Assembly (NCBI GenBank): GCA_022823665.1
Contig: JAJEHN010000015.1
Location: 4,195 to 68,194, forward strand
Length of the DNA stretch: 64,000 nt
Direction: 5' to 3'
Origin: Thermoanaerobaculia bacterium
GTDB taxonomy: Bacteria; Acidobacteriota; Thermoanaerobaculia; Multivoradales; Multivoraceae
Part shown: positions 1-64,000 of the stretch, piece by piece
Numbering within the stretch: the first letter of the stretch is position 1
How the letters are laid out: each line of letters begins with the position of its first letter
Notes under the pieces: generated by a model
What the model was told of the DNA's origin: nothing
Databases searched by the model: none
The model's input: the letters and a program-made list of their open reading frames with translations, nothing else
Position numbers and translations under genes: made by a program

Positions 1-548
1 CTGAACTCCGTACCGTCCTCGGTGCCCGCGTCGTAGGGGTAGAGAGCGACCTCCACCCGCGCCAACCACTCGTCGTTCGAATCCCGCAGGGAGAGACCGG
101 ACACGCCGACGAACCAGTCGGGGCTCGGGGCGATCATGGAGACGAGGGTGACCAGCGGATGGTCGGCGCTGATGTTGAAGTCCACCGACGTCGAGGAAGT
201 GCCGGTAGAAAGCCCGCTGCCGGAGATCACGGCGCCCCGATTGGCGCCGGCGGCGTTGATTTCCTGCGTGAGCCCGCTCGTACCCCCGAACTCCGCCATC
301 GCCTCGATGCCGGACGTAGCCGTCCCGCCGACTTGCCAGAACGTCACGTTGCTGTTGTGGGTGCCGCCGATGAGCGGCGAGAAGTGGTCGCCGCCCGGCA
401 CCCCGCCCGGCGATGCCGCGGCCGTCCAGGTCCCCGTGAACGTGACCCGGTAGGTGACGGATGCGCTCCCCTGGCCCAGCAGCGAAGACGAACCGCCGAA
501 TCCCAGTGCCGCCAGAGCCAGAGCCAGAGTCAGGGTTCGACGTTTCAA
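1..548 (-). CDS. Spondin-N domain secreted protein, partial (C-terminal part runs off the left edge)
   Basis: Reverse-strand translation gives MKRRTLTLALALAALGFGGSS (signal peptide), then VTYRVTFTGTW...HFSPLIGGTHN...LVSMIAPSPDWFVG...PYDAGTE, which matches the spondin_N fold. Only a TTG start around position 548 is available (no ATG or GTG), which is why it is absent from the ORF track. A possible GGTGA Shine-Dalgarno sits upstream. Confidence 0.5.
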   Translation of the reverse strand, partial: MKRRTLTLALALAALGFGGSSSLLGQGSASVTYRVTFTGTWTAAASPGGVPGGDHFSPLIGGTHNSNVTFWQVGGTATSGIEAMAEFGGTSGLTQEINAAGANRGAVISGSGLSTGTSSTSVDFNISADHPLVTLVSMIAPSPDWFVGVSGLSLRDSNDEWLARVEVALYPYDAGTEDGTEF

Positions 549-678
549 GACACTGTCACCCGGGTTCAGATTCCATGGCTCGATCGGGCGCCACGCCGGC
601 CCCGCGAAGCGCCGCAGAATACCAGTCCGCGACCGGAACGCGACCGGCAAGAGCTGTTCACCGCCGTCCACCACCCTT

Positions 679-1434
679 CTACGCCAGTGTCGCGGCCACT
701 TCGGCCAGCCGACGGCCCAGGCGAGCCGTCCGCAGGCGGATCTTCGCCAGGGGAACGAGGGCCGAGGGACGCATCAGAGCCCCCCGAACCACCGGACCTG
801 TTGAGGAGTCGCCGCCGGCCGCCGAGGCCCGCTCGAGCCAGGACGGAAGCCGGTCCGCCGCCGTGTCGCTGATCGCGCGCACGGCGGCGAAGGGAACGCC
901 GCCACGCTGGAGCACCCGGGCCGCCGCCCAGGTCTCCATGTCGACCGCGGTGTCCGGAAGAGAACCGCTACGCCGCCACAGCGCCTCGCGGGACGAGGTG
1001 GTGACCACCAAACCGGGGGCCGTGACCAGGACGCCCGGGCGGCAACCGCGGGCCGCGGCCGCCCCGACCAGGGTCTCGTCGAGGTCGACGGCCAGCTGGG
1101 CCGGCGCCAACACGGTCCGGCCGACGACCAGATCGCCAACCTCGAGGTCCGGCGACAGGGCGCCGGCGATGCCGATCCAGACGACCCTGCCGCAGGAACC
1201 CCGGGAGGCGAGACGAACGCAGCGCTCGGCGGCCCGCCGCGCCGCCCGCTCGCCGACGCCGCAGACAGCCACCTGGACCGACCGGTCTCCGATGCGGCCC
1301 CGAACGGCAGCGGCCGCCGCGCCGTCCCGGATGCGCAAGGCGCCGTCGACGCGGCGGAGCAGGGCCGAAGCCTCGGACTTCATCGCGGCCAGGTAGATGG
1401 TCTCGCCTGCCGTGGCTCGACCGGCCGTCATCAC
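679..1434 (-). CDS. hpnG: Hopanoid-associated phosphorylase / nucleosidase HpnG (PNP/MTAN family)
   Basis: 251 aa. PNP/UDP-type nucleosidase fold (VAVCGVGERAA...WIGIAGAL...METWAAA). Its start overlaps the hpnA stop by 4 nt, and it lies in an shc-hpnH-hpnA-hpnG array. Confidence 0.75.
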   Translation of the reverse strand: MMTAGRATAGETIYLAAMKSEASALLRRVDGALRIRDGAAAAAVRGRIGDRSVQVAVCGVGERAARRAAERCVRLASRGSCGRVVWIGIAGALSPDLEVGDLVVGRTVLAPAQLAVDLDETLVGAAAARGCRPGVLVTAPGLVVTTSSREALWRRSGSLPDTAVDMETWAAARVLQRGGVPFAAVRAISDTAADRLPSWLERASAAGGDSSTGPVVRGALMRPSALVPLAKIRLRTARLGRRLAEVAATLA

Positions 1435-2432
1435 CGCGACGGCCCCTTCACGTAGCCGTTCTCCTCGAACCAGCGCACCGCGCGTCCGAGCGCCTCCCGG
1501 ATGGAACCCTGGATCAGACCGAGCTCCCTGACCGCCTTGCCGGCATCGAAGAACATCCTGTGGCGCGCCATGCGCGCGCTGTCGAGCGCGACGCGGGGCT
1601 CGCCTCCGGCCAGCCGCGCCCAGCCGGTCGCCAGAGCCGCGGCGCCGACCGGCAGCCAGTGCGGAAGCCGCAGACGGGGCGCCTCGAGCCCGGTGATCCC
1701 GGCCAGCATCCGCAGCATTTCGACCAGGGTGACGTTGCGGTGCCCCAGGATGTACTTCTCGCCCACCCGGCCGCGTTCCGCGGCCAGCAGGTGGCCCCGG
1801 GCGACGTCGCGCACGTCGATCAGGTTGAGCCCGGTGTCGACGTACGCTGGCATCCTCCGGTTCAGGAAGTCGACGATGATTCGCCCGGTCGGCGTCGGCT
1901 TGACGTCCAGCTCGCCAACCGGAGTCGACGGATTCACGATGACGACCGGAGCGCCGGCCGCAGCCGCCTCGACGGCGACTCGCTCTGCCTGGTACTTGCT
2001 GCGCTTGTAGTGCCCGACCATCGCCGAGACGCTGACGGGAGTCGTCTCGGTCGCGGGGCGACCGCCAGGTTCCAGACCGAGCGCGCCCACCGAACTCGTG
2101 TAGACGATGCGTTCTGCTCCCGCCTCAGCCGCCGCCGCCAGCAGACGGCGGGTGCCGTCGACGTTCGAGGCGTAGATGTCACGCGGACGGCGGACGAAGA
2201 GGCGGTAGTCGGCCGCGCAGTGATAGACCTTGGTGCATCCCGCGCAGGCTGCCCGGAGACTCGCGGGCTCCCGCAGGTCCCCCTCGGCGATCTCCACGTC
2301 GCAGCCGTCGAGGTTCGAGCGGTCTCCGCCCGGCCGCGCCAGACAGCGCACGGGTTCCCGGCCCTGAGCGAGGAGTGCGCGGACGACGTGCGCGCCGACG
2401 AACCCGGTGCCGCCGGTGACGAGAACCGTCAC
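1431..2432 (-). CDS. hpnA: Hopanoid-associated NAD-dependent sugar epimerase/dehydratase HpnA
   Basis: 333 aa. N-terminal Rossmann motif MTVLVTGGTGFVGAHVV, YxxxK motif (YKRSKYQAE). Sits between hpnH and hpnG. Confidence 0.75.
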   Translation of the reverse strand: MTVLVTGGTGFVGAHVVRALLAQGREPVRCLARPGGDRSNLDGCDVEIAEGDLREPASLRAACAGCTKVYHCAADYRLFVRRPRDIYASNVDGTRRLLAAAAEAGAERIVYTSSVGALGLEPGGRPATETTPVSVSAMVGHYKRSKYQAERVAVEAAAAGAPVVIVNPSTPVGELDVKPTPTGRIIVDFLNRRMPAYVDTGLNLIDVRDVARGHLLAAERGRVGEKYILGHRNVTLVEMLRMLAGITGLEAPRLRLPHWLPVGAAALATGWARLAGGEPRVALDSARMARHRMFFDAGKAVRELGLIQGSIREALGRAVRWFEENGYVKGPSR

Positions 2433-2458
2433 CCGTCAGGGCCGGGCCGCCGGGGCCA

Positions 2459-3460
2459 TCATCCCGTCAGGTGCCAGGCGGCAAGGCGCAGCGCGTCCTT
2501 CGGACTCTTCTTGAGGTCCCGGACGACCGACGCCTCGAACCCCGAGTGCATCGCGCAGTTCGTGCAGAGGGGATCCTGGCGCGACTCCCAGTAGTCCCAG
2601 TCCGTCTCCTCCCAGAACTCCTCGTAGGTCGCGTAGTGGCGCTTGCCGATCAGGTAGCAGGGCCCCTTCCAGCCGAGCGGCGTCCGGGTGACCGTGCTCC
2701 AGGGCGAGCAGGAGTAGTCCCGCAGCCCGGCCGCGAACTCGAGGAACATGGGGGTCGAGGTCAGCTTGTACCCGTCCGCGATCTCGAGAATGCGCCGGAA
2801 CTTCCGCTCCGTGTCCTGGCGCGTGAGAAAGATGTCGCGATCCACCGACTCGTACTGGTAGCCGGGTGAGATCAGCATGCCGTCGATGTCGAGGTCGCGC
2901 AGGAACCGGCACAGCTCCTCGACTTCATCGATCTTCGTTTCCTTGAACACGGTCGTGTTCGTCGTGACGTGGTAGCCGCGCTCCTTCGCCGCCCGGATCA
3001 TCTCGATCGCCTTGTCGAACACGCCGTCCCGGGCGCACACGAAGTCGTGAGTCTCCCGCATGCCGTCGAGGTGGACGTTCAGCGTGAGCCGCTTGTTCGG
3101 CGGCACCCGGTCGAACACCTTCGTGTCCAGGAGCAGCGCGTTCGTGCAGAGGTAGATGTGCCGGCGCCGAGCGATGATGCCGGAGATCAGTTCCGGAAGC
3201 TCCGGGTAGATCGTCGGCTCGCCGCCGCAGATCGAAACGACGGGCGCCTCGCTCACCCGCACCGCGTCGAGACACTCCGAAACCGGCAGCCTGTCCCTGA
3301 GCTTGCCGGTGTGCCTCTCCACCGCGCATCCAAGGCAGGCCAGGTTGCAGGTGTAGAGCGGCTCCAGCATGAGGACGAACGGATACCGGCGCCTGCCCTG
3401 AAGCGCGTTCCTGGCCTGGTGCTTCAGGTTGTCGGTGACCATGTGCAGCGGTGTTCGCAT
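2459..3460 (-). CDS. hpnH: Adenosylhopane synthase HpnH (radical SAM)
   Basis: 333 aa. CxxxCxxC radical-SAM motif in PLYTCNLACLGCAVE. The C-terminal Cys cluster is typical of HpnH. Directly downstream of shc. Confidence 0.85.
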   Translation of the reverse strand: MRTPLHMVTDNLKHQARNALQGRRRYPFVLMLEPLYTCNLACLGCAVERHTGKLRDRLPVSECLDAVRVSEAPVVSICGGEPTIYPELPELISGIIARRRHIYLCTNALLLDTKVFDRVPPNKRLTLNVHLDGMRETHDFVCARDGVFDKAIEMIRAAKERGYHVTTNTTVFKETKIDEVEELCRFLRDLDIDGMLISPGYQYESVDRDIFLTRQDTERKFRRILEIADGYKLTSTPMFLEFAAGLRDYSCSPWSTVTRTPLGWKGPCYLIGKRHYATYEEFWEETDWDYWESRQDPLCTNCAMHSGFEASVVRDLKKSPKDALRLAAWHLTG

Positions 3461-3493
3461 GGATCTCAGAAGGGTCCTTTCGCGGGCATCCTG

Positions 3494-5518
3494 TCAGTGA
3501 ACATCCGACCGCCGGCCGGGCGCGTCGGGTTCCGGCACGGCGAGCCGCCTGTACGCAGCCAGTGCCTCGAGCGGGAAGTACTGCGCGTAGCCGTGGTAGC
3601 GGAGGTAGAACACGCGGGGGAAGCCTACGCCGGTCCAGTCGCGGTCGTACCACGAGCCGTCCTCGCGCTGGCGATCGTGGAGGAAGGCAACGGCCCGGTC
3701 CAGCGCCGCCACGGTACGGTCCGCGTCGCCGCTCCAGGACCTCGATTCGATTGAGGCGATCAGGCCCATCATCGCCCACGCGGTCTGCGAAGCCGTACTC
3801 CTGCCGCGTCCCTTGAAGCCGGCATCCTCGTAGGAGCGAAGCGACTCGCCCCAACCGCCGTCCTCGTTCTGCACCTCCAGGAGCCAGCGCCTGCCGCGCC
3901 GGCATGCCCGGCTCAGACGTCCCGCGGCGCGGCCGCCGGTCCGCGTCGCCAGCGGCGCGAGCGCGGACAGGGCAAGCCAGGCGCCGTAGATGCCGTTGGC
4001 GCCCCAGCGCCCCGACCAGCTTCCATCCTTCTCCTGCTCGCGAAGGAGGTAGTCCGTGGCCCGTCGCACCGGCCCATCGTCCGGAGCGTGGCCATGCGCC
4101 AGGAGGGCGTTGATCACCCGGGCGGTGATGTCGGGGGTGCTCGGATCGATCATCGCGTTGTGGTCGGCGAAGGGAATGAGGGTCAGGACTTCCTTGTCGC
4201 AGCAGCGGTCGAACGAGGCCCAGCCCCCGTCCGGGTTCTGCAGACCGAGAAGCCAGCGCTGCCCGCGCTCCGCCGCGGCCTGCCTCCGTGCTTCCAGGTC
4301 GCCGGTCCGCCCCCGGACCGCGGCCAGCAGCAGCAGGACTTCCGCCGTGTCGTCGCAGTCGGGGTAGAGGTCGTTCCGGTACTCGAAGCACCAGCCTCCC
4401 GGGGCGTCCTGGAGACTGTTCTCCCGCCAGTCGCCGCCGACCGTGACCTCGCGGTCGAGCAGCCACCTGAGCGCCTCCTGGACGGGCGCATCGCTCCCGT
4501 CCACGTCCGCGGCGAGCAGGGCGCCCACCGACAGCGCCGTGTCCCACACCGGCGAGAAGCAGGGCTGAAGCCGCATCTCTCCGGCCTCTTCGATCTCGAA
4601 CCGTTCGAGTTCCCGCAGTTGCCCCTGGACCAGGGGATGACTCTCCTCGTAGCCCAGACAACGGAACGCGATGGCCGCGTTGACCATCGCCGGGAAGATG
4701 GCGCCCAGACCATCCGAGCCCTCGACGTGGGCGATCAGCCACTCCTCCGCCTTCTCCAGGGCTCGGCGCCGCCACCGGGGCACGGGGCCCACGACCTCCA
4801 CCAGCTTGATCAGGCCGTTGACGCCGGCGAACACGGCGGACCAAAACGACTCGTGGAGAGTCCGCCGGCGGCGACCGGGCCCGGAGTCTCCATGGAGTTC
4901 GCCCAGCGTCACGTCGACCGGCACGCTCGGCCTGAGAGCCCAGATCACCGACAGCGGCACCACGATCGTCCGCGTCCAGGAGGACATCTCGTACAGGTTG
5001 AAGTAGAACCAGCGCGGCAGCAGGATGAGTTCCGGGGGCACGGCGGGCGACCGCCGCCAGGTCCACAGCCCGAAGATCGACAGGTAGAGTCTCGTGTACG
5101 AGTTGCAGGCGCGCAGTCCGCCCGCCCGCAGGATCGCCCGGCGCGCATCGCCCATCCGCGGCGATTGCGGATCGTCACCGGCGAGCTTCAGGCACAGGTA
5201 GGCCTTGACCGAGACGCTCGGGTCCGTCGGCCCGTCCGGATAGATCGCCCAGCCGCCGGCCTTCTGCTGCTGACTGCGCAGACGCTCGCAGCACGCCGCG
5301 ACGCGCGGGTCGTCGCCGCGTCCCAGGAAGTGCAGCAGCAGCACGTACTCGGACTCGAGAATCGTGTCGCCCTCGAGTTCGGCGCACCAGTGGCCGTCGT
5401 CCCGGCGCTGGCCCAGCAGATGGCGCACGGCCGCGTCGATCATCACGTCGATGACCTTCGGCGGCGGAGTGGGAGAAGACTCCGGGCGCTCGCGGAGTCC
5501 TCTGGTCAGGCTGGCCAT
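3494..5518 (-). CDS. shc: Squalene-hopene cyclase
   Basis: 674 aa. DxDDTA catalytic motif (YPDCDDTAEV). Multiple QW repeats (QxxDGGW / QNPDGGWG / QREDGSW). Class II terpene-cyclase length. An alternative start at M26 is possible. Confidence 0.95.
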   Translation of the reverse strand: MASLTRGLRERPESSPTPPPKVIDVMIDAAVRHLLGQRRDDGHWCAELEGDTILESEYVLLLHFLGRGDDPRVAACCERLRSQQQKAGGWAIYPDGPTDPSVSVKAYLCLKLAGDDPQSPRMGDARRAILRAGGLRACNSYTRLYLSIFGLWTWRRSPAVPPELILLPRWFYFNLYEMSSWTRTIVVPLSVIWALRPSVPVDVTLGELHGDSGPGRRRRTLHESFWSAVFAGVNGLIKLVEVVGPVPRWRRRALEKAEEWLIAHVEGSDGLGAIFPAMVNAAIAFRCLGYEESHPLVQGQLRELERFEIEEAGEMRLQPCFSPVWDTALSVGALLAADVDGSDAPVQEALRWLLDREVTVGGDWRENSLQDAPGGWCFEYRNDLYPDCDDTAEVLLLLAAVRGRTGDLEARRQAAAERGQRWLLGLQNPDGGWASFDRCCDKEVLTLIPFADHNAMIDPSTPDITARVINALLAHGHAPDDGPVRRATDYLLREQEKDGSWSGRWGANGIYGAWLALSALAPLATRTGGRAAGRLSRACRRGRRWLLEVQNEDGGWGESLRSYEDAGFKGRGRSTASQTAWAMMGLIASIESRSWSGDADRTVAALDRAVAFLHDRQREDGSWYDRDWTGVGFPRVFYLRYHGYAQYFPLEALAAYRRLAVPEPDAPGRRSDVH

Positions 5519-5531
5519 GGCAGGACGGCGC

Positions 5532-6449
5532 TCAGAAGCTGTACTTCATGCCGAAGCTGACTCCCCACATGCTCAGGTCGCCGGTCGACACGACGTACAG
5601 CACGTCGGCCCCGCCGGGGCCGCGGCTCGAGTGGTGGCTCCGAAGCTGGTCCCAGGCCAGCCGGCCGCTGTCGAAGTCGCCGTACTCGACCAGCCGGGCC
5701 TTGACGCCGAGCGTCACCGAGTCGCTCACCGAGAAGTCGACGCCCGCGAGCAACTGGTAGGCGGACACGCTGTCCTGGAGCTTCGTGTTCGCGATGGTCG
5801 TCGTCCCCGCGACGATCCGCCGCAGGCTCTCCTCGTCCGGATGGCCGGCGAACGTGGTGATGGCGGCCGGATCGCCGTTCCGCTTCCACCGGTTGAAGTA
5901 GTCAATCGACGCGTCCGCCGTGCCGGCGCCGAGGCCGACATAAGGGGAGACTCTCGCGCCCGGGGTGAAGTCCCAGTAGACGTTGGCGAAGAAGCTCTCG
6001 TACTGCACGGTTTCGATCCGGGTTTCCGCGATCTCGAGTTCCTGCTGCGCCTTGTCCACCGTCACGTCGTCGGTCGCCGCCAGGTCGGCGGTGGCGTCGT
6101 ATGAGAGCGCCGAGTGGGTGTACTCGAGTTCGGCTCGGATGTTGCCGAAGCGATAGCCGACCGCGAGGCCGCCCATCATGCCGGAGCCGCCGCCGATGTC
6201 CGAAGACCATGCCGAAGCCGGCGGATCGCAGCCCGCGTTCGTGCCGTCGATCGGCACGATCCAGCCGTCACAGGTCGTCGCGACGTCGTTGTCCGTGCCG
6301 TCCACGGTCATCGACGCTCCGTTTCCGATGCCGATCTCCAGGCCGACGTACGGCCCGTTCTGCGCGGCAACCGGACCGGCGGCCAACAGCGCCGGAGTCG
6401 CCAGCAAGGGCAGCAAACGCACTCGCAATCCATATCTGAATCGTCTCAT
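5532..6449 (-). CDS. Outer-membrane beta-barrel protein (OmpA-like N-terminal / opacity-porin family)
   Basis: Real product is 305 aa and starts MRRFRYGLRVRLLPLLATPALLAAGPVAAQ (signal peptide). A GGGAG Shine-Dalgarno lies about 8 nt upstream. Alternating-hydrophobic beta-strands and a C-terminal ...GVSFGMKYSF (terminal aromatic). The 528-aa track ORF is an N-terminal over-extension. Stop is 13 nt upstream of the shc start, and the start overlaps the Gfo stop (ATGA). Confidence 0.7.
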   Translation of the reverse strand: MRRFRYGLRVRLLPLLATPALLAAGPVAAQNGPYVGLEIGIGNGASMTVDGTDNDVATTCDGWIVPIDGTNAGCDPPASAWSSDIGGGSGMMGGLAVGYRFGNIRAELEYTHSALSYDATADLAATDDVTVDKAQQELEIAETRIETVQYESFFANVYWDFTPGARVSPYVGLGAGTADASIDYFNRWKRNGDPAAITTFAGHPDEESLRRIVAGTTTIANTKLQDSVSAYQLLAGVDFSVSDSVTLGVKARLVEYGDFDSGRLAWDQLRSHHSSRGPGGADVLYVVSTGDLSMWGVSFGMKYSF

Positions 6450-7660
6450 TCCAGTACTCCCTGATTCGTCTCGTAGTCGACCCGTCGGCCTTCCACCGCC
6501 GACACGTACGCCGAGTACAGCACCCGCACGACCTCCAGGCCGAGCTCGCCGTCCGACTCGGCGGCCACGCCGTCCAGCAGGTTCGCGGCAAACGCCTGGC
6601 ACATGCCGAGTTGCCCCGAGGTCCAGTCCTCGTCCGGCATCGGGGTCGTCCAGCCTGCGCCGGAGTCGATCTTCTCCATGATGTAGGCGTCGTCGAAGAC
6701 TCTCTCGTCGGGCGCGTATGCGCTCAGCATGTCGTTCGGGCTCAGGCTGAGCCGCAGCCGACAGTTGCTGGCAAACAGATCGAGGCCGCTTTCCATTCCA
6801 CCCAGGACGTGGTCGCCGCCCCAGGCGACGGCACGCGAACCGTCGTCGAAGCCGATCACGGCGCAGCCCCAGTTCTCGACCTCGCCCCATTCGCCGGCGA
6901 CGCGGAGTTCGTCCGCCGGCAGGCCGGCAACGGCGCTCAGGTCGGCGGTCTCCGCGCTGACCCAGGCGGGTCGCACCGGCTTGCCCGACCGCCGCAGCCC
7001 TTCCGCCCGCTTCAGGTGGAGCATGGCGCCGACCGGATGGGCGGCGAGCCGGATCAGGGCGCCGCCGCCAGTGTGCCGCCAGACCCGCGAGTAGGGGGAG
7101 TGAGAGCCGCTGTGGCACTCGCCGCCCCGCATCTCGAGGAGAACCGAGTCCGCCTTCTTCAGCAGCCCCAGAGCGCGACGGAAGGCGGGAGCGTAGATCC
7201 AGTTCTCGCCGTAGAGAAGCTGCACGCCGGCGTGTTTCGCCGCATTGACCATGGCCCGGGCGTCCGCTTCGGCCACCCGCAGCATCTCGCCGCGGTCGCG
7301 ACCGGCAACGTCGGCGTCGCTCGCGTCCTCAGGCAGGTCCTGGCCGGTGTAGGCGGTCAGCGGCTTCGTGCAGATCACGTGCTTACCGGCCCCGGCCGCG
7401 GCCTCGGCCATCTCCCGGTGCAGGCTGTTCGGAACGCAGAGATCGACGACGTCGATCGCCGGGCTCGCGAGCATGGCGTCGAGGTCCTCGAACACGGCCG
7501 GGACGTCGAAGCGTTGCGCGTAGTCCTCGGCCCGCTCTCGCCGCCGCGACGCGACGCCGGCGATCCCGGCCGAGACGACCTGCTTCCAGCAGCGCGCCCG
7601 GGTTTCGGCCAGGAAACCGGCGCCGACGATCCCTACGCGTAACTGTGCTGACGTGACCAC
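6446..7660 (-). CDS. Gfo/Idh/MocA family NAD(P)-dependent oxidoreductase
   Basis: Rossmann motif LRVGIVGAGF near the N-terminus. C-terminal GFO/IDH/MOCA alpha/beta domain. Start placed at the GTG (VVTSAQLRVGIVG) about 54 codons inside the track ORF. Divergent from the PQQ dehydrogenase gene. Confidence 0.75.
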   Translation of the reverse strand: MVTSAQLRVGIVGAGFLAETRARCWKQVVSAGIAGVASRRRERAEDYAQRFDVPAVFEDLDAMLASPAIDVVDLCVPNSLHREMAEAAAGAGKHVICTKPLTAYTGQDLPEDASDADVAGRDRGEMLRVAEADARAMVNAAKHAGVQLLYGENWIYAPAFRRALGLLKKADSVLLEMRGGECHSGSHSPYSRVWRHTGGGALIRLAAHPVGAMLHLKRAEGLRRSGKPVRPAWVSAETADLSAVAGLPADELRVAGEWGEVENWGCAVIGFDDGSRAVAWGGDHVLGGMESGLDLFASNCRLRLSLSPNDMLSAYAPDERVFDDAYIMEKIDSGAGWTTPMPDEDWTSGQLGMCQAFAANLLDGVAAESDGELGLEVVRVLYSAYVSAVEGRRVDYETNQGVLE

Positions 7661-7748
7661 CGATTCGCGGGAGCATAGCCGCCGCGTGGAACGCCGGATT
7701 CCGCCTGCGGCGGATGCCGGCCAGAAGGCCGGCGCACCGACAGATACG

Positions 7749-9836
7749 ATGGGCGCCGCTCTCGAGATGCGCACGAAGACGATCCTTGGCTCCGCGGTGC
7801 TCTGCATCGCTTCCGCTGCCATGCCGGCAACCGCCCAGACCGGCGCGCCGGCCGGCGAGTGGCCGAGCTACGGCGGCGACGTCGGGTCGACCAAGTACTC
7901 GCCGCTGGACGAGATCGACGCCGCTAACTTCGCCGACCTCGAAGTCGCCTGGCGCTGGCGTTCGGTGGACGGCTTCCTGAGCAAGTCGGAGGCCGGCGGC
8001 GAGTGGTACGCCAACCGGGACGTCATCTTCGACCGGTTGAAGGACGACGATCCGCTGCTCTGGCGGGCCGGCCGCGCCCCCTTTATCCGCAACCTGAAGG
8101 CGACGCCGCTGATGCAGGAAGGCCTGCTCTTCCTGAACACGCCGATCTCGATCGCGGCCGCGGTCGACCCCGGCAGCGGTCGGACGGTCTGGGCCTACAA
8201 CCCGAAGAGCTACGAGAGCGGCACGACGACGATGACCGTCGTCTGGAACCAGCGCGGCGTCGCCTACTGGACGAACGGCGAGGAAGGCGACGAGGCGGAC
8301 AGCCGTATCTACTGGGGCACCGGCGACGGCTACCTGCTCTCGGTCGACGCCCGTACCGGCCGCCCGAACGAGGACTTCGGCGATGGCGGCCGCGTCGACC
8401 TGATGGAGGGCCTGCCGCGCGCCAACCGGGGCGAGCGGGACTACCTGAACGCCCTGCTCTACTCGATGCAGTCGCCGCCCGTCGTGGTCCGCGACGTGGT
8501 CGTCACCGGCGCCTCGATCGCCGACCGCCGGATCACCAGGGAGTCCATCCCGGGCTGGGTGCGCGGCTGGGACGCGCGCACGGGCGAGCTCCGCTGGGTG
8601 TTCCGCACCGTGCCGCAGGAGGGCGACGAGGGCGTCGAGACGTGGGAAGACGAGTCCTGGCGCTACTCCGGCAACGCGAACGTCTGGACGATGCTCTCGG
8701 GCGACAACGAGCACGGCATCGTCTACCTGCCGATCGGCACCGCCACGAACGACTTCTACGGCGGCCACCGCCCCGGCGACAACCTCTACTCCGAGAGCCT
8801 GGTCGCGGTCGACGTCGAGACGGGCGAGAAGCTCTGGCACTTCCAGGCCGTCCGCCACGGCCTCTGGGACTACGACTTCCCCGCCGCGCCGACGCTGATC
8901 GACCTCCCGGGTCCGGCGGGCGCCGATCCCCGGCAGATCGTCGCCCAGGTCAGCAAGCAGGGCTTCCTCTACGTCTTCGACCGCGTCACGGGCGAACCGG
9001 TATGGGAGATCGAGGACCGGCCGGTGCCCCCGGCGACGATGCCCGGCGACACGGCCGCGCCGACCCAGCCCTTCCCGACGAAGCCGGCGCCCTTCGAGTA
9101 CCAGGGCGTGACCGAGGACGACCTGGCCGACTTCACGCCCGAGATCAGGCAGATGGCCCTCGACGTGATCGAGGACTACCGGATCGGCCCGCTGTACACG
9201 CCGCCGTCGTTGCCCGAGCCCGGCGGCAAGCGGGGCACGATCTTCCGGCCGTCGGCCGGCGGCGGCGCGAACTGGTACGGCGCCGCGGTCGATCCGGAAA
9301 CCGGCTGGCTCTACGTGCCATCGCGCAACGCGTTCAGCATGATCACGTTCTACACGCCCGATCCTCTCGAAGGCGGGACGCTCCGCTACACCCACGGTGG
9401 CCGCGGCAAGCGGCCCGAGATGCCGGAAGGCCTGCCCCTGTTCAAGCCCCCCTACACCCGGATGACCGCGATCGACCTGAACACCGGTGAGCACGTCTGG
9501 ATGAAGCCGCTCGGCAACAACGACACGCTGCGCAACCACCCCCGCCTGAAGGACCTCGACCTGCCACCCCTCGGCGGCGACACCTACACCGGGCCGCTGC
9601 TGACGAAGACGTTGCTGATCCATGGCCAGCACGCACCGGAGGACGACGGCGGCAACCGCCTCGTCGCGCGGGACAAGCGGACCGGCGACGTGATCGCCGA
9701 GGTGCCCCTGCCGGCCCGCGGTCTAGGTACGCCGATGACCTACCTCTGGGAGGGCCGGCAGTACATCGCGCTGACCGTCGCCGGCAGGAGGGAGACGGAC
9801 GGCGTGCCGGAGTTGATGGCTTTCGCGCTGCCGTGA
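7749..9836 (+). CDS. PQQ-dependent dehydrogenase (quinoprotein alcohol/glucose dehydrogenase family), secreted
   Basis: Signal peptide MGAALEMRTKTILGSAVLCIASAAMPATAQ, then WPSYGGDVGSTKYSPLDEIDAANFADLEVAWRW (canonical quinoprotein N-terminus). Eight-bladed propeller W-motifs (WAY, WRYSGNANVWT, LWHFQ). About 690 aa. Start taken at the internal Met with the signal peptide; the track start is 32 codons upstream. Confidence 0.85.
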   Translation: MGAALEMRTKTILGSAVLCIASAAMPATAQTGAPAGEWPSYGGDVGSTKYSPLDEIDAANFADLEVAWRWRSVDGFLSKSEAGGEWYANRDVIFDRLKDDDPLLWRAGRAPFIRNLKATPLMQEGLLFLNTPISIAAAVDPGSGRTVWAYNPKSYESGTTTMTVVWNQRGVAYWTNGEEGDEADSRIYWGTGDGYLLSVDARTGRPNEDFGDGGRVDLMEGLPRANRGERDYLNALLYSMQSPPVVVRDVVVTGASIADRRITRESIPGWVRGWDARTGELRWVFRTVPQEGDEGVETWEDESWRYSGNANVWTMLSGDNEHGIVYLPIGTATNDFYGGHRPGDNLYSESLVAVDVETGEKLWHFQAVRHGLWDYDFPAAPTLIDLPGPAGADPRQIVAQVSKQGFLYVFDRVTGEPVWEIEDRPVPPATMPGDTAAPTQPFPTKPAPFEYQGVTEDDLADFTPEIRQMALDVIEDYRIGPLYTPPSLPEPGGKRGTIFRPSAGGGANWYGAAVDPETGWLYVPSRNAFSMITFYTPDPLEGGTLRYTHGGRGKRPEMPEGLPLFKPPYTRMTAIDLNTGEHVWMKPLGNNDTLRNHPRLKDLDLPPLGGDTYTGPLLTKTLLIHGQHAPEDDGGNRLVARDKRTGDVIAEVPLPARGLGTPMTYLWEGRQYIALTVAGRRETDGVPELMAFALP

Positions 9837-9898
9837 CGTTGAATGGAAGTTGGCCGTCGAAGACGAAACACACCATCCCGAAAGAGCGTCTCATCAAC

Positions 9899-10642
9899 GT
9901 GAGAGCTACACGAAGACTGCATCCATTCGCCGCGCGGATCGCCCCGCTCGGTCTGGCGATCCTGGCTGCTTTGCCGGCCGGCTGCGGCGGCGACCCGTCC
10001 GCGGTCGCCACCACCGTCGTCGAGGGACAGGGCGCCCTCTCCATCAGGGGCGAGGTCTGGGCCGACAACTGGTTCGCCTTCTACCTGGGCGACCGCCTCA
10101 TCATCGAGGATTCCGTGCCGATCACGACGGAACGGTCGTTCAACGCCGAGACCTTCGTCTTCAACGCCGACTACCCTCTGCAACTGAACTTCGTCGCCAA
10201 GGACTTCAAGCAGGATGACACGGGTCTGGAGTACATCGGCCGCCGCAACCAGCAGATGGGCGACGGCGGACTCATCGCACAGTTCACGGATACGGCCACG
10301 GGAGTACCGATCGCGGAGACCGACTCCGCCTGGCGCTGCCTGGTGATCCACGAGGCGCCGCTCGACCGCGCCTGCGTAGACGAGGACGAGCCTGAACCGG
10401 GCGTGGGACCGTGCCGGTTCACGGCGACGCCGGAGCCCGAAGGCTGGCGCAACCCTGGCTTCGATGACGGCGAATGGCCGTCGGCGGTCGAGCACAGCGC
10501 GGCGGCGGTCAGGCCGAAGGGCGGCTACGACGACATCTCGTGGCGGGACGGGGCGAGGCTGATCTGGTCGGCCGATCTCGAGACGCAGAACACGCTGCTT
10601 TGTCGGCTGACTGTGGGGCAACCAGTCAGCGCTTCGCCATGA
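9899..10642 (+). CDS. Hypothetical lipoprotein
   Basis: Lipobox LAILAALPAGC follows a GTG (VRATRRLHPF...). No recognisable catalytic motifs. Its 3' end overlaps the convergent enoyl-CoA hydratase stop by 17 nt. Confidence 0.45.
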   Translation: MRATRRLHPFAARIAPLGLAILAALPAGCGGDPSAVATTVVEGQGALSIRGEVWADNWFAFYLGDRLIIEDSVPITTERSFNAETFVFNADYPLQLNFVAKDFKQDDTGLEYIGRRNQQMGDGGLIAQFTDTATGVPIAETDSAWRCLVIHEAPLDRACVDEDEPEPGVGPCRFTATPEPEGWRNPGFDDGEWPSAVEHSAAAVRPKGGYDDISWRDGARLIWSADLETQNTLLCRLTVGQPVSASP

Positions 10643-11405
10643 AGGCGGCGACGGCTTCTCGGTGCGCGTCGCTCGTGTAGGCGGCGTTCAGCTCTTCCAT
10701 CTCGCGGCGGTGGACCTCGTCGAGATCGTGCGATGAACCGTTCTTCGTCAGCAAGCGCTTGATGGCGCGGAGCGAGCTGTCGGCGTTCTCGCCGATCCGG
10801 GCGGCGAGTTCGAGCGCCCGGTCCAGCGTCTGGTCGTGCGGAACGACGGCGTTGGCGAAGCCCATCTCCCCGAGCTCCGTAGCGTCGTAGAGGGTTCCGG
10901 TCAGGCACATCTCGCTCGCCTTCGCCCAGCCGACGCGCTGCACGAGGAAGTGCGACGAGCAGAGTTCCGGCACCAGCCCCATCCGTACGAAGAACATGCC
11001 CACGCGGGCGCGTTCCGAGAGGACGATGACGTCGAAGGGCAGAGCCAGGGTGATGCCGACGCCGACGGCCACGCCGTTGATCGCGGCGATCATCGGCTTC
11101 GAGTCACGCACCAGTTCCACCCAGGGACGCGGCGGCCTGCGGTTGGCCTCCGCCCCGGCCTCGCCGCCGTCGAGCCGGGCCTTGAACTGCGCTCCGATGT
11201 CGGCGCCGGCGCAGAACCCGCGTCCCGCGCCGGTGACGACGATCGCCGCCAGCCCGGGGTCGTCGTTGGCGGCCTCGATCGCATCGACCAACTCGAAGTT
11301 CATCTGGCGGGTCCAGGCATTCAGCTTGTCCGGGCGGTTCAGGGTGAGGATGCGGGTGCGGCCCCGGTCCTCGACCAGGATCTGTTCGTAGTTCGGCGCG
11401 GTCAT
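10626..11405 (-). CDS. Enoyl-CoA hydratase/isomerase (crotonase family)
   Basis: 259 aa, MTAPNYEQILVEDRGRTRILTLNRPDKLNAW...GAGRGFCAGADI (oxyanion-hole motif). Only the C-terminal 259 codons of the 856-aa track ORF are credible. Confidence 0.85.
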   Translation of the reverse strand: MTAPNYEQILVEDRGRTRILTLNRPDKLNAWTRQMNFELVDAIEAANDDPGLAAIVVTGAGRGFCAGADIGAQFKARLDGGEAGAEANRRPPRPWVELVRDSKPMIAAINGVAVGVGITLALPFDVIVLSERARVGMFFVRMGLVPELCSSHFLVQRVGWAKASEMCLTGTLYDATELGEMGFANAVVPHDQTLDRALELAARIGENADSSLRAIKRLLTKNGSSHDLDEVHRREMEELNAAYTSDAHREAVAAFMAKR

Positions 11406-11470
11406 GGATGGTCTCCCCGATTGGCCCCTCCCGGGCCCGTGATGGAAATGCGCGGCGCGCCCGGAGCGTC

Positions 11471-12178
11471 TCAGGCTCCCTCGAGCACCGGCTCGATGCG
11501 CGGCGGCGGCGCGGTCGCCTCGGCCCGGCGCCGCGCCAGGGAGATCCGCGCGCGGCGCGCAACGAACCAGACGCAGACGAGGAACAAGGCGATCGCGTTG
11601 ATCCGGAGCGGCAGGATCATCGTCGTGTGCACCGTCTCCGGCGACGACTGCATCTGGTGGATGCTCCGCCACCAGTTGACCGAGAAGTAGACCAGCGGCG
11701 CATTGACCGAAGCGACGATGCTCGCCGCCGCCGTCCATGGCGCGCGCCTGTGCTCCTCCGCGAAGCGGCGCAGCGCCAGCACGCCGAGGAAGGTCAGCCA
11801 CATGACGAAGGTGAAGGTCAGCCGGGGATCCCAGGCCCAGTAGACGCCCCAGGTCGGCTTGGCCCAGACGATGCCGGAGAGCAGGCCGGCGGTCTCCAGA
11901 ATGACGCCGACCTCGATCACCCCGACCAGCATGCCGTCGATCCAGTCCTTCCGCTTCCACAGCGAAGCGGCGCCCACGAAGCCGGCCCCGAGGAAGCAGA
12001 CAAGCGCGTTCCACTGCAGCGGCACGTGGACGTAGAGGATGCGGTAGACCTCGCCCATGAAGCGTTCCGTGGGCGCCACGAAGAGGCCCAGGTAGACGCC
12101 TCCGATCAGCGCGGCGAGGCCGACCAGGCCGAACCAGTGCTCCCAGGCCCAGCCGCGTTTCGCGTCGACGGCGGTCAT
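11471..12178 (-). CDS. ccmC: Cytochrome c-type biogenesis heme exporter protein C
   Basis: 235 aa, 6 TM. The WWD signature (GVYWAWDPRLT) and conserved His residues are diagnostic of CcmC. No other ccm genes are in the window. Confidence 0.8.
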   Translation of the reverse strand: MTAVDAKRGWAWEHWFGLVGLAALIGGVYLGLFVAPTERFMGEVYRILYVHVPLQWNALVCFLGAGFVGAASLWKRKDWIDGMLVGVIEVGVILETAGLLSGIVWAKPTWGVYWAWDPRLTFTFVMWLTFLGVLALRRFAEEHRRAPWTAAASIVASVNAPLVYFSVNWWRSIHQMQSSPETVHTTMILPLRINAIALFLVCVWFVARRARISLARRRAEATAPPPRIEPVLEGA

Positions 12179-12254
12179 CGCGCCGGGACGTTAGCACCGC
12201 CGCCCCGTCTTGATACGGTCGGCGCTCGATTTCAGGCGGAGGAGCACACGGGCG

Positions 12255-13148
12255 ATGACGGATTCCACGAACATCCTGGGCAAGCTGGGCGTCTGGGCCG
12301 GGCTCGACGGCCTGTCGGCGACGCAGGCAGCCGAGTTCGCGGCCGCCATCGAAGCCCAGGGCTACGGCGCGCTGTGGACACCCGAGGCAGTCGGCCGCGA
12401 CCCGTTCGCGCTCGTCGCGTATCTCGGCGCCCGCACCGAGCGCATCACTCACGCCACCGGGATCGCCAACATCTACGCCCGCGACGCGATGACGACGAAG
12501 GCGGTGCACAAGACGCTGTCCGAGATGCTGCCGGGGCGCTTCGTCCTCGGCCTCGGGGTTTCCCATCCGCACCTGGTCACCCACCTGCGCGGGCACGAGT
12601 ACAAACCGCCGGTGCCGAAGATGCGCGAGTACCTGGAGGCGGTCGGCAAGGCCTTCTACCGCGGAGCCGAGCCCGAGCAGGAAGCGCCGATCGTGATCGC
12701 CGCCCTGCGGCCGTTGATGCTGAAGCTCGCCGCGGAGGGCGCCGACGGCGCCCACCCCTACCTGGTCACGCCCGAGCACACGCGGCGAGCCCGCGAGATC
12801 ATGGGCGAAGGCCCGCTCCTGTGCCCCGAGCAGAAGGTCATCCTGACCACGGACGCCGAAGCGGCCCGCAAGATCGGCCGAGCCAACCTCTACGTCTACC
12901 TGCGGGCACCGAACTACCAGAACAGCCTGCTGGAACTGGGCTACAGCGAGGACGACTGGCAGGAGTTCCAGGCCAGCGACCGCCTGGTCGACGCCCTGGT
13001 TGCCTGGGGCACGGAAGACCGGATCCGTGAACGCATCCAGGCCCACTGGGACGCCGGCGCCGACCACGTCTGCATCCAGGCGTTCCGGCCCGACGGCAAG
13101 CCGGGAGCGGACCTGGACGCCCTGGCGACCCTGGCCCCCGGAGCCTGA
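12255..13148 (+). CDS. LLM-class (luciferase-like, probable F420-dependent) oxidoreductase
   Basis: TIM-barrel LLM family, of the MSMEG_4141-like kind (LGKLGVWAGLDGLSATQAAEFAAAIEAQGYGALWTPEA...). Start moved to M16 (MTDSTNILGKLGVW). Confidence 0.75.
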   Translation: MTDSTNILGKLGVWAGLDGLSATQAAEFAAAIEAQGYGALWTPEAVGRDPFALVAYLGARTERITHATGIANIYARDAMTTKAVHKTLSEMLPGRFVLGLGVSHPHLVTHLRGHEYKPPVPKMREYLEAVGKAFYRGAEPEQEAPIVIAALRPLMLKLAAEGADGAHPYLVTPEHTRRAREIMGEGPLLCPEQKVILTTDAEAARKIGRANLYVYLRAPNYQNSLLELGYSEDDWQEFQASDRLVDALVAWGTEDRIRERIQAHWDAGADHVCIQAFRPDGKPGADLDALATLAPGA

Positions 13149-13181
13149 CGGCCCGCAGCAACCGAACGAAGGAGAACGACC

Positions 13182-14378
13182 ATGAAGAACCGCCACTCCA
13201 CCTCCCTCATCGTGACCGTCGCCGTCTTCACACTGGCCGCACTCGCCTGCGCCCCGGCCGAGGAAGCCCCCGAACCCGTCGATCTCGAGGCGCCGCTCGC
13301 CGACCTCGGGGAAGGCTGGAACACGATCACTCCCGGCGGGAGCACGACCTGCTCCGACGGTTCGCCGTTCCGGTTCTTCGTCCGCAAGGCCGATCCGACC
13401 CAGCTCGTCTTCTACCTCCAGGGCGGCGGTGGATGCTGGACCGCCGAAACCTGCGACCCGCAGGGCCGGCCCACCTACACGATGACCGCGATCGAGGAGA
13501 TGCGCTCACCGAGCGGCACGGAGCCCGAAGAGGGCGCGGCCCACGGCATCGCCGCGTTCAACCATCCGGAGAACCCGTTCGCCGACCACAGCTTCGTCTT
13601 CGTGCCCTACTGCACGGGCGATGTCCACATCGGTGACCGCGACACGGTGTACGACGTTCCGGCGACCGAAGAGGAACCGGCGCGCCAGGTGACGATCCAT
13701 CACCGCGGCTACACGAACGGCCGGGCGGCCCTCGACTGGACCTACGAGCACTTCGTCGGACCCGAGACGGTGTTCATCACCGGCTCGAGCGCCGGCTCCA
13801 TTCCGTCGCCGGTTTACGCCCGCCACTTCGCGGAGAACTATCCGACCGCCCGCATCACCGCGCTGGGCGACGGCGCTGGCGGCTACCGCAACCTGACCGA
13901 GGGCCGGCCGCACGAATCCTGGGGAACGCTGGCCGCGCTGTCCCACTTCGAGAACATGAACGAAGTGGACAGCGACAGCTTCTCGTTCGAGGCGCTCTAC
14001 ATCCAGGCCGCGAAGGCCCACCCCGAGGCGATGTTCACGAGGTATGACACCGCCGAGGACGACGTCCAACTCCAGTTCCTGCGAATCGCCGGCACCAACG
14101 TCGACGACGGCCTGCAGCCGCTGCTCGACGCGAACGAGGCGGACATCGACGCGGCGCTCGAAGGCCAGGACAACTACCGCAGCTACATCGCGGCGGGCGA
14201 GCTGCACACGATCATGCTGCGGCCGCAGTTCTACACGTACGAATCGGACGGCGTGAAGATCCGCGACTGGGTGGCGTCGCTCGCCGCCGGCGAGCCGGTC
14301 GACGATGTCCACTGCGGCGACTGCAGCGGGTCGCCTGAGCCGGAAACGGTGGAAGGCGGCGAAGCGACCGGGCCGTAG
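13182..14378 (+). CDS. Pectin-acetylesterase/Notum-family (PAE-like) hydrolase lipoprotein
   Basis: Lipobox TLAALACAP. The PAE-family signature FYLQGGGGCWTAETC. The catalytic Ser context (ITGSSAGSIPS) is consistent with the PAE/Notum esterase fold. Confidence 0.55.
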   Translation: MKNRHSTSLIVTVAVFTLAALACAPAEEAPEPVDLEAPLADLGEGWNTITPGGSTTCSDGSPFRFFVRKADPTQLVFYLQGGGGCWTAETCDPQGRPTYTMTAIEEMRSPSGTEPEEGAAHGIAAFNHPENPFADHSFVFVPYCTGDVHIGDRDTVYDVPATEEEPARQVTIHHRGYTNGRAALDWTYEHFVGPETVFITGSSAGSIPSPVYARHFAENYPTARITALGDGAGGYRNLTEGRPHESWGTLAALSHFENMNEVDSDSFSFEALYIQAAKAHPEAMFTRYDTAEDDVQLQFLRIAGTNVDDGLQPLLDANEADIDAALEGQDNYRSYIAAGELHTIMLRPQFYTYESDGVKIRDWVASLAAGEPVDDVHCGDCSGSPEPETVEGGEATGP

Positions 14379-14408
14379 AAAGGTCGGCCTTCGGCCGGCG
14401 TGTCAAAG

Positions 14409-14447
14409 CCGCCTTCGGCGGCGGCGGGTCAGAAGACCCGCGCACCC
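14409..14447. repeat. REP-like ~39-bp double-hairpin element, copy 1
   Basis: gccgccttcggcggc + gcgggtcagaagacccgc (two GC-rich stem-loops) in the convergent intergenic gap at 14379-14452. It is the near-exact reverse complement of copy 2 (one mismatch). Confidence 0.55.
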
Positions 14448-14452
14448 AGTTT

Positions 14453-15586
14453 CTACTCCGGGAAGAGGCTCCGGTCCATCCCCGGGATGATCTTGAGCGC
14501 GTTGCGGAAGTAGATCTTCTCGAGCGCCCGGTCGGACAGGCCGAGGCCGTACATCTTCCAGTGGGCGTGGCGCTTCCGGTAGTAGTCGAAGTACTCATCC
14601 CGCGTCTCCAGCACGCGGAAGTAGATGTGGTAGCCCTCGATCGGGTCCCAGGAGTCCTTGCCCATCAGGACGCGGTCCTGGTACTGCTCGAGAAAGGCAG
14701 CGCCCGTGATCGGCTGCCGGCCGAGTTCGGCGAGGACCGCGCCGAGTTCGGTGTAGACGTTCGGCAGCTCGTCGAGCAGCTCGCCGAGCCGCGCCAGGTC
14801 GTTGCCGAGCCAGCCGAGATGGGCGTTGATGAAGGTCGTGTCGGGATGATTGCGGAACAAGTTGTGCTGCTCCCCCATCGTCTGCTCGAAGGAGGCGAAG
14901 CGCTTGGGATCGTCGCGACGCCGCCTCGGGAACATCTTGAGTTCGAGCCAGCGCTCGTTGTGCTCGTCCCAGGGGTCCCAGAACGGTGACGGCTCGCCGA
15001 CGTGGATCAGGACCGGGATGCCCAGCTCGCCCGCCTTCTCCCACACCGGAGCGATCCGCGGGTCGTCGGCCGCCACCCGCTGGCCGTCGCTGTCGGTCTG
15101 GAACATGCTGAGGTTCTTGTAGATCTTGAGACCCTGTGCGCCCGCCTCGACGTCGGCTTCGAGCTGCGCCGCCGCCTTCTCACCCCAGCCGGGTTGGCCG
15201 ATGCCCGAGAAGTCGACGTTCGCGTACACGACGAATCGACCCGGGTAGCGGCCCTTGGTGGCCGCGATGTTCCGCTGCAGCCCCTCGCCGCTGCCGCCGC
15301 TCAGGTTGACGAACACGGCCATGTTCAACTCGTCCATCGTCTTGATCATCTGGTCGATCCGCGCCGCATCGCCGCCGCGCAGATGGCCGTGAGCGTCGAC
15401 GAAGGGGAACTTCGCGCGCGTCACCGGTCCGCCCGGCACCTTGAGCGTCGAGCGCGGCTCGTACGCCTCCACGGTCATCTCCTGGCCGACGGCCGGCAGC
15501 GCCGCGGCGAGCAGCAGGGAGGCGAGCAGGAACCACCTCGGACCAGCGATTCGGATCGACGCGTTCGAACGGTGAGTGGCCGGCAT
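14453..15586 (-). CDS. Amidohydrolase-family (TIM-barrel metal-dependent hydrolase) secreted protein
   Basis: Signal peptide after the internal Met (MPATHRSNASIRIAGPRWFLLASLLLAAALPAVGQ). HxH metal-binding motif (FVDAHGHL). C-terminal motifs of the amidohydrolase_2 family. Confidence 0.65.
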   Translation of the reverse strand: MPATHRSNASIRIAGPRWFLLASLLLAAALPAVGQEMTVEAYEPRSTLKVPGGPVTRAKFPFVDAHGHLRGGDAARIDQMIKTMDELNMAVFVNLSGGSGEGLQRNIAATKGRYPGRFVVYANVDFSGIGQPGWGEKAAAQLEADVEAGAQGLKIYKNLSMFQTDSDGQRVAADDPRIAPVWEKAGELGIPVLIHVGEPSPFWDPWDEHNERWLELKMFPRRRRDDPKRFASFEQTMGEQHNLFRNHPDTTFINAHLGWLGNDLARLGELLDELPNVYTELGAVLAELGRQPITGAAFLEQYQDRVLMGKDSWDPIEGYHIYFRVLETRDEYFDYYRKRHAHWKMYGLGLSDRALEKIYFRNALKIIPGMDRSLFPE

Positions 15587-15683
15587 GTTCTCTTCCTCGG
15601 GTTCCAGATTGCTCGGCAAAGGCGTTGAAGCGGTCGGAGTCTACGGCAGGTTCCACCAGGCTACCCGCGTATACTCGCCGGCG

Positions 15684-15962
15684 ATGTCCATCGTGCGCGC
15701 CGCCGAGGTCGTCGTGCTGCTCTGCACCGTGTACATCGCCTGCGGCCTGGTCTTCGCAACGCTCTTCGCCTGGCGCGGCGCCGACCGCATCGATCCCGCC
15801 GTTAGGTCGGCCGGGCTCGGGTTCCGCCTGATCATCCTTCCCGGCGTCGTCGCGCTATGGCCCGTGCTGCTTCGCCGGTGGCTCTCCGGCCCCCTGCCGC
15901 CGGTGGAGCGCAACGCGCACCGCGACGCGGCCGAACGCCGCGGCAAGGGAGGTTCCGGATGA
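15684..15962 (+). CDS. Small membrane protein (2 TM), first gene of the lipid operon
   Basis: 92 aa from the internal Met MSIVRAAEVVVLLCTVYIACGLVFATLFAW...LIILPGVVALWPVLL. Its stop overlaps the next start (ATGA). Confidence 0.4.
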   Translation: MSIVRAAEVVVLLCTVYIACGLVFATLFAWRGADRIDPAVRSAGLGFRLIILPGVVALWPVLLRRWLSGPLPPVERNAHRDAAERRGKGGSG

Positions 15963-16153
15963 TCCGCGGCCTGCGCCGCCGCCACCGGCTGATCTGGGCG
16001 GTGCTGTTTCCTGTCGTGGCGTTGATACTGGTAGTCGCGTTGCTCTCGAGGCCCGAGCCGCCGTTGATGGACGAGATTCCCGCCGTGCGCCCGGTCGAAG
16101 CCGAGACGGTCAGCGGTGCCGAGGACCCTCAGCGGGAAGATGAAGGCCCGTGA
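15959..16153 (+). CDS. Small membrane protein (1 TM)
   Basis: 64 aa, MIRGLRRRHRLIWAVLFPVVALILVVALLS followed by an acidic tail. ATGA overlaps on both sides (with 15684..15962 and with the Rieske gene). Confidence 0.35.
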   Translation: MIRGLRRRHRLIWAVLFPVVALILVVALLSRPEPPLMDEIPAVRPVEAETVSGAEDPQREDEGP

Positions 16154-17220
16154 GCGCCGAGTACCAGGCGGTCCTCTGGAACCGCAACAAGAAGCTCTAC
16201 GACCTGACGATCGCGGCCGGCGTCGTGGCCTTTCTCGGCATCTTCGTCGGCATCGGCATCGCGACCCGCCCGCAGGCGACGATCGAAACCCTGCTGATCC
16301 GCGGCTTCGGCGCCGGCGCCCTGCTGCTGCTCCATGTCGTGCTCGCCATCGGGCCGCTCTGCCGGCTGGACTCCAGGTTCCTGCCCTTCCTCTACAACCG
16401 CCGCCACCTCGGCGTCTGCACGTTCCTGCTGGCCCTGGCTCACGGCGGGTTCTCGATCGTCCAGTTCCACGGCCTCGGCGTCCTCAACCCGCTGGTCAGC
16501 GTGCTTGCCAGCAACGGCAACTACGGCAGCCTGACCCAGTTCCCGTTCCAGGCGCTCGGCCTCCTGGCGCTGGTCATCCTGTTCCTGCTGGCGGCGACCT
16601 CGCACGACTTCTGGCTCGCGAACCTGACCGCGCCGGCGTGGAAGGCGCTCCACATGCTGGTCTACGTCGCCTACGGACTGATCCTGGTCCACGTGGCGCT
16701 GGGAAGCCTCCAGGCTCCGGAGCGATCGCCGGCGCTCGCCGTCCTGCTGGGCATCGGCTTCGCCGGCGTCGCCTCGTTGCACCTCGTGGCCGGCTGGCGC
16801 GAGCGCGCCCCGGCGCCGAACGCCGAGGTAGGCGGTGCCGCGGTCGATGTCTGCGCCGTCTCCGACATCCCCCTCGACCGGGCCCGGATCTTCCTGCTCA
16901 GCGGCGAGCGAGTGGCGGTGTTTCGTTACAGCGCGGACGGCGGCGAGCGAATCGCGGCCGTCTCCAACGTCTGCCAGCACCAGAACGGACCGCTCGGCGA
17001 AGGCCGGGTGATCGACGGCTGCATCACCTGCCCGTGGCACGGCTACCAGTACCGTCCCGAGGACGGCTGCTCGCCGCCGCCGTTCACGGAGACCATCCCG
17101 ACCTTCAACGTCCGCGTCGAGAACGGCCGGGTGCTGGTCGATCCGCGTCCCAATCCGCCCGGGACCCATGCCGAGCCGGCACGGCTCGGCGCCGCGACCG
17201 GCGCCGGGGAGCCTTCGTGA
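16150..17220 (+). CDS. Ferric-reductase-like transmembrane bis-heme domain fused to a Rieske [2Fe-2S] domain
   Basis: N-terminal six TM helices carrying two His pairs spaced 12-13 residues apart (RRHLGVCTFLLALAHGG; ALHMLVYVAYGLILVHVALG). This is the FRD/YedZ-type heme-b ligation pattern. The C-terminal Rieske box is CQHQNGPL...GCITCPWHGYQY (CxH-x16-CxxH). Confidence 0.8.
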   Translation: MSAEYQAVLWNRNKKLYDLTIAAGVVAFLGIFVGIGIATRPQATIETLLIRGFGAGALLLLHVVLAIGPLCRLDSRFLPFLYNRRHLGVCTFLLALAHGGFSIVQFHGLGVLNPLVSVLASNGNYGSLTQFPFQALGLLALVILFLLAATSHDFWLANLTAPAWKALHMLVYVAYGLILVHVALGSLQAPERSPALAVLLGIGFAGVASLHLVAGWRERAPAPNAEVGGAAVDVCAVSDIPLDRARIFLLSGERVAVFRYSADGGERIAAVSNVCQHQNGPLGEGRVIDGCITCPWHGYQYRPEDGCSPPPFTETIPTFNVRVENGRVLVDPRPNPPGTHAEPARLGAATGAGEPS

Positions 17221-18131
17221 CCGGCGAGCGCCACGACGATTTCTACGTCGGCTATGTCGACGAGACGCCGCCTCGCGTCGCGCGTTTCGCCCGCCGCGCC
17301 GCGATCGGCCTCGTGCTACTGGCCACCGCCCTGGGCGCCGGTCTGGCGCTGCTGCTGGAGCGGTTCGACGAAGGCGTCTTCGAGTACGGCACGGTGCGGG
17401 ACTACGAAGGCGAACTGTTCGTCGATCCCCATCCCCGGCTGCTGACGGCGGACGGACCGGCCGAGGGCTATCTGCTGGTCGGCGTGGGTAAACGGGCACT
17501 CGATGTAACCGGCGAGCCCAGCGCGCCCTCGACGCCCTCGCCGTCCAGGAAGACCGGGCTTTCGGGCACGCTCATCCGGAACCCGGAAGCGGCGATGCTG
17601 GAAGTCCACTCCCTCGATCTCCCTGAAGGAACCCTTGAAGCTGGACCCGCCGTCGAGCCGGACGCTCGGGCCGCTCAATCCGCTCCGCCGACCAGCGGCT
17701 CGCCCCTCGACGGCGAGAGGGCCGGTCCGGAGTCCGAGGTGACAACCATCGTCACTCACGTCCGTGGGCACACCCTGCTGGGCGAGATCGTCGACACGAA
17801 GTGCTATCTCGGCGCCATGAAGCCGGGCCGCGGCAAACCCCACCGGGACTGCGCCTCGCTCTGCATCCGGGGCGGCATTCCGGCCGCGCTCCTGGTGCGG
17901 ACGGAAGGCGGAGAGCGTCACCTGGTCCATCTGCTGAACCCGCAGGGCAAGCCGTTGGGGCGCGAGCTCCTCGAGTGGGTGGGCGAACCGGTGGAAGTGT
18001 GGGGAACCCTGAGGCGGCGCGAGAACCGCCTGTTCCTGCGGACAATCACCATCAGACCGACACGCGCCCCGGCGCCATCCATCGTCGTCCCGGCGGCGCG
18101 CGAACCCGGGGCTGCAACAGCCGATGACTGA
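17217..18131 (+). CDS. Membrane-anchored hypothetical protein
   Basis: GTG start overlapping the Rieske stop (GTGA). 304 aa. One N-terminal TM (AAIGLVLLATALGAGLALLL). A Pro/Ser-rich linker. A C-terminal domain with conserved Cys/His (CYLGAMKPGRGKPHRDCASLCIRGG). Its stop overlaps the olsB start by 8 nt. Confidence 0.5.
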   Translation: MTGERHDDFYVGYVDETPPRVARFARRAAIGLVLLATALGAGLALLLERFDEGVFEYGTVRDYEGELFVDPHPRLLTADGPAEGYLLVGVGKRALDVTGEPSAPSTPSPSRKTGLSGTLIRNPEAAMLEVHSLDLPEGTLEAGPAVEPDARAAQSAPPTSGSPLDGERAGPESEVTTIVTHVRGHTLLGEIVDTKCYLGAMKPGRGKPHRDCASLCIRGGIPAALLVRTEGGERHLVHLLNPQGKPLGRELLEWVGEPVEVWGTLRRRENRLFLRTITIRPTRAPAPSIVVPAAREPGAATADD

Positions 18132-18987
18132 ACCGGTACGCAGCAACGCCTCGGCAACCGGTTCGTGCGGCGGCAGCGTTCCGAGCCCCGAACGCCTGCC
18201 CGACGGTCAGATCGAAGCCGGCACCTACCGCCTGCGCTTCGCCCGCACCGCCGCCGACATCGACCGGCTGCTCGCGCTCCGTTTCGAGGTCTTCAACCTG
18301 GAGCTGGGTGAGGGCCTCGACGAGTCGTACGACACCGGCCGCGACACGGACGACTTCGACGCGAGTTGCCACCACATGCTGGTCGAGCGGACGGACGGCA
18401 CGATGATCGGCACGTACCGAATGCAGACGGCCGCCATGGCGGCCCGCGCCAACGGTTTCTACTCGGCCATCGAGTACGACCTGGACGCCCTGCCCCGCAG
18501 CGTGCTCGAGCAGTCGGTCGAGATCGGCCGGGCCTGCATCCATCGCCGGCACCGGAAGCGGACCGTTCTCTTCCTGCTCTGGCAGGGCCTGGCCCGCTAC
18601 ATGGTGCACAACCGCCTCCGCTACCTGTTCGGCTGCTGCTCCCTGACCAGCCAGGACCAGGCCGCCGGCATCCGGCTCTACCGGCAGCTCGTCGCGGCGG
18701 GCAAGGTCCGGCCCGACCTCGACGTACCGGTGCTCGAGCACGCCCGCTGCGAGGCGCCGGCCGAGGCGGTCGAGAACCGTCCGGAGGTCGAGATACCGGC
18801 CCTGTTCGCGACCTATCTGCGCTACGGCGCCCTCGTCTGCAGCCGGCCGGCCATCGACCGCGACTTCAAGACGATCGACTACCTGGTCCTGATGGACACC
18901 GCGACGCTCAGCCGGCGCATCCGGCTGATCTTCGGACTCGACCGGGCGCCGGCGGCCGGACCGGCCACGCACGCCGCCGACGCCTGA
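18124..18987 (+). CDS. olsB: Ornithine-acyl-ACP N-acyltransferase (OlsB-like GNAT / Acetyltransf_5)
   Basis: 287 aa. Hallmark OlsB N-terminal region YRLRFARTAADIDRLLALRFEVFNLELGEGL. Followed 5 nt later by a PlsC-type acyltransferase. Confidence 0.8.
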   Translation: MTEPVRSNASATGSCGGSVPSPERLPDGQIEAGTYRLRFARTAADIDRLLALRFEVFNLELGEGLDESYDTGRDTDDFDASCHHMLVERTDGTMIGTYRMQTAAMAARANGFYSAIEYDLDALPRSVLEQSVEIGRACIHRRHRKRTVLFLLWQGLARYMVHNRLRYLFGCCSLTSQDQAAGIRLYRQLVAAGKVRPDLDVPVLEHARCEAPAEAVENRPEVEIPALFATYLRYGALVCSRPAIDRDFKTIDYLVLMDTATLSRRIRLIFGLDRAPAAGPATHAADA

Positions 18988-18991
18988 GGGA

Positions 18992-19807
18992 ATGCGCCTC
19001 CTGCGCGTCTGCCGGCTGGCCTGGCGTGGCCCGGCATTCCTCCTGCTCACGCTGGCCGCGTGGCTGCCGCTGTTCGTGCTGAAGCCGTTTCTCGCGGGCC
19101 GCCGCTACCCGACCTGGCGGAAGGTCCGCGCCGGCATCATGCGCCGCTGGGGCCGCGCCTGCCTGGCGGTGCTCGGCTGCCGGGTGACGGTCCGTGGCGC
19201 GCCGCCGGCGCCGCCCTGCCTGCTGGTCTCGAACCACATCTCCTACGTCGACATCCTGGTGCTCGCGGCCTACTCGCCCGCCCGCTTCGTCTCCAAGGCC
19301 GAGATCGCGGACTGGCCCCTGGCCGGCACCGTCTGCCGAACGGTCGACATCATCTTCGTCGACCGCGGCCGGCGCCGCGACGTGACCCGGGTCGGCGAAC
19401 AGATCGCCGAAGCCCTCGAGGCCGGCGACCCGGTCATCCTCTTCCCCGAAGGCACCTCGACCCCCGGCGACGCGGTGGCCACCCTCAAGCCCTCCCTGCT
19501 GGCGCCGGCCGCCGTCCAGGAACTGCCGGTCCACTGGTCCGTTCTGCGCTACGAGACACCGGATGACGAGGATCCCGCCTTCCTGAGCGTCGCCTGGTGG
19601 GGCGAGATGCCGATGACGCCGCACGCGCCCGAGCTGCTCAAGCTCCGCCGCATCGAGTGCGCACTCGAGTTCGGAGCGGAACCGTTCCGCAACGCGGACC
19701 GCAAGGAACTCGCGGGCCTGCTGCGGCGCCGGATGACGGCGGCGTTCCGGCCGATGGTCTCGAGCGAGAAAGCGGCCGCCTCAACCGGCGACCGCCGGTT
19801 CCCATGA
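18992..19807 (+). CDS. olsA: Lyso-ornithine lipid O-acyltransferase (PlsC/LPLAT family)
   Basis: HX4D motif (SNHISYVDI) and FPEGT motif, with an N-terminal TM. It follows the olsB-like gene. Its stop overlaps the next start (ATGA). Confidence 0.8.
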   Translation: MRLLRVCRLAWRGPAFLLLTLAAWLPLFVLKPFLAGRRYPTWRKVRAGIMRRWGRACLAVLGCRVTVRGAPPAPPCLLVSNHISYVDILVLAAYSPARFVSKAEIADWPLAGTVCRTVDIIFVDRGRRRDVTRVGEQIAEALEAGDPVILFPEGTSTPGDAVATLKPSLLAPAAVQELPVHWSVLRYETPDDEDPAFLSVAWWGEMPMTPHAPELLKLRRIECALEFGAEPFRNADRKELAGLLRRRMTAAFRPMVSSEKAAASTGDRRFP

Positions 19808-22449
19808 CGACCTCCGGGCGGCGTCTGCCCTGGCTCCGGATCGCGCTCGGCGCCTATGCCGCCGCGCTGCTCGCGTCGACCGCCGTTCGCATCGTTGCGC
19901 CCGAACCGCCGCTGCCCGAACACCGCAAGACGATGGAGATCCCGACGCCGAGCGGCGAAGGCACGCTGCGCATCGCCTGGAACGAAGCGCCGGGAACCGA
20001 CGAGAGCATGTTTCCGCTCGTCTTGCTCCACGGTTCGCCCGGAAGCGCCGACAACTTCCGTCAACTCCGGGTGATCTGGGTTCTGAGAGCACTGGCCGAA
20101 CCGGCTGGCGACACGGACCAGAGCAGTGAGGCGGGGATCCGCAGCCGGCGGCTCATCACGCCCGACTTGCCAGGCTTCGGCGCCTCCGACAATCGCGTCG
20201 CCGACTACTCCTCCCGCGGCCACGCCGACTCGACGCTGAAGCTGCTCGACCGGCTGGGCGTCGACCGGTTTCACGTCCTCGGTTTCAGCATGGGCGGCGC
20301 GGTGGCGCTGCATCTCGTCGACCAGGCGCCCGACCGGGTGGCGTCCGTGATCATGGTCTCCTCGGTCGGCGTGCAGGAACTCGAGCTCCTGGGCGACTAC
20401 ACGGTCAACCACGGTCTGCACGGTCTCCAGCTCGGCCTGCTCTGGACGATCCGGAACCTGGTTCCCCACTTCGGCCTGCTCGACATCCCCGCAGCCCGCT
20501 CCTACGCCCGCAACTTCTACGACACGGATCAGCGACCACTACGAGGCATCCTGGAGTCCCTCGAAGCGCCGGTCTTCATCATCCACGGCGCGCGGGATCC
20601 ACTGGTCCCGGCCGCCGCGGCGCTGGAGCACCACCGCGTCGTGCCGCACAGCGAGCTGTGGATGCGGCCGGACAGCCACTTCTTCCTGTTCCGCGGCGGC
20701 GACGACCTGATGGATCGGATCGAGGAGTTCCTGGGCCGCGTCGAAGCGGGCGAGGCGGCCACGCGCGGCGATGCCGAAGCGGAGCGGCTGCGGCGGGCGG
20801 CACTGCCGTTCGACGACATGGACCTGCCGCCGTTCACCGGTCCCGCCCTGCTGATCGTCTTCCTGCTTCTCGTTTTCGCCGCGTACGCCAGCGAGGACCT
20901 GACCTGCATCACCGCCGGTCTGCTCGTCGCCCAAGGCCGGCTCGACTTCCCCGTGGCCGTCGCCGCCTGCTACGCCGGCATCCTGAGCAGCGACCTCGGC
21001 ATCGCCTGGCTGGCGCGCGTCCTCGGCCGGCCCGCGCTCAGACTGCCGCCCTTCAAGTGGTGGGTCAGCGAAGCGAGGTTCGAAGAGGCTTCGGCCTGGC
21101 TGCGGCGGCGCGCCCTGGTCGTCGTTCTGGTCAGCCGTTTCCTGCCGGGAACGCGGCTGCCGACGTGCCTGGCGGCCGGCATCCTGCGCACGAGCCTGCT
21201 CCGGTTCTGCTTCTACTTCGCTCTCGCCGTGGCCATCTGGACACCCGCCTTCGTCGGCGTCAACGCGCTCCTGGGACGCGAGGCGGTGGAACGTTTCGGC
21301 GGCCGGCTGCCGGGGGGGCTGCTCGGCGCCGCGCTGGCGCTGGCGGCCGTCATCTTCACCGTCCGGAGCGTCGTTGTGCCGCTCTTCACCTGGCGCGGCC
21401 GCCGCCTCTGGCGCGGCCGCCTGCTGCGCATCCGGCACTGGGAGTTCTGGCCGATGTGGGCGTTCTACCCGCCGCTCGCGCTCTACATCCTCTGGCAAGG
21501 CCTGCGACGCGGCAGCCTCACCGCGTTCACCGCGATCAACCCCGCCATGCCTCTCGGCGGCCTGCTCGGAGAATCGAAGAGCGACATCCTGGACGGGCTC
21601 GCCGGCATCGGCGACGCGCTGCCCGCCTGGAAGCGAATGCCGGCGGGAAGCCATGAGGAACGCATCGCGGCTCTGCGCTGCTTCCTGGAAGAAGAGAAGC
21701 TGGACTATCCGGTCGTGCTCAAGCCGGACACCGGCGAGCGCGGCCGCGGTGTCGCCGTGGCGCGCTCCGAAGCCGATGCGGCGACCTTCTTCGAGGAGAC
21801 GCCGGGACCGGCGCTCGCGCAGGAGTACGTCGCGGGCGAGGAGTACGGCGTGTTCTGGGCTCGCCACCCGGGCCGCCACGACGGGCACGTCTTCTCGATC
21901 ACCCACAAGGTCCGGCCCACGGTAACCGGCGACGGAACCAGCACCCTCGAACGGCTGATCCTGGCCGACGCGCGCGCCGTCGCCATCACCCACGTCTACC
22001 GGCGCGAACATCCGGAAGCGGCGACGCGGATCCCGGCCGCCGGCGAGGAAATCGAACTGACCGAGGTCGGCGCCCACTCGCGCGGGACGATCTTCCTGGA
22101 CGCGAACGACCTCCACACGCCCGAACTCGAACAGGCGATGAACACGATCTGCACCGCCTACGAGGGCTTCGACTTCGGCCGTCTCGATGTCCGCGCCCCC
22201 AGCGCCGAAGCCCTGCGGCGCGGTGAGGGCCTCCGCGTCCTGGAAGTCAACGGCGTGACCTCCGAGGCGACGCACATGTACGACGCCCGCTACGGCTTCT
22301 TCGCCGCCCACGCCATCCTGCGGCGCCAGTGGCGGATGGCCTTCGACCTCGCCGCCGAGCACACTCGCGACGGCGCCCAACCGGCGACCGTGAGTGAGAT
22401 CGTCCGCGCCGTCCGGGCAGAACGACGAGCCCGCCGCGGCGCGGCGTAG
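19804..22449 (+). CDS. Three-domain fusion: alpha/beta-hydrolase + DedA/VTT membrane domain + ATP-grasp carboxylate-amine ligase
   Basis: 881 aa from the internal Met (MTTSGRRLPWLRIALGAYAAALLAS, TM). (1) HGSPGS...GFSMGG (GxSxG nucleophile elbow) and a later ...IHGARDPLVP motif: alpha/beta-hydrolase. (2) LLIVFLLLVFAAYASEDLTCITAGLLVAQGRLDFPVAVAACYAGILSSDLGIAWLARVLGRP...LVSRFLPGTRLPTCLAAG: DedA/SNARE-associated. (3) YPVVLKPDTGERGRGVAVARSEADA...QEYVAGEEYGVFW...LEVNGVTSEATHMYDA: RimK-like ATP-grasp. The track ORF is extended 69 codons upstream. Confidence 0.75.
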   Translation: MTTSGRRLPWLRIALGAYAAALLASTAVRIVAPEPPLPEHRKTMEIPTPSGEGTLRIAWNEAPGTDESMFPLVLLHGSPGSADNFRQLRVIWVLRALAEPAGDTDQSSEAGIRSRRLITPDLPGFGASDNRVADYSSRGHADSTLKLLDRLGVDRFHVLGFSMGGAVALHLVDQAPDRVASVIMVSSVGVQELELLGDYTVNHGLHGLQLGLLWTIRNLVPHFGLLDIPAARSYARNFYDTDQRPLRGILESLEAPVFIIHGARDPLVPAAAALEHHRVVPHSELWMRPDSHFFLFRGGDDLMDRIEEFLGRVEAGEAATRGDAEAERLRRAALPFDDMDLPPFTGPALLIVFLLLVFAAYASEDLTCITAGLLVAQGRLDFPVAVAACYAGILSSDLGIAWLARVLGRPALRLPPFKWWVSEARFEEASAWLRRRALVVVLVSRFLPGTRLPTCLAAGILRTSLLRFCFYFALAVAIWTPAFVGVNALLGREAVERFGGRLPGGLLGAALALAAVIFTVRSVVVPLFTWRGRRLWRGRLLRIRHWEFWPMWAFYPPLALYILWQGLRRGSLTAFTAINPAMPLGGLLGESKSDILDGLAGIGDALPAWKRMPAGSHEERIAALRCFLEEEKLDYPVVLKPDTGERGRGVAVARSEADAATFFEETPGPALAQEYVAGEEYGVFWARHPGRHDGHVFSITHKVRPTVTGDGTSTLERLILADARAVAITHVYRREHPEAATRIPAAGEEIELTEVGAHSRGTIFLDANDLHTPELEQAMNTICTAYEGFDFGRLDVRAPSAEALRRGEGLRVLEVNGVTSEATHMYDARYGFFAAHAILRRQWRMAFDLAAEHTRDGAQPATVSEIVRAVRAERRARRGAA

Positions 22450-22453
22450 CGCC

Positions 22454-22921
22454 TTACCCCGCCTTCGCGGACGCCTTCTTCTTCGTCGTCCGCCGCCGCG
22501 GCTTCGGCTTCTCCAGGGCGTCGAGTCGCGCTTCGATCGCGCTCAGCCGCTCGATCACCGCCTCCAGGTCGGCCTTGCCGGGGACGCCGAGCTTCTCGAG
22601 TCGCCGCTCCAGGTGCTCGTCGATTCCCGTCCGCGCCTTGGCCCGGGTCTGCTCGATTCCCTTCTCGGCGGCGGAGCGCACCTGCTGGACCTTCTCCTCG
22701 GCCTTGTCCCGCCAGTTGCCCAGGGAGTCCCGACCCTGGCTTTCGACCTTCTCGCCGCGGGCGACCAGCCGGTCGAAGACCTTGGCCCCCGCGTCCGCCG
22801 CTTCGCCCGCCACGCCGACGCCGGCGAGCGCCACCTTGTGAGCCTTGTCGACGGCGGATTCGACCACCGCCCGCGCTTTCGATTCGCTATCCCTGGTTTC
22901 CGCCGCGGATGCTGCTGTCAT
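22454..22921 (-). CDS. Phasin / PHA granule-associated protein (TIGR01837-like)
   Basis: 155 aa. Coiled-coil, Lys/Glu-rich. The motif ...KVFDRLVARGEKVESQGRD...LEKLGVPGKADLEAVIERLSAIEARLDALE is typical of the poly(hydroxyalkanoate) granule-associated family. Confidence 0.6.
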   Translation of the reverse strand: MTAASAAETRDSESKARAVVESAVDKAHKVALAGVGVAGEAADAGAKVFDRLVARGEKVESQGRDSLGNWRDKAEEKVQQVRSAAEKGIEQTRAKARTGIDEHLERRLEKLGVPGKADLEAVIERLSAIEARLDALEKPKPRRRTTKKKASAKAG

Positions 22922-22937
22922 CTCGTTCTCCCCTTGT

Positions 22938-23711
22938 CTAGCGCCTTGCCGCCAGCCGCCGCTTCACCGTCTCGATGGGATTGCGATAGTCCACCGTGCC
23001 GAGGCCGCGGTTGGTCAGCTTGTAACCGATCAACGCCTGCAGCTTCTCCGGCATTTCCACCACGACTTCCCACGGCACGCCGACGAACTGGTTCTCCCGC
23101 TGCTTGAGCCACGCCAGGTTGAAGTTGAAGTTGATCGACCGTCGATACCCGTTGTCCGTCGAATTCCCGCCGCCCCGGTGCCAGACGGCGCCGTCCCAGA
23201 GGAACAGCGCCCCGGCCGGCATCTCCACGGTCAGCGTGGGCACGTCCGGATCGACCGGATCGGCAGAGCGGTGGCTGCCGGGAACGATCTCCGTCGCCCC
23301 GTTCTCGGCCGTAAACGGATCGAGCGCGATCAACGTGTTGGCGATCAGCGGAAAGTGCGGCCGCGCAAGCGGATAGTGGCCGTCGTCCTGGTGCATCCGC
23401 TGGCGACGGTCGCCCGGGCCCGGGCGCATCGCGGCGACGCCGGAGACCTGGTAGTCCGGGCCGAGCACCGCCTCCACCAGCCCCAGCAGGCGGTCGTCCA
23501 TGAGGAGTTCGTCGACGGCGCGGGTCTTGGCCAGCAGGTTGTGGGTGTGGATCGTCTGCTGGCCGTAGTCGTCCGTCAGCCGGCTGCCGATCTCGTCGAA
23601 AACGGGGGCGAGGCCACGCCGCAGCCCCTCCAGCATCTCTTCGTCCAGGAAGTCGGGCACCACCGTGTAGCCGTCTTGGCGGACCTGGCGCGCTGAAGTC
23701 TCGATATCCAT
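22938..23711 (-). CDS. Phytanoyl-CoA dioxygenase (PhyH) family Fe(II)/2-oxoglutarate oxygenase
   Basis: PhyH fold markers: HQDDGHYP (HxD facial triad), GALFLWDGAVWHRGGGN (distal His), RRS. Start set at the internal Met MDIETSARQ. Confidence 0.7.
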   Translation of the reverse strand: MDIETSARQVRQDGYTVVPDFLDEEMLEGLRRGLAPVFDEIGSRLTDDYGQQTIHTHNLLAKTRAVDELLMDDRLLGLVEAVLGPDYQVSGVAAMRPGPGDRRQRMHQDDGHYPLARPHFPLIANTLIALDPFTAENGATEIVPGSHRSADPVDPDVPTLTVEMPAGALFLWDGAVWHRGGGNSTDNGYRRSINFNFNLAWLKQRENQFVGVPWEVVVEMPEKLQALIGYKLTNRGLGTVDYRNPIETVKRRLAARR

Positions 23712-23779
23712 GAAGTCCCGTGAACAGTGATCCGTTGAAGCTTGCGCGGCAGCGTAACAAAGCGGGTAGCCTTCGTCCC

Positions 23780-24685
23780 ATGACAAGAAAGACGATGTAC
23801 AGCCGACCGATGTTCCGGGCCCTCCTGGCGACGCTGATCACGTTCGTCGCCTTCTCCGGCGCCTGGGCGCAAAGCGACGCCTCGACCCAGGCCTTCACGG
23901 CGAGCGACGGCGTCGAGATCCACTACCTCGTCGAGGGCCGCGGCGACCCGGTCGTGCTGCTCCACGGCATCACCGGCACCGCCGCCTCGAACTGGGGCGC
24001 CGCCGGCATCATCGGCCGGCTGGCCGAGGAGTTCCAGGTCATCGCCGTCGACCAGCGCGGGCACGGCAAGAGCGGCAAGCCGCACGACGCGGCGAGCTAC
24101 GGCGAGCGCATGGCCCTGGACGTCGTCGACCTGCTCGACCACCTGAGGCTGCAGCAGGCGCACGTCGTCGGCTACTCGATGGGCGGCTTCATCACGATGA
24201 AAGTCGTCGCCCTCGCGCCTGACCGGTTGATGTCGGCCGTGGTCGGCGGCGCCGGCTGGCCCAGCCCCGAACTGCGCGACGACGCGATGTTCGACGCGCT
24301 CGCGGAGTCTCTCGAGGGGGGCAACGGCGGAGGCCCCCTGGTCGAGTTCCTGTGGCCGGGCGAGGAACCGCCGACCCCCGAGCAGGTTCAGGCGATCGGC
24401 CAGGCGATGGTCGCCTCGAACGACCAGGCGGCCCTGGCAGCGGTCGTCCGCGGCATGGCCGGTCTCGACGTGAGCGCCGAACTCCTGCGCGTCAACAAGG
24501 TGCCGACCCTCAACATCATCGGCAGCGACGATCCCCTGAAGCCCAACGCCGACGCTCTGGTCGACACCATGCAGGAGCACCGCCTCCACGTCATCGAAGG
24601 CGCGAACCACATGAACACCCTGAACTCCCCCGAGTTCGTCGACACCGTCCGCGCTTTCTTCATCGAACTCTGCAACTGCGCGTAG
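23780..24685 (+). CDS. Secreted alpha/beta-hydrolase
   Basis: Signal peptide ...MFRALLATLITFVAFSGAWAQ. HGITGTAASNW. GYSMGG nucleophile elbow. C-terminal GANHM (His). The start is ambiguous among three in-frame Met (23780/23795/23810). Confidence 0.7.
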   Translation: MTRKTMYSRPMFRALLATLITFVAFSGAWAQSDASTQAFTASDGVEIHYLVEGRGDPVVLLHGITGTAASNWGAAGIIGRLAEEFQVIAVDQRGHGKSGKPHDAASYGERMALDVVDLLDHLRLQQAHVVGYSMGGFITMKVVALAPDRLMSAVVGGAGWPSPELRDDAMFDALAESLEGGNGGGPLVEFLWPGEEPPTPEQVQAIGQAMVASNDQAALAAVVRGMAGLDVSAELLRVNKVPTLNIIGSDDPLKPNADALVDTMQEHRLHVIEGANHMNTLNSPEFVDTVRAFFIELCNCA

Positions 24686-24716
24686 CGGCGACGCGCGGCT
24701 GCAACTGCTGACGGCG

Positions 24717-25853
24717 CTACGCCGAGAGCTGCGTCTCGACGAGCGTCGTCCAGTAGCGCATGCCGACCGGCAGGACGTCGTCGTTGAAGTCGTAGCGCGG
24801 GGTGTGGAGCCCGGCGCTTTCGCCGTTGCCGAGGAACATGAAGGCGCCAGGGCGCTCCTGGAGCATGTAGGCGAAATCCTCGGAGCCCATCACCGGGGCC
24901 AGGCTCGTGGTGACTTCCCTGCCGACCTCGCGGGCGGCGTTGGCCGCCTTCTCCGTCTGCTCGGCGTGGTTCACCGTCGCCGGGTAGTAGTGGCGGTACT
25001 GGAACTCGAAGCCTGCGCCGTGGGCGGTGCAGATGCCGCGGCCGATCTGGCGCATCCGCCGCTCGACCAGCTTCTGCACCTCGGGCAGGAACGCCCGGAC
25101 GCAGCCGCCGTGGACGACCCGGCTCGGGATCACGTTGTCCGCGTGACCGCCGTGGACACGGGCCACCGTGATCACCGCGCTATGGAGCGGATCCACGTTG
25201 CGGGCGACGATCGTCTGCAGGGCGAGGACGATCTCGGCCCCTATCGGGATCGGGTCCACCGTGCCGTGAGGAAACGCCGCGTGGCCGCCCGCGCTGGTCA
25301 CCGCGAACTCGAAGACGTCGATGGCCGCCATCAGCGGCCCGGCGCAGAGGCCGAAATTGCCGACGTCCATGCCCGGATAGTTGTGGACGCCGTAGACCTC
25401 CTCGGCCGGGAACTGCTCGAACAGCCCCTCCTCGATCATCACCCGGGCGCCGCCGTCCTTCTCCTCCGCGGGCTGGAAGAAGAAGTAGACCGTGCCGTCG
25501 AAGGACCGGTTCTCGCTCAGGTGCTTCGCCGCGCCGAGCAGCATCGCGGTGTGGCCGTCGTGGCCGCAGGCGTGCATCTTGCCGGGGTTCCGGGAACGGT
25601 GCTCGAAGTCGTTCTCCTCGTGAATCGGCAACGCGTCCATGTCCGCCCGCAGCGCGATGCTGCGGTCAGACGAACCGGACCTGAGCACGCCGACCACCCC
25701 GGTGCCGGCGAGGCCGCGATGAACCTCGATGCCGCCGAAGGACTCGAGCAGCTTCGCCACCTTGCCGCTCGTCACCTTCTCCTCGAACGCGAGTTCCGGG
25801 TGCCGGTGGAAGTCCCGGCGCCAGGACCTCATCTGTTCGTGCAGCGGATCCAT
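24717..25853 (-). CDS. M20D-family amidohydrolase (hippurate hydrolase / aminoacylase-like)
   Basis: MHACGHDGH metal-binding motif. The conserved M20 dimerisation domain. Start at the internal Met MDPLHEQMRSWRRDFHRHPELAFEE, which is the typical family N-terminus. Confidence 0.8.
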   Translation of the reverse strand: MDPLHEQMRSWRRDFHRHPELAFEEKVTSGKVAKLLESFGGIEVHRGLAGTGVVGVLRSGSSDRSIALRADMDALPIHEENDFEHRSRNPGKMHACGHDGHTAMLLGAAKHLSENRSFDGTVYFFFQPAEEKDGGARVMIEEGLFEQFPAEEVYGVHNYPGMDVGNFGLCAGPLMAAIDVFEFAVTSAGGHAAFPHGTVDPIPIGAEIVLALQTIVARNVDPLHSAVITVARVHGGHADNVIPSRVVHGGCVRAFLPEVQKLVERRMRQIGRGICTAHGAGFEFQYRHYYPATVNHAEQTEKAANAAREVGREVTTSLAPVMGSEDFAYMLQERPGAFMFLGNGESAGLHTPRYDFNDDVLPVGMRYWTTLVETQLSA

Positions 25854-25884
25854 GAGCTTCGATGGTAGCGGACGATCGAACCTC

Positions 25885-26301
25885 TCAACGACCGCCTTCG
25901 GGGGCGAACGGGTCGAGCACCGGGACTCCGAACGGCTCGAAGTCCCGGACATTCCGGGTAACCACCGTGAGGCCATGAGTTCGGGCCACGGCCGCGATCA
26001 TCGCGTCCTGGACCAAGGCTCCGGACTGCCGGTGCATCAGCCGTCCCCATTCTCTGAACGCGGCTGAGTCCAGAACCAGGACGGGATAGGCAAGGACCAC
26101 CTGCTCCAGCCATGTCTCCAACTCCCGAGCCTTGTCCGCGTCCGTCGCCCTCGTGATCTCGATTCCCGCCTGGATCTCGCCGATCGTGACCGCAGAGAGA
26201 TGAAGACGCTCGGACGGCACGCCGCGAATCCACCGCAGAACCGACGGATGCGGGCGAGGACGTCGCAACTCGGATACGACGTTCGTGTCGAGCAGATACA
26301 C
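25885..26301 (-). CDS. vapC: PIN-domain toxin VapC (type II TA)
   Basis: 138 aa. MYLLDTNVVSE (first acidic residue of the PIN fold). Conserved D...E...D...TRN pattern. A Phd/YefM-like gene sits immediately upstream, 5 nt away. Confidence 0.8.
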   Translation of the reverse strand: MYLLDTNVVSELRRPRPHPSVLRWIRGVPSERLHLSAVTIGEIQAGIEITRATDADKARELETWLEQVVLAYPVLVLDSAAFREWGRLMHRQSGALVQDAMIAAVARTHGLTVVTRNVRDFEPFGVPVLDPFAPEGGR

Positions 26302-26306
26302 GGAAG

Positions 26307-26567
26307 TCAGTCGAAACGCGGCGCGGCGCGGCGGCGCAACGCCCGCCGCGGCGGAGCCAGGGTCTCGGTCCGCGGTTCAGAGGCCAGCAGCAGCGTCTTG
26401 AGGTCCGGCCTCGACGCCCGCAGCAGCAGCCGCCACTGCTCGATGGGCACCAGGACGGCCGTCTCGACGCCACGCTTCGTCACGATCTGTGGCCCCTCGG
26501 CGACACTCGTCTCCAGGAACTCGCTGAAACGGGCCTTCGCATCCTGCACCTGCCACACGTTGTCCAT
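26307..26567 (-). CDS. vapB: Phd/YefM-family antitoxin (VapB-like)
   Basis: 86 aa. N-terminal W.V.DAKARFSEFLE...GPQIVTKRGVETAVLVPIEQW is the Phd/YefM fold. Confidence 0.75.
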   Translation of the reverse strand: MDNVWQVQDAKARFSEFLETSVAEGPQIVTKRGVETAVLVPIEQWRLLLRASRPDLKTLLLASEPRTETLAPPRRALRRRAAPRFD

Positions 26568-26729
26568 TCGTGGTCCCCAGGTCGTCGACAGAAGAGACTA
26601 GGCTTCAGACTAGTCCGACGTAGGCAGGCACGTCAATCGCCCGGCCAACCACCATGCGCCCGGTAGGTACACTCCGCATCGCCGACGCCACTCGGTATCC
26701 GACTCGCCCTGCGGCGAAGCAGCTTCCTC

Positions 26730-29318
<2,589 letters not shown>

Positions 29319-29336
29319 ACGGACTGTCCTCCGCTG

Positions 29337-29375
29337 GGTGCGCGGGTCTTCTGACCCGCTGCCGCCGAAGGCGGC
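29337..29375. repeat. REP-like ~39-bp double-hairpin element, copy 2 (also a likely leuS terminator hairpin)
   Basis: ggtgcgcgggtcttctgacccgc + tgccgccgaaggcggc, 19 nt after the leuS stop. Inverted relative to copy 1. Confidence 0.55.
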
Positions 29376-29490
29376 CATGTGCACGCGCCGGCCGCCAGGC
29401 CGGCTCCGCTCTGAGGAATCGGTTATCATCTCCCGCCCCCGGAGGCGCTGCCACGCATCCGCCCCGGGCCCCAACCTCAGCGAGACGATC

Positions 29491-29733
29491 ATGAAGAGCG
29501 ATATGCACCCCGAACTCCACCCGGTCGTATTCATCGACCCGTCGGCGAACGCCGAGTTCATCTCCCAGTCGACGATGACGAGCGACAAGACCCGGGACAT
29601 CGACGGCGTCGAGCACTACGAGATCCGGCTCGAGATCTCCTCCGCGTCCCACCCCTTCTACACGGGACGCCAGCACTTCGTCGACAGCGCCGGTCAGATC
29701 GAGAAGTTCCAGCGCCGCTACGGGCGCAAGTAG
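29491..29733 (+). CDS. rpmE2: 50S ribosomal protein L31 type B (Cys-less, zinc-independent paralog)
   Basis: [28 protein letters not shown]...[30 protein letters not shown] matches the L31 family but lacks the CxxC...CxxC zinc ribbon, which makes it a type B/YkgM-like paralog. Start at the internal Met of the 131-aa track ORF. Confidence 0.8.
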
Positions 29734-29744
29734 CGCCCCCGCAG

Positions 29745-32039
29745 CTAGCTCAGCGCCCGCCACACCTGGGCGACGGCGAAGCAGAGCACGAAGCCGAGCG
29801 CAACGGGCAGCAGGGCCGAGACCGCGGTCCAGCGGACGCTGCGGGTTTCCTTCCAGATCGTGTACAACGTCGTCGAACAGGGGTTGTGGACGAGGGAGAA
29901 GAGCATCAGGCAGACGGCGGTGAGCAGGGTGAAACCGCCGGCCTCGAGGACGCCGGCGGTCGCGGTCTGTGAGTCGAGCTCGAACATGACGCCGGCGCCG
30001 GCGCCGACGCCCGGCACGCCGGCCACGAGCACGGTCAGCATGAGAATCGTCGGGATCACGATCTCGTTGGCCGGGATCGCGATGATGTAGGCGACGAGGA
30101 TGATCCCGGTCAGGCCAAGGGCGAAGCCGAAGGGGTCGAGGACGCCGATCAGGCCCTCGGCCAGCGATGCCTCGCCGGCGCGGACGTTGCTGAGCAGCCA
30201 GATGACCGCCCCGGCGGGCGCGGCGAAGATCACCGCCCTCCAGAGCACGATGAGCGTCCGGTCGATGATCGAGGTGTAGATCGTCTGCAGCACCCGTGGC
30301 GGCCGGTAAGGCGGCAGCTCGAGCGAGAAGGCGGACGCCTCGCCGCGCAGGACGGTGCGCGACAGGAACCAGGAGACGGCGAAGGTCAGCACGACGCCCA
30401 GCACGGCGACCGCGACGACGGAGAGCGCCGAGACCGCGCCCGCGACGTGCGCCGGCACGAGGCCCCCGATGAAGATCGAGGCGACGAGAATCTGGGTCGG
30501 CCAGCGGCCGTTGCAGAGCGCGAAGTTGTTCGTGATGATCGCGATCAGACGCTCTCGCGGGCTGTCGATGATCCGCGTGGAGACGACCGCCGCCGCGTTG
30601 CAGCCCCAGCCCATCGCCATCGTCAGCGCCTGCTTGCCGTGAGCGCCGACACGGTGGAACATGCGGTCGAGGTTGAACGCCACTCGCGGCAGGTAGCCGA
30701 AGTCCTCCAGTAGCGTGAACAGCGGGAAGAAGATCGCCATCGGCGGCAGCATCACGGCGACGACCCAGGCGGTGGCCAGATAGACGCCGTCGATCAGGAG
30801 CCCGTCGAGCCACCAGACGAGGCCGAACGCGCCGGCAACGTCCTTCAGCAGCGGATGGACCGTGTCGATCAGGAGCGACGCGAGCAGCGACGACGGCACG
30901 TTCGCGCCCGCGATCGTCAGCCAGAAGACGACCGTCAGCATGAGCAGCATCAGCGGGAAACCGAACACGCGGCTGGTCACCAGGCGGTCGAGCGTGGCGT
31001 CGAAGTCGAAGCGGCGGTGCTCGCCGTCGCGGGAGACGGCGCGGTCGGCGATGCGGGCGGCTTCAGCGTAGACCGCCTCGGTCAACGCCTGGTGGAAGTT
31101 GCGGCCCACCCCCCATCGCAGCTGGCCAGCCAGCTCCAGTACGGCCGCGCGGGCCGCGGGGTCGGCGGCAATGGCGGGCTCCGCCAGTTCGGCGGCGGCC
31201 GCCCGGGTCGCCTCCGGTTCGGCAACCGCCGAAACGTCGGCACCGTCTTCCCGCACTCCCAGGTCAACGAGTTCCGCCAGCGAACCGCTCTCCACCGCCG
31301 CGGCCAGCGTACGGTCGCCGTCGAGCAGCCGGAGAGCGACCCACTGTGGATTCGGCAGCGTCGGGAACGCATCCTGGATCGCTCCGGACAACCGGCGGGT
31401 CGCCTCGCTCAGCACCGGGGACCGGCCGCCGACACGCCGCGGCCGGCAACGGTAGGAACCCGTCGCCACCTCCGCGACGACCCGGTTGAGTTCCTCGAGG
31501 CCCTCGCCGGAGCGGGCCGCCGTCGCCACCACCGGCACGCCGAGATCCCGCGCCAGACGCCGCGCATCGACCGTCAACCCCTTGCGCCGCGCCTCGTCCA
31601 TCAGGTTGAGGCAGACGACGGCGCGGTCCGTGATCTCGAGCACCTGGAGCGCCAGATTCAGGTTCCGCTCCAGGCGCGTCGCGTCGACGACGATCACCGT
31701 GACGTCCGGTCGGCCGAAGAGAATGAAGTCGCGGGCGGTTTCCTCGTCGAGACTGGACGAGAGCAACGAGTAGGTCCCCGGCAAGTCGACCAGCTTGTAG
31801 CGGTCGCCGCCGTACTCGAAACCGCCCTCCGCGCGGGTCACCGTCTTGCCGGGCCAGTTGCCGGTGTGCTGGCGCAGGCCGGTCAGGGCGTTGAAGACCG
31901 TGCTCTTGCCCGTGTTCGGGTTGCCGGCCAGGGCGACGACGTAGTCCCAGTCGCTCATGTCGACGCCGAGCCGGACGAGGTTGCCCAGGTGATGCGCCGG
32001 GCAGTTGGCGCAGTCTTGCGCGAGCGCTGGTTGGGTCAT
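29745..32039 (-). CDS. feoB: Ferrous iron transporter B
   Basis: 764 aa. N-terminal G-domain ([28 protein letters not shown]). C-terminal polytopic nucleoside-transporter-like membrane domain with a Gate motif. Confidence 0.95.
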
Positions 32040-33082
32040 GCCGACGCCTCCTGCGCGAGCTGCCGCACCTGGATCTGATTGGCCTGCGACCGGCGCAGGG
32101 CGATCACCGCGCCGCGCACCCGGTAGGCGACCGGATCACCCGAGGGGCTGGCCATCTTCGCTTCCACCAGAGTGCCCGGAAGCAGTCCCAGGTCGAGCAG
32201 CCGGCGACGCTCCATGCCGCGGCAGAAGCGGGAGAAGCCGACTACCTGCGCCTGCTCGCCGACGGCCACGTCCGACAGCGATCCAGTGGCGTCAGCCGCT
32301 GCCGAAGTTCCGCCGGAGGCGTCCTCCTCGGCCCGAATGGCGAAGATGTTCGCCGCGATGACCGGCGCCAGCACGACCTCGTCCAGGTCGGCTTCGAAAC
32401 GGATGCGCTCGGCCGCCACGGACGCGATGCGCAGCCTCATGCCGGGATGCACGCCCTCGGCGACCAATTGCGCGTAAATCGCGGCGGGCTCGTCCTCGAC
32501 GTGGACGACTTCGACTTCGTCGCCGGCCTCGAAGTCCGTCAGCGCCCGGCCGGCTCGCGGTGGAAGGTCGCCTTCCTCGGTCGGGATCGGGTCGCCGTGC
32601 GGGTCGAACGGCGGATGGCCCAGCCGCACCGACAGTTCCTCGGCCTGCTCGGCGGAAGTCCTGTGCTCCCGGCGCTCCGCCTCCGGGTGCCAGCGTTCCG
32701 GCTCCATCCCTGTCTCGTCCGCGAGATAGCGCTCCCACAGCCGGTGAATGCGGATGACGCGCAGCGCCTCGCTGCGTCCTTCGGCGGTCAGCCGGAACCC
32801 CCCTTCCGCCGACACGATGAGCCCCAGCCTCTCCATGCGGGCGAGAAGCTCGGTGCTGCGCCGGCCCCCCAGCCGCAACACGCCGACGAGACTCTGGTGG
32901 GTCGCCTGACGCCCCTGGTACTCGCAGTCGAAGAGGTGCTTCAGCGCGTCCTCGGTGCGTGTCCGGTGCAGGACGCGCCAGCCGGAACGCCAGCGCCACA
33001 GCCAGCCGCGGTCGGGCCATGCCACGAGGGCGGCCAGGGCGACGACCGCGGCGAGAATAACCAGTGCAAGAAGCGGGTTCAT
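32036..33082 (-). CDS. Membrane-anchored DtxR/MntR-like HTH regulator fused to two FeoA domains
   Basis: N-terminal TM ([22 protein letters not shown]). A DtxR-type wHTH and metal-binding/dimerisation region ([35 protein letters not shown]). Two SH3-like FeoA domains ([17 protein letters not shown]...; [16 protein letters not shown]...[21 protein letters not shown]). Its stop overlaps the feoB start by 4 nt. Confidence 0.7.
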
Positions 33083-33110
33083 GGTGTTCGGGGAGCGTTC
33101 GCGCGGGGAT

Positions 33111-33128
33111 GATTCGTTTCCGCGAATC
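33111..33128. promoter_or_regulatory. Candidate operator: inverted repeat GATTCG-n6-CGAATC in the divergent promoter region between the DtxR-FeoA/feoB operon and the permease-HMA gene
   Basis: A perfect 6-bp-arm palindrome, 28 nt upstream of the regulator gene start, in a 106-bp divergent intergenic region. It does not match a canonical Fur or IdeR box. Confidence 0.2.
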
Positions 33129-33188
33129 GGAGTTTTAGTCTACACTAAGTCTCCTTGGAGCGTCTCGCGACGATAGAGTGACTCTGCA

Positions 33189-34457
33189 ATGACAGGCTTC
33201 CTACAGTCGACCTGGAGCGTGCTCGCCGAGCTCGCACCCTGGCTGCTGTTCGGCGCCCTTCTCGCCGCGCTGCTGCACGTCCTGCTGCCTCGCAACCTGA
33301 TCCGCCGGCAGCTCAGCGGCTACGCCGGCACGATCAAGGCGGTTGTCCTGGGCGTGCCCCTGCCGCTCTGCTCCTGCGGCGTGATCCCGGCCGGCATCGG
33401 CCTCAAGCGCACCGGCGCCAGCAACGGCTCGGCGATGGGCTTCCTGATCAGCACGCCGCAGACCGGCGTCGACTCGATCCTGGTCAGCGCGACCTTCCTC
33501 GGCTGGCCCTTCGCCCTGTTCAAGGTCGCGGCCGCCGCGGTGACCGGCATCGCGGGCGGCTGGTGGGTCGAGGGGATGAAGGACGACGGCGCACCGGTCG
33601 AGGAGGAGGCTCCGCCCGAGGACGCCACCGGCGAACCGGCTAGCGGGCATCGCATCGGCGGCAAGGTCCTTCCCAGGATCACCGAGATGATCGATCACGG
33701 CGGCGAACTCCTGCAGAGCATCTGGCGCTGGGTCGCGGTCGGCATCCTCGTGTCCGCCGCGATCGAGGTCCTGTTGCCGCAGCAGGCGTGGCTCGATCTG
33801 GCCGCGCTGGGGACGTTCGGCGCCGCCGCCGCGGCGCTCGTCATTTCCCTGCCGCTCTACGTCTGCGCCACCGCCTCGGTTCCGATCGCGGCCGCCCTGG
33901 TCGCCAACGGACTGCCCCTGGGCGCCGCGCTCGTGTTCCTGATGGCCGGTCCCGCCACCAACGTCGCCACCGTGGGAGCGGTCTACCGCGGCTTCGGGCG
34001 CAAGGTGACCGCGGTCTACCTGACGACCGTCATCGTCGGCAGCCTCGGCTTCGCCGTGCTGTTCGAGACGCTGATCGGAGGCGCCGCGATCCGGGCAGGG
34101 GACGCGCACGAACACGGCGTGCCCTGGTGGGCGGCAATCTCGGCGATCCTGCTGGTCCTGATGTTCGGCTGGTTCGGCCTGCAGGAGTTCCGGCGCTGGC
34201 GACGCAACGCGAGAGCGGACCGGTGGTCGAGCGAGCAGGTAGCGGCCGGCGAGCCGGGCGACAGGGCGGTGGAAATCGCGGTGACCGGCATGACTTGCGG
34301 CAACTGCGCGGACGCGGTCGAGTCCGCTCTGCTTGCCGCGCCGGGGGTCCAGGCGGCCCGCGTCGACCTGACCGGCGGCACCGCCACGGTATGGGGCGCG
34401 GCCGCCGCCGCGACGCTCCGCGAGGCCGTCCAGGACGCGGGCTTCGGAACCCCCTGA
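33189..34457 (+). CDS. Permease (YraQ/DUF318-type, Cys-pair metal transporter-like) fused to a C-terminal heavy-metal-associated (HMA) domain
   Basis: 8-10 TM with a conserved intramembrane CxC (PLPLCSCGVIPAG). The C-terminal HMA fold carries a GMTCGNCADAVESAL metal-binding MxCxxC. Divergent from the feo operon. Confidence 0.7.
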   Translation: MTGFLQSTWSVLAELAPWLLFGALLAALLHVLLPRNLIRRQLSGYAGTIKAVVLGVPLPLCSCGVIPAGIGLKRTGASNGSAMGFLISTPQTGVDSILVSATFLGWPFALFKVAAAAVTGIAGGWWVEGMKDDGAPVEEEAPPEDATGEPASGHRIGGKVLPRITEMIDHGGELLQSIWRWVAVGILVSAAIEVLLPQQAWLDLAALGTFGAAAAALVISLPLYVCATASVPIAAALVANGLPLGAALVFLMAGPATNVATVGAVYRGFGRKVTAVYLTTVIVGSLGFAVLFETLIGGAAIRAGDAHEHGVPWWAAISAILLVLMFGWFGLQEFRRWRRNARADRWSSEQVAAGEPGDRAVEIAVTGMTCGNCADAVESALLAAPGVQAARVDLTGGTATVWGAAAAATLREAVQDAGFGTP

Positions 34458-34530
34458 GCCCTCCGGCACGCACCGAGCACACCGCCCGTTTGCACGCGAC
34501 GCCTCCCGGACATAACCTTCGCGCGCGAAC

Positions 34531-35658
34531 ATGAAAGCCGGAGTCGTACGCGAAACGCATCCGGGAGAGCGCCGGGTCGCCCTGGTTCCCGAGAGCGTCG
34601 CCCGAATCAACGCCAAGGGTGTCGACTTCCTGGTCGAAACCGGCGCCGGCGCAGCGGCCGGTTTCGACGACGACGCGTACCGCGATGCCGGCGCGGAGAT
34701 CGCCGCTACGGCCGGCGACGTGCTCGCGTCAGCCGACCTCGTGGTCCGCGTCCAGGCGCCCGACTCCAACGAGATCGAGGCGTCGAAGGCGGGCGCGGCG
34801 GTCGTCGGCCTGCTCTTCCCGCTGACCGCCGCGGCGATGGTGCAGCAACTACGCGACGCCCGGCTCACCGCGATCGCGCTCGACCGGATCCCCCGGGTCA
34901 CGCTGGCACAGTCGATGGACGTCCTGAGTTCCCAGAGCACCGTCGCCGGCTACCGCGCCGCGGTGCTCGCTGCCTACCGCCTGCCCCAGTTCTTCCCGCT
35001 GCTGATGACGGCGGCCGGGCGAATCGACCCGGCCCGCGTTCTGGTTCTCGGCGCCGGCGTCGCCGGACTGCAGGCGATCGCGACCGCCCACCGGCTGGGC
35101 GCGGTCGTCGAGGCCTACGACGTGCGCGCCGTCGTCAAGGAGCAGGTCGAGAGCCTGGGCGCGAGCTTCGTCGAGGTGCCGGCGATCGAGGACGCCGAGA
35201 CCGAGGGCGGCTACGCCCGGGAGGTCTCGGAGGAGAGCCAGCGGCGGGCCAACGAGGTGATCGCCGAACGGCTGCGTTCGACCGACGCCTGCATCACGAC
35301 GGCGTTGATCCCCGGGCGCCCGGCGCCCAGGCTGATCACGGCCGAGATGGTCGAGGGCATGCCGCACGGCTCGCTGATCGTCGATCTGGCCGCCGAACAG
35401 GGCGGCAACTGCGAGCTGACGAAGCCGGGCGAAGAGATCAACGTGAACGGCGTCACCGTGCTGGGACCGCTCAACCTGGCCAGCGACCTGGCCGCGGACG
35501 CCAGCCGCATGTTCTCGCGCAACGCCGAGAAGCTCGTGCTCTACCTGCTCGCCGACGGCGAGTTGAGCTTCGACTTCGACAACGAGATCGTCAAGGGCTG
35601 CGTCGTCACCCACGACGGCGAGATCGTCGACAAACAGGTCGCCGAAGCACTGGCCTGA
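34531..35658 (+). CDS. pntAA: NAD(P) transhydrogenase subunit alpha part 1 (dI, NAD(H)-binding)
   Basis: Alanine-dehydrogenase/PNT N- and C-domains. Rossmann motif LVLGAGVAGLQAI. Followed by pntAB and pntB. Confidence 0.9.
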   Translation: MKAGVVRETHPGERRVALVPESVARINAKGVDFLVETGAGAAAGFDDDAYRDAGAEIAATAGDVLASADLVVRVQAPDSNEIEASKAGAAVVGLLFPLTAAAMVQQLRDARLTAIALDRIPRVTLAQSMDVLSSQSTVAGYRAAVLAAYRLPQFFPLLMTAAGRIDPARVLVLGAGVAGLQAIATAHRLGAVVEAYDVRAVVKEQVESLGASFVEVPAIEDAETEGGYAREVSEESQRRANEVIAERLRSTDACITTALIPGRPAPRLITAEMVEGMPHGSLIVDLAAEQGGNCELTKPGEEINVNGVTVLGPLNLASDLAADASRMFSRNAEKLVLYLLADGELSFDFDNEIVKGCVVTHDGEIVDKQVAEALA

Positions 35659-35703
35659 CCCCACCGTCACGGCCTGAACCCCGCGCAAGGAGGAGCAACC
35701 GAA

Positions 35704-36018
35704 ATGCTCGAGATCTTCCTTGGGCTGTACATCTTCATGCTCGCGGCCTTCGTCGGCTACGGCGTGATCAAGGGTGTACCTGCCCTGCTCCACACTCCGC
35801 TGATGGCGTTCACGAACGCGATCTCCGGCATCTCCCTGGTCGGCTCCCTGGTCGCCGCCGGCGCCCACTACAACGACGTGAGCACCGTCCTCGGCGCCAT
35901 CGCCGTGCTCTGCGCGACGATCAACGTCGTCGGCGGCTTCTGGATCACGGACCGCATGCTGCGGATGTTCAAGAAGCAGGACCCGAAGGCTGACGCGGCC
36001 GGAGACGCCGCATCGTGA
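35704..36018 (+). CDS. pntAB: NAD(P) transhydrogenase subunit alpha part 2 (membrane dII fragment)
   Basis: 104 aa, 3 TM (MLEIFLGLYIFMLAAFVGYGVIKGVPALLHTPLMAFTNAISGIS...). Position and size are canonical for split PntA. Confidence 0.85.
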   Translation: MLEIFLGLYIFMLAAFVGYGVIKGVPALLHTPLMAFTNAISGISLVGSLVAAGAHYNDVSTVLGAIAVLCATINVVGGFWITDRMLRMFKKQDPKADAAGDAAS

Positions 36019-37427
36019 TCAGCCAGGTCGAGACGCTCTACCTGATCGCGTCGTTCCTGTTCATCCTAGGGCTCCGCGGCCTGACCGCGGCCCACACGGC
36101 CCGGCGCGGGCTGATCTTCGCTGAACTGGGCATGGGGTTCGCCATCTGGGGCACCCTGATCCACCCGGACATCATGGCCCGCTTCGAGATCGCGGGCTTC
36201 TTCGACACCTACAAGTGGATCCTGCTGACCTTCTTCATCGGCAGCGCCATCGGCATCGCCATCTCGGCGCTCATCCCGATGACCCGGATGCCCGAGCGGA
36301 TCGCCCTCTCCCACGCCTTCGGCGGACTCGCCGCGGCGCTGGTCGGCGTCTCCGAGTACTACCGCGAGCAGGTCGTCGCCGGGCACATGGACCACACGAC
36401 GATGGGCGCGATCGGCTTCGAGGTCCTGTTCGGGGGATTGACCTTCACCGGCTCGCTGATGGCCTTCGGCAAACTCTCGGGCCTCATTCCCGGCCGCAAC
36501 ATCACCTGGCCGCTCCAGAACCAGAGCAACATCCTGATGTTCGGGGGCACCTTCGTGCTCCTCGTCCTGGTCACCATCGACCCGTCGAACCAGATCCTCT
36601 TCTACGCCATGGCGGCGATGCCGCTGCTGCTCGGCATCCTGTTCGTGGCGCCCATCGGCGGCGCCGACATGCCGGTCGTCATCACGCTGCTCAACTCCTA
36701 CGCCGGCCTCGCCGCCTCGGCGACCGGATTCGCACTGGACAACAACGTCCTGATCATCGCCGGCGCCATCGACGGCGCCTCGGGTTTCATCCTCTCCGTC
36801 GTCATGAGCAAGGCGATGAACCGCTCGTTCCGCAACGTCCTGTTCGGCGCCTTCGGCAAGGTCGACGAGGAAGACGCGGCGATGGCCTCCGCGGGCGGCG
36901 AACGGGTCCAGGAAGCCTCCGTCGGCGATGCCGCGATGCTGCTCTCCGGCGCAGGCTCCGTCATCGTCTGCCCCGGCTACGGCATGGCGGTGGCACAGGC
37001 CCAGCACGTCGTCGGCGAACTGGCCGAGATCCTGGAAGCGAACGGCACCCAGGTCCGCTACGCCATCCATCCCGTCGCCGGCCGCATGCCTGGCCACATG
37101 AACGTCCTGCTCGCCGAGGCGAAGATTCCCTACACGTCGCTGATGGAGCTCGAGGAGATCAACGAGGACTTCAAGAACACCGACGTCGCCCTCGTCGTCG
37201 GCGCCAACGACGTAGTCAACCCGGCCGCGAAGCACAACCCGGCCAGCTCGATCTACGGCATGCCGGTGCTGAACGCCGACCTGGCGAGGTCCTGCATCGT
37301 CCTCAAGCGCTCGATGCGGCCGGGCTTCGCCGGCATCGAGAACGAGCTGTTCTTCGCACCGAACACGGTGCTGACGTTCGGCGACGCGAAGGACACGTTG
37401 GAGAAAGTCGTCGAGGCGTTGCGTTAA
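36015..37427 (+). CDS. pntB: NAD(P) transhydrogenase subunit beta
   Basis: 470 aa. N-terminal 9 TM plus a C-terminal dIII NADP(H)-binding domain (GYGMAVAQAQH...VGANDVVNPAA). Overlaps pntAB by 4 nt. Confidence 0.92.
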   Translation: MISQVETLYLIASFLFILGLRGLTAAHTARRGLIFAELGMGFAIWGTLIHPDIMARFEIAGFFDTYKWILLTFFIGSAIGIAISALIPMTRMPERIALSHAFGGLAAALVGVSEYYREQVVAGHMDHTTMGAIGFEVLFGGLTFTGSLMAFGKLSGLIPGRNITWPLQNQSNILMFGGTFVLLVLVTIDPSNQILFYAMAAMPLLLGILFVAPIGGADMPVVITLLNSYAGLAASATGFALDNNVLIIAGAIDGASGFILSVVMSKAMNRSFRNVLFGAFGKVDEEDAAMASAGGERVQEASVGDAAMLLSGAGSVIVCPGYGMAVAQAQHVVGELAEILEANGTQVRYAIHPVAGRMPGHMNVLLAEAKIPYTSLMELEEINEDFKNTDVALVVGANDVVNPAAKHNPASSIYGMPVLNADLARSCIVLKRSMRPGFAGIENELFFAPNTVLTFGDAKDTLEKVVEALR

Positions 37428-37475
37428 GGGCGCGCTGCGTACTTGGCTTCCCGCCATGCCGCGAAAGCTGGCGAT

Positions 37476-38438
37476 CTATGAGACCTCGCTGCCTCCGAAA
37501 TGGATGATCCGGCCTTCCGGATCGGGAATCCACGGGCCCGAAACCGCCATCACCACTGTCCTTGGAGGGTCGGCAAGACCTCTCTCAACAACCGTTGGAG
37601 GTAACGCTTCAAAGATGACTGGAACGTCAGATGGGTAAGGCCAGTCCGGCCCCGAGAACCATCGAGTTGGACTGGTGTGACTCCTTCCTATCAGCACAAC
37701 CTCGCCATCATCCAAGAAACTCGAATAGTACGCCTTCTTCTCGGCCTCAAGCCAAACCTTCTTCCGAAAGGTCGTCCCGCCAGCCTCGGACCAGCCACCA
37801 AGCTGATGCCGGAGCTCCGCACCGTAGAAGACCGTCCCGAGGCTCAACTTCTGCGCCTCCTTGAGGCGCTTGAGTGACTCCTCGCGCCCCTCAAGAGTCC
37901 AGTCCAGTCGTGGCTCGCGAACTCGCTCGGGGTGATTCGTCAGACCAAGCACGCCGCTAGTCTCTCCAGCCTTACCGAGCACCATCTGCTCGATATGAAT
38001 CAGCACCCGCTGAGCGTAGTACGCCGCATCGTGCTTGACGGGATCATGATAGTGTACGTGCGGCAGACGTTTGGCAGGAGGAGGGGGGAACGGCAATTGA
38101 AGAACGGGTACGGGCGCTCCTTCCCTATAGTGCAACTCCAAGTCGGTGGGGACCTTCAGGGCAAGACTGTAGGCAGGGAAAACGTGTCTTCGGCCATGCA
38201 CCGACTCGCGAGCCGAGCTACAGTATGCTTGGATCCAGGACCATTCCTCCGCACTGCGCGAAACAGGTGCACGCGCCACGGCCAGCTTGATTCTCGATCT
38301 TTGATTCTCGTACATTCCCGACGTGACTACCTCGTCGAGCACGTCCATGTACTTCTGGGGATCAAGTCCCATATCTCCGGCCATGCGCTCGACTTGATTC
38401 CTGCGCAGCGACCGCGCTTGCTGGGGACAACTCGTCAT
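37476..38438 (-). CDS. Hypothetical protein in a reduced-GC island (candidate restriction-system component)
   Basis: No recognisable motifs. Lies 22 nt downstream of the DNA MTase gene on the same strand, inside the GC-depressed segment. Start chosen at internal Met M27; M1 and M45 are also possible. Confidence 0.4.
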   Translation of the reverse strand: MTSCPQQARSLRRNQVERMAGDMGLDPQKYMDVLDEVVTSGMYENQRSRIKLAVARAPVSRSAEEWSWIQAYCSSARESVHGRRHVFPAYSLALKVPTDLELHYREGAPVPVLQLPFPPPPAKRLPHVHYHDPVKHDAAYYAQRVLIHIEQMVLGKAGETSGVLGLTNHPERVREPRLDWTLEGREESLKRLKEAQKLSLGTVFYGAELRHQLGGWSEAGGTTFRKKVWLEAEKKAYYSSFLDDGEVVLIGRSHTSPTRWFSGPDWPYPSDVPVIFEALPPTVVERGLADPPRTVVMAVSGPWIPDPEGRIIHFGGSEVS

Positions 38439-38537
38439 GGGCCGACCGTACAACTCTGCGCGACCTTGGTCAAGCGGACTACCTCGACCCGGTACTGCGC
38501 CTCCACGACCGACCAAAGAAGGTGACGGATACAGCCA

Positions 38538-39893
38538 CTACGGAGTTCCGAACACGATCGACACCGCCGCCGGTAGTGCCGACGGTTGCGGCTCGCCGCC
38601 GGAAGCTCTTGCGGCTGAGGCTTCCTGTCTCTGCGGGGCGATCCGACTCGTGGCCCCCGATGCCGACCACGTACCCGACACGCAGAACTCCACAAGCTCC
38701 TTCTTCGAGTTGCGCTTCCGGATAGGACGCACCTCGACCTTCTCGAATCCGGCTCGGCGCATCAGCGCGGCATACACTTTCTCGATCGGCACCAGTACGC
38801 CGTAGAAGACCGAGTTCCCAACGATGTAGTGAGCACGAGCGCCGGGCCTGAGCACGCGGCCCACGCTGGCCACATGCTTAGCCACATCCTCGCCGTACTT
38901 CTCCACATAGGCGGCGAGGATCGAACCGTTCGACCGTCCACTCCCAGCGATCTGCCCTACTACCTCAAGCAGTTGGTCCGGCAAACGGACATCCGCGGCA
39001 CGCCGCCACTTGCCAAGCCTGCTGGTGGCTACGCCCCAGGTGCCACCGATTGCCTGCCAGTCGAGTTCCCCGGCCTCTCGACCGTTCTGGAGGTAGTCGA
39101 GCCAATACATGTACGGACGCAGTTCACGGATGTACGACATGCGGTTCGCATACGGCGGCGACGTCACGACCAAGTCGAACGGCTCGCCAAAGCAGTCCTC
39201 GATGCGGCGCGAGTCGCCGAGAACGACGGACACGTTGCCCTCCGGGTTGTACGCAGCGCCCTCGGTCACGAAACGGAGTTCCTGTCGAAACAGCTCCCCC
39301 TCGTCCACGGAGAGGTCCAACTCGCTCTGAGCCGCATCCCTGAACGACATGGACTGATGGTTGAAGGCTGCGGCGGACAGCCGAATCACTAGCCGGCAGA
39401 ACGCTACGTTCAACAGGTCTCGAACCTGGTCGTTCTGCGAAACGTCTTCGATGGCGGCCTTCAGATAGCGGAGGTACATGCGATCCGAACTCGACCACCA
39501 GCGTTCGATCCTGTGCATGGGCGGCTCCTCGACGGGATCGATCCTTCGCTGAAGGGCCTTCTGAAGTACCGCCTCGCCAGCTGTCTCGGCTTCCATGATC
39601 TTTCGAGAGCCATACATGGCCGTCTTGGCTCGGGCGAACCATACGAGGAACGGATTGATGTCCACCGTGCCCGCTTCGTGCCCGCGGTTGGCCGCGGCCA
39701 GAGCAGTGGTGCCCGCGCCACAGAACGGGTCGAGAACGCGGAGGTTCGGACCGCAATCGGCCATCAACTCCTCGACGATCCTCAGTGAGTACGCCGGCGT
39801 CAGCCGCAGCCAGCCGTGCCGACCCAACCGGGTGTTGTAGCGATGCGTGTACTCAGCCCGCTGCCGGAGTTTGGACGTTGCGGTCCCGTTCAT
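38538..39893 (-). CDS. DNA methyltransferase (amino-MTase, N6-adenine or N4-cytosine)
   Basis: Motif I FxGxG (LDPFCGAGTTALAAA) and motif IV SPPY (VVTSPPYANR) with about 190 aa between them, which would be the target-recognition domain. Its start overlaps the upstream ORF's stop (ATGA). GC is about 62%, against roughly 70% in the flanks. Confidence 0.8.
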   Translation of the reverse strand: MNGTATSKLRQRAEYTHRYNTRLGRHGWLRLTPAYSLRIVEELMADCGPNLRVLDPFCGAGTTALAAANRGHEAGTVDINPFLVWFARAKTAMYGSRKIMEAETAGEAVLQKALQRRIDPVEEPPMHRIERWWSSSDRMYLRYLKAAIEDVSQNDQVRDLLNVAFCRLVIRLSAAAFNHQSMSFRDAAQSELDLSVDEGELFRQELRFVTEGAAYNPEGNVSVVLGDSRRIEDCFGEPFDLVVTSPPYANRMSYIRELRPYMYWLDYLQNGREAGELDWQAIGGTWGVATSRLGKWRRAADVRLPDQLLEVVGQIAGSGRSNGSILAAYVEKYGEDVAKHVASVGRVLRPGARAHYIVGNSVFYGVLVPIEKVYAALMRRAGFEKVEVRPIRKRNSKKELVEFCVSGTWSASGATSRIAPQRQEASAARASGGEPQPSALPAAVSIVFGTP

Positions 39894-40699
39894 TCGTCGC
39901 GCCCCAGAAGGGTGCTCAGCACGCTACCTACCTCGGAGCGAAGCGTGTCGGCGTGACGGGCGAAGAAACCGCCCAGGTCGTAGCCGACGATCCTCGCCAT
40001 GAACTCATACGTCGACGTTAGAGGATCACCGCTCCTGAACTCCCCAGTCAGCACCACCCACCGGGCGGCCCTGTAGCGCAGGAGCACGTCTCGGTCGATC
40101 TGCTGGGACAGAACCAGAAGACAGGGGAGATACCCGCTAGTGTACGCCGCTACCGCGTTCGCCAGGTCGGCCTGCTGGCGTTTGCTGTCCTTGCTCTTGT
40201 ACCCCTGCCGCACCTCGAAGACGGCCCCCTTCAGGGAGCCGACGATCGAGGTGTCTACATCGACGGAGTCGGCAGCTTGGCGGATCCATCCCCGAAGCCG
40301 ATCTCTTGAGGGCTCATCGTGCACATCGTCGAGGGTCACTCGACCGTCCAGAGAGAGACGCCTCCGTTTTCCGTCCGACAGCGTGGTCTCGTAAGACCAG
40401 ATCACTTCCTCCGCGGACAGACCGAGTGCGTCCTGGAGTACCTCTCGGAACACGCGCTCGCAGGCGATACCGATCTGCCTGTAGATACTCGTCATTCCGC
40501 CGGCAGACCGATGGGCCGTGTAGAGCTTCGGATCGTCGAGCCCAAGCCATGTGTAGAACGGGTCCGCGCGGTAGAGATCGCGGAACTCCGCAAGAGTCAG
40601 CCCAGCCATCCTTCCCTGGCCGAACTTCGGCCGGTAATCGGCGCAGGACCGCACGCAATCTACGAAGATCCTGAGATAGTCATCGTCACGCGCTGTCAT
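39890..40699 (-). CDS. Hypothetical protein, first gene of the MTase operon (possible cognate restriction endonuclease)
   Basis: 269 aa with no family I can assign from sequence. Translationally coupled to the MTase. Type II REases are typically orphan in sequence; the assignment rests on position only. Confidence 0.4.
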   Translation of the reverse strand: MTARDDDYLRIFVDCVRSCADYRPKFGQGRMAGLTLAEFRDLYRADPFYTWLGLDDPKLYTAHRSAGGMTSIYRQIGIACERVFREVLQDALGLSAEEVIWSYETTLSDGKRRRLSLDGRVTLDDVHDEPSRDRLRGWIRQAADSVDVDTSIVGSLKGAVFEVRQGYKSKDSKRQQADLANAVAAYTSGYLPCLLVLSQQIDRDVLLRYRAARWVVLTGEFRSGDPLTSTYEFMARIVGYDLGGFFARHADTLRSEVGSVLSTLLGRDE

Positions 40700-41076
40700 G
40701 AGGTTCTCTCATCCGGAGGGAGTGGCCCGCGGTTGGCAACGAGCCGAGCGGTAAGGCGGACGAGCGCGGTGCACAGGATCAGCGTGTTCGCCTATTACTG
40801 ACACGAGATCACTCCGAGCGCAGGTGACTGCGCAGAATCTCCCTCACGACATCTTCCAAGGACCTCTCGGAACCAGCGACATCGCTCAGCCGAGGGTCCA
40901 CGAGGAGGCCAAGCCTACACGGACCCTCCGGTGACGAGCCTCGGTCCCAACTCCGCGACTCGCAGAGGCGACTGCCAGCGTGACGGCGGTCAGCCTGATC
41001 CTTCGCCGGCTGACCCGAACACTCCGGAGCGGTCGGAGCCTCGCCTCTGCCCCCCCGGGTCGCCTCAACCTCCAAC

Positions 41077-42573
41077 TCACGGCCGGAAGGGTTCGGCCAT
41101 CCCCATCACGTCGCCGAGAACGGCCCAGAACTTGGTCTTCCTGGCGTCCTGTTTCCGGATCTCTGCGAAGTAGGCGTCGTGATCCTCAAAGCCCCGGTAG
41201 TCGTCGATCCTCTCCGCGAGCCCCGCGCAGGCCAGCAGCTGCCGGGCGGCGTGCCGATAGCGCGATGAGCGGGCGCTCCCCAGTGTGAAGTCGATCATTG
41301 CCCGCAGAACGAGCGTCGCGGCCAGCGGGTGGTCGGCCGCGAAGGCCGACGCGGCCGAGTTCAACGTGGCATAGAAGTCGCCGTTCAGTTCGCTCGCCCT
41401 CCGCACGGCGAGCGATGCGGCTCCGCCCACGTCCGGCCATCGCAGCACAAAACGAAGCGCGTCGTGCACGTCCGGATAACCGGCGGCGTGGTCGAGGGCT
41501 CTCTCGGTCGCGACGGCCGCGTCGGAGTCGCCCAGTCGCTCGAGGTACGCGCGCAAGGACGCCTCGTCGAGATGCTCCTCGAAGATCGCCCAACGCAACG
41601 CCTGAGCCTCCTCCGTTCGGCCGAGCGCGTCAAGCACGTCGATTCGCGTCTCCCGCCACTCCTCATCGGGCGACGGGAAACCATCTTCCCGCACGAGCCG
41701 AGCGGCGTCGAGTGTCTCGAGTGCCTCCCGCGGCCGGTTCGCGTCGAGCAGCCGCCGCCCGATCTCGGCGGCGATCACCGGAATCCTCCTCTGTTGCTCG
41801 TCGTACTGGGCCATGTAGGCATCCACGTCGCCCTGGGCGTCCGCGATGTCCTTCAACGCTTGAGGAATCGCACGCGCGAACACGACCAGGGCTTCATCCT
41901 CCGGGTCCGGCTCGGTTGGCCGACCCCAAGGGCCTCTGACGACGTTGGCCCCGTCCTCGTCAGGCGCGGCGACCACGCCACGGCCCCTGAAGGCGAGCAC
42001 TTTCCGGCGCAAGTGCTCCAGCCCCTCCGGTCCAAGAGCGGGCCCGACTGCGCCGATCAGGCCGTCGTACTGACCGAAGCCGTTCCTCCAGATGGCGTCA
42101 AAGGTCCGGTCGGCGAGCTTGACCCGGTCGGGACCAGCGGCGACGGCGACGCGACCGAGGTCGGCGCGGGCGGCGCGGAAGACCTTCCCGATCAGTCCGG
42201 AGCTGTCGGCGCAACGATCAAAGACCCGCTCGCCAAGCGCCATGAACCGCCACAGCAGATCGAGAGCGAGCCCCGGGTCACGCTCGGCGACGTGCCTCCG
42301 GATCGCCTGTCGCTGCGCCTCCAGGTCGTCCGCCAGAGCCGCGCTGCCGGACCGGGGAACGAACTTCTTCGCGCGACCCATAGCCGCGAGGCGCTTCCGG
42401 ATCTCGCCGGCGGCCGCCTTGGGACCCTTGGCGGCCGCAAGCTCCAGGCGCAATTGACGCTTGGCCGCCGCATCGCGCGCCGTGGCGGCCGAGAGAAGTT
42501 CCGCGAGCCTTCGGGCGCCCAGACCTTCCAAAGCCTCCACATCGATGGTGTTCCCGGCTGGCATGGGTCTCAC
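41077..42573 (-). CDS. Hypothetical alpha-helical protein
   Basis: 498 aa, Ala/Arg/Leu-rich with repeated helical-hairpin character. No catalytic motifs recognised. Confidence 0.55.
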   Translation of the reverse strand: MRPMPAGNTIDVEALEGLGARRLAELLSAATARDAAAKRQLRLELAAAKGPKAAAGEIRKRLAAMGRAKKFVPRSGSAALADDLEAQRQAIRRHVAERDPGLALDLLWRFMALGERVFDRCADSSGLIGKVFRAARADLGRVAVAAGPDRVKLADRTFDAIWRNGFGQYDGLIGAVGPALGPEGLEHLRRKVLAFRGRGVVAAPDEDGANVVRGPWGRPTEPDPEDEALVVFARAIPQALKDIADAQGDVDAYMAQYDEQQRRIPVIAAEIGRRLLDANRPREALETLDAARLVREDGFPSPDEEWRETRIDVLDALGRTEEAQALRWAIFEEHLDEASLRAYLERLGDSDAAVATERALDHAAGYPDVHDALRFVLRWPDVGGAASLAVRRASELNGDFYATLNSAASAFAADHPLAATLVLRAMIDFTLGSARSSRYRHAARQLLACAGLAERIDDYRGFEDHDAYFAEIRKQDARKTKFWAVLGDVMGMAEPFRP

Positions 42574-42655
42574 TTGAAGCGTCCACCGCCAGCGGCCCGG
42601 ACATGCCCCGGCCCCTCAACGACCGCTCCTCGCCCCGCCCGCGATTCCGGCGTGG

Positions 42656-43267
42656 TCAAAGACTCCCGGGTCCTCCGTCCCCGAACTCCCGGCCGACTTC
42701 CACCCACAGGCGGTCGACGTCGAGTTCGATCTCGTCTCGTGTCGGAGACCGCCACTTGCCGGCCTCGGATGCGTGAACGGAGTAGCGCCCTTCCTGAAGC
42801 ACAAGGAAGAGAATGTGTCGCCGGGCGGGATCCACAATCCAGTACTCGGGTACGCCCGAGTCGGCGTAGACGCTGAGCTTGTGGACCTGGTCGCGGCTGG
42901 CGGTCGACCTGGAGAGGATCTCGACGACGAGGTCGGGCGGCCCTTCGATCCAGTTCCGGATGATGCTGCGGTTGCCCTCCGAGATGTAGAGGATGTCCGG
43001 CTGCGGCACGGAGTGGTCGGCCAGATGAACGTCCATCGGCGCCAGGAGCGCCATGCCGCCGGTTCGTTGCGCCGCCTCGGAGAACAGGCGCCCCAACACG
43101 GTGACGAGGTATTGGTGGACGGGAACAGGACCTGGACTCAGGTAGAACCTCCCGAGAATCAGCTCGCAACGGGGCTCTTCGGGAAGGGCGGCGTAGTCGA
43201 TCCGGCGGTACGGACCGAGGTCGCGATGCAGCGTCGGCGGCGTCCGGTCAAGCAGCGTCACGGACAT
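42656..43267 (-). CDS. Uma2-family (DUF820) putative endonuclease
   Basis: Family signature ...PQPDILYISEGNRSIIRNWIEGPPDLVVEILSRSTASRDQVHKLSVYADSGVPEYWIVDP (PD-(D/E)xK-like, with the EYWIVDP terminal motif). Confidence 0.8.
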   Translation of the reverse strand: MSVTLLDRTPPTLHRDLGPYRRIDYAALPEEPRCELILGRFYLSPGPVPVHQYLVTVLGRLFSEAAQRTGGMALLAPMDVHLADHSVPQPDILYISEGNRSIIRNWIEGPPDLVVEILSRSTASRDQVHKLSVYADSGVPEYWIVDPARRHILFLVLQEGRYSVHASEAGKWRSPTRDEIELDVDRLWVEVGREFGDGGPGSL

Positions 43268-43396
43268 GCATTGGAGTATACGGACCGCTTTCGTCGACCG
43301 TCCAGAAAGAACCTTGCTTCACCTTGGCCCATGAGAGATGAACCCGCTCCTTCCGCTGCCGAACGGAAGCGCCTACGAGCGAGCAGACCTGACAGC

Positions 43397-44590
43397 TCAA
43401 CCCGCCGGCGCCTGCAGATCCCCCAACATGCGACCAGCCGCGACGGCCCGGACGCGGTCCGCCATCGGGAAAGAGTGCTCGCTTGCGTGAACGACGGTCA
43501 ACCGGGAGAGTTCCAGGTCCCTGACCGCCGAGCGCATGGAGGGCGTCACGCGTGGCGATGACGTCCGCTTGATCTCGTAGCCGACACGGTGGTCGCCACG
43601 GTCGACGAGCAGGTCGAGCTCGGCGCCGGTGTGGGCCCGCCAGAAGTAGACGCGTTCCTCGGGCAGGTCGAGAAGGGTCAGCAACTGCTCGAGGATGAAG
43701 CCTTCCCACGAGGCGCCGCACTTCGGGTGGCGCTCGAGAGCGGTTTGGCTGTCCAACGCAAGGAGCGTGTGAAGCAGGCCGGAGTCCCGGATGTAGACCT
43801 TCGGCATCTTGACCTGGCGCTTGCGGAGGTTCGCATGCCACGGCTGCAGTTGACGCACGACGAGGGCTTCGGTGAGTTGATCCAGGTAGCGACGGACGGT
43901 CGTGTCAGAGACTCCGAAGGAACGCCCGAACTCGGAGCCGTTCCAGATCTGGCCGTGCCAGTGGGCCAGCATCGCCCAGAAACGGCGCATCGTGGGACCG
44001 GGAATCCGGCTTCCCAGAGCGGGAAGGTCGCGTTGAACGAATGTGTTGATGAACTCGCGCCGCCATCGTTCGCTGTCCTCGCCTGACGGAGCGAGGAATG
44101 AACGCGGAAAGCCGCCGCGGAACCAGAGGCCGTCCAGGGCCGCGACACCGGTCTCGGCAACGGACAGGCCCGGCAGGAAGTGGTAGGCGATCCGACCGGC
44201 CAGGGTCTCCGAACCCTGCCGCAGCAGATGCGGCGACGCGCTGCCGAGCACCAGGAACCGGGCCGGGAGTGGATCGCGGTCGCCGAGGACGCGAAGTACC
44301 GGGAAGAGCTCCGGGCGTAACTGGATCTCGTCGAGGATGACAAGCCCCTGAAGACCCGAGAGCGCCAGCCGGGGCTCGTCCAGACGGGCCAGGTCGTCGG
44401 GGTCCTCCAGATCAAAGCGATGGACCGGTGTGGCAGCGGACGTAGCGGCACGGGCCAGCTGCTTCGCGAGGGTGGTCTTGCCGACTTGGCGAGCGCCCAG
44501 GATGCCCACCACCGGAAACTGCCGGAGGAGGCTCTCGACAGCCGCGACTTGCTGCTGTCGCTGGATGAACTCGCTGGACACGAAGCGCAT
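43397..44590 (-). CDS. AAA+ ATPase with DUF4143 (archaeal-ATPase-like family)
   Basis: Walker A GARQVGKTTL. Walker B LVILDEIQ. The C-terminal DUF4143 region is conserved in this widespread, defence-island-associated family. Confidence 0.85.
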   Translation of the reverse strand: MRFVSSEFIQRQQQVAAVESLLRQFPVVGILGARQVGKTTLAKQLARAATSAATPVHRFDLEDPDDLARLDEPRLALSGLQGLVILDEIQLRPELFPVLRVLGDRDPLPARFLVLGSASPHLLRQGSETLAGRIAYHFLPGLSVAETGVAALDGLWFRGGFPRSFLAPSGEDSERWRREFINTFVQRDLPALGSRIPGPTMRRFWAMLAHWHGQIWNGSEFGRSFGVSDTTVRRYLDQLTEALVVRQLQPWHANLRKRQVKMPKVYIRDSGLLHTLLALDSQTALERHPKCGASWEGFILEQLLTLLDLPEERVYFWRAHTGAELDLLVDRGDHRVGYEIKRTSSPRVTPSMRSAVRDLELSRLTVVHASEHSFPMADRVRAVAAGRMLGDLQAPAG

Positions 44591-44711
44591 TCTACCCGGA
44601 ACTCTCGGCGGTTTCCATCGAGATTTCCTGCCTTAGCGCTGTTCCGCGAACCCGGAACGTCGTTGACCGGAACCCAGGCGGACCGAGCGACCGGCCGGGC
44701 CTCAGCCTGAG

Positions 44712-45143
44712 TCAGCCGAACCGGGGATCGAGCGGGAACGGGCGCAACTTGCCCGGCTTCACCTGATCGAAGTCCCGATGCAGCGGGTTGATGACGACGT
44801 TGCGCTCCAGCGGGTTGACGATGCTGGGAACGGCGATGGCGAGGTTGCGGCCCAGGGCGGTGGCGCCGAGGCGCTGGCTGTCGGAGGACGACGGTTCCGC
44901 TTCGAGGTGAGCGATCGCACCGTCCGGGACCATCACGTCGACGATGCGCCAGACTGGGTGGTCGACTCCGAACGGCAGGCCGACCAGGACTTCGAGCAGG
45001 GCCAGCGAAGAGGTCTCGCTGCAGTAGACGGCTCGCATCCCCGGCGGGCTCCATCTGCCGCCCCTGCGCGCCGCGCCGTCGCCGTTCAGGATCGTCGGAA
45101 CGTCCGGCGCCCACTGGGACCGGGCGAGCCGCCAGACCTTCAC
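44712..45143 (-). CDS. RES-domain toxin (NAD+-targeting, type II TA)
   Basis: RES fold: VWRLAR...GDGAARRGGRWSPPGMRAVYCSETSSLALLEVLV (R-E-S residues). Start placed at the GTG (VKVWRL). The track ORF is extended 34 codons upstream. Confidence 0.75.
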   Translation of the reverse strand: MKVWRLARSQWAPDVPTILNGDGAARRGGRWSPPGMRAVYCSETSSLALLEVLVGLPFGVDHPVWRIVDVMVPDGAIAHLEAEPSSSDSQRLGATALGRNLAIAVPSIVNPLERNVVINPLHRDFDQVKPGKLRPFPLDPRFG

Positions 45144-45150
45144 CCGGGAC

Positions 45151-45552
45151 TCACAGTGGAATGCCGTGGGCGAGGCGGTGAAGGACCGTGAGGACCTCCT
45201 CCGCGCCGACTTCCGTGTCCGAATGCTCCAGGGGCGTCTCGCCACTCAAGGCGGGATTGGCGTGCTTCAGCCACCGGACGGCGCTCTCGTGGTTGTAGTC
45301 GAAGAACTCGAGAGCCGCGTTGTAGACCCGGGCCAGCCGCGCCGCGCGGTCGCTCTCATGCCGGTTGAGCCGGCCCTGCCTGAGCCGCCGGAGCATGGTC
45401 TGGCGGGGTATGCCAACGACTGCCACGAGCTCCAGGTCGGAGATCGACAGCAGCCGCTTCAGGTCGGCGAGGATGTTCGCGGAAGCGCCGCCGCGGATCT
45501 GCTCGAGATCCGGAACGCTCAGTGGCTCTGCCCGTGTCGCCTCGGCCTTCAT
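45151..45552 (-). CDS. Xre-like / DUF2384 antitoxin partner of the RES toxin (ParS/MbcA-like)
   Basis: 133 aa, immediately upstream of the RES gene (7 nt away). The C-terminal region NAALEFFDYNHESAVRWLKHANPALSGETPLE matches the DUF2384 antitoxin domain. Confidence 0.75.
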   Translation of the reverse strand: MKAEATRAEPLSVPDLEQIRGGASANILADLKRLLSISDLELVAVVGIPRQTMLRRLRQGRLNRHESDRAARLARVYNAALEFFDYNHESAVRWLKHANPALSGETPLEHSDTEVGAEEVLTVLHRLAHGIPL

Positions 45553-45586
45553 CTGGTACAGACGACTGTACCATATGGTCTATCCC

Positions 45587-46669
45587 TCACTCGCCGAGGC
45601 AGATGCCGAGGTCGCGGGCGGTGGCGACGACGTCGGCTTCGAGGGGCACGCTCTTCATGCGGCTCACGGCGAGTTCGAGCGGCACGGCACGGACGGTCGG
45701 CGGATCGAGCGACACCATGACGCCGAACTCTCCCTGCTCGATCTGGCGCACGGCGGCGGCGCCGAAGCGGAGAGCGATCAGGCGGTCGTAGGGAATCGGC
45801 TGGCCGCCGCGCTGGAGATGGCCCAGGGTGACGGTGCGCGTCTCCTTGCCGGTGCGTTCGTGAATCTCTGCCGCCACCCGCTCGGCGACGCCGCCGAGAC
45901 GCTCACCGTCGCCAGCCCCCGTCCGCTTCGACCAGGTGAAGTCGCCGCCCACCGGGCGCGCGCCTTCCGCGGCCACCACGACCGCCCAGTGCCGCCCCCG
46001 CTTCTCGCGCGCCATCAGGTGATCGCACACCTCGTCCATGTCGTAGGGAATCTCGGGGATCAGAATGACCTGGGCCGTCGCCGCCACTCCCGCGAAGAGA
46101 GCGATCCAGCCGGCGTAGCGGCCCATGAGCTCGACCACGAAGATCCGGTCGTGCGCCTCGGCGGTCGAGTGCAGCCGTTCGATCGCGGCGGTCGCGACGT
46201 CGACCGCGGTATGGAAGCCGAACGTGACGTTGGTCCCGGCGAGGTCGTTGTCGATCGTCTTAGGCACGCCGACCACGGGAACGCCGAGCCCGTGAAGCTT
46301 GAGCGCCAGCCGCATGGAGCCGTCGCCGCCGACCGCCACGAGCGCATCCAGGCCGAGCCGGTGGAACCCCTTTACCGCCTCGTCGGTGAGATCCTCGACG
46401 ACGACGGAACCGTCCTGCTGCTCTACGCGCCGCTCGAAGGGATAGGCGCCGCTGCGCGTGCCCAGGATCGTGCCGCCCAGGTGGGTCGTGCCGCGCACGG
46501 CTGGGCGGTCAAGGATCCGGACCCGGCTGGGATCGAAGAAGGCTTCGTAGCCGCGCAGGAGGCCGACGACCTCCCAGCCACGGCGGATCGAGGCGAGCGT
46601 CACCGCCCGGATCACCGCGTTGAGGCCGGGCGCGTCGCCGCCGCCGGTGCTGATGCCGATCCGCTTCAT
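45587..46669 (-). CDS. pfkA: 6-phosphofructokinase
   Basis: MKRIGISTGGGDAPGLNAVIRAV (PFK N-terminal signature). GGDGS. PKTIDNDL. MGR motif (MGRYAGWIAL). 360 aa. Confidence 0.9.
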   Translation of the reverse strand: MKRIGISTGGGDAPGLNAVIRAVTLASIRRGWEVVGLLRGYEAFFDPSRVRILDRPAVRGTTHLGGTILGTRSGAYPFERRVEQQDGSVVVEDLTDEAVKGFHRLGLDALVAVGGDGSMRLALKLHGLGVPVVGVPKTIDNDLAGTNVTFGFHTAVDVATAAIERLHSTAEAHDRIFVVELMGRYAGWIALFAGVAATAQVILIPEIPYDMDEVCDHLMAREKRGRHWAVVVAAEGARPVGGDFTWSKRTGAGDGERLGGVAERVAAEIHERTGKETRTVTLGHLQRGGQPIPYDRLIALRFGAAAVRQIEQGEFGVMVSLDPPTVRAVPLELAVSRMKSVPLEADVVATARDLGICLGE

Positions 46670-46718
46670 CGGACTGCGGAGAATCGCACAGTCGCGCGGC
46701 TATCGTCTACTGGCCGAG

Positions 46719-48230
46719 CTACTCTCCGCCGTAGACGAAGCGCTCGACCTCGCCGTGGACCCGATCCACCGTCTCTCGGGAGGGGCCGGGCGTGAAAGCG
46801 GAAACGGCCACCGCCAGCAGAGTGTTTGCGAAGAGGCCCCAGAGGCCGCCGTGCATCCCCAGAGGATGCGCGCCCCAGGGCAGCGTGAACCCCAGACTCA
46901 GCGGGAGCGTCAACGCGAGGGTCAGCAGCCCGGCGCCCAGGCCGGCGAGAACTCCAGCCCGGCTCAGGGAGCGCCGGCCGGGAAAGCAGACGCCGACGAT
47001 CGCCGGCATGAGTTGCAGCGCCCCGGCCCCGGACAGCGTGACGATCGCCACGAGCAGGTCGCTCTCCGTGATCGAAAGCGCGAAGGCGACGCCCAGGAGA
47101 ACGAAGACGATCGCGCGGCCGACGAAGACGTAGTGCGCCTGGCTCTTCCCGCGCGCGACGTAGCGCTGGTAGACGTCGCGGGTGAGGACCGTCATGTTCG
47201 CGTGCAGGATGGAATCGAGCGTGGACATCGCGGCGGCCGCGGCGCCGGCGAGGATGATGCCGGTGAGCCACGCCGGCGCGTGCTGGAACAGAAGCTCCGG
47301 GAAGACGCGGTCCGCGCTCTCGAGTTCCGGCATGACCAGCGCCCCGCCCAGCCCGACGAGCGCGGCCGGGATGTACAGGGTCATCAGGTAGATCGGCGTC
47401 GTGGCGCCGAGCAGCTTGAGCGTCTTGCCGTCCACCGCCGTGTAGTAGCGGATCATCATGTGGGGCTGGAAGATGATCCCGAACGACAGGGTGAGCACCA
47501 TGCCGACCCACATGCCGGGCGTGAAGAACCCCTCGGGCCCGGGCAGGGTCAGCATGTCCGGCCGCTCGCTCGTCACCCGCTGCCAGAGTTCGACCGGGCC
47601 GCCGAAGAGCTCGAACGAGAGGACGAGCGCACCGGCCCAGATCGCCACGTACATCCACGCGCCCTGGAACACGTCCGTCCAGTAGACCGCGCGCAGGCCG
47701 CCGACCATCAGGTGGACGACGGCGACCGTCAGCATGATCAGGACGCCGATCTCGAACGGGACGCGGCCGTCGGTCGCCACGTCCATGATGTAGCCGAGGG
47801 CGAGCGCCTGGACCTGGATGTAGAGGATCGTGAAGAGGACGGAAACCAGGGCCACCGCGACGCGCACCGCCTCCGACTCGTAGAAGTCGGCCAGCAGGTC
47901 CGCCGGCGTGATGTAGCCGAACGCCTTGCCCAGCGCCCAGATGCGCGTTCCGATGACGTAGGTGGCCGCGCCGACCAACAGGGTCCAGGCGCCGGCCGAC
48001 CAGAAGCCGATGCCGTGGGTGAAGAAGAAGCCGCCGGAGCCGAGGAAGGCGAAAGCCGAGTGATAGGTCGCGACGACGGTCAGGTAAAGGACGACGAAGC
48101 CGGTGCGCCGCCCGCACAGGAGGAAGTCCTCCATGTCGACCGTCATGTGGCGATTGGCGACGACGGCGACGCCCAGGGTGATCAGCAGGTAGACGCTGAT
48201 CAGGCTCGTCGCGACGACCCAGGTTTCCAC
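46719..48230 (-). CDS. Sodium:solute symporter (SSS family)
   Basis: 503 aa, about 13 TM. SSS family fold; the conserved region typical of PutP/ActP-like carriers is present. Confidence 0.85.
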   Translation of the reverse strand: METWVVATSLISVYLLITLGVAVVANRHMTVDMEDFLLCGRRTGFVVLYLTVVATYHSAFAFLGSGGFFFTHGIGFWSAGAWTLLVGAATYVIGTRIWALGKAFGYITPADLLADFYESEAVRVAVALVSVLFTILYIQVQALALGYIMDVATDGRVPFEIGVLIMLTVAVVHLMVGGLRAVYWTDVFQGAWMYVAIWAGALVLSFELFGGPVELWQRVTSERPDMLTLPGPEGFFTPGMWVGMVLTLSFGIIFQPHMMIRYYTAVDGKTLKLLGATTPIYLMTLYIPAALVGLGGALVMPELESADRVFPELLFQHAPAWLTGIILAGAAAAAMSTLDSILHANMTVLTRDVYQRYVARGKSQAHYVFVGRAIVFVLLGVAFALSITESDLLVAIVTLSGAGALQLMPAIVGVCFPGRRSLSRAGVLAGLGAGLLTLALTLPLSLGFTLPWGAHPLGMHGGLWGLFANTLLAVAVSAFTPGPSRETVDRVHGEVERFVYGGE

Positions 48231-48274
48231 AGACGGTCCTCAGACGGGGGCGAAGACGGACGAAGGAAACCGCG

Positions 48275-48442
48275 TCACACGCCGCGGCGGTAGGCCCAGA
48301 TCAGCACGGCGATCAGGGCGCAGTAGACCGCGAACAGGGCCAGATACAGGAACGGAACGCCGAGGACGCCCGGCTCGATCCGGTTCAGCAGCGTGTGCGT
48401 GACCGGCGGCATCGCCAGCAGGAAGACCGCCCCGAAGACGAC
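48275..48442 (-). CDS. Small DUF3311-type membrane protein coupled to the SSS transporter
   Basis: The C-terminal about 55 aa (LLNRIEPGVLGVPFLYLALFAVYCALIAVLIWAYRRGV) match the two-TM DUF3311 pattern that commonly precedes SSS symporters. The N-terminal 100 aa of the track ORF are probably not translated, and the start codon is uncertain. Confidence 0.4.
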   Translation of the reverse strand, partial: VVFGAVFLLAMPPVTHTLLNRIEPGVLGVPFLYLALFAVYCALIAVLIWAYRRGV

Positions 48443-48495
48443 GCTGGCGATCCAGCCGTCGCGGGTGCGCGGCAGGAAACGGGAGCGGCGGCGGG

Positions 48496-49521
48496 TCAGT
48501 CCGGGTTCTCCATGCGGTGGTACATCCGCTGCACCTCCGGTTCGGAAGGCTGCCGCTCCGGAAACGCCGTGCCGGACAGGTCGAGCGTTCCAGGCACCTC
48601 CTCGGCGGGGACTCCGGCCGCGTGCTGCTCCGCCGTCTTCTCCCAAAGCACGCGGTAGTACTCCTGCGACTTCTCGATCGCGCTCAGGTCGCTCAGGGGC
48701 GGGCCGTGCCCGGGAACGACGAGGTCGAAGTCGAGCATCGCCAGGTTCCCCAGCGTCTCGGACCACTCGTCGACGTAGCCGTCGCCCATGAAGGACGGAC
48801 CGCCGAACAGCATGTCGCCGGTGAAGACGAGCCTGTCCTGCGGGAAGTAGACGACGGCGTCGCCGCCGGTGTGGGCGCGGCCGACGAAGATGATCTGGAT
48901 CTCCCGGCCGCCCCGGAACAGGGTCATCTTCTCGTTCATCGTCACGTCGGGCGGCAGCGGCCGGATCTCGTCGAAGTCGGCCGCGTGAGCGGCGAACATC
49001 GCGCGGTAGGTCTCGAGACCCGCCCGCTCCTCGTCGTCCTCGGCCGCCTCGATCTGCTCGGCGAGCTGTTCCAGCCTCGCCGCGTTCCCGGCGAGCCCGC
49101 GCTGGTAGGTCGGCTCCTCGTGCGCGCCGGTCGCCATCTTCATCCGCGTGTACTCGTGGCCGATGATCGGGATGTCGGCGAACTCCTGGTTGCCGTGGGC
49201 ATGGTCCCAGTGGTAGTGGGAGTTGATCAGCGCCGTCACCGGCTTGTCGGTGATCGCCGGAATCGAGGCGATCAGGTCGCGGGCCTTGGACGGCGTCACA
49301 TGGGAATCCACGAGGATCACGTCCTCGTCGTTGACGATCACCAGGGCGTTGCTGTTGAACACCTGCGCCGTGGTCTGGGTCAGCCAGATGCCGTTCCGCA
49401 CCTCCATGAAGCGGTGGGTGTCGGTCGTCGTGGTCCAGTCCTGGGCCGACAGCGAAGCCGCCGCAAACACGGTGGCCGCGGCGAGCGCGGTACGAATCGT
49501 CAGTCGAAGAGCGTGTCTCAT
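48496..49521 (-). CDS. Secreted MBL-fold metallo-hydrolase
   Basis: 341 aa from the internal Met (MRHALRLTIRTALAAATVFAAASLSAQ, signal peptide). HxHxDH motif (SHYHWDHAHG). Later GDAVVYF...HGPP ligands. The track ORF is over-extended to 905 aa. Confidence 0.8.
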   Translation of the reverse strand: MRHALRLTIRTALAAATVFAAASLSAQDWTTTTDTHRFMEVRNGIWLTQTTAQVFNSNALVIVNDEDVILVDSHVTPSKARDLIASIPAITDKPVTALINSHYHWDHAHGNQEFADIPIIGHEYTRMKMATGAHEEPTYQRGLAGNAARLEQLAEQIEAAEDDEERAGLETYRAMFAAHAADFDEIRPLPPDVTMNEKMTLFRGGREIQIIFVGRAHTGGDAVVYFPQDRLVFTGDMLFGGPSFMGDGYVDEWSETLGNLAMLDFDLVVPGHGPPLSDLSAIEKSQEYYRVLWEKTAEQHAAGVPAEEVPGTLDLSGTAFPERQPSEPEVQRMYHRMENPD

Positions 49522-49590
49522 GGAACCTCCCTCTCGCGGTACGCCGAGTTCCGGCGACGCCTGCCGTAGCTTGCTGTCTACAATAGCGCG

Positions 49591-51165
49591 ATGAACTTCT
49601 CCCTCCGCCCCTTGCGCGCCACGGCCGGACCGGCCCTCGCTCTCATCTGCCTGGCCGCCCCGGCCGCGACGGCCCCGGCTCGCGCGGACGAAGGCGACGC
49701 GGCATCGACGGTCGCCGCAACGTCCGCTCCGCCCGGACGCTGGGAGAGCAGCCACTCGATCGACGGCGGCGGCGAGACGGTCGAGTACGACGCCGTCGTC
49801 ACTGGAATCCAGCTCGACAACGACGACGGCGCACCGGCCGCCCAGCTCTGGTACACGGCGTACTTCCGGACGAATGGCGCGGCCCCGGGCGAACGCCCCC
49901 TGGTGTTTTCCTACAACGGAGGCCCCGGCTCCGCGTCCTTCTGGCTGCACATGGGGATCATGGGGCCGCGGCGCGTCGTGACCCCCGACGTCGGCCCGCA
50001 GGGAGCGCCGCCCTACCCTCTCGAGGACAACGCCTGGACGATCCTCGACATCGCCGACATCGTGATGGTCGATCCGATCGGCACCGGCTTCAGCCATACC
50101 CTGGGCGAGACTCCGGGCTCCGACTACTGGGGCATCGACGAGGACGCCAAGTCGCTCACCCAGTTCATCCGGCGCTTCCTCAGCACGCACGACCGCTGGA
50201 ACTCGCCCCGCTACCTGCTCGGCGAGAGCTACGGCACGACCCGCTCGGCGGTGCTCGCCGGCCACCTGCAGCGGGCGAACATCGACCTGAACGGCATCGT
50301 CCTGGTGTCCTCGGTCCTGCAGTTCAACACGATCCAGTTCGCGCCCGGCGACGACCTCCCCTACATCGTGAACCTGCCGTCCTACACCGTGGCCGCCCGC
50401 TACCTGGACGCGCTGCCGGAGAAGACCCCGGCGGATCTCGAGACACTGATGGCCGAGGTCGAGGAATGGGCGCTCACCGAGTACGCCACCGCGTTGCTTC
50501 GCGGCGGCACCCTCGACGCGGACACCCGCGCCCGGGTGATCGACCGCCTGCACCGCTACACCGGACTCTCGCGCGACTTCCTCGACAAGTCGGACCTGCG
50601 GGTGACCGCTCCGGCCTTCGAGGCCGAACTGCTGCGCGACGAAGGCAAGATCGTCGGCCGGCTGGACGCGCGCTTCACCGGCCCGGCCGGGGACGCTTTG
50701 GGAGGCCGGCCTTCCCACGATCCGCAATCCACGGCAATCAGCTCGGCCTACACGTCGGCCTTCAACAGCTACCTGCGCGGCGAGCTCGGCTACGGCGGCG
50801 ACCGCGAGTACGTTCCGAGCGGCGCCGTCCGCGACTGGAACTGGGGGCGGGTGAACGCGGGCCGCTTCTCGCGCGGCGACGGCACGCCGAACGTCGCCCC
50901 CGACCTGGCCGCCGCCATGCGCCGGAACCCGGCGCTCGAAGTGCTCCTGATCAACGGCCTGTACGACCTGGCGACGCCCTACTTCGCAGCCGTCTGGACG
51001 ATGGACCACATGGGCCTGCCGCCGGAACTGCGGGCCAACATCCAGCGCGAGGACTTCGCCGCCGGGCACATGATGTACGTGGAACAGTCCCTGCTGCCGC
51101 AGTGGAAAGAGACGCTCGACGCCTTCATCCTGCGGACCTCGGGCGCCGGGCGGGACGCCGACTGA
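49591..51165 (+). CDS. S10-family serine carboxypeptidase, secreted
   Basis: Signal peptide. GESYG catalytic Ser motif (YLLGESYGTTRSA). The conserved WxNGGPG-like N-terminal region (SYNGGPGSASFW). Confidence 0.75.
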   Translation: MNFSLRPLRATAGPALALICLAAPAATAPARADEGDAASTVAATSAPPGRWESSHSIDGGGETVEYDAVVTGIQLDNDDGAPAAQLWYTAYFRTNGAAPGERPLVFSYNGGPGSASFWLHMGIMGPRRVVTPDVGPQGAPPYPLEDNAWTILDIADIVMVDPIGTGFSHTLGETPGSDYWGIDEDAKSLTQFIRRFLSTHDRWNSPRYLLGESYGTTRSAVLAGHLQRANIDLNGIVLVSSVLQFNTIQFAPGDDLPYIVNLPSYTVAARYLDALPEKTPADLETLMAEVEEWALTEYATALLRGGTLDADTRARVIDRLHRYTGLSRDFLDKSDLRVTAPAFEAELLRDEGKIVGRLDARFTGPAGDALGGRPSHDPQSTAISSAYTSAFNSYLRGELGYGGDREYVPSGAVRDWNWGRVNAGRFSRGDGTPNVAPDLAAAMRRNPALEVLLINGLYDLATPYFAAVWTMDHMGLPPELRANIQREDFAAGHMMYVEQSLLPQWKETLDAFILRTSGAGRDAD

Positions 51166-51218
51166 TACAGTGTTACAAGTTCGTCTCGGGCCGGGGTCCC
51201 CGGCCCACGCCATCCGCC

Positions 51219-53054
51219 ATGAAACTCGATCTCAGGACGATCCTGGTGCTCTGCTGCGCCGCCGGCTTCGCGCAGTCCGCGGCGGCTGCTTCGCCTGAAC
51301 CGGCCGGGACGCACCAGACGGCGCCGCTGGCGCTCACGCCGACCGAGTACAACAACACGGTCGCCGACCTGCTCGGCTTCCCCAGGGACGGGGACCTTTG
51401 GCCGAGGCGACCGGCCATAGCCGACCGGATCAGCCCGCGGCGCGCCGCCAGCAAGGGCGTGTTCTCGCCTCCACCGCCGCCCGACCCGTGGCCGTGGCCG
51501 TTCCCGGCCGAGCCAGGCGCCGACGGCTTCGAGGGCATCGTTCAGGGCCAGAGTCCGTCCTCCTACCAGGTCGAGGAACTCCACCTCGCCGGGATGCACT
51601 TCGGCTCCTACGCCCTGCTCTCGCCGACGTTCTTCAACTGCCCGGGTTGGTCCGATCTTCCGTCGGCGGAACGCGAGGCCTGCGCCGCAACGAGCATCCT
51701 CCGCTTCGCCGAGCGGGCGTACCGCCGGCCGCTGCGCACCGCAGAGAGCGAGCGGATCGAAGCGTTCTGGCAGGCGCGGCTCGCCGCTGAACCGATCGAC
51801 GAGGCGGTGGCACTCACCGTCGCGGGCATCCTGCAGGCACCCGCCTTCCACTTCAAGCTGGCGCCCGGCGCGCACGACGCCGATGAGCTGGACCCCTGGC
51901 AGCTCGCCACGCGGCTCTCCTACTTCCTCTGGGACTCCATGCCGGACGAAGAGCTGTTCCGGGCGGCCGGCGCCGGCGAACTCGAGACCGCGGAAGGCGT
52001 CGAGCGGCAGGCCCGGCGCCTGCTCGACGACCCGAAGGCCCGGCCCGCCGTCGTCCACTTCCACCACCAGTGGCTCGGTACCGAGCAGGTCCTCCTGATC
52101 GCGCCCGCCCGCCGCGCCTTCGGACCCCGTTTCGGCATCTCCACCGAGCTGGCCAACACGCGCGACGACGACCCGAAGTGGCCGGCGATCATGGGGCCGA
52201 TCCGGCACTCGATGAAGCTCGAGACGGAGCTGTTCGTCGAGGAGGCAATCTTCGACCGCGAGGGAACGTTCACCGAACTGATGACCGGCAACCACGGCTA
52301 CATGTCGCGCGGCACCGCGCCGATCTACGGCGCAACGGCGAAGGCGGACGAAGGGCGCTCACCCGTGACCCGGCAGATCGAGTACGTCACCGCATCGGTC
52401 GGACGCAAGAAGCCCCTCACCCTCGATCCGGTCGTGCTGGACCCGGCGCAACGGGCCGGCGTGCTGACCCTGCCGTCGGTGCTGGCGATCGGCGCCTACG
52501 CCGTGCAGCCCGGCCCGATTCCCCGGGGCGTGCGCATCCTGGAACGCATCGCCTGCATGGAGATGGGCGATCCGATCGAAGGCGTCGAAAGCGCGCTGCC
52601 GCCCGACGCACTTGGCGTCGAGAGCACGAACCGCGAACGGACCGCCGCCGCCACCAAACCCGGCGAGTGCAACTCGTGCCACCGCCGGATCAACCCGGCC
52701 GGTTTCGCGTTCGAGCACTACGACGCGATGGGCGCCTGGCGCGCCGAAGACAACGGACAGCCGGTCGACGCCAGCGGCTCGCTCCGGCTGCCCGGCGCCG
52801 AAGAGCTCACCTTCGCCAACGGCGTCGAGTTCGCCCACGAGCTGGCCGCGAGCCGCCGGGTGCGGGACTGCTACGCGCTGCACTGGACGCGCTATGCACT
52901 CGGCAGCCACCTGGACCGGAGTGCTTCCGGCCTCGAACCGATCCAGGAGCGTTTCCGCGAGAACGACTCGGTCAGGGAACTCCTCGTCAACATCGCGACC
53001 AGCGACCTCTTTCGTCAACGGGTTGGCGCAACAGGCTCAGGAGCCGACGGATGA
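51219..53054 (+). CDS. DUF1592/DUF1588/DUF1585-domain protein (PSD-type cytochrome-c-like family)
   Basis: 611 aa from the internal Met MKLDLRTILVLCCAAGFAQSAAAA (signal peptide). A CxxCH-like CNSCHRRINPAGFAFEHYD. Conserved LSYFLWDSMPDEEL block. Canonical partner of DUF1552. The track ORF is extended 251 codons upstream. Confidence 0.8.
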   Translation: MKLDLRTILVLCCAAGFAQSAAAASPEPAGTHQTAPLALTPTEYNNTVADLLGFPRDGDLWPRRPAIADRISPRRAASKGVFSPPPPPDPWPWPFPAEPGADGFEGIVQGQSPSSYQVEELHLAGMHFGSYALLSPTFFNCPGWSDLPSAEREACAATSILRFAERAYRRPLRTAESERIEAFWQARLAAEPIDEAVALTVAGILQAPAFHFKLAPGAHDADELDPWQLATRLSYFLWDSMPDEELFRAAGAGELETAEGVERQARRLLDDPKARPAVVHFHHQWLGTEQVLLIAPARRAFGPRFGISTELANTRDDDPKWPAIMGPIRHSMKLETELFVEEAIFDREGTFTELMTGNHGYMSRGTAPIYGATAKADEGRSPVTRQIEYVTASVGRKKPLTLDPVVLDPAQRAGVLTLPSVLAIGAYAVQPGPIPRGVRILERIACMEMGDPIEGVESALPPDALGVESTNRERTAAATKPGECNSCHRRINPAGFAFEHYDAMGAWRAEDNGQPVDASGSLRLPGAEELTFANGVEFAHELAASRRVRDCYALHWTRYALGSHLDRSASGLEPIQERFRENDSVRELLVNIATSDLFRQRVGATGSGADG

Positions 53055-54454
53055 TCTCGAGACGCCACCTGCTGCAACTTGGAGGGCTGACCGCGCTCGG
53101 GGCCGGCTGGCCGGGCGGCGCCCTGCGCGCGCTGGCGCAGAGCCCCGAGCAGGTCCGGCGCCTGATCCTGATCAGCCACTGCCACGGCTGGCCCTACGCC
53201 ACCTGGAAGATGCGCCCGGAAGGCGTCTCCGAGAGCGAACCCTGGTCGGTCGACCTGGAGCAGCTCCCGGAGACGGCATTCAGCTGGCCGCTGGCGCCGC
53301 TCTACGAGCACCGTCGCCGCATCCTCGCCCTGGACGGCCTGTCGCTGGCCACCGCGGAACTCGACGGCGGCGGCAACCGGCACGACCGCGGCTGGGTCCA
53401 CGCCTGGACCGGCGACAACGCGGACTTCGCCGGCCGCGACACCCGTTCCATCTCGCCCTCCCTCGACCAACTCGTCGCCGCGCACGTCGCCCGCGCGGAC
53501 CGAATGCCGTCGCTGGAGGTCTCGGTCGACGCCGCGCTCGAAGCCGGCCGCCCGATCAGCTACAACAGCGGCGGCGTGCGGCTGCCGGCCGAGAACACGC
53601 CGCTGCGCGCCTGGAACCGGGTTTTCGGACCGGCGTCCTCCGGCGACGCGGTCGGCGCCTACCGGCGCAGCACCCTGGACTTCGCCTACCAGGAGTACCA
53701 GGCGGTCGCCGCCCGCTTCGACGCGAACGACCGCGCCCGGCTCGAGTCCCACTTCGGCCTGGTCGACCGGCTCGGCCACCGACTCGAGGGCCTGGCGACC
53801 CTCTCCTGCGACGCGCCGCCACAACCCGCCGCCTCCTTCGACCGCTACGATCTGCAGTTCGACGCCTTCGCCGACATCATCGCCGCCGCCTTCAGTTGCG
53901 ACATCACGCGGGTCGTCTCCTTCTCCCTGGGCGAGATGCCGACCGCGGAGTTCGGCGCCGACCACATCAGCGACAAGGTGCACAAGGGCATCGCCCACTA
54001 CATCCACGAGGATGTCCGCAAGCACGACGCGATGACGAACTACGCGGCCTACCACGGCCAGCAGGTCGCCCGTCTCGTCAGCACCCTGGAGTCGATCCCG
54101 GACGCCGGCGGCGGCTCCCTGATGGACAACACCCTGATCGTCTGGGGCTCCGAACTCGGCGACGGCTGGCACGGCTACCGCAACTACTGCCCCGTCCTGA
54201 TCGGCGGCTCCTGGGCTTTCGACACCGGCCGCTACGTGTACTGGCCGCACGAGACCCCGGCTCAGATGCGCGTCCCGAACCAGGTGGCGCCCGGCGGCCT
54301 CACACAGTTCGCCGGCGTCCCCCACCAGCACCTCCTGGTCAGCATCGCCCAGGCCATGGGCCTCGACGTCAACCACGTCGGCCTCCACCACGCCTACGGC
54401 CAACGCGGCGACCTCATCTCCCTCGTCGGCCCTCTGCCCGGCCTGCGGGCATAG
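53051..54454 (+). CDS. DUF1552-domain protein (TAT-secreted)
   Basis: Twin-arginine signal MISRRHLLQLGGLTALGAG. DUF1552 architecture. 4-nt overlap with the DUF1592 gene. Confidence 0.85.
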   Translation: MISRRHLLQLGGLTALGAGWPGGALRALAQSPEQVRRLILISHCHGWPYATWKMRPEGVSESEPWSVDLEQLPETAFSWPLAPLYEHRRRILALDGLSLATAELDGGGNRHDRGWVHAWTGDNADFAGRDTRSISPSLDQLVAAHVARADRMPSLEVSVDAALEAGRPISYNSGGVRLPAENTPLRAWNRVFGPASSGDAVGAYRRSTLDFAYQEYQAVAARFDANDRARLESHFGLVDRLGHRLEGLATLSCDAPPQPAASFDRYDLQFDAFADIIAAAFSCDITRVVSFSLGEMPTAEFGADHISDKVHKGIAHYIHEDVRKHDAMTNYAAYHGQQVARLVSTLESIPDAGGGSLMDNTLIVWGSELGDGWHGYRNYCPVLIGGSWAFDTGRYVYWPHETPAQMRVPNQVAPGGLTQFAGVPHQHLLVSIAQAMGLDVNHVGLHHAYGQRGDLISLVGPLPGLRA

Positions 54455-54474
54455 CGTCGTGCCGTAGCTTCCGT

Positions 54475-57400
54475 TCACGGCCTGCATGCGCCGGGGAAGG
54501 CGGCGGTGTCGCTGATCGCCGGCGCGACCCTGCCGAGTGTGTTGCGGTAGGTCCTGGGCGGGTCGACGCCCAGGGTGTCGGTGACGGTCATCTCGTACTC
54601 GACGTCGGTGGTCGAAGCGGCGAAGACCCAGCGGTGCTCGTTGATGTGGCAGCCGTCAAGCACCTTGACCAGAATCTCCCAGTTGTCGGCATTGAAGAAC
54701 CAGAACATGCCGGAGTCGTCCGTACGATCCTGGAGGACCACGCCCCAGCCGGTCTCGTCTCTCCGGGTCCGCCAGGTCACTTCGACGGCGTAGCGTTCCT
54801 CCTGTAGACAGAGGGTGTAGCGGTCGGGTTCGCACGTTCCCTTCGGCTGGTCCGGCCGGACGAGGAAGCCGGCGTGGGCCTGGTCGGTTTCGCCCCCGCC
54901 GGCGACGGTGAGGGTGACGCGGTAGAAGCCGGGTTCGACCCAGGCGTGGGTGACGATCTCCGCGGTGTAGGCGCCGCCGTCGCCGGTATCCCAGGCGAGC
55001 GTCTCGACAGGGCCGGTGCTCGTGTCCTCGAAGGTCACCGGATTGCCGGTGAAGGTAGTGCAGAGTTCCTCCGTGCACTCGGCGTCGTGGATGTTGAAGC
55101 TTGCCTTCAGTGGCTGGGAAGGCGGTGGCGGCGGCTCTGGAGGATCGGGCACTTCCAGCACCGTCACCGAGACGGTCCTCAGCGCAAACACAAGGCCGTC
55201 GCTGGCGACGACCAGGAAGAGGTGCGAGTCCTTCACCGACGCGTCCAGGTTGGCGTCGTCGGCCACCGACAACTGGGCCGTGAACTCTCCGATCGTGAAC
55301 GGAGCGGAATCGGCGCCCGCGAGGCCGTAGTCGAGCAGGTCGCCGTCCGGATCGAACGCCGTGACCGGCGAGCCGAACTCGCCTGTCGTGTCCTCGAAGA
55401 TCGTGAGCTCAAGAGGCGTCGCCGGATCGAAGAACGGCGGCATGTTCTGCGGAGGCGGCGGAGGCGGCGGATCCGGCGGTGGCGGCGGCGGCGGAGGCGG
55501 CGCCTCGTCGTTGTCCGTGATGAGCAGCCGGTGGACTCGCGGCGTCCCCGGGGCGTAGCCCTGGCCGTCCACCAGGGTGAACACGATGTTCTCGTTGCCT
55601 TCGACCGCCTGGTCGTCGACGATCGTCACCGTGATGTCGACGCTTGCGGCACCGGCCGCGACCGTGACCGTTCCGGAGTTGCCGGTGGCGCCGCTGACCG
55701 TGTAGTCCACGCCGGGCGCGGCCGCGCCCGACAGGGTGTAGCTCAGCGTGATGGGGCTGGCGGCCGCGGGCTGGAGATTCACGGTCACGTTGCGGCTGCC
55801 GTCGCCCTCGCCGACGCTCGCCCCGGCTAGAGCGAAGGAGGCTGTCGGCTCGTCGGGGTCGGGGTCGTCGTCGGTGATGTTCACGGTGACGTTGCCGCTG
55901 ACGGCGCCGTAGCCGCCGCCGGACGCGGCATGAGCGAGAGTGATGGCGTCTTCGTTGGCCGAGTCCGTGTCCTGCTGGGCGGTAAGGGCGACGGTCTGCG
56001 CGTCGTTCCAGGTGGACGTGGTGAAGCTGATCGTCGTCTGGGCGCCGTCCCTGCCGCTGTCCGTGTCCACGATGAGATCCGTTCCGGCGTGGCCCGAAAC
56101 CGTGACGGTGACGGTGTCCGTGGGACTCGTGCCGAGCCGGACCGTGTAGTTGGCGCTGCCGCCCTCCGTGACACCGACGGTTGTCCGCGAGAAGACGAGG
56201 CGCTTCGTCTCGTCGTCCGTGATCGTGATCTGGCCGTTGCCGGAGCGGCTGGCCGTCGCGCCGCCGTCGAGGTTCGTGAACGTCAGCGTGCCGGTGGAGA
56301 CCGTCACCGTGCGGTCCTCCGCGTCGTCGTCGTCGCTCGCGGTCAGGGTGACGTCGGCTGCCGTCGCGCTCGCGCCGGTGAAGGTCACCGTGCTGCCGGC
56401 GAAGGTGACGCCGGCGGGCGTGCCCGACAGCGCCAGGGTGAAGTCCGTGCCCCTCGCGCCGCCCGAGAACGCGAGCGGCACGGCGAGACTCTCGCCGGAT
56501 ACGAGCGCGCGGCCCAGCGTCAGCCGGATCGTGGCCGTGGCGGAGGAACTGCCCTCCGTCGCCGCGGCGTCCGGCACGGAAAGCGTCACCGGCGTCGGCG
56601 TGTTGTCCGTGATCGTGATGTCGACGTGGGGCGTCCCGCCCCGGGCGTAGCCGCTCGGCAGCGTGCCAAGCTCGAGCCGCAGCGTCTCGTCCGGCTCGTC
56701 GGCCGAATCGTTGGTTGCGGTCAGGGTGATCGTTCCAGCGGTGGCGCCGTCGGCCACCGTGATCGTCCCCGCCGGCGTGCCGCCCAGCGAGTAGTCCGCG
56801 GCTACCGCCGTCGAGTTCGCGGCCACCCGCTGCACCGGAATCGCCAGACTCCTGCCCGACGGCGCCTCGCTGACCGTCGCCGTGATCGTCAGCGTGCCGG
56901 ACTCCGTCACCGCACCGCTGTTGTTCACCGAGAGATCGACCTTCGGATCGTCGTCGTCCGTGATGTTCACCGTCACGTTGCCGCTCACCGAGCCGTAGCC
57001 GCCGCCCGAAGCCGCGTGAGCCAGCGTAATCGCCGTCTCGTTCGCCGTGTCGTTGTCCTCCTTCGCCGTGACCGTGACCGTCTGCGCGTCGTTCCAGGTG
57101 GACGTCGTGAAGCTCAGCGTGTTCTGGTCGTTCGCCGTGACGCTGTCCGTGTCCACCGTGAGGTCCGTGCCCAAGTGGCCCGAGACCGTCACCGTCACGG
57201 TGTTCGTCGGCTTCGTCCCGAGCTTCACCGTGTACGTGGCGCTGCCGCCCTCCGTGACGCCGACGGTGGCGGCCGAGAAGACCAGGCGCTTCGTGTCGTC
57301 GTCCGTGATCGTGATCTCGCCGGCGCCCGTCCGGCTGCCGGTGGCGCCGCCGTCGAGGTTCGTCGCCGTCAGGATCGGCGCGGCGCCCGTCGAACTCGGG

Positions 57401-60400
57401 GGGATGGACACGGTGACGGTCCGGTCGTCCGCGTCGTCGTCGGACGACGCCGTCAGCGTGACGTTCGCCGCCGTGGCCGTCGCGCCGGTTTGCGGACCGG
57501 TGAAGGTCACCGTGCCGGTCGCCGCGTTGAAGGTGACGCCCGCGGGCGACCCGGACAGCCCGAGCGTGAAGTCCGTGCCCGCCGTGCCGCCCGTGAACGA
57601 AAGCGGCACGGCCAATGCCTCGCCGGAGACCAGGCCGCGGCCGAGGGTCAGCCGGATGGTCGCCGTGGCCGACGAACTGTCTTCCGTCGCCGTCGTGTCC
57701 GGCACGGAGAGCGCCACCGTCGTCGGGTCGTCGTCCGTGATCACGATGTCCACTCGGTGCGATGTGCCGTGGTCGTAGCCCGACACCGTGCCGAGCTCCA
57801 GGCGCAGCGTCTCGTCCGGCTCGTCCGCCTGGTCGTTCGTCGCCGTGAACGTGGACGTGCCGGAGGTCTGTCCGCTCGAGATCGTGATCGCCGGAAGCGT
57901 GTAGTCGCTCGCGTCGGCCGACGAGTTCTCCGCCACCCGCTGGACCGGCACGGCCAAGTTCCCGGAGGGCGCACGGCTCACCGACGCCGTCACCGTCAGC
58001 GTGCCGCCCTCCGTCACAGCGCCGTTGCCCGAAACGGAAAGCTCGACGGTCGGGTTGTCGCTGTCGATGATGTTCACCGTCACGCTGCCGGAAACGCCGT
58101 TGTAGCCGCCGCCTGAGGCCGCGTGGACCAGGGTGATCGGCGCCTCGTTGTCCGAATCGTTGTCCGTCGAGGCGCTGACCGTGACCGTCTGCGCGCTGTT
58201 CCAGTTGGTGTCCGTGAAGGTCAGCGTCGACTGGTCGTTCGGCGTCGTGCTGTCCGTGTCCACGGACAGGTCCGTGCCGCCGTGGCCGCTGACCGTGACG
58301 GTGACGTCACTAGTCGGTTCCGACGTCAGCTTCACGGTGTAGGTCGCGCTGTTGCCCTCCGTAACGTTCACGGTGGAGCTGGAGAAGGTCAGGGCCTTCG
58401 TGTCGTCGTCCGAGATCGTGATCTGGCCGGCGCCCGTCCGGCTGCCGGTGGCGCCGCCGTCGAGGTTCGTCGCCGTCAGGATCGGCGCGACGCCCGTCGA
58501 ACTTGCCGGGATGGACACGGTCACCGTCCGATCCTCCGCGTCGTCATCGGGCGACGCCGTGAGCAGGATGCTCGCCACGGTGGCCGTCGCGCCCGTCCGC
58601 GGACCGGTGAAGGTCACCGTGCCGCCCGCGAGAGCGACGCCCGTGGGCGTTCCGGAAAGCGCCAGCGTGAAGTCCGTGTCCAGTGTGCCGCCGTTGAATC
58701 CGAGCGGCACGGCCAGGACCTCGCCGCTCTCCAGGCCGCGGCCGAGGGTCAATTGGATCCTGGCAGTGGCGGCTGTGTCTTCTTCCGTGGCCGTCGTGTC
58801 CGGCGTGGACAGGGTCACTGTGGTCGCGTCGTCGTCCGTGATGACGATGTCCACCTGCGACGAGGAACCGTGGTCGTAGCCCGTCACCGTGCCGAGTTCC
58901 AGCCGCAGCGTCTCGTCCGGCTCGTCGTCCGTGTCCTGTGTCGCCGTCAGGGTGATCGTGCCCGTCCTCGCGCCGTCGGCCACCGTGATCGTCCCCGCCG
59001 GCGTGCCGGACAGCGAGTAGTCGCCCGTTCCGGCCGTGGTGTCCGCCGAGACGACCTGCACCGGGACCGCGAGATCCGCGCCGGACGGCGCCCGCGTCAC
59101 GGTCGCCGTGAGCGTCAGTGTGCCGCCCTCCGTCACGGCGCCGCCGTCCGACACGGACAGGGTGACCGTCGGAGTATCGCTGTCCGTGATGTTCACCGTC
59201 ACGTCGCCGGAAACCGAGCCGTAGCCGCCGCCCGACGCCGTGTGCGCCAACGTGATCGGCGCCTCGTTGTCCGCGTCGTTGTCCGTCGAGGCGCTGACCG
59301 TGACGGTCTGGGCGTCGTTCCAGTTGGACGTCGTGAAGGTCAGCGTCGACTGGTCGTTCTGCGTCGTGCTGTCCGTGTCCACCGAGAGGTCCGTGCCGTT
59401 GTGGCCGGAGACGGTGACGGTCACGGCGGCAGTGGGCCGGGTGGCGAGCTTCACCGTGTAGGTCGCGCTGCTTCCCTCCGTCACGTTCACCGTGGAGGTC
59501 GAGAACGTCAGGCCCTTCGACTCGTCGTCCGTGATCGTGATCCGGCCGTTCCCCGTGCGGCTGCCGCTGGCGCCGCCGTCGAGGTTGGTTGCCGTCAGTA
59601 TCGGTGCATTGCCTGACGAACTCGACGGAATGGACACGGTGACCGTGCGGTCTTCCGCGTCGTCGTCGGAGGCCGGCGTCAACGTGACGTCCGCCGCGGT
59701 CGCGCTCGGTCCGGTGAAGGTCAACGTGCCGCCCGCGAGAGCGACGCCCGAGGGCGTGCCGGAGAGCGCCAGCGTGAAGTCCGTGCCCACCGTGCCGCCG
59801 CTGAACTGCAAGGGCACGGCGAGCGCCTCGTTCGCGATCAGCGCGCGGCCGAGCGTCAACCGGATGGTCGCCGTCGCGGCCGCCGTGTCTTCGCTGGCCG
59901 TCGCGTCCGGCACGGACAACGTCACCGGCGTCGCCGTGTTGTCCGTGATCGTGATGTCCACATGGGAGGGCGTGCCCGGGTCGTAGCCGTCGGGCAGCGC
60001 GCCGAGGCCGATGCGGAGCGTCTCGTCCCGCTCGTCGTCCGAATCCGTTCTCGCGGTCAGGGTGGCCGTGCCCATGGTCGCTCCGTCGGCGATCGTGATC
60101 GTGCCGGCGAGCGTGAAGTCGGCCGCCACGGCCTGCGAACTCCCCGCTACCCGCTGCACCGGAATGCCGAGGCTCGTCCCGGACGGCGCCGTGTCCACCG
60201 TCGCCGTCACGGTCAGCGTGCTCCCCTCCGTCACCGTGCTCCCCGACACCGACAGGCTGACCTTCGGGTTCGCCGCCATGTCGTCGTCCTCGATCGTGCC
60301 GGTCGCCGCGGCGCCCGTGACGAACACCCCGGTGGCGCCCTCCGGCAGCGCCAGAGTGACCGTGAAGTCCTCGTCGCCCTCGATCGCCGTGTCGTGCGTG

Positions 60401-63400
60401 GTGTCGACGGAGATCGTCGCCGTGCCGGTCGTCGTCGAGGTGTTCGTGTTGCCGCCGATCGTCACGCTCCCCGGCGTGCCGTCCGCCGTGCCCGTGTAGT
60501 CGACGCCGCTCTCCGCCGTGCCGTCCGCCGTCTCGTAGCTCAGCGTCAGGTCCGCCGCCCCGGAAGAGCCCAACACGGGGAACGTGTCGTGCGTCACGGT
60601 GAACTCCACGGCCGAACCCTCCGTCGCCGAGGCGTCCTCGACGCTGGCGCAGGAGGCCACCGCGAGCGTTGACGGGTTGGCCGTGCGTTTCGTCTCCAGC
60701 GCCGACGGCAGGGTCCCCGTCAGGCCGTTGCCGCAGAGCGAGAGCTGCGTCAACGCGGTCAGGCCGCCGAGTTGCGACGGAATCGCGTTCGCCAGGTCGT
60801 TGCCGGCCAGGTGCAGTTCCTGGAGGCTGGTCGGCAGGGTGGTCGGAACGGAACCGGTCAGGCCGTTGCTCCGCAGATGCAGATGCGTCAGCGACGTCCG
60901 GGTGCTGAGATCGGGAATCCCGCCCGACAGCTCGTTCCGGCCGAGGACGAGACGTTGGATGCCGGCCGGAAGCTCCGCCGCCGCCGGCACGTTCCCGGTC
61001 AGGGCGTTTCCGCTCAGGTAGAGCCAGTCGAGGGACGCGATCGAACTGAGGTCGGGGATCGCGCCGTCGAGATCGTTGTCGCTGAGCACGAGCCGCAGAA
61101 CGTTCGGCGGGAGCTCCGCCGCGGCCGGCAGCGAACCGGTCAGCCCGTTGCCGAACAGGTAGACGTAGATCAGCGACGCCAGGCTGCTCAGGTCGGGGAT
61201 CGAGCCCGTGAGCCCGTTGTTGTGGAGGAGAAGGACCCTCAGGCCGGCCGGCAGCGACGAAGCCGCCGGAAGCGACCCGGTCAGCGCGTTCCCGTCCAGG
61301 CGGATGTCCGTCAACTCGGTCAGCGTGCTCAGATCCGGGAAGGACGTCCCGTCCAGCGCGTTGTCGCGGATCCAGAGCTGCTTGAGTCCCGTCGGCAGCC
61401 TGTCGGCGCCCGGAACGCCGCCGCTGAACCCGTTCTCGTTCAGGTGCAGGTGGTCGAGGGCCGTGACACCGCGCAGGTCGGGGATCGACCCGCTCAGGTC
61501 GTTGCCGATCAGCCGGAGGAACTGCACGCTGGCGGGAAGCGCGGGAATGCCCCCGGTCAGCTCGTTGTCCGTCAGGTCCACCTGGAACAGCCTCGTCAGG
61601 CCGCTCAGGTCGGGGATGCCGCCTGACAGTCGATTGGTCGGGAGATTGAGAAAGCGGAGCCCCGTCGGCAGGGCGGGAACGCGGCCTGTCAGGTCGTTGC
61701 TCGACAGGGTGAGTTCCTCGAGATTCGAGAGGCCGCTCAGGTCGGGAATGGAACCGGCGAGCGCGTTCCCCTTGAGATCGAGATTCACCAGGCTGGCGGG
61801 CAGAGCCGGGACGCCGCCGGTCAGGCCGTGGCCCGTGATCCGGAGGAACTTCAGCGCGCTCAGGCCGGTGAAGCTCGTCGGCATTGCGCCGTCGAAACCA
61901 TGCGGAACCGACGGGAGCACGAGCGAGGTGACCCGGCCGTCCGGGAAGTCGATGCCGTCCCAGTCCGCCATGCTGACGCCGGACGACCAGTTCAGCGCCT
62001 GAGCCGGCGAATCGCCCTCCAGCGTGTCCTTGATATCCAGCAGGAAGGCGCAGTCGGCCGCCAGCAGGGCGGCCGTCGCGGCGTCGGGCGCGTTCGTCGC
62101 CGTCACGGCCACGGAAGCAGCCGTGCACGACGCGGGTATCTCGTCGTCTTCGATCGTGATCTGCCCGCTGCCGCTGCCGGTCGCGCCGCCGCCGAGGCCG
62201 GTGGCGGTCAGCGTGCCGGTGGAGACGGTCGTCACCAGGTCGATCGCGTCGACGTCGTCCTCGGGGGTCAGGGTCAGGTCGGCGACCGTCGCGCTCGCGC
62301 CCGTCCGCGGGCCGGTGAAGGTCACCGTGGGAGAGGAGAACGTGACGCCCGTCGGAGTGCCCGACAGCGCCAGGGTGAAGTCCGTCCCCGGCGTGCCGGC
62401 CGAGAACGCAAGCGGCACGGCGAGCACCTCGCCGTCGACGAGGCCGCGGCCAAGCGTCAGCCGAATGCCCGCCGTCGTAGGCGACGTGCCTTCCTCCGCC
62501 GTAGCATCCGTGACGGAGAGCGTGACTGTCGTCGGCGTGTTGTCCGTGATCGTGATGGCCACCTGGGTCGTCGCGCCGGGGTCGTGGCCCGTCACCGTGC
62601 CGAGCTCGAGGCCCAGCGTCTCGTCCTGCTCGTCCAGCGTGTCCGTCACGGCCGTGAGCGTCGTCGTGCCGGTCGTGCTGCCGGAGGCGATCGTGATGGA
62701 CGTTGGCGACAGCGAGTAGTCCGCGGCCACGGCCGTGGAGCTCCCCGCCACCCGCTGGATCGGCACGGTGAGATTCGCGGACGGCGCGGCACTCACCGTA
62801 GCGGTCAACGTCAGCGTACCGCCCTCCGCGACCGCGCCCACGCCCGACACGGACAGCTCGACCGTCGGATTCACCGTGCCGGTGAACGTGGCGGACCAGA
62901 GGCCGGCGCCTTTCGAGTTGACCGCGCGAACCTGCACATCGTACTGGACTCCGACCGCCAAACCGGTCAAGGTGTGACTCAGAGTGCCGGCGTTCTCGTT
63001 GCCCGTCGTGACCGTCCAGTGCTGATCGCCCTTGTCGCTCGCGTCACTACGGATGCGCCGCAAGTCATAGCTCGTGACCGCGTCGGCGCCAATGTTGGAC
63101 GGAGCGTCCCAGGACACCGTCAACGACCCCTGGGAACCCGCCACTGCCGTGATCGCCGGCGCACCGGGAGTCGCGCGATGTCCATGGAAGACAAGCCCCC
63201 AGGACGTCAAGCTGCCGACCCTGCCGCCGGAGACTTCGTCGGTGAGTCGCAGCGTCCAGGTTCCGGCGGGGTTCTCCCCCAGATGCGCGGCGGAACCGAA
63301 ACGGAAGGCGCCCGTCAGAGGGTAGCGGTCGCCATCCGGGTCCGTGTAGGGCGGGCTCAGCGTCGAAACCGTCCCGGCCGGTGAGACAAGTTCCAGGCGG

Positions 63401-64000
63401 ATATCCCGAAAACTCGGCGCCTGGAAAACCGTGTTCACTTCAACGAACTCGACGAACTCAACCTCCCCGCCCACCGTCACCGCGCTCGTTACCCGCGAGC
63501 TGTCGTCCGGGATCGATACGGCGGTCGTGTTCGATACCTGCGCGGTTTGAACGAACTGCGGCAGCTTGGTCCACCCCGAGACGAGGTCCACCGCCGCCTT
63601 GGCGTCCAGGACGCCAAACCCGTACTTGTGGTTGAAGTCGTAGCGTTCGCTTGTCGAGCCGTACTTGAGCGCGCCGGTGTTCCAGCCGCCGTCCGAGGCA
63701 TGGTTCTTCCGAGCCGAGGCCGCCAGAATCAGCTTCACGTCCCGCCAGGTCAACGTGGAGTCGACGCCCCGCACCAGCGCCGCGACTCCCGCGACCTGTG
63801 GAGTCGCGGTGGAAGTGCCGTTGAAGTCGTCTCTGTAGCGACCGTAGTTCTCGGTGGTCAGGATACCGCCTCGCCGGCCGAGATACCCATAGCCGCATAC
63901 CCATAGGTTGGCCCCCTCCTCCGAGATCTCCGCCTTCTCGCTCTCGGCATCCAGCACACAGGCCGCGGTGACGCCGTAGTAGTTCGCGTACTCCTCCAGG
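54475..64000 (-). CDS. Giant secreted/surface multidomain protein, N-terminus truncated by the window edge: subtilisin/kexin S8 + P-domain + FN3 + LRR + tandem Calx-beta + cadherin-like + PKD + unknown C-terminal domain
   Basis: >3160 aa. Residues 1-130 are the tail of an S8 peptidase (catalytic Ser box GTSTATPQVAG). Then a proprotein-convertase P-domain (...TWTLRLTDEVSGG...GLVFHGH) and an FN3. About 16 plant-type LRRs follow (LTGSIPDLSGL..L..L.L..N.LTG). At least 14 Calx-beta-like domains come next (VTEGGTLTLTATVS...DETL.LELG...ITITD). Then a poly-Pro linker (PPPPPPPPPDPPPPPPP), a cadherin-like segment, a PKD domain (WDTGDGG...YRVTLTV), and a roughly 160-aa C-terminal domain with 4 Cys. The frame stays open to position 64000. 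Confidence 0.85.
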   Translation of the reverse strand, partial: LEEYANYYGVTAACVLDAESEKAEISEEGANLWVCGYGYLGRRGGILTTENYGRYRDDFNGTSTATPQVAGVAALVRGVDSTLTWRDVKLILAASARKNHASDGGWNTGALKYGSTSERYDFNHKYGFGVLDAKAAVDLVSGWTKLPQFVQTAQVSNTTAVSIPDDSSRVTSAVTVGGEVEFVEFVEVNTVFQAPSFRDIRLELVSPAGTVSTLSPPYTDPDGDRYPLTGAFRFGSAAHLGENPAGTWTLRLTDEVSGGRVGSLTSWGLVFHGHRATPGAPAITAVAGSQGSLTVSWDAPSNIGADAVTSYDLRRIRSDASDKGDQHWTVTTGNENAGTLSHTLTGLAVGVQYDVQVRAVNSKGAGLWSATFTGTVNPTVELSVSGVGAVAEGGTLTLTATVSAAPSANLTVPIQRVAGSSTAVAADYSLSPTSITIASGSTTGTTTLTAVTDTLDEQDETLGLELGTVTGHDPGATTQVAITITDNTPTTVTLSVTDATAEEGTSPTTAGIRLTLGRGLVDGEVLAVPLAFSAGTPGTDFTLALSGTPTGVTFSSPTVTFTGPRTGASATVADLTLTPEDDVDAIDLVTTVSTGTLTATGLGGGATGSGSGQITIEDDEIPASCTAASVAVTATNAPDAATAALLAADCAFLLDIKDTLEGDSPAQALNWSSGVSMADWDGIDFPDGRVTSLVLPSVPHGFDGAMPTSFTGLSALKFLRITGHGLTGGVPALPASLVNLDLKGNALAGSIPDLSGLSNLEELTLSSNDLTGRVPALPTGLRFLNLPTNRLSGGIPDLSGLTRLFQVDLTDNELTGGIPALPASVQFLRLIGNDLSGSIPDLRGVTALDHLHLNENGFSGGVPGADRLPTGLKQLWIRDNALDGTSFPDLSTLTELTDIRLDGNALTGSLPAASSLPAGLRVLLLHNNGLTGSIPDLSSLASLIYVYLFGNGLTGSLPAAAELPPNVLRLVLSDNDLDGAIPDLSSIASLDWLYLSGNALTGNVPAAAELPAGIQRLVLGRNELSGGIPDLSTRTSLTHLHLRSNGLTGSVPTTLPTSLQELHLAGNDLANAIPSQLGGLTALTQLSLCGNGLTGTLPSALETKRTANPSTLAVASCASVEDASATEGSAVEFTVTHDTFPVLGSSGAADLTLSYETADGTAESGVDYTGTADGTPGSVTIGGNTNTSTTTGTATISVDTTHDTAIEGDEDFTVTLALPEGATGVFVTGAAATGTIEDDDMAANPKVSLSVSGSTVTEGSTLTVTATVDTAPSGTSLGIPVQRVAGSSQAVAADFTLAGTITIADGATMGTATLTARTDSDDERDETLRIGLGALPDGYDPGTPSHVDITITDNTATPVTLSVPDATASEDTAAATATIRLTLGRALIANEALAVPLQFSGGTVGTDFTLALSGTPSGVALAGGTLTFTGPSATAADVTLTPASDDDAEDRTVTVSIPSSSSGNAPILTATNLDGGASGSRTGNGRITITDDESKGLTFSTSTVNVTEGSSATYTVKLATRPTAAVTVTVSGHNGTDLSVDTDSTTQNDQSTLTFTTSNWNDAQTVTVSASTDNDADNEAPITLAHTASGGGYGSVSGDVTVNITDSDTPTVTLSVSDGGAVTEGGTLTLTATVTRAPSGADLAVPVQVVSADTTAGTGDYSLSGTPAGTITVADGARTGTITLTATQDTDDEPDETLRLELGTVTGYDHGSSSQVDIVITDDDATTVTLSTPDTTATEEDTAATARIQLTLGRGLESGEVLAVPLGFNGGTLDTDFTLALSGTPTGVALAGGTVTFTGPRTGATATVASILLTASPDDDAEDRTVTVSIPASSTGVAPILTATNLDGGATGSRTGAGQITISDDDTKALTFSSSTVNVTEGNSATYTVKLTSEPTSDVTVTVSGHGGTDLSVDTDSTTPNDQSTLTFTDTNWNSAQTVTVSASTDNDSDNEAPITLVHAASGGGYNGVSGSVTVNIIDSDNPTVELSVSGNGAVTEGGTLTVTASVSRAPSGNLAVPVQRVAENSSADASDYTLPAITISSGQTSGTSTFTATNDQADEPDETLRLELGTVSGYDHGTSHRVDIVITDDDPTTVALSVPDTTATEDSSSATATIRLTLGRGLVSGEALAVPLSFTGGTAGTDFTLGLSGSPAGVTFNAATGTVTFTGPQTGATATAANVTLTASSDDDADDRTVTVSIPPSSTGAAPILTATNLDGGATGSRTGAGEITITDDDTKRLVFSAATVGVTEGGSATYTVKLGTKPTNTVTVTVSGHLGTDLTVDTDSVTANDQNTLSFTTSTWNDAQTVTVTAKEDNDTANETAITLAHAASGGGYGSVSGNVTVNITDDDDPKVDLSVNNSGAVTESGTLTITATVSEAPSGRSLAIPVQRVAANSTAVAADYSLGGTPAGTITVADGATAGTITLTATNDSADEPDETLRLELGTLPSGYARGGTPHVDITITDNTPTPVTLSVPDAAATEGSSSATATIRLTLGRALVSGESLAVPLAFSGGARGTDFTLALSGTPAGVTFAGSTVTFTGASATAADVTLTASDDDDAEDRTVTVSTGTLTFTNLDGGATASRSGNGQITITDDETKRLVFSRTTVGVTEGGSANYTVRLGTSPTDTVTVTVSGHAGTDLIVDTDSGRDGAQTTISFTTSTWNDAQTVALTAQQDTDSANEDAITLAHAASGGGYGAVSGNVTVNITDDDPDPDEPTASFALAGASVGEGDGSRNVTVNLQPAAASPITLSYTLSGAAAPGVDYTVSGATGNSGTVTVAAGAASVDITVTIVDDQAVEGNENIVFTLVDGQGYAPGTPRVHRLLITDNDEAPPPPPPPPPDPPPPPPPQNMPPFFDPATPLELTIFEDTTGEFGSPVTAFDPDGDLLDYGLAGADSAPFTIGEFTAQLSVADDANLDASVKDSHLFLVVASDGLVFALRTVSVTVLEVPDPPEPPPPPSQPLKASFNIHDAECTEELCTTFTGNPVTFEDTSTGPVETLAWDTGDGGAYTAEIVTHAWVEPGFYRVTLTVAGGGETDQAHAGFLVRPDQPKGTCEPDRYTLCLQEERYAVEVTWRTRRDETGWGVVLQDRTDDSGMFWFFNADNWEILVKVLDGCHINEHRWVFAASTTDVEYEMTVTDTLGVDPPRTYRNTLGRVAPAISDTAAFPGACRP
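55900..60500. repeat. Tandem ~1.1-kb DNA repeats (about 4 copies), each encoding a triplet of Calx-beta domains inside the giant gene
   Basis: Plus-strand artefactual ORFs restart with near-identical peptides at 55940, 57047, 58133 and 59240 (spacing 1107/1086/1107 bp). The minus-strand protein shows near-identical blocks ...TVTLSVPD.TATE...TATIRLTLGR...TDFTLALSGTP.GV.... Confidence 0.8.

Follow-up and report, generated by a model that had tools for sequence, protein, structure and literature searches.

A conserved two-module operon of a Thermoanaerobaculia bacterium that probably makes and exports an as yet uncharacterised membrane lipid

Seven consecutive plus-strand genes (g1 to g7, positions 15684-22449) in a 64,000-nt stretch (hereafter the window) of a metagenome-derived, 'Ca. 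Multivorans'-like Thermoanaerobaculia genome of 70% GC form a real operon built from two conserved modules. This operon probably makes and exports an as yet uncharacterised membrane lipid, since the arrangement recurs in several phyla and our literature search found no description of the gene cluster, in agreement with an earlier note on this DNA that knew of no described pathway with this gene set. The reading that we tentatively favour from sequence comparisons is that module A (g5 to g7) would be an aminolipid pathway with ATP-grasp-mediated head-group extension, flipping and remodelling, while module B (g1 to g4) would be an electron conduit. The genes and their main domains are as follows.

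14453-15619, minus strand: amidohydrolase gene, divergent, 5' boundary of the seven-gene directon
15684-15962, plus strand: g1, 92 aa, two predicted membrane helices (hydropathy; GC3 0.88), first gene of the redox module
15959-16153, plus strand: g2, 64-aa single-pass membrane protein (hydropathy; GC3 0.82; ATGA overlap with g1)
16150-17220, plus strand: g3, fusion of a ferric-reductase domain (FRD; PF01794, 2.8e-12) and a Rieske [2Fe-2S] domain (PF00355, 1.5e-14)
17217-18131, plus strand: g4, membrane anchor (about 17301-17357) and predicted periplasmic domain of two OB-folds
18124-18987, plus strand: g5, OlsB-like N-acyltransferase (GNAT_5; PF13444, 9e-29)
18992-19807, plus strand: g6, OlsA-like O-acyltransferase of the PlsC family, N-terminal membrane helix (PF01553, 1.8e-20)
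19804-22449, plus strand: g7, 881-aa hydrolase-DedA-ATP-grasp fusion (Pfam Abhydrolase_1, 1.5e-26; VTT_dom, 2.7e-12)
19840-19896, plus strand: g7 N-terminal anchor helix
about 19951-20763, plus strand: g7 PlaF-like alpha/beta-hydrolase domain
about 20833-21384, plus strand: g7 DedA/VTT domain
about 21385-21603, plus strand: g7 basic linker with a conserved WEFWP hydrophobic helix
about 21604-22383, plus strand: g7 ATP-grasp amide ligase domain
22454-22921, minus strand: phasin gene, convergent, 3' boundary of the directon

All seven ORFs have a third-position GC of 0.81-0.93, as in real genes of a 70% GC genome, and the same seven genes appear in an independent public gene call for this contig, which confirms the single directon described previously; the domain calls also held in profile searches. 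Direct reading of the sequence gives ATGA at 15959-15962 (g1/g2), GTGA at 16150-16153 (g2/g3) and at 17217-17220 (g3/g4), the 8-nt overlap ATGACTGA at 18124-18131 (g4/g5) and ATGA at 19804-19807 (g6/g7). These overlaps lie exactly where the earlier note had placed them, but its 5-nt gap between g5 and g6 is in fact one of 4 nt (18988-18991), the TGA of g5 ending at 18987 and the ATG of g6 starting at 18992. The tight overlaps support an operon, although 4-nt overlaps are frequent between same-strand genes in such genomes and not unusual by themselves, and the idea of strict co-translation was an overstatement since the overlaps are not conserved among relatives. It is the gene order, shared by several phyla with proteins about 45% identical, that places the arrangement beyond chance. 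That the seven genes are mere neighbours without shared function, or that the small ORFs g1 and g2 are not genes, is hardly credible: in 15300-22800 neither a promoter nor a terminator consensus could be detected and the sequence of g2 is poorly conserved, but every junction falls between an 8-nt overlap and a 4-nt gap, g1 is kept at its position across phyla, and the synteny counts presented below extend over 80 loci. The absence of the known ornithine-lipid modifiers, as stated in the earlier note, is provisional, and two genes further downstream there is a gene for a dioxygenase of the PhyH family.

The last gene, g7, encodes a genuine three-domain fusion as first proposed (Abhydrolase_1, VTT/DedA and ATP-grasp), with more than 2,000 homologues and an AF2 model of pLDDT 80. 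Invariant residues include the Ser162/Asp265/His292 triad of the hydrolase, residues of the DedA domain and K640/E814/N816 in the ATP-grasp. Over its entire length, the hydrolase domain matches the PDB profile of PlaF (6i8w), a membrane-bound phospholipase A1 of Pseudomonas aeruginosa with which it shares an N-terminal anchor helix and, after it, an alpha/beta-hydrolase whose catalytic triad is Ser-Asp-His, except that in g7 the hydrolase runs on into a polytopic membrane protein. The catalytic domain of PlaF, in this anchor-plus-domain design, is periplasmic (PMC9132575). By analogy, and from charge counts, the g7 hydrolase is predicted to face the periplasm: the N-tail has a net charge of +3 family-wide, the DedA loops are basic and the DedA domain begins with a re-entrant loop entered from the non-cytosolic side. 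Stand-alone DedAs of the g7 subfamily have acidic N-tails with neither K nor R.

Among solved structures, the ligase domain is most closely related to the G domain of cyanophycin synthetase (1.8e-7), GshAB and a RimK-domain protein (E 1.8e-7 to 1e-5), Ddl also being matched by PDB profiles. An ATP-binding lysine, a Mg-binding E-x-N and a GDG-x-ST-L insertion are common to g7, cyanophycin synthetase, RimK and GshAB, but identity is low and scores fall under the Pfam gathering thresholds. Unlike these enzymes, g7 has a unique N-terminal WEFWP...YPP...NP...GESK region, and ligases of its type are either part of one chain with a DedA protein or have one encoded next to them. The g7 ligase belongs neither with RimK acting on S6, an assignment that the earlier note had singled out for checking, nor with any other characterised family, and it appears closest to peptide-bond-forming, carboxylate-extending ligases. 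Since L-amino-acid ligases and Ddl-type enzymes are also among its nearest relatives, the ATP-grasp might instead work before acylation, building a dipeptide or amino-acid-amine head group for OlsB, or on a non-aminolipid carrier, in which case an undecaprenyl-linked cell-wall precursor, on which the DedA domain would also act, could receive an amino acid. An unusual head group could suit a divergent OlsB, and the best NCBIfam match of the DedA domain is the undecaprenyl-phosphate transporter UptA. That match, however, is far under the cut-off (49.7 bits versus 250), the conserved neighbourhood is devoid of cell-wall genes, and a ligase permanently attached to a lipid transporter suggests a membrane-bound substrate, which makes this explanation rather improbable.

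With g5, a GNAT_5 N-acyltransferase, ahead of g6, a PlsC-family O-acyltransferase whose translation contains NHISYVD (HX4D) and FPEGT, the arrangement is that of the OlsB/OlsA pathway of the Sinorhizobium meliloti type. The best NCBIfam matches are the OlsB equivalogs for g5 (135 and 131 bits, against cut-offs of 350 and 320) and the OlsA equivalogs for g6 (130 and 128 bits, against 300), i.e. scores of about 40% of cut-offs, which do not fix amino-acid specificity. The assignment to OlsB/OlsA-type acyltransferases stands, but the ornithine head group that the earlier note took for granted is an assumption that such scores do not secure. A further difference is that the pair sits here in a larger conserved cluster with the ATP-grasp/DedA/hydrolase protein. 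Among 80 related loci, 51 of which have full flanks, a g5-type gene adjoins the fusion in 61 (41 of the 51) and a g6-type gene is present in 52 (35 of the 51), which upholds the proposed link between the ATP-grasp fusion and olsBA. This synteny spans Acidobacteriota, Gemmatimonadota, Planctomycetota (including L062, the cultured Engelhardtia mirabilis Pla133), Myxococcota and Rhodothermia at 41-50% identity. Furthermore, an independent pair comprising an ATP-grasp and an olsB-like gene, 10 nt apart, is found in Variovorax in quite a different context.

In other lineages the domains of g7 are partitioned differently. Paracoccus denitrificans PD1222 encodes ATP-grasp, alpha/beta-hydrolase and VTT by individual genes lying next to each other, cultured Vibrionaceae have a DedA, ATP-grasp, DinB and NRDE operon, and Azospirillum has a DedA-ATP-grasp fusion. 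Such split and fused forms suggest that the three domains act together. None of these proteobacterial versions has an adjacent olsB, so the substrate of the ATP-grasp need not be an OlsB product. It is conceivable, then, that g5 and g6 make an ordinary ornithine (or other simple) aminolipid and that g7 is a general factor of membrane-lipid homeostasis, co-regulated with them for envelope remodelling rather than part of one pathway; it would combine a PlaF-like phospholipase for acyl-chain turnover, a DedA scramblase and an ATP-grasp with some other lipid or a small molecule as substrate, aminoacylating for instance a phospholipid head group. The match to PlaF, a glycerophospholipid phospholipase, and the lack of a nearby olsB in about 20% of full-flank loci are in accord with this scenario. 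Nevertheless, we consider it unlikely because olsB/olsA have stayed adjacent to g7-type genes in five or more phyla despite rearrangements, the Variovorax pair arose separately, and the 4-nt g6/g7 overlap in the window suggests joint expression.

In the aminolipid pathway that we favour, the OlsB-like g5 should attach a 3-hydroxy fatty acid to the amino group of an amino acid, forming an N-(3-hydroxyacyl) amino acid, and the OlsA-like g6 would add a second, ester-linked fatty acid. The cytoplasmic, membrane-tethered ATP-grasp of g7 would then convert the free carboxylate of the head group into an activated acyl phosphate and couple this to an amine or an amino acid, yielding a lipodipeptide or an amide-capped aminolipid. 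This lipid would be moved to the outer leaflet by the DedA domain, and the PlaF-like hydrolase might remove or transfer an acyl chain on the periplasmic side. MprF is an aminoacyl-phosphatidylglycerol synthase-flippase, tRNA-dependent and acting with a periplasmic aminoacyl-lipid hydrolase. It resembles the proposed logic, in which one fusion protein unites head-group modification in the cytoplasm with lipid translocation and a hydrolase acts on the outer face, but g7 is unrelated to it in sequence and ancestry, would use ATP-grasp (acyl-phosphate) chemistry and a DedA-type translocator, and presumably acts on an aminolipid without phosphorus. A possible source of amine is a group-II PLP decarboxylase, whose gene overlaps the olsB start in one locus (L083) and precedes olsB in another (L032). 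DinB_2 and NRDE/TANGO2 genes, present in the cluster of most other lineages and lost in this clade, have roles outside what the model explains.

The ornithine-lipid modifiers listed in a 2026 review are hydroxylases and an N-methyltransferase, none of the g7 kind (PMC12971839). The transfer of taurine to ornithine lipid to form cerilipin requires ATP and creates an amide at the ornithine-lipid carboxylate (PMC12971839). This is the same chemistry as would be expected of an aminolipid-linked ATP-grasp, and homologues of the ligase occur in Acetobacteraceae, on Komagataeibacter plasmids (36% identity). However, the Komagataeibacter gene has no olsB neighbour, and any link of the g7 ligase family to taurine is speculative.

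Module B is centred on g3, whose FRD (about 16204-16788) comprises six helices and two b hemes and precedes the Rieske domain (about 16843-17142). Its heme and Rieske ligands (H86, H98, H168 and H181; C275, H277, C294 and H297) show 100% conservation over 36 homologues, and the basic N-tail followed by six helices predicts a cytoplasmic Rieske domain. FRD-Rieske has been catalogued as an architecture type (PMC3591440). Homologues of g1 (tblastn, 40-84% identity) lie directly upstream of FRD-Rieske in 32 of the 80 loci, as well as in stand-alone modules (L085, L087 and L088). g2, whose ATG has the sequence GGGAGG 8 nt ahead of it, combines a basic N-tail with an acidic C-tail for which an outside location is predicted, and its position is occupied in other lineages by a small protein of 52-173 aa. 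In g4, the invariant C196, H209, C212 and C216 form a Cys3His motif in the second OB-fold (about 17769-18059), and we regard it as a new OB-fold Cys3His protein. None of g1, g2 and g4 matched a family in a Pfam search. Single-chain FRD-Rieske-g4 fusions exist.

It was suggested in the earlier note that the FRD-Rieske protein of this module could deliver electrons to a hydroxylation or desaturation of the lipid. The module does adjoin the g7-type fusion in 26 of the 51 full-flank loci, downstream and inverted arrangements included, and the stand-alone ATP-grasp of Variovorax and Komagataeibacter adjoins a heme-oxygenase-like di-iron 'iron-containing redox enzyme', so that a redox reaction of some kind may be part of the system. 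Domain searches of g1 to g4, however, revealed no oxygenase, desaturase or hydroxylase domain, the Rieske domain is of the ferredoxin type and has no catalytic iron domain, g4 is predicted to be periplasmic, and the four-gene module also occurs amid unrelated neighbours, with no adjacent lipid genes (L085, L087 and L089). This role is thus decidedly improbable, and since module B occurs without module A, what links it to the lipid is co-location, any chemical connection between the two modules being conjectural. As a conduit, module B would presumably pass electrons from the cytoplasmic Rieske cluster across the membrane via two b hemes to the Cys3His OB-fold protein, much as in MsrQ/MsrP and bacterial FRD-family conduits, where the predicted role of a di-heme ferric-reductase domain is to supply a periplasmic partner. 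In contrast to MsrQ/MsrP, g3 scores 43 against an MsrQ equivalog cut-off of 130, its partner is g4 rather than a molybdoenzyme, and two small membrane subunits are added. In some relatives the conduit is apparently fed by a Rieske-FMN reductase, a Rieske-FMN_red gene adjoining the module in L059 and L063 as well as on the P0282 contig.

The GC content is 68-72% over most of the window, and third-position GC picks out seven consecutive plus-strand genes, flanked by an amidohydrolase gene in divergent and a phasin gene in convergent orientation:

14453-15619, minus strand: amidohydrolase gene, divergent, upstream boundary
15684-15962, plus strand: g1, small membrane protein (92 aa)
15959-16153, plus strand: g2, small membrane protein (64 aa)
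16150-17220, plus strand: g3, ferric-reductase-domain (FRD)-Rieske protein (356 aa)
17217-18131, plus strand: g4, predicted periplasmic OB-fold Cys3His protein (304 aa)
18124-18987, plus strand: g5, OlsB-like acyltransferase (287 aa)
18992-19807, plus strand: g6, OlsA-like acyltransferase (271 aa)
19804-22449, plus strand: g7, hydrolase/DedA/ATP-grasp fusion (881 aa)
22454-22921, minus strand: phasin gene, convergent, downstream boundary

The identical seven genes are present in the public gene call of the contig (ENA metagenome scaffold KELL22-1, scaffold_503), and the closest genomes are Thermoanaerobaculia/'Candidatus Multivorans' MAGs. The earlier note described these genes as translationally coupled, and its ATGA, GTGA and GTGA junctions, 8-nt overlap and final ATGA are found as claimed, while the g5/g6 spacer is 4 nt long and not 5; its domain calls for the operon were upheld by Pfam and NCBIfam searches. 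A scan of 15300-22800 found no sigma-70 promoter or intrinsic terminator consensus, and neither the Rfam nor the tRNA scan gave a match in the window. The g1 ATG is preceded, at a distance of 6 nt, by a TATACT hexamer; 15672-15686 contains no Shine-Dalgarno sequence, and g1 may be translated from a leaderless mRNA.

The product of g7 consists, in this order, of an N-terminal anchor helix (residues 13-31), an alpha/beta-hydrolase, a VTT/DedA domain (PF09335, 47.7 bits vs a cut-off of 33.9) and an ATP-grasp domain, for which the window's own protein does not reach the Pfam cut-offs (19.9 bits vs 23.2). When 16 diverse homologues are aligned, the Ser162/Asp265/His292 triad of the hydrolase, E364, D365, R445 and R451 of the DedA domain, and K640, E814 and N816 of the ATP-grasp domain are all invariant, and all three parts therefore look active as judged from their key residues. 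The profile of the hydrolase region matches PlaF (6i8w), a membrane-anchored phospholipase A1 of Pseudomonas aeruginosa, over the whole domain (residues 51-310), and the two proteins have in common an anchor helix followed by a Ser-Asp-His alpha/beta-hydrolase; a Foldseek search with the g7 model returned mostly generic esterases. The g7 hydrolase is thus PlaF-like by profile match, anchor helix and triad, phospholipase A1 activity being putative.

The ligase-region profile matches cyanophycin synthetase (1.8e-7), a glutathione synthase-type protein, GshAB, D-Ala-D-Ala ligase and a RimK-domain protein, all of them carboxylate-amine ligases, which add an amino acid to a carboxylate. Members of the g7 ligase family reach 2.6e-7 with the RimK family PF08443. 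A RimK acting on ribosomal S6 was named in the earlier note as an outcome that would undo its proposal; the domain is not RimK itself, as there is no match to the RimK equivalog, it is fused to membrane domains and its neighbours are lipid genes.

As for the topology of g7, the N-tail before the first helix carries, family-wide, 3.6 K/R and 0.5 D/E while the flank after this helix is neutral, and both the loop after the first DedA TM helix and the stretch before the WEFWP motif are strongly basic. PlaF, whose anchor-plus-domain design is shared by g7, has a periplasmic catalytic domain (PMC9132575). A DedA domain is composed of a re-entrant loop 1, TMH1, a cytosolic region, a re-entrant loop 2 and TMH2; the first loop dips into the membrane from the far side. 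Counting canonical DedA helices would place the hydrolase in the cytoplasm, a reading that was dropped in view of the initial re-entrant loop and of the stand-alone DedAs of Salinivibrio and Paracoccus, which begin directly at that first hydrophobic hairpin and have acidic N-tails without K or R. Charge bias, DedA topology and the PlaF precedent together point to a predicted arrangement with an N-in anchor, a periplasmic hydrolase, the DedA domain and a cytoplasmic ATP-grasp.

The same parts are found separated or differently joined in cultured Proteobacteria. When plasmid and chromid records were searched in translation with the ligase region, 29 of them gave matches, with 33-39% identity across about 90% of the query; these matches include the unusual WEFWP...YPP...NP...GESK region. 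Salinivibrio kushneri and Vibrio aquimaris have an operon of separate genes for DedA, ATP-grasp, DinB and NRDE, which in these Vibrionaceae has no olsB (loci L095 8108-9426 and L096 8149-9276). In Paracoccus denitrificans PD1222 (plasmid 1) and P. ferrooxidans, the ATP-grasp gene is followed by an alpha/beta-hydrolase homologous to that of g7 and, in PD1222, the next gene is convergent and annotated as a VTT (DedA) protein; the three PD1222 genes are PDEN_RS24485, RS25810 and RS24475. Azospirillum has a DedA-ATP-grasp fusion. In Variovorax sp. PDNC026, a heme-oxygenase-like 'iron-containing redox enzyme' is followed by the ATP-grasp gene and, 10 nt further, by an OlsB-like GNAT_5 gene, and the Komagataeibacter ATP-grasp gene adjoins a redox enzyme of the same kind. 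This redox neighbour (Variovorax, L093 5092-8878; Komagataeibacter, L090 6074-9011) is a heme-oxygenase-like di-iron protein of PF14518, a different redox partner from that of the window. The existence of both split and fused forms shows that the three domains of g7 most probably cooperate, and the link between the ligase and an OlsB-type N-acyltransferase arose in more than one arrangement.

That g5 and g6 are acyltransferases of the OlsB and OlsA type, as the earlier note had it, holds at family level and stops short of the equivalogs. g5 is covered by GNAT_5 (PF13444, E 9.1e-29, 100.6 bits vs a cut-off of 22.4) and its top NCBIfam matches are OlsB equivalogs, whose cut-offs it does not reach (NF052554, 135.1 bits vs 350; NF052555, 130.8 vs 320). 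g6 is a PlsC-type acyltransferase (PF01553, 1.8e-20) with HX4D (NHISYVD) and FPEGT motifs in its translation, and it likewise misses the OlsA equivalog cut-off (129.9 and 128 bits vs 300). By their profiles, and with scores at about 40% of the curated equivalog cut-offs, both are thus OlsB and OlsA family members, an assignment that does not fix ornithine as the head group.

Conservation of the neighbourhood was assessed in a scan for g7 relatives with one genome per species, which returned 80 loci (412 candidates were confirmed in all); neighbours were counted by tblastn with the window's proteins in the 51 loci whose flanks reach at least 4.5 kb on each side. The following genes were found near the fusion, i.e. 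the g7 relative:

olsB: 41/51 loci
olsA: 35/51 loci
redox module (g1-g4): 26/51 loci
DinB_2: 23/51 loci
NRDE: 14/51 loci

The cluster that emerges across phyla reads [g1, small protein, FRD-Rieske, g4], olsB, olsA, DinB_2, NRDE/TANGO2 and the fusion, and its carriers, with 41-50% identity in the fusion, include Acidobacteriota, Gemmatimonadota, Planctomycetota (among them the cultured Engelhardtia mirabilis Pla133), Myxococcota and Rhodothermia. In the Engelhardtia locus, L062, the genes run olsB, olsA, DinB, NRDE and fusion. The redox module lies downstream in L032 and L083 and is inverted in L035 and L067, which argues that its placement reflects selection on proximity rather than inherited order. 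Of about seven loci of distant g4 relatives, three adjoin a DedA/ATP-grasp gene (L083, L084 and the P0282 contig), and the four-gene redox unit has unrelated neighbours in L085/L086, L087 and L089, some of these flanks being short. Since it occurs both with and without lipid neighbours, the redox unit is a semi-autonomous module, often but not always attached to lipid genes.

In most lineages outside the window's clade, DinB_2 (~175 aa) and NRDE/TANGO2 (~245 aa, with an N-terminal Cys) are encoded between olsA and the fusion (L015, L020, L041, L057-L066, L084 and others); both are absent from the clusters of the window's own clade. A recent report describes TANGO2 as binding acyl-CoA (PMC11867700). 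A group-II PLP decarboxylase gene overlaps the olsB start in L083 (1-2672), where it is preceded by a TPP enzyme with a Rieske domain, and another precedes olsB in L032 (about 6988-8370). In some Thermoanaerobaculia, these decarboxylases may provide the head group or an amine. As evidence for a taurine-type amine they are no more than a lead, as they are closest to diaminobutyrate and aspartate decarboxylases and occur in 2-3 loci only.

Within the redox module, g3 has a six-helix ferric-reductase domain (PF01794, 47.2 bits vs 28) with the His pairs H86/H98 and H168/H181 for two b hemes in TM3 and TM5, followed by a Rieske domain (PF00355, 54 bits) with the ligands C275, H277, C294 and H297 (CxH...CxxH); heme and Rieske ligands are invariant in 36 homologues. 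FRD-Rieske architectures were catalogued in 2013 (PMC3591440). The Rieske domain, whose top NCBIfam matches are ferredoxin subunits and NirD, is not that of a Rieske non-heme iron oxygenase, as it spans only ~100 aa after the FRD and the C-terminal catalytic mononuclear-iron domain is missing. Nor is g3 MsrQ, since NF003831 gives 42.9 bits vs 130 and the operon has no MsrP-like gene; a role in methionine-sulfoxide repair, prompted by an MsrB gene beside g4 in L083, was also dismissed as MsrB is not recurrent.

No family was found for g1, g2 and g4 in Pfam, NCBIfam or relaxed Pfam searches. g1 is kept across phyla at its position, while that of g2 is filled by other small proteins elsewhere. 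The g4 alignment reveals a membrane anchor along with a conserved N-domain, a linker that varies and, at the C-terminal end, the block GEIVDxKCYLGxMKPGRGKPHRxCAxxCIRGGIP, in which C196, H209, C212 and C216 are invariant. In a search of 1.8 billion representative proteins the g4 profile matched 2,684 clusters at 50% identity, and several of the matches (P0282, P0340 and P0353) are single-chain FRD-Rieske-g4 fusions of 563-631 aa, from which it follows that g3 and g4 in all likelihood work together. By charge counts, the Rieske domain is predicted to be cytoplasmic and the g4 domain periplasmic, which the order of parts in these fusions fits. In the predicted unit, a Rieske cluster on the cytoplasmic side is combined with two b hemes and an OB-fold Cys3His protein in the periplasm. 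In L059 (12660-13853), L063 (10301-11449) and the P0282 contig, a gene for a Rieske plus NADPH-dependent FMN reductase adjoins the module, which suggests NAD(P)H as ultimate donor and an outward electron flow. This reductase is likely to be the electron donor of the module in some genomes; no such gene was found in the window. The earlier proposal that the module supplies electrons for lipid hydroxylation or desaturation is not supported by gene content, as the module contains no oxygenase, desaturase or hydroxylase. With about 2,700 clusters at 50% identity, the g1-g4 unit would represent a large family of conduits that carry electrons across the membrane and have a new Cys3His partner in the periplasm.

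How could these proteins act together? The OlsB-like and OlsA-like enzymes would build an acyloxyacyl aminolipid, whose free carboxylate would be phosphorylated by the membrane-tethered ATP-grasp domain and coupled to an amine or amino acid, the amine possibly being supplied in L083 and L032 by the PLP decarboxylase beside olsB. The DedA domain would then move the modified lipid outward, where the PlaF-like domain would trim or transfer an acyl chain. As a whole, we give this scenario slightly less than an even chance of being right. Precedents for such extension chemistry are DdaF, the ATP-grasp enzyme of dapdiamide synthesis that extends N-acylated amino acids, and RimK-type C-terminal extension.

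Aminolipids are major phosphorus-free membrane lipids and, to our knowledge, their known biosynthesis ends at OlsBA, OlsF or OlsHI, together with a few hydroxylases and one methylase. A conserved protein with ATP-grasp, DedA and lipase parts that is linked to olsBA in phyla abundant in soil and sea would indicate a class of lipids, and a way of exporting them, that lipidomics has yet to assign; it would also provide a DedA protein with a defined lipid substrate. The only known ATP-dependent amidation of an aminolipid head group is the transfer of taurine to ornithine lipid, for which, according to a 2026 review, the gene has been missing for decades and is still unidentified (PMC12971839). The g7 ligase family is a candidate class for taurine-type transfers, our analysis having found no link to taurine. 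A published precedent that could be relevant to loci without olsA is OlsI, an alpha/beta-hydrolase serving as O-acyltransferase. The most far-reaching reading, a rather doubtful one, is that the g7 family and its split relatives would be new ATP-dependent lipid head-group ligases with their own DedA flippase, turning OlsB/OlsA-type aminolipids into exported lipodipeptides or amide-capped aminolipids; that, with its wide occurrence in Acidobacteriota, Gemmatimonadota and Planctomycetota, the system would form a phosphorus-free counterpart of MprF and the enzyme class behind ATP-dependent amidations such as that yielding taurine-ornithine lipid; and that FRD-Rieske-g4 would be a new periplasmic reductase acting on the modified lipid or the envelope. 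Relatives are found in cultured bacteria (Engelhardtia mirabilis, Paracoccus denitrificans PD1222, Vibrio, Azospirillum and Variovorax), some of them genetically tractable, which makes the hypothesis directly testable.

Literature searches yielded no paper that deals with the cluster, with DedA-ATP-grasp proteins or with an aminolipid ATP-grasp, and no description of the ATP-grasp/DedA/hydrolase protein, its olsBA linkage, the g4 family or the four-gene redox unit, in agreement with the earlier view that this gene set has not been described as a pathway. The parts belong to known superfamilies; what had gone unrecognised is a putative module for aminolipid modification and export.

Elsewhere in the window, the following genes were annotated:

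22938-23786, minus strand: PhyH-family Fe/2-oxoglutarate dioxygenase, just downstream of the operon
23720-24685, plus strand: stand-alone alpha/beta-hydrolase paralogous to the g7 hydrolase domain (tblastn match at 23948)
24717-25976, minus strand: M20 peptidase/amidohydrolase
25885-26567, minus strand: PIN-domain toxin and PhdYeFM antitoxin pair (from the public contig record, L001 16082-16764, shift +9803)
41077-42573, minus strand: DUF6880 protein
43397-44590, minus strand: AAA_14/DUF4143 ATPase
54475-64000, minus strand: giant ORF of > 3,160 aa running past the window end, with LRR, Calx-beta, fn3, P-domain and PKD repeats

The PhyH, hydrolase and M20 genes (22938-25976) are syntenic only within the 'Ca. 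Multivorans' clade and could be lineage-specific lipid modifiers. The stretch at about 37400-44600 has a lower GC content (62-67% vs about 70%) and is probably an acquired island; besides the DUF6880 and ATPase genes, it contains a gene with a DNA-methylase fragment match and two ORFs without families. The giant ORF encodes a probable surface or adhesion protein; in L085/L086, the gene after the stand-alone redox module likewise encodes a repeat protein, of 2,868 aa and with Ig repeats.

Follow-up and report, generated by a model that had tools for sequence, protein, structure and literature searches.

What is the role of a ferric-reductase-like membrane protein that carries its own Rieske [2Fe-2S] domain and is encoded next to lipid acyltransferase genes, and with which protein does it exchange electrons? 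The question is raised by a gene within the window (the whole stretch of 64,000 nucleotides of Thermoanaerobaculia DNA that was analysed). A sequence-only reading of this gene had proposed a bis-haem ferric-reductase-like (FRD) domain fused to a Rieske domain within a lipid operon. The gene and its neighbours are as follows.

15684..15962, + strand: 92-aa protein with two transmembrane (TM) helices, predicted membrane subunit of the cassette
15959..16153, + strand: 64-aa single-pass protein starting MIRGLRRRHRLIW, variable accessory
16150..17220, + strand: FRD-Rieske fusion gene, GTG start, 356 aa, six TM helices and a C-terminal Rieske [2Fe-2S] domain
17217..18131, + strand: 304-aa partner protein, its start overlapping the stop of the fusion gene (GTGA)
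18124..18987, + strand: OlsB-like N-acyltransferase (GNAT, Acetyltransf_5), overlapping the partner gene by 8 nt
18992..19807, + strand: OlsA-like lyso-lipid O-acyltransferase (PlsC family), present in 11 of the 80 loci compared below

Domain organisation and distribution of the fusion protein

The same fusion gene is also called in a public assembly, as is the gene of the 92-aa protein. Pfam analysis of the 356-aa product identified a Ferric_reduct domain at residues 52-178 (PF01794; E 2.8e-12, 47.2 bits, gathering cut-off 28) and a Rieske domain at residues 232-319 (PF00355; E 1.5e-14, 54.1 bits, gathering cut-off 20.3), with the Rieske_2 model matching as well (39.8 bits, cut-off 27). The proposed fusion of a ferric-reductase-like TM domain with a C-terminal Rieske domain is borne out by these two models, both of which score above their gathering cut-offs. 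No FAD_binding or NAD_binding domain was found in the protein with Pfam; its C-terminal domain is the Rieske domain. Its sequence is most naturally read as one chain that forms a transmembrane redox protein and continues after TM6 into a soluble Rieske domain. The parts of the gene referred to below are all on the + strand.

16303..16683, + strand: Pfam Ferric_reduct match, residues 52-178, TM2-TM5
16399..16407, + strand: R84-R85-H86, cytoplasmic end of TM3; R84/R85 correspond to R77/R78 of MsrQ (FMN pocket)
16441..16443, + strand: H98, TM3, predicted axial ligand of the periplasm-side b haem; corresponds to MsrQ H91
16600..16605, + strand: S151-H152, cytoplasmic end of TM4; S151 corresponds to MsrQ S135
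16639..16653, + strand: W164-K-A-L-H168, cytoplasmic side of TM5; corresponds to MsrQ W147 and H151 (FMN pocket)
16690..16692, + strand: H181, TM5, second predicted ligand of the periplasm-side haem; corresponds to MsrQ H164
16780..16782, + strand: H211, TM6 near its cytoplasmic end, family-specific conserved His (79/81)
16843..17142, + strand: Rieske ferredoxin-type domain, residues 232-331, predicted cytoplasmic (Pfam Rieske, Rieske_2)
16972..16980, + strand: Rieske box 1, C275-Q-H277 (81/81)
17029..17040, + strand: Rieske box 2, C294-P-W-H297 (81/81), lacking bc1-type flanking disulfide cysteines

Conservation was counted over 81 sequences, namely the window protein and those of 80 species-level loci from Acidobacteriota, Gemmatimonadota, Planctomycetota, Bacteroidota, Verrucomicrobiota, Cyanobacteria, Nitrospirota and Proteobacteria. 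The cysteines and histidines of the Rieske boxes (C275, H277, C294 and H297) and H86 are present in all 81, while H98, H168 and H181 are each present in 80. The His/Cys ligand pattern is well beyond chance, with the cofactor-ligand residues being conserved in relatives down to 35% identity. Failure of both Pfam models, or ligands that vary among homologues, had been named as the outcomes that would overturn the proposed fusion; given both matches and the conservation of each ligand in 80-81 of 81 sequences, neither occurred.

At 90% identity the FRD plus Rieske architecture resolves into more than 8000 clusters, and the family was found in at least 456 species-level genomes of about ten phyla. 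Several public annotations of relatives read 'YedZ'. The literature yielded no functional study of the fusion, of the Pfam pair or of the neighbouring enzymes. Rieske is already listed among the 'electron transfer agent' accessory domains of bacterial FRD proteins (model M4; Zhang et al. 2013, PLoS One 8:e58126), but that work gives no function, partner or distribution for the FRD-Rieske combination and its supplements contain no mention of Rieske, whereas about ten phyla with a conserved cassette are described here.

Rieske domain and membrane topology

The two Rieske boxes are separated by 16 residues, within the spacing of about 15-17 typical of CxH...CxxH ligands. They read CQHQNG and CPWHG, and the extra cysteines of the CTHLGC / CPCHG type are absent. 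The nearest solved relatives of the domain are CarAc, BphA3 and the NDO ferredoxin. In the AF2 model of a 63%-identical homologue (P0123), in which the fusion and partner proteins form a single chain, the Rieske domain superposes on CarAc, BphA3 and T4moC with TM scores of 0.80-0.88 and an rmsd of 1.7-2.8 Å. The features of a bc1/b6f-type Rieske protein are lacking, there being no extra cysteine pair and no twin-arginine signal, and the domain is predicted to be cytoplasmic after TM6.

The window protein has six hydrophobic segments, and the P0123 model shows six long helices ahead of its Rieske domain. Lysine and arginine are concentrated at the N-terminus, within loops 2-3 and 4-5 and after TM6; these segments together hold a mean of 12.9 such residues versus 1.7 in the other three loops. 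The fused-form model as a whole (pLDDT 82.9, pTM 0.82) consists of six TM helices, the Rieske domain, a seventh TM helix and two barrels, a layout in which the membrane separates the Rieske domain from the barrels. From the charge distribution and the fused relatives we infer that both termini of the fusion protein are cytoplasmic, so the [2Fe-2S] cluster would be cytoplasmic as well.

Predicted cofactor ligands of the membrane domain

The two histidine pairs of the earlier reading, on TM3 (H86/H98, 12 residues apart) and TM5 (H168/H181, 13 apart), were placed correctly. The haem assignment made from them holds only in part. Alignment with E. coli MsrQ (YedZ) equates H98 and H181 with MsrQ H91 and H164, which are proven haem ligands (PMC12525009), and H98 also aligns with the histidine of STEAP1 FFAVLHAIY. 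Of the four histidines, these alone match proven ligands, and they would hold a haem near the periplasmic face. The hallmark of bis-haem FRD proteins, a TM3 histidine 13-14 residues before the outer one, is absent. In the alignment it is R84 (81/81), not H86, that stands where NOX proteins have their inner-haem histidine, and H168 is present at the corresponding position on TM5. H86 is an invariant histidine specific to the family, offset from R84 by two residues and about 200 degrees round the helix. Because of the position of R84 and the restriction of proven-ligand matches to H98/H181, bis-haem ligation is doubtful; the membrane domain is of the MsrQ/STEAP type.

The residues aligned with the FMN pocket of MsrQ (R77, R78, S135, W147 and H151) are R84, R85, S151, W164 and H168, each conserved in 80-81 of the 81 sequences. 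They fit the pattern of the MsrQ/STEAP single-haem plus flavin subgroup, in which Arg-Arg/Lys of TM3, Ser of TM4 and W/F-x3-H/Q of TM5 line the flavin pocket. The roles of these MsrQ residues are drawn from mutagenesis and a model, in which S135 contacts N5 of the flavin (PMC12525009). A flavin, as in MsrQ and the STEAPs, is the first choice for the predicted inner cofactor, with a second haem bound through H86, H152 or H211 as the alternative. H152 is invariant only within the fusion family, and H86, H152 and H211 make up three extra invariant histidines at cytoplasmic depth that a simple MsrQ-like flavin site does not explain.

The best NCBIfam match of the TM stretch is MsrQ, at 42.9 bits, under the NF003831 equivalog cut-off of 130. 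A profile of the TM part detected STEAP1 as the sole structure in the PDB, marginally (E 0.006), while the TM part as a single sequence had no PDB match. The top 50 Foldseek matches of the fused-form model are all Rieske proteins and so provide no independent test of the FRD fold.

A conserved cassette and its predicted periplasmic partner

The natural partner of the protein had been described as unknown, a view superseded by inspection of the genes flanking homologous fusions, which revealed a conserved cassette over the 80 loci. The gene of the 304-aa protein lies directly 3' of the fusion gene in 77/80 loci, and is fused to it in frame in seven; that of the 92-aa protein lies upstream on the same strand in 72/80 by tblastn (70 loci by ORF clustering). 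These two proteins are the conserved partners. Fused forms of about 600 aa number 38 by count among the first hundred 50%-identity representatives listed, and the C-terminal half of P0123 matches the window ORF 17217..18131 with an E-value of 7e-31.

The 304-aa partner is predicted to be anchored by a single TM helix (about residues 28-47), with a FYVGY motif on the cytoplasmic side and a pair of OB-like beta-barrels in the periplasm. The second barrel carries an invariant motif:

17793..17864, + strand: D193-T-K195-C196-YLGA-M201-K-P203-GRGKP-H209-RD-C212-ASL-C216, predicted redox or metal site

All eight defined residues of the motif D-x-K-C-x4-M-x-P-x5-H-x2-C-x3-C are present in 78/78 partner sequences. 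The motif lies between the strand of residues 185-193 and the helix of residues 210-218 of the model, where confidence dips. Searches of the partner against Pfam, NCBIfam and the PDB sequences identified no relative, apart from a faint match to DUF5818 in seven of 41 members (best E 0.019). In the PDB, Foldseek matched the partner model only weakly to OB-fold/SSB structures (E of 0.012 or higher), matches which are read as an indication of fold class and not of homology. Export of the partner by the Tat pathway was considered and rejected, as only 21/78 sequences contain an RR motif; this poor conservation also argues against an exported Fe-S domain, and is silent on what is bound.

The 92-aa protein bears the motif R-x-DP...GFRLxIxPG..ALWPxLLxRW, has no conserved His or Cys in the alignment and belongs to no Pfam or NCBIfam family. 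The 64-aa protein, whose gene overlaps that of the 92-aa protein (ATGA) and the fusion gene (GTGA), likewise matches no family in Pfam or NCBIfam. Its motif [RK]x[RK]Hxx[IVLM]W was found just 5' of the fusion gene in only 12/80 loci, for which reason it was rejected as a universal subunit; the Bacteroidota counterpart is about 130-145 aa.

Operon context and recurrent neighbours

The location within a lipid operon, also part of the earlier reading, holds for the window and does not extend to the family. In the window, start and stop overlaps continue from the cassette through to the OlsB-like and OlsA-like genes. The best NCBIfam matches of 18124..18987 are the OlsB models (135 bits, under the cut-off), and the OlsA-like gene is followed by that of an 881-aa hydrolase-DedA-ATP-grasp protein. 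Across the family, only 13/80 loci have an OlsB-like GNAT gene near the cassette, and in 67/80 none lies within 6 kb. A GNAT/PlsC pair directly 3' of the cassette on the same strand was found in nine loci of four phyla. The translational coupling of the window cassette to its ornithine-lipid-type acyltransferase pair points to shared regulation or an envelope-related role, rather than lipid as the substrate.

In 20/80 loci the cassette has as neighbours the genes of enzymes that bear a Rieske domain of their own, namely TPP-dependent and FMN (glutamate-synthase-type) enzymes. These enzymes are candidate donors in those genomes. The core cassette occurs without them in 60/80 loci, and none is encoded within the window. 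One locus (L036) carries a Rieske-FMN enzyme and the lipid genes together. Other recurrent neighbours, in 11-17 loci, are ATP-grasp, DinB-like and TANGO2-like genes, while neither a molybdoenzyme nor any other known FRD partner was identified among the recurrent neighbour clusters scanned with Pfam. No sigma-70 promoters or intrinsic terminators were detected in 15300..22800, a scan that is uninformative for this phylum.

Proposed electron path and alternative explanations

The cassette probably carries electrons across the inner membrane to the novel periplasmic partner encoded by the next gene. The fusion protein is, in our judgement, rather likely to be the core of a three-compartment electron-transfer module that runs from the cytoplasmic Rieske domain through the membrane to a periplasmic acceptor. 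The tethered Rieske domain would serve as a one-electron entry port, in the role that a separate flavin reductase plays for MsrQ, or the NADPH domain for NOX and STEAP proteins. Electrons would pass from it to a second cofactor in the cytoplasm-proximal pocket (R84, R85, S151, W164 and H168, by analogy with MsrQ), then to one b-type haem held by H98 and H181, and finally to the product of 17217..18131. The likely acceptor is the invariant Cys3/His/Met/Asp/Lys motif of this partner, which may bind a metal or a haem or else form a redox-active centre of cysteines, the cofactor itself being a guess. The two-helix protein (15684..15962) would be a further obligatory membrane subunit. We infer the outward direction on two grounds, the export of electrons by characterised FRD proteins and the membrane potential. 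More tentatively, the fusion could be the hub of a new phylum-spanning electron-export system, in which the Rieske domain supplies the MsrQ-like haem domain and its two-helix subunit, and these in turn the periplasmic double OB-like barrel, for an unknown envelope reaction. Such a hub would gather electrons one at a time, in some genomes from Rieske-tagged TPP- and FMN-dependent dehydrogenases dedicated to it, and the partner would define a new periplasmic protein class, of redox or metal type, with a role for instance in metal reduction or delivery, haem handling or repair.

A NOX/FRE-like arrangement, with H86 and H168 binding an inner haem, H98 and H181 an outer one and the Rieske cluster acting as feeder, is somewhat unlikely. 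The four invariant histidines on TM3 and TM5 would suit it, as would the further invariant H152 and H211 at the same membrane depth, which are apt for haem or metal ligation, and the lack of a flavin-reductase domain in Pfam searches. It is opposed by R84, which stands at the position equated with the NOX inner-haem histidine (PMC12525009) while H86 points elsewhere on the helix, by an H86-H98 spacing of 12 in place of the 13-14 of canonical FRD pairs and by the complete MsrQ FMN-pocket signature (RR, S, W-x3-H); the Arg-containing pattern has moreover been tied to single-haem forms (Zhang et al. 2013). The MsrQ-like features could instead indicate an MsrQ orthologue with an added Rieske domain, feeding an MsrP-type molybdoenzyme encoded elsewhere for methionine sulfoxide repair. 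MsrQ is indeed the best NCBIfam match of the TM part, its functional residues are kept and relatives are annotated 'YedZ'. This explanation is nevertheless highly improbable, as the score falls far under the equivalog cut-off, the recurrent neighbour clusters scanned with Pfam include no molybdoenzyme, and a different periplasmic protein invariably adjoins the gene and is sometimes fused to its product.

The neighbouring genes lend themselves to two other explanations. A dedicated redox accessory of amino-lipid (ornithine-lipid-type) synthesis or modification, for instance one that supplies electrons for hydroxylation or some other alteration of the OlsB/OlsA-like product, would account for the single overlapping operon of the window, from the partner gene to that of the 881-aa protein, for the GNAT/PlsC pairs after the cassette in four phyla and both gene sets in L036, and for the recurring ATP-grasp, DinB-like and TANGO2-like genes. 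Such a function is unlikely, given the 67 loci with no OlsB-like gene within 6 kb and the lack of an oxygenase or desaturase catalytic domain in the cassette proteins (Pfam); the conserved site of the partner is periplasmic, while OlsB/OlsA chemistry is cytoplasmic. Electrons might also flow inwards, from the periplasmic partner or the quinol pool via the haem domain to the cytoplasmic Rieske domain and on to Rieske-dependent cytoplasmic enzymes such as the glutamate-synthase-type FMN enzyme. Glutamate-synthase FMN domains normally act reductively, and in 20/80 loci the neighbours are enzymes with a Rieske input domain of their own; MsrQ, furthermore, binds quinones (PMC12525009). Inward flow would be opposed by the membrane potential, however, and the characterised FRD proteins (NOX, FRE, STEAP and MsrQ) export electrons. 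Since the Rieske domain is of the ferredoxin/oxygenase type and lacks the bc1-type disulfide cysteines, it is expected to be of low potential and a poor acceptor from quinol, and 60/80 loci, the window included, have the cassette without those Rieske enzymes. We consider inward flow quite unlikely.

Relationship to known electron-transfer systems

The export module proposed above most closely resembles E. coli MsrQ, with which the fusion protein shares six TM helices, the aligned residues already described and, as proposed for the fusion family, a periplasmic electron-accepting partner encoded by the adjacent gene. MsrQ differs in having no fused domain, in being reduced by a separate flavin reductase and in its partner, the soluble molybdoenzyme MsrP. 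The fusion family adds the Rieske domain, the anchored Cys3-His double beta-barrel partner, the two-helix subunit and invariant H86, H152 and H211. STEAP1-4 fall into the same FRD subgroup: Arg occupies the inner position of TM3, the outer haem is the only one, and in these proteins an inner flavin bridges the cytoplasmic donor to the haem (PMC12525009). In STEAP2-4, by contrast, a dehydrogenase domain of the F420/NADPH type forms the N-terminal part and free Fe3+/Cu2+ is reduced directly, and STEAPs have neither a Rieske domain nor a dedicated extracytoplasmic partner protein. The long forms of the NOX/FRE group (NOX2, NOX5, SpNOX and yeast FRE) share the single chain, the cytoplasmic C-terminal input module after TM6 and the role in electron export, but their input module binds FAD/NADPH, and they have two haems and a true His at the TM3 inner position where the fusion protein has Arg.

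Residues 232-331 are matched best, in sequence and in fold, by Rieske ferredoxins (CarAc, BphA3/BphF, T4moC and the NDO ferredoxin) and NirD, with intact CxH...CxxH ligands and no bc1-type disulfide in common. Rieske ferredoxins of oxygenase systems are free soluble shuttles between reductase and oxygenase, whereas the domain described here is tethered to a membrane haem protein. The relatives of about 600 aa recall the MsrQ-MsrP-like fusion Sco3746 of Streptomyces, in which the FRD domain is joined via the final TM helix to an extracytoplasmic partner (eLife 2017;6:e26577). In dual Sec/Tat fusions of the Sco3746 type a twin-arginine motif precedes the last helix, and the domain exported by Tat is loaded with its cofactor; in the present family an RR motif is found in just 21/78 sequences.

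As of Zhang et al. 2013, MsrQ/YedZ was the sole characterised bacterial FRD family, and bacterial FRD extensions were described as generally confined to close relatives. The spread of the present fusion over about ten phyla corrects the published generalisation that such domain fusions are short-lived. This family exchanges the usual flavin/NADPH input for a tethered Rieske cluster and is accompanied by a periplasmic partner family that has no annotation of any kind. Identifying the acceptor would explain three uncharacterised protein families together, and could uncover a new bacterial route of reducing power to the envelope. The cassette is carried by the cultured strains Pseudotenacibaculum haliotis KCTC 52127 and Roseibium algae H3510, and the question is therefore directly testable.

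Identity and conservation of the fusion protein

The gene for the fusion protein, which joins a ferric-reductase-type (FRD) membrane domain to a C-terminal Rieske domain, lies among overlapping genes on the same strand:

15684..15962 (+), smallTM1, 92 aa, two helices, motif GFRLxIxPG..ALWPxLLxRW, no conserved His or Cys
15959..16153 (+), smallTM2, 64-aa single-pass protein beginning MIRGLRRRHRLIW, overlapping smallTM1 (ATGA) and the fusion gene (GTGA)
16150..17220 (+), fusion, GTG start, 356 aa
17217..18131 (+), partner, 304 aa, its GTG start overlapping the TGA stop of the fusion gene (GTGA)

The same fusion gene is called in a public metagenome assembly, where it encodes an identical protein. 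Pfam analysis matched PF01794 (Ferric_reduct) to residues 52-178 (47.2 bits; gathering score 28) and PF00355 (Rieske) to residues 232-319 (54.1 bits; gathering score 20.3), with Rieske_2 likewise matched. The His and Cys residues named in the sequence-only reading are all present: H86/H98 on the third hydrophobic segment, H168/H181 on the fifth, and the Rieske boxes C275-Q-H277 and C294-P-W-H297. Among the window sequence and 80 homologous species-level loci, H86 and the four Rieske ligands (C275, H277, C294, H297) are each found in 81/81 sequences and H98, H168 and H181 each in 80/81; R84, R85 and H152 are also invariant (81/81), with H211 in 79/81. The same invariant core is seen in an alignment extending down to 35% identity. 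Because both Pfam models match and the ligands are conserved, the fusion withstood both tests proposed with that earlier reading. Partial conservation of H62 (TM2; 16333-16335; 55/81, Thr or Ser in the rest), H107 (at the periplasmic end of TM3; 16468-16470; 65/81) and C235 (where the Rieske domain starts; 16852-16854; 43/81, mostly Gly in the rest) suggests subfamily-specific sites.

A search of 5.8 billion proteins returned at least 8000 candidates at E <= 1e-5; all of the matches listed possess both domains and are named only generically ('Rieske 2Fe-2S domain-containing protein' and the like), and the closest of those listed belong to Holophagales/Acidobacteriota MAGs. Among representatives of 50%-identity clusters, 265 reached E <= 1e-30. 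Scanning one genome per species identified at least 456 loci, 80 of which were sampled; these derive from Acidobacteriota, Gemmatimonadota, Planctomycetota, Bacteroidota, Verrucomicrobiota, Cyanobacteria, Nitrospirota, Krumholzibacteriota and Alpha-, Beta- and Gammaproteobacteria, with two cultured strains among them. The bare architecture was already known, since Zhang et al. (2013) counted Rieske as an accessory domain of bacterial FRDs. Those authors suggested such extensions to be short-lived, which the distribution of this fusion across phyla contradicts. No functional study of the fusion was found in the literature.

Partner and small membrane proteins

The natural partner of the fusion, left blank in the sequence-only reading, can now be assigned to a conserved downstream gene. 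Thirty-eight of the first hundred 50%-identity representatives listed are relatives of ~600 aa that match the fusion over their first ~350 residues only, a further listing contained more of them, and the C-terminal halves of such proteins are homologous to the product of 17217..18131 (E 7e-31 against P0123, a 63%-identical homologue with both parts in one chain). This partner directly follows the fusion in 77/80 loci, standing alone in 70 and joined to it in frame in seven, the latter spanning five phyla. No Pfam, NCBIfam or PDB-sequence relative of the partner was found.

The partner has a conserved F-x-V-G-Y/W motif on the cytoplasmic side, a single TM helix preceded by more positive charge than follows it, and two weakly OB-fold-like beta-barrels (model pLDDT 74). 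In the second barrel D193, K195, C196, M201, P203, H209, C212 and C216 are each present in 78/78 sequences. Only 21/78 sequences carry a twin-arginine motif; export of the domain in an unfolded state is therefore probable, with any cofactor taken up in the periplasm. In the model of the fused form (pTM 0.82), six TM helices lead into the Rieske domain, and TM helix seven separates this from the two barrels; with this predicted layout, Rieske domain and barrels must lie on opposite membrane sides.

In 72/80 loci smallTM1 precedes the fusion gene on the same strand. smallTM2 is recognisable in only 12/80; starting with an L-R-K/R-R-H-x-x-I-W motif, it was noted in the window and at loci L018, L021, L031, L032, L035, L061 and L074, and Bacteroidota versions are ~130-145 aa with an added periplasmic beta-rich domain.

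Membrane domain

The NCBIfam model closest to the membrane part is MsrQ, with a score (42.9 bits) far short of the 130-bit equivalog cut-off; the fusion is not an MsrQ orthologue. Among solved structures, the profile of this part matched STEAP1 solely (E 0.006), placing H98 on the His of the FFAVLHAIY segment and R84-R85-H86 on R-K-Q. E. coli msrQ was retrieved and then aligned with the fusion family, giving the following shared invariant columns (fusion = MsrQ):

R84 = R77
R85 = R78
H98 = H91
S151 = S135
W164 = W147
H168 = H151
H181 = H164

MsrQ and the STEAPs have a single, outer haem; R77, R78, S135, W147 and H151 of the MsrQ model form an FMN pocket in place of the NOX inner haem, with R77 at the position of the essential inner-haem His of NOX and H151 at that of the other (PMC12525009, 2025). 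Zhang et al. (2013) held the same view of YedZ/STEAP. By alignment with MsrQ, the TM3 inner-haem position of the fusion is likewise an arginine (R84), and H86 is two residues past it, on a different helix face, with an H86-H98 spacing of 12 and not 13-14. The bis-haem assignment made earlier is thus without homology support: of the proposed haem ligands, only H98 and H181 match proven ones. The defining features of NOX/FRE are also lacking. By these aligned residues the fusion bears the MsrQ-type signature of one haem and an inner flavin pocket. H86, H152 and H211 are nevertheless invariant, family-specific and all within one to two turns of the cytoplasmic surface, so the inner cofactor may differ from the FMN of MsrQ; between a flavin and a second haem, a flavin is favoured.

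Rieske domain and proposed electron path

The nearest solved relatives of the Rieske domain by sequence are ferredoxins of oxygenase systems (CarAc, BphA3 and NDO ferredoxin), and in NCBIfam it scores best against NirD and dioxygenase ferredoxin subunits. The corresponding domain of P0123, as modelled by AlphaFold, superposes on such oxygenase-system ferredoxins with TM 0.80-0.88. Rieske proteins without the extra cysteine pair generally have low-potential, ferredoxin-like clusters. As the fusion boxes lack this pair, unlike the high-potential proteins of bc1/b6f, such a cluster is expected here. Lys and Arg total on average 12.9 across the N-terminus, loops 2-3, loops 4-5 and the post-TM6 segment taken together, but 1.7 across the remaining three loops (81 sequences), which argues for an N-in/C-in topology and hence a cytoplasmic Rieske domain, like characterised FRD proteins.

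Direct observation covers the domain make-up, the conserved ligands and the coupling and fusion of the genes; we infer the topology, cofactors and direction of electron flow of the cassette (smallTM1, with or without smallTM2, fusion and partner). The fusion is proposed to work like MsrQ/STEAP/NOX. Single electrons would enter an MsrQ-like conduit at the tethered cytoplasmic Rieske cluster and move on to the inner cofactor, from there to the H98/H181 haem and finally to the Cys3-His-Met site of the partner, anchored in the membrane on the periplasmic side, with smallTM1 as a putative structural subunit. Outward flow is favoured because characterised FRD proteins export electrons, the membrane potential helps and the Rieske type is a low-potential one. 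Candidate chemistries for the partner are metal reduction or transfer, haem handling and thiol redox. The module, conserved and testable, unites three unannotated families.

Genomic surroundings

The partner gene overlaps an OlsB-like GNAT gene by 8 nt, which a 4-nt gap separates from an OlsA-like PlsC gene, followed by the gene of an 881-aa protein:

18124..19807 (+), OlsB-like/OlsA-like pair
19804..22449 (+), 881-aa ORF, alpha/beta-hydrolase, DedA/VTT membrane domain and C-terminal ATP-grasp-like region

The description of the fusion as lying inside a lipid operon is borne out by these head-to-tail overlaps for the window but not across relatives, where counts uncorrected for phylogeny place a GNAT gene nearby in 13/80 loci and a PlsC gene in 11/80. 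The pair directly follows the cassette on the same strand in nine loci from four phyla, an association that exceeds chance and is far from universal. Its best NCBIfam matches are ornithine-lipid synthases, at 135 vs 350 and 130 vs 300 bits; as these scores are well below the equivalog cut-offs, the amino-lipid may be other than ornithine lipid. The ATP-grasp part is found near the cassette in 16-17/80 loci, at times as a separate ~378-aa protein.

Two Rieske-tagged enzymes adjoin the cassette in 20/80 loci (L023:532-5395 of Pseudotenacibaculum haliotis and 19 more), a set drawn from Bacteroidota, Phycisphaerae, Verrucomicrobiales and Alpha- and Gammaproteobacteria. One, of 650 aa, combines Rieske with TPP_enzyme_N/M/C (14 loci); the other, of 538 aa, combines Rieske with Glu_synthase (FMN) (16 loci); some loci encode both. 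The two enzymes are cytoplasmic, with an N-terminal Rieske domain and 54-75% identity across phyla. Neither gene was found in the window, nor was literature on these enzymes found; no molybdoenzyme occurred among the recurrent neighbour clusters scanned with Pfam. Downstream of the cassette, a DinB-like protein of 198 aa is encoded repeatedly (16 loci), as is one of the TANGO2/NRDE family (11 loci), their genes co-occurring with the OlsBA-like and ATP-grasp genes (e.g. L002:9465-10721); neither was detected in the window.

Further genes were noted in the window, the first three from public gene calls (L081, a public assembly locus):

22454..22921 (-), 155-aa ORF just after the lipid genes, beside the PhyH gene
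22938..23711 (-), PhyH (phytanoyl-CoA dioxygenase family), beyond the lipid genes, a possible lipid hydroxylase
25885..26567 (-), PIN-domain toxin and PhdYeFM antitoxin pair
11471..12178 (-), Cytochrom_C_asm (CcsA/CcmC-like, haem-handling), stand-alone, 235 aa

The last lies ~4 kb upstream of the cassette, adjoins an enoyl-CoA hydratase gene and is not a recurrent neighbour at other loci. The G+C content of 36000..42000 is 0.62-0.66, against 0.68-0.72 elsewhere in the window, and may reflect foreign DNA or other gene content.

Follow-up and report, generated by a model that had tools for sequence, protein, structure and literature searches.

A conserved fusion of an alpha/beta-hydrolase, a DedA domain and an ATP-grasp ligase encoded beside OlsB-like and OlsA-like genes is a candidate modifier of bacterial amino-acid lipids

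Introduction

MprF is an aminoacyl-phosphatidylglycerol synthase/flippase whose periplasmic hydrolase partners are AcvB in Agrobacterium and PA0919 in Pseudomonas. The known modifiers of ornithine lipids are the OlsC, OlsD and OlsE hydroxylases and the OlsG methyltransferase; to our knowledge, fusions of ATP-grasp, DedA or alpha/beta-hydrolase type are absent from the amino-lipid modifiers known so far. In the bifunctional glutathionylspermidine synthetase/amidase, Gsp, one chain carries both an ATP-grasp-type amide synthetase and a hydrolase which undoes the bond. The attachment of taurine to the carboxyl group of ornithine lipid requires ATP, the taurine transferase of cerilipin is without a known gene, and glycine lipid occurs as an intermediate on the way to the Ser-Gly lipid flavolipin (PMC12971839). 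Proteins of the alpha/beta-hydrolase fold also act as O-acyltransferases, an example being OlsI of the OlsH/OlsI ornithine-lipid pathway (PMC12493201). COG0586/UptA-like DedA proteins are proposed undecaprenyl-phosphate flippases (subfamily survey).

Here we describe a single polypeptide encoded in a 64,000-nucleotide stretch of Thermoanaerobaculia DNA (contig JAJEHN010000015.1), the whole of which is termed the window, in which an alpha/beta-hydrolase, a DedA/VTT membrane domain and an ATP-grasp ligase are fused. The protein is a good candidate for a missing enzyme modifying bacterial amino-acid lipids. It resembles MprF/AcvB in its predicted logic, that is, cytoplasmic addition of an amino acid, an outward-moving membrane domain and a periplasmic alpha/beta-type hydrolase that removes the modification. 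It differs in using an ATP-grasp domain rather than aminoacyl-tRNA transfer, a DedA rather than an MprF flippase domain, one polypeptide for all three parts, and a gene context that suggests phosphorus-free acyloxyacyl amino lipids rather than phosphatidylglycerol. The resemblance is one of logic only, as no Pfam or NCBIfam match to the MprF synthase/flippase or VirJ/AcvB families is found in the fusion. Synthetase and hydrolase share a single chain as in Gsp, whose hydrolase is however a CHAP amidase and which is soluble and cytoplasmic, whereas the fusion has an alpha/beta-hydrolase and its activities are separated by the membrane. OlsI, compared by description only, is likewise an alpha/beta-hydrolase-fold protein encoded in an amino-lipid operon, but the present operon already contains an OlsA-like acyltransferase of the PlsC type, and the hydrolase has a predicted periplasmic location, remote from acyl-ACP/acyl-CoA. 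As regards the OlsB/OlsA pathway, OlsB-like and OlsA-like genes directly accompany the fusion gene, and an ATP-dependent amide ligase is the enzyme type expected for addition of taurine or an amino acid to a head-group carboxylate.

Results

A single gene encodes the three domains

An uninterrupted plus-strand frame extends over 19597..22449, in which the ATG at 19804 gives a protein of 881 aa (ORF list). This ATG overlaps the stop codon of the upstream OlsA-like gene (ATGA), and alignments with homologues begin at residue 1. ORF, profile, homologue and AlphaFold data (mean pLDDT 87.9) give the following features.

19804..22449, plus strand: 881-aa fusion protein (anchor helix, alpha/beta-hydrolase, DedA domain, ATP-grasp ligase)
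19831..19899, plus strand: N-terminal transmembrane anchor, residues 10-32, N-terminus predicted inside (hydropathy; AF2 helix 4-31)
19921..20748, plus strand: alpha/beta-hydrolase domain, residues ~40-315, predicted periplasmic (Abhydrolase_1)
20287-20289, 20596-20598 and 20677-20679, plus strand: codons of the catalytic triad, Ser162, Asp265 and His292, respectively
20821..21387, plus strand: DedA/VTT membrane domain, residues ~340-528 (VTT_dom profile; helices from AF2)
21388..21513, plus strand: Arg-rich amphipathic helix and hydrophobic 'WEFWP' helix, residues 529-570, predicted monotopic anchor on the cytoplasmic face
21514..22446, plus strand: ATP-grasp ligase body, residues 571-881, predicted cytoplasmic
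21721-21723 and 22243-22251, plus strand: ATP-grasp key residues Lys640 and Glu814/Asn816, respectively, the others being Arg646, Gln673 and Arg793/Asp795

ORF length is weak evidence in this DNA because G+C content is 70% and an antisense ORF of 613 aa overlaps the fusion gene. GC3 is uniform, at 0.87-0.91 in the same frame across all three domain segments, more than 120 full-length homologues exist (44-100% identity), and all of the 79 related loci retrieved contain the three domains in a single ORF. Combined, these results indicate a real single gene and confirm that 19804-22449 encodes one genuine three-domain protein. The sequence-only reading, which placed the three domains in one continuous frame, is thus borne out, while its own concern, a frameshift, is ruled out by conservation of the fusion. 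No evidence was found in support of an assembly or frameshift artefact wrongly joining separate genes, which is already refuted since the fusion is conserved: the same single ORF recurs in the 79 independent loci, complete chromosomes and two cultured strains included, and in 74 of the best 150 cluster representatives, and GC3 stays uniform within one frame. The probability of an artefact is vanishingly small.

Relatives occur in at least 274 species genomes of Acidobacteriota, Gemmatimonadota, Planctomycetota and Rhodothermia, and no characterised family member was found among them. The 74 three-domain proteins were counted among representatives of the ATP-grasp module, which otherwise occurs alone, as DedA+grasp or as hydrolase+grasp, and this module is the constant core across architectures. 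The architecture had been considered unusual, a view that does not hold with respect to rarity given so large a conserved family. A search of architectures finds a common fusion, yet not one already annotated with a known function, as database names for relatives are only "alpha/beta fold hydrolase" or "DedA". The fusion is a widely conserved but unstudied membrane protein.

The fusion gene is linked to amino-lipid synthesis genes

The fusion gene closes a tightly packed cluster of five genes, the first four of which are listed below.

16150..17220, plus strand: Rieske [2Fe-2S] and ferric-reductase-like haem membrane fusion, 356 aa (Pfam Rieske 1.5e-14, Ferric_reduct 2.8e-12); its stop overlaps the next start (GTGA)
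17217..18131, plus strand: hypothetical protein, 304 aa, with a single predicted membrane helix and Cys in its C-terminal domain; no Pfam or NCBIfam match
18124..18987, plus strand: OlsB-like GNAT N-acyltransferase, 287 aa (Pfam Acetyltransf_5 9e-29)
18992..19807, plus strand: OlsA-like PlsC-type O-acyltransferase, 271 aa, HX4D motif NHISYVD (Pfam Acyltransferase 1.8e-20)

The OlsB-like enzyme is predicted to catalyse the first step of amino-lipid synthesis. As its Acetyltransf_5 match is clear but its scores against the NCBIfam OlsB models (135 and 131 bits) lie under the equivalog cut-offs of 350 and 320, it is assigned as an amino-lipid N-acyltransferase which is not necessarily ornithine-specific. 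The OlsA-like protein similarly scores 130 and 128 bits against the NCBIfam OlsA models, under the cut-off of 300. In contrast to the OlsB/OlsA pathway proper, both proteins therefore fall far under ornithine-specific cut-offs, which is a point against the amino-lipid proposal, the head-group amino acid being not necessarily ornithine. Because these two genes are immediately upstream, acyloxyacyl amino lipids are favoured over phospholipid head groups. The two genes are the decisive context which the sequence-only reading missed.

An OlsB-like gene is located within 6 kb in 69 of the 79 related loci, upstream on the same strand in 66 of these, and of the 42 loci with less than 55% identity 32 are among the 69. 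An OlsB-like and an OlsA-like gene occur together in 65/79 loci, and flanks are truncated in 8 of the 10 loci lacking an OlsB-like gene. The other cluster members are also retained, a Rieske/ferric-reductase-like relative in 47/79 loci, including other phyla and rearranged positions, and the 304-aa protein in 49/79 (tblastn), with 30-40% identity at the lowest, in Gemmatimonadota/Rhodothermia. Most sampled forms other than the three-domain protein also adjoin OlsB/OlsA or OlsF-like genes: the DedA+grasp proteins P0136 and P0143 adjoin OlsB/OlsA genes and P0133 the gene of an OlsF-like bifunctional synthase, hydrolase+grasp P0248 lies behind OlsB/OlsA, and grasp-only P0245 and P0247 lie in front of OlsB/OlsA, the latter with an OlsC-type hydroxylase gene nearby. 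The OlsB/OlsA/OlsF-like linkage thus holds across architectures and phyla. No OlsB gene was found within 6 kb of the stand-alone relatives P0242 and P0178, which counts against a role in amino-lipid modification.

Hydrolase and ligase are predicted to face opposite sides of the membrane

All three domain assignments of the sequence-only reading are correct and agree with domain searches, and each motif that it quoted is present (GFSMGG at 160-165, VVLKPDTGERGRGV at 637-650, EVNG at 814-817). The hydrolase belongs to Abhydrolase_1 (PF00561; 94 bits, cut-off 25.8, residues 71-187, E=1.5e-26), and an Abhydrolase_6 match covers residues 72-297. Ser162 lies in the nucleophile elbow G-x-S-x-G, here GFSMGG, Asp265 and His292 are probable triad members because of their position in the fold, and all three are invariant in 33 diverse homologues (44-88% identity). 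Foldseek with this domain detects esterases and C-C hydrolases of a generic kind; among the matches listed, identity is highest, at 24%, for PlaF (6i8w), a membrane-anchored phospholipase, and ABHD6 is included too. That the fold matches are only generic is a point against an amino-lipid role, as is the O-acyltransferase activity of some proteins of this fold, such as OlsI. The earlier label of esterase is unproven, and the domain could be an amidase or a transacylase.

Charge around the N-terminal helix follows the positive-inside pattern: across 121 family members, mean K+R falls from 3.7 ahead of the helix to 2.1 behind it and mean D+E rises from 0.4 to 2.2, with 85 members for and 17 against. 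Cysteine-accessibility mapping of YqjA places the DedA core N-out/C-in (bioRxiv 10.1101/2021.10.18.464800), and hydrolase+grasp variants have exactly one membrane helix between hydrolase and grasp. From these three observations we strongly infer a cytoplasmic ligase and a periplasmic hydrolase. The earlier suggestion of an on-membrane lipid machine is therefore sustained as a general idea by the conserved amino-lipid gene context, though with a changed mechanism, since the membrane is predicted to separate hydrolase from ligase.

The DedA domain most resembles UptA-type transporters

The membrane domain matches VTT_dom (PF09335; 47.7 bits, cut-off 33.9, residues 372-486, E=2.7e-12), and AF2 places the two re-entrant helices typical of DedA at 346-362/364-376 and 423-444/451-460. 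Invariant residues are found at the first re-entrant tip (Glu364/Asp365) and at the second (Arg445/Pro448/Gly449/Arg451). It thus shares with the UptA/COG0586 subfamily the Pfam VTT match, the two re-entrant helices, an acidic first tip and a second tip with two arginines six residues apart, and the nearest NCBIfam model is UptA (NF052604). The score of 54 bits is however far under the UptA equivalog cut-off of 250, enzymes are fused on both sides, an architecture absent from the DedA fusions in the subfamily survey, and the neighbouring genes are for amino lipids rather than the cell wall. The domain is closest to UptA-type transporters, with their acidic/basic tips, and a cargo other than amino lipids is possible. 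Such a cargo could be undecaprenyl phosphate or a derivative, flipped by DedA, with a carrier-linked precursor as the substrate of a Ddl-like ATP-grasp domain and of the periplasmic hydrolase. This would account for the nearest curated model, for both tips and for Ddl among the fold matches of the ligase, but not for the low UptA score or for the retention of OlsB/OlsA or OlsF neighbours by ATP-grasp modules without DedA; moreover, no conserved cell-wall genes adjoin the fusion or ATP-grasp loci among the neighbourhoods inspected. A carrier-lipid function is thus regarded as very unlikely.

The ligase is a predicted membrane-associated ATP-grasp domain distinct from RimK

The C-terminal domain has the fold, the ATP-binding Lys and the E-x-N metal site of the ATP-grasp superfamily, and K640, R646, E814 and N816 are invariant among homologues. 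Individual families fit poorly. ATP-grasp_3, the best Pfam ATP-grasp model, gives 18.1 bits (cut-off 23.2), Pfam RimK (PF08443) does not match the window protein and matches some relatives weakly, the best NCBIfam ligase scores (RimK family, LysX) are all under curated cut-offs, with 18.7 bits for the RimK family (TIGR00768, cut-off 143.4), and cyanophycin synthetase (TIGR02068, a multi-domain G-M-N layout) gives 38 bits (cut-off 850) with only the ATP-grasp core aligned. The closest relatives in sequence and fold are GshAB, cyanophycin synthetase, LysX/ArgX, RimK and Ddl. All add a free amino acid; in the first four a peptide or protein carries the activated carboxylate, which in Ddl belongs to a free D-alanine. 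Instead of ligating, the domain could act as a kinase, for instance on a lipid head group, but this is most improbable.

The description as RimK-like is accurate at the level of the clade but fails at that of the family, given the RimK scores and the absence of most of the usual N-domain. With respect to the G-domain clade of RimK, LysX/ArgX, GshB and cyanophycin synthetase, the Arg-rich and 'WEFWP' helices take the place of most of the customary N-terminal substrate domain, and the predicted substrate is a lipid rather than a protein or polymer. W546, E547, F548 and W549 are invariant, and stand-alone relatives retain the 'WEFWP' segment, flanked on either side by Arg-rich stretches. With such flanks the helix probably cannot cross the membrane fully, provided that the ATP-using domain is cytoplasmic.

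The ATP-grasp domain could alternatively supply the head group, making a soluble dipeptide or modified amino acid which is then N-acylated by the OlsB-like enzyme, with DedA and hydrolase acting later or independently. L-amino-acid ligases and Ddl are among the fold relatives (BacD, RizA, Ddl), the grasp gene precedes OlsB/OlsA in several clusters and natural dipeptide and tripeptide head groups exist, although the intermediate reported for flavolipin is a mono-amino-acid lipid (PMC12971839). As every form of the ligase, stand-alone included, keeps the Arg-rich and 'WEFWP' membrane segment, and fusion to a lipid-transporter domain is usual, a membrane-embedded substrate is favoured and head-group supply is considered unlikely.

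Discussion

We propose, tentatively and at somewhat less than an even chance, that the fusion is the modifying and translocating component of an acyloxyacyl amino-lipid (ornithine-lipid-type) pathway. In the cytoplasmic leaflet, the OlsB-like and OlsA-like enzymes would make an amino-acid lipid that is both N-acylated and O-acylated. The C-terminal ATP-grasp domain, anchored at the cytoplasmic face through a hydrophobic helix of its own, would use ATP to form a head-group amide through an acyl-phosphate, the likeliest bond being between the free carboxylate of the lipid's amino acid and a second amino acid or amine; with the alternative polarity, a free amino acid would be joined to a side-chain amine of the lipid. 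The DedA domain would move the head group across the inner membrane, where the periplasm-facing hydrolase may cleave the added group or an acyl chain and so tune how much modified lipid is present. We infer only, in each case, the substrate and bond of the ligase, the flipping role of DedA and the cleavage target of the hydrolase. The enzymatic parts are probably active, judging by the invariance of the triad, of E364/D365 and R445/R451 in DedA and of K640/R646/E814/N816 in ATP-grasp, while a reaction that uses ATP to attach an amine or amino acid to an acyloxyacyl amino lipid is proposed from gene context and ligase clade.

The amino-lipid context fits equally a cycle of lipid re-acylation, in which the ATP-grasp domain would join the acyl-phosphate of a free fatty acid to an amino acid or lyso-amino-lipid, the hydrolase would deacylate, supplying fatty acid or lyso-lipid, and DedA would shuttle lyso-lipid between leaflets. 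A Legionella ATP-grasp enzyme condenses fatty acids with histidine via an acyl-phosphate, according to a citation in PMC11631085, and the hydrolase resembles the membrane-anchored lipid hydrolases PlaF and ABHD6. However, it is amino-acid and peptide ligases to which the ligase is most closely related, and not fatty-acid-activating enzymes, both acyltransferases are already in the operon, and fatty acid freed outside must return to a ligase on the opposite side of the membrane. Re-acylation is therefore judged unlikely, on a par with head-group supply.

Extending the proposed pathway role, the ATP-grasp module may be the founding member of the missing ATP-using class that extends amino-lipid head groups, as in the taurine-ornithine lipid cerilipin and in di-/tripeptide lipids such as flavolipin, the fused DedA domain the first amino-lipid flippase to be identified and, with the periplasmic hydrolase, the whole a convergent single-chain equivalent of MprF/AcvB. 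We hold this extension to be rather unlikely as it stands, though less so than either re-acylation or head-group supply. If true, it would mean surface-charge control of the MprF/AcvB kind for phosphorus-free lipids.

Results

Coding sequence and gene cluster of the fusion protein

In the ORF list, a + strand frame is open without interruption from 19597 to 22449, and a start at ATG 19804 yields the 881-aa polypeptide described in the sequence-only reading. This ATG shares bases with the stop codon of the gene before it (CCC ATG A), and the alignments of homologous genomes begin at residue 1 of the fusion protein, observations which together make 19804 the likely start. The motifs quoted in that reading are all present, GFSMGG at residues 160-165, VVLKPDTGERGRGV at 637-650 and EVNG at 814-817. 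ORF length by itself proves little, as the window DNA is ~70% G+C and the fusion-gene region is overlapped by an antisense ORF of 613 aa. Third-position G+C is alike, 0.87-0.91, across the hydrolase, DedA and ATP-grasp segments, and the frame is coding. Real genes are also overlain by long ORFs, up to 671 aa, that are antisense or out of frame, at 20539-22380 (-) and, for the others, within 16116-20469; such ORFs are an artefact common in 70% G+C DNA and not genes. A frameshift or assembly artefact is excluded by conservation of the fusion in 79 loci, complete chromosomes included. The proposal of a single continuous three-domain polypeptide is thus upheld by this conservation and by the uniform third-position G+C, and we hold with high confidence that the fusion is real.

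The fusion gene is the fifth and last of five tightly packed genes, with stops and starts overlapping or nearly abutting at junctions GTGA, ATGACTGA, TGAGGGAATG and ATGA.

Genes of the five-gene cluster (window coordinates, strand, product, basis)
16150-17220, +, Rieske [2Fe-2S] and ferric-reductase-type haem membrane fusion; Pfam
17217-18131, +, 304-aa protein; no family match
18124-18987, +, OlsB-like GNAT N-acyltransferase; Acetyltransf_5, 9e-29
18992-19807, +, OlsA-like PlsC O-acyltransferase; 1.8e-20, HX4D motif present
19804-22449, +, fusion protein; ORF list, Pfam

While the domains and motifs of the sequence-only reading stand, the gene neighbourhood, with its OlsB-like and OlsA-like genes, had been overlooked. 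The OlsB-like and OlsA-like proteins score ~130 bits on ornithine-specific NCBIfam models, well below the cut-offs of 300-350; judged by sequence, they appear to be amino-lipid acyltransferases whose head-group amino acid is not necessarily ornithine. The 304-aa protein matches nothing in Pfam or NCBIfam. Scanning for promoter and terminator consensus sequences around the cluster found none, as expected in 70% G+C DNA of a non-model phylum.

Downstream of the cluster are genes for a phasin, a PHA granule protein (22454-22921, -), a PhyH-type Fe/2-oxoglutarate dioxygenase (22938-23786, -) and a second, stand-alone alpha/beta-hydrolase (23720-24685, +); a link of these to the lipid cluster is not supported, as they are syntenic in close relatives only. 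Genes for an M20-family amidohydrolase (Peptidase_M20, 2.6e-48; 24717-25976, -) and a PIN-domain, VapC-like toxin (5.4e-18; 25885-26301, -) follow. In principle an M20 enzyme might have N-acyl amino acids as substrates, but nothing ties this one to the cluster. Elsewhere, G+C is 0.62-0.66 at window 36001-42000 versus 0.68-0.72 in the remainder of the window, and this segment may be horizontally acquired.

Domains and invariant residues

Abhydrolase_1 (E=1.5e-26) and VTT_dom (E=2.7e-12) exceed their Pfam cut-offs, while the match of the ATP-grasp part to ATP-grasp_3 is weak (18 bits versus a cut-off of 23). The ATP-grasp identity, though weak in Pfam, is clear from profile tests against NCBIfam and PDB: the NCBIfam cyanophycin synthetase model matches the grasp core at 7e-9, and the family profile matches PDB sequences of GshAB (6e-9), cyanophycin synthetases (~1e-7), a RimK-domain protein (1.5e-5) and Ddl (4e-5). 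That this domain is instead a kinase is unlikely, the profile matches being ligases only. In an alignment of 33 diverse family members, the invariant residues are Ser162, Asp265 and His292 in the hydrolase, Glu364/Asp365 and Arg445/Pro448/Gly449/Arg451 in the DedA domain, and Lys640, Arg646, Gln673, Arg793/Asp795 and Glu814/Asn816 in the ATP-grasp domain, with Trp546-Glu-Phe-Trp549 and Glu590-Ser-Lys592 also invariant ahead of the grasp body. With invariant residues in each, all three parts seem to be functional. AlphaFold models the full-length protein with confidence (mean pLDDT 87.9). The hydrolase weakly matches S33 aminopeptidases. A lineage-specific insertion in the hydrolase (window 20056-20148, residues ~85-115; pLDDT <50 at residues 102-112) explains part of the length differences among close relatives.

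Family size and annotation

Searching for homologues gave more than 120 full-length proteins (850-990 aa, 44-100% identity), each carrying hydrolase and VTT domains, and relatives are present in at least 274 genomes in a scan of one genome per species. The architecture, previously described as unusual, is therefore not rare. Locus counts reported here rest on 79 retrieved loci, in all of which (79/79) the three domains are consecutive on one strand. Some belong to the clade of the window (Thermoanaerobaculia, 'Candidatus Multivorans' and Holophagales MAGs, up to 90% identity), and others to further Acidobacteriota, Blastocatellia, Gemmatimonadota, Planctomycetota, Rhodothermia and a few Desulfobacterales; the cultured carriers among the 79 are Saltatorellus ferox Poly30 and Acidobacteria bacterium Mor1.

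Full-length homologues are named at source only 'alpha/beta fold hydrolase' or 'carboxylesterase/DedA', and database labels of family members go no further than 'hypothetical protein', 'DedA family' or 'alpha/beta fold hydrolase'. Names retrieved for clusters were limited to 'hypothetical protein' or 'DedA'. A homologue search from a stand-alone ATP-grasp member returned no characterised or informatively named protein, and no curated family of Pfam or NCBIfam names the fusion. A literature search on ATP-grasp, DedA, OlsB and ornithine-lipid combinations found, in the library covered, no paper describing the architecture, and a survey of DedA subfamilies gives other DedA fusions, hydrolase+DedA+ATP-grasp not among them. 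The domain types are all known and MprF-type logic is a known analogue; the protein is not categorically new.

The ATP-grasp module and its genomic associations

A profile of the ATP-grasp module, searched against 1.84 billion cluster representatives, gave 5274 matches at E<1e-3 and 1654 at E<1e-30. Architectures of the best 150 representatives, most of them complete proteins beginning with Met, were assigned by domain HMMs.

Architectures among the best 150 cluster representatives
Hydrolase + DedA + grasp: 74
DedA + grasp: 55
Hydrolase + grasp: 6
Grasp alone: 15

What stays constant across the family is the ATP-grasp module. Genomic context was examined for nine representatives of the non-three-domain forms. 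In the DedA+grasp class, P0136 occurs in the order DinB-like, TANGO2-like, P0136, OlsB-like, OlsA-like, P0143 comes after an OlsB-like, an OlsA-like and one 194-aa gene, and P0133 lies divergent to an OlsF-like bifunctional synthase of 645 aa (Acyltransf_2 + Acetyltransf_5). For hydrolase+grasp, P0248 comes after OlsB-like and OlsA-like genes with overlapping junctions, and P0144 after DinB and TANGO2, the contig ending soon beyond it. Among grasp-only forms, P0245 is ahead of OlsB-like and OlsA-like genes and P0247 lies in the order DinB, TANGO2, P0247, OlsB-like, OlsA-like, YHS and close to an OlsC-type (Asp/Arg-hydroxylase) gene; an OlsB gene is absent within 6 kb of P0242 and P0178. P0242 adjoins an MMPL transporter: at L080:7449-12490 it is upstream of genes for a 451-aa unknown protein, a TP_0789/DUF1329-like lipoprotein and an MMPL/RND transporter, an arrangement that may point to lipid export. 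Of the nine forms, six adjoin amino-lipid synthase genes, which are of two different kinds.

The three-domain loci have similar neighbours. An OlsB-like gene is located within 6 kb in 69/79 loci, upstream on the same strand in 66 of the 69, and OlsB-like and OlsA-like genes are both present in 65/79. The OlsB-like gene is found in 32 of the 42 loci below 55% identity, and eight of the ten loci without it have truncated flanks. That association with amino-lipid genes recurs in four architectures and in several phyla provides the strongest evidence on function, which is otherwise read from fold and topology, and we conclude with high confidence that the fusion protein belongs to an amino-lipid pathway. 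An undecaprenyl-phosphate-related role would suit the DedA domain, whose closest resemblance is to UptA and whose tips show the COG0586 pattern, but is weakened by the OlsB/OlsA linkage remaining where the DedA domain is absent.

The Rieske fusion (47/79 loci, also in rearranged positions) and the 304-aa protein (49/79) both extend to other phyla and may constitute a redox accessory, perhaps a hydroxylase or desaturase, of the same lipid pathway. DinB-like (~175-190 aa) and TANGO2-like (~235-260 aa) genes accompany 26/79 and 16/79 three-domain loci, respectively, and neither occurs anywhere in the window. In other lineages they repeatedly adjoin the ATP-grasp gene, as at L043:5252-5788 (Mor1), L060:4618-5190 (Poly30), L082:4791-6004, L085:4725-5977 and L088:4658-5986.

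Membrane topology

Cysteine-accessibility mapping of E. coli YqjA identified three crossings and two re-entrant hairpins in the DedA core, with the N-terminal side periplasmic and the C-terminus cytoplasmic (bioRxiv 10.1101/2021.10.18.464800). The ATP-grasp domain must be cytoplasmic, as it needs ATP. P0144 and P0248 (loci L085 and L086), hydrolase+grasp forms with no DedA core, have exactly one membrane helix between the enzymes, which therefore lie on opposite membrane faces; these variants also show that the hydrolase-ligase pairing is not dependent on the DedA domain. In 121 members of the family, the 15-residue stretch preceding the N-terminal helix contains on average 3.7 Lys+Arg and 0.4 Asp+Glu and the 15 residues after it 2.1 and 2.2, respectively, with 85 members for and 17 against a positive-inside bias, indicating that the N-terminus is inside and the hydrolase outside. 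A cytoplasmic hydrolase, derived from four assumed DedA crossings, was overturned by the YqjA mapping, the hydrolase+grasp variants and the positive-inside signal. Stand-alone members start with an Arg-rich stretch, a hydrophobic WEFWP helix and further basic residues; basic on both sides and preceding a cytoplasmic ATP-grasp domain, this helix cannot cross the membrane and most plausibly serves as a monotopic anchor at the cytoplasmic face. With fairly high confidence, the layout is a short cytoplasmic tail, anchor helix, periplasmic hydrolase, DedA domain and cytoplasmic ligase.

Discussion

The ligase is closest, in sequence and fold, to GshAB, cyanophycin synthetase, LysX/ArgX, RimK and Ddl. 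The carboxylate activated by the first four is on a peptide, polymer or carrier protein and that activated by Ddl is of free D-alanine; in each case it is converted to an acyl-phosphate and then joined to a free amino acid. A carboxylate of just this kind is available at the membrane surface on an acyloxyacyl amino lipid. In place of most of the N-terminal substrate domain usual for such ligases, the fusion protein has a membrane-associated segment that contains invariant residues. On the basis of the clade chemistry, the lipid carboxylate and this replacement, we propose a pathway in which the OlsB-like and OlsA-like enzymes would make the lipid, the ligase would extend its head group with an amino acid or amine, the DedA domain would carry the lipid outward, and the periplasmic hydrolase would take off the added group or an acyl chain. 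Our confidence is moderate for head-group ligation and low for the hydrolase step. The data are equally compatible with ligation in the opposite polarity, of a free amino acid onto a side-chain amine of ornithine or lysine, which would fit the weak S33 aminopeptidase match of the hydrolase. MprF with its periplasmic hydrolase partner is a parallel in design, without homology to the fusion protein in Pfam or NCBIfam.

Weight is given to head-group ligation by passages of a 2026 review (PMC12971839), in which taurine transfer onto the ornithine-lipid carboxyl group is ATP-dependent with the gene unknown, and glycine lipid is the intermediate of the Ser-Gly lipid flavolipin, the extending enzyme not being named in those passages. 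Fatty-acid activation by the ATP-grasp domain followed by re-acylation has precedent in a Legionella ATP-grasp enzyme making acyl-histidine (cited in a passage of PMC11631085) and in the resemblance of the hydrolase to the anchored lipases PlaF and ABHD6, but is weakened by the clade of the ligase, by the presence already of both acyltransferases and by the membrane separating ligase from hydrolase. Soluble head-group synthesis ahead of OlsB is likewise weakened, as the membrane segment is universally kept and the ligase is fused to DedA.

Amino-acid lipids take the place of phospholipids in many environmental and host-associated bacteria and influence stress resistance and immune recognition. 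To our knowledge, several steps in their biology are without a known gene, and we know of no identified flippase or periplasmic turnover enzyme for these lipids; the words 'flippase' and 'transport' are absent from the review PMC12971839. The fusion family provides one concrete candidate for each role, ATP-dependent head-group extension, flippase and periplasmic turnover, in which clear point mutants are possible. A DedA protein would also be tied, by gene fusion, to a defined lipid partner, which bears on what DedA proteins transport. The family is large (1654 cluster representatives at E<1e-30) and stands behind generic database labels.
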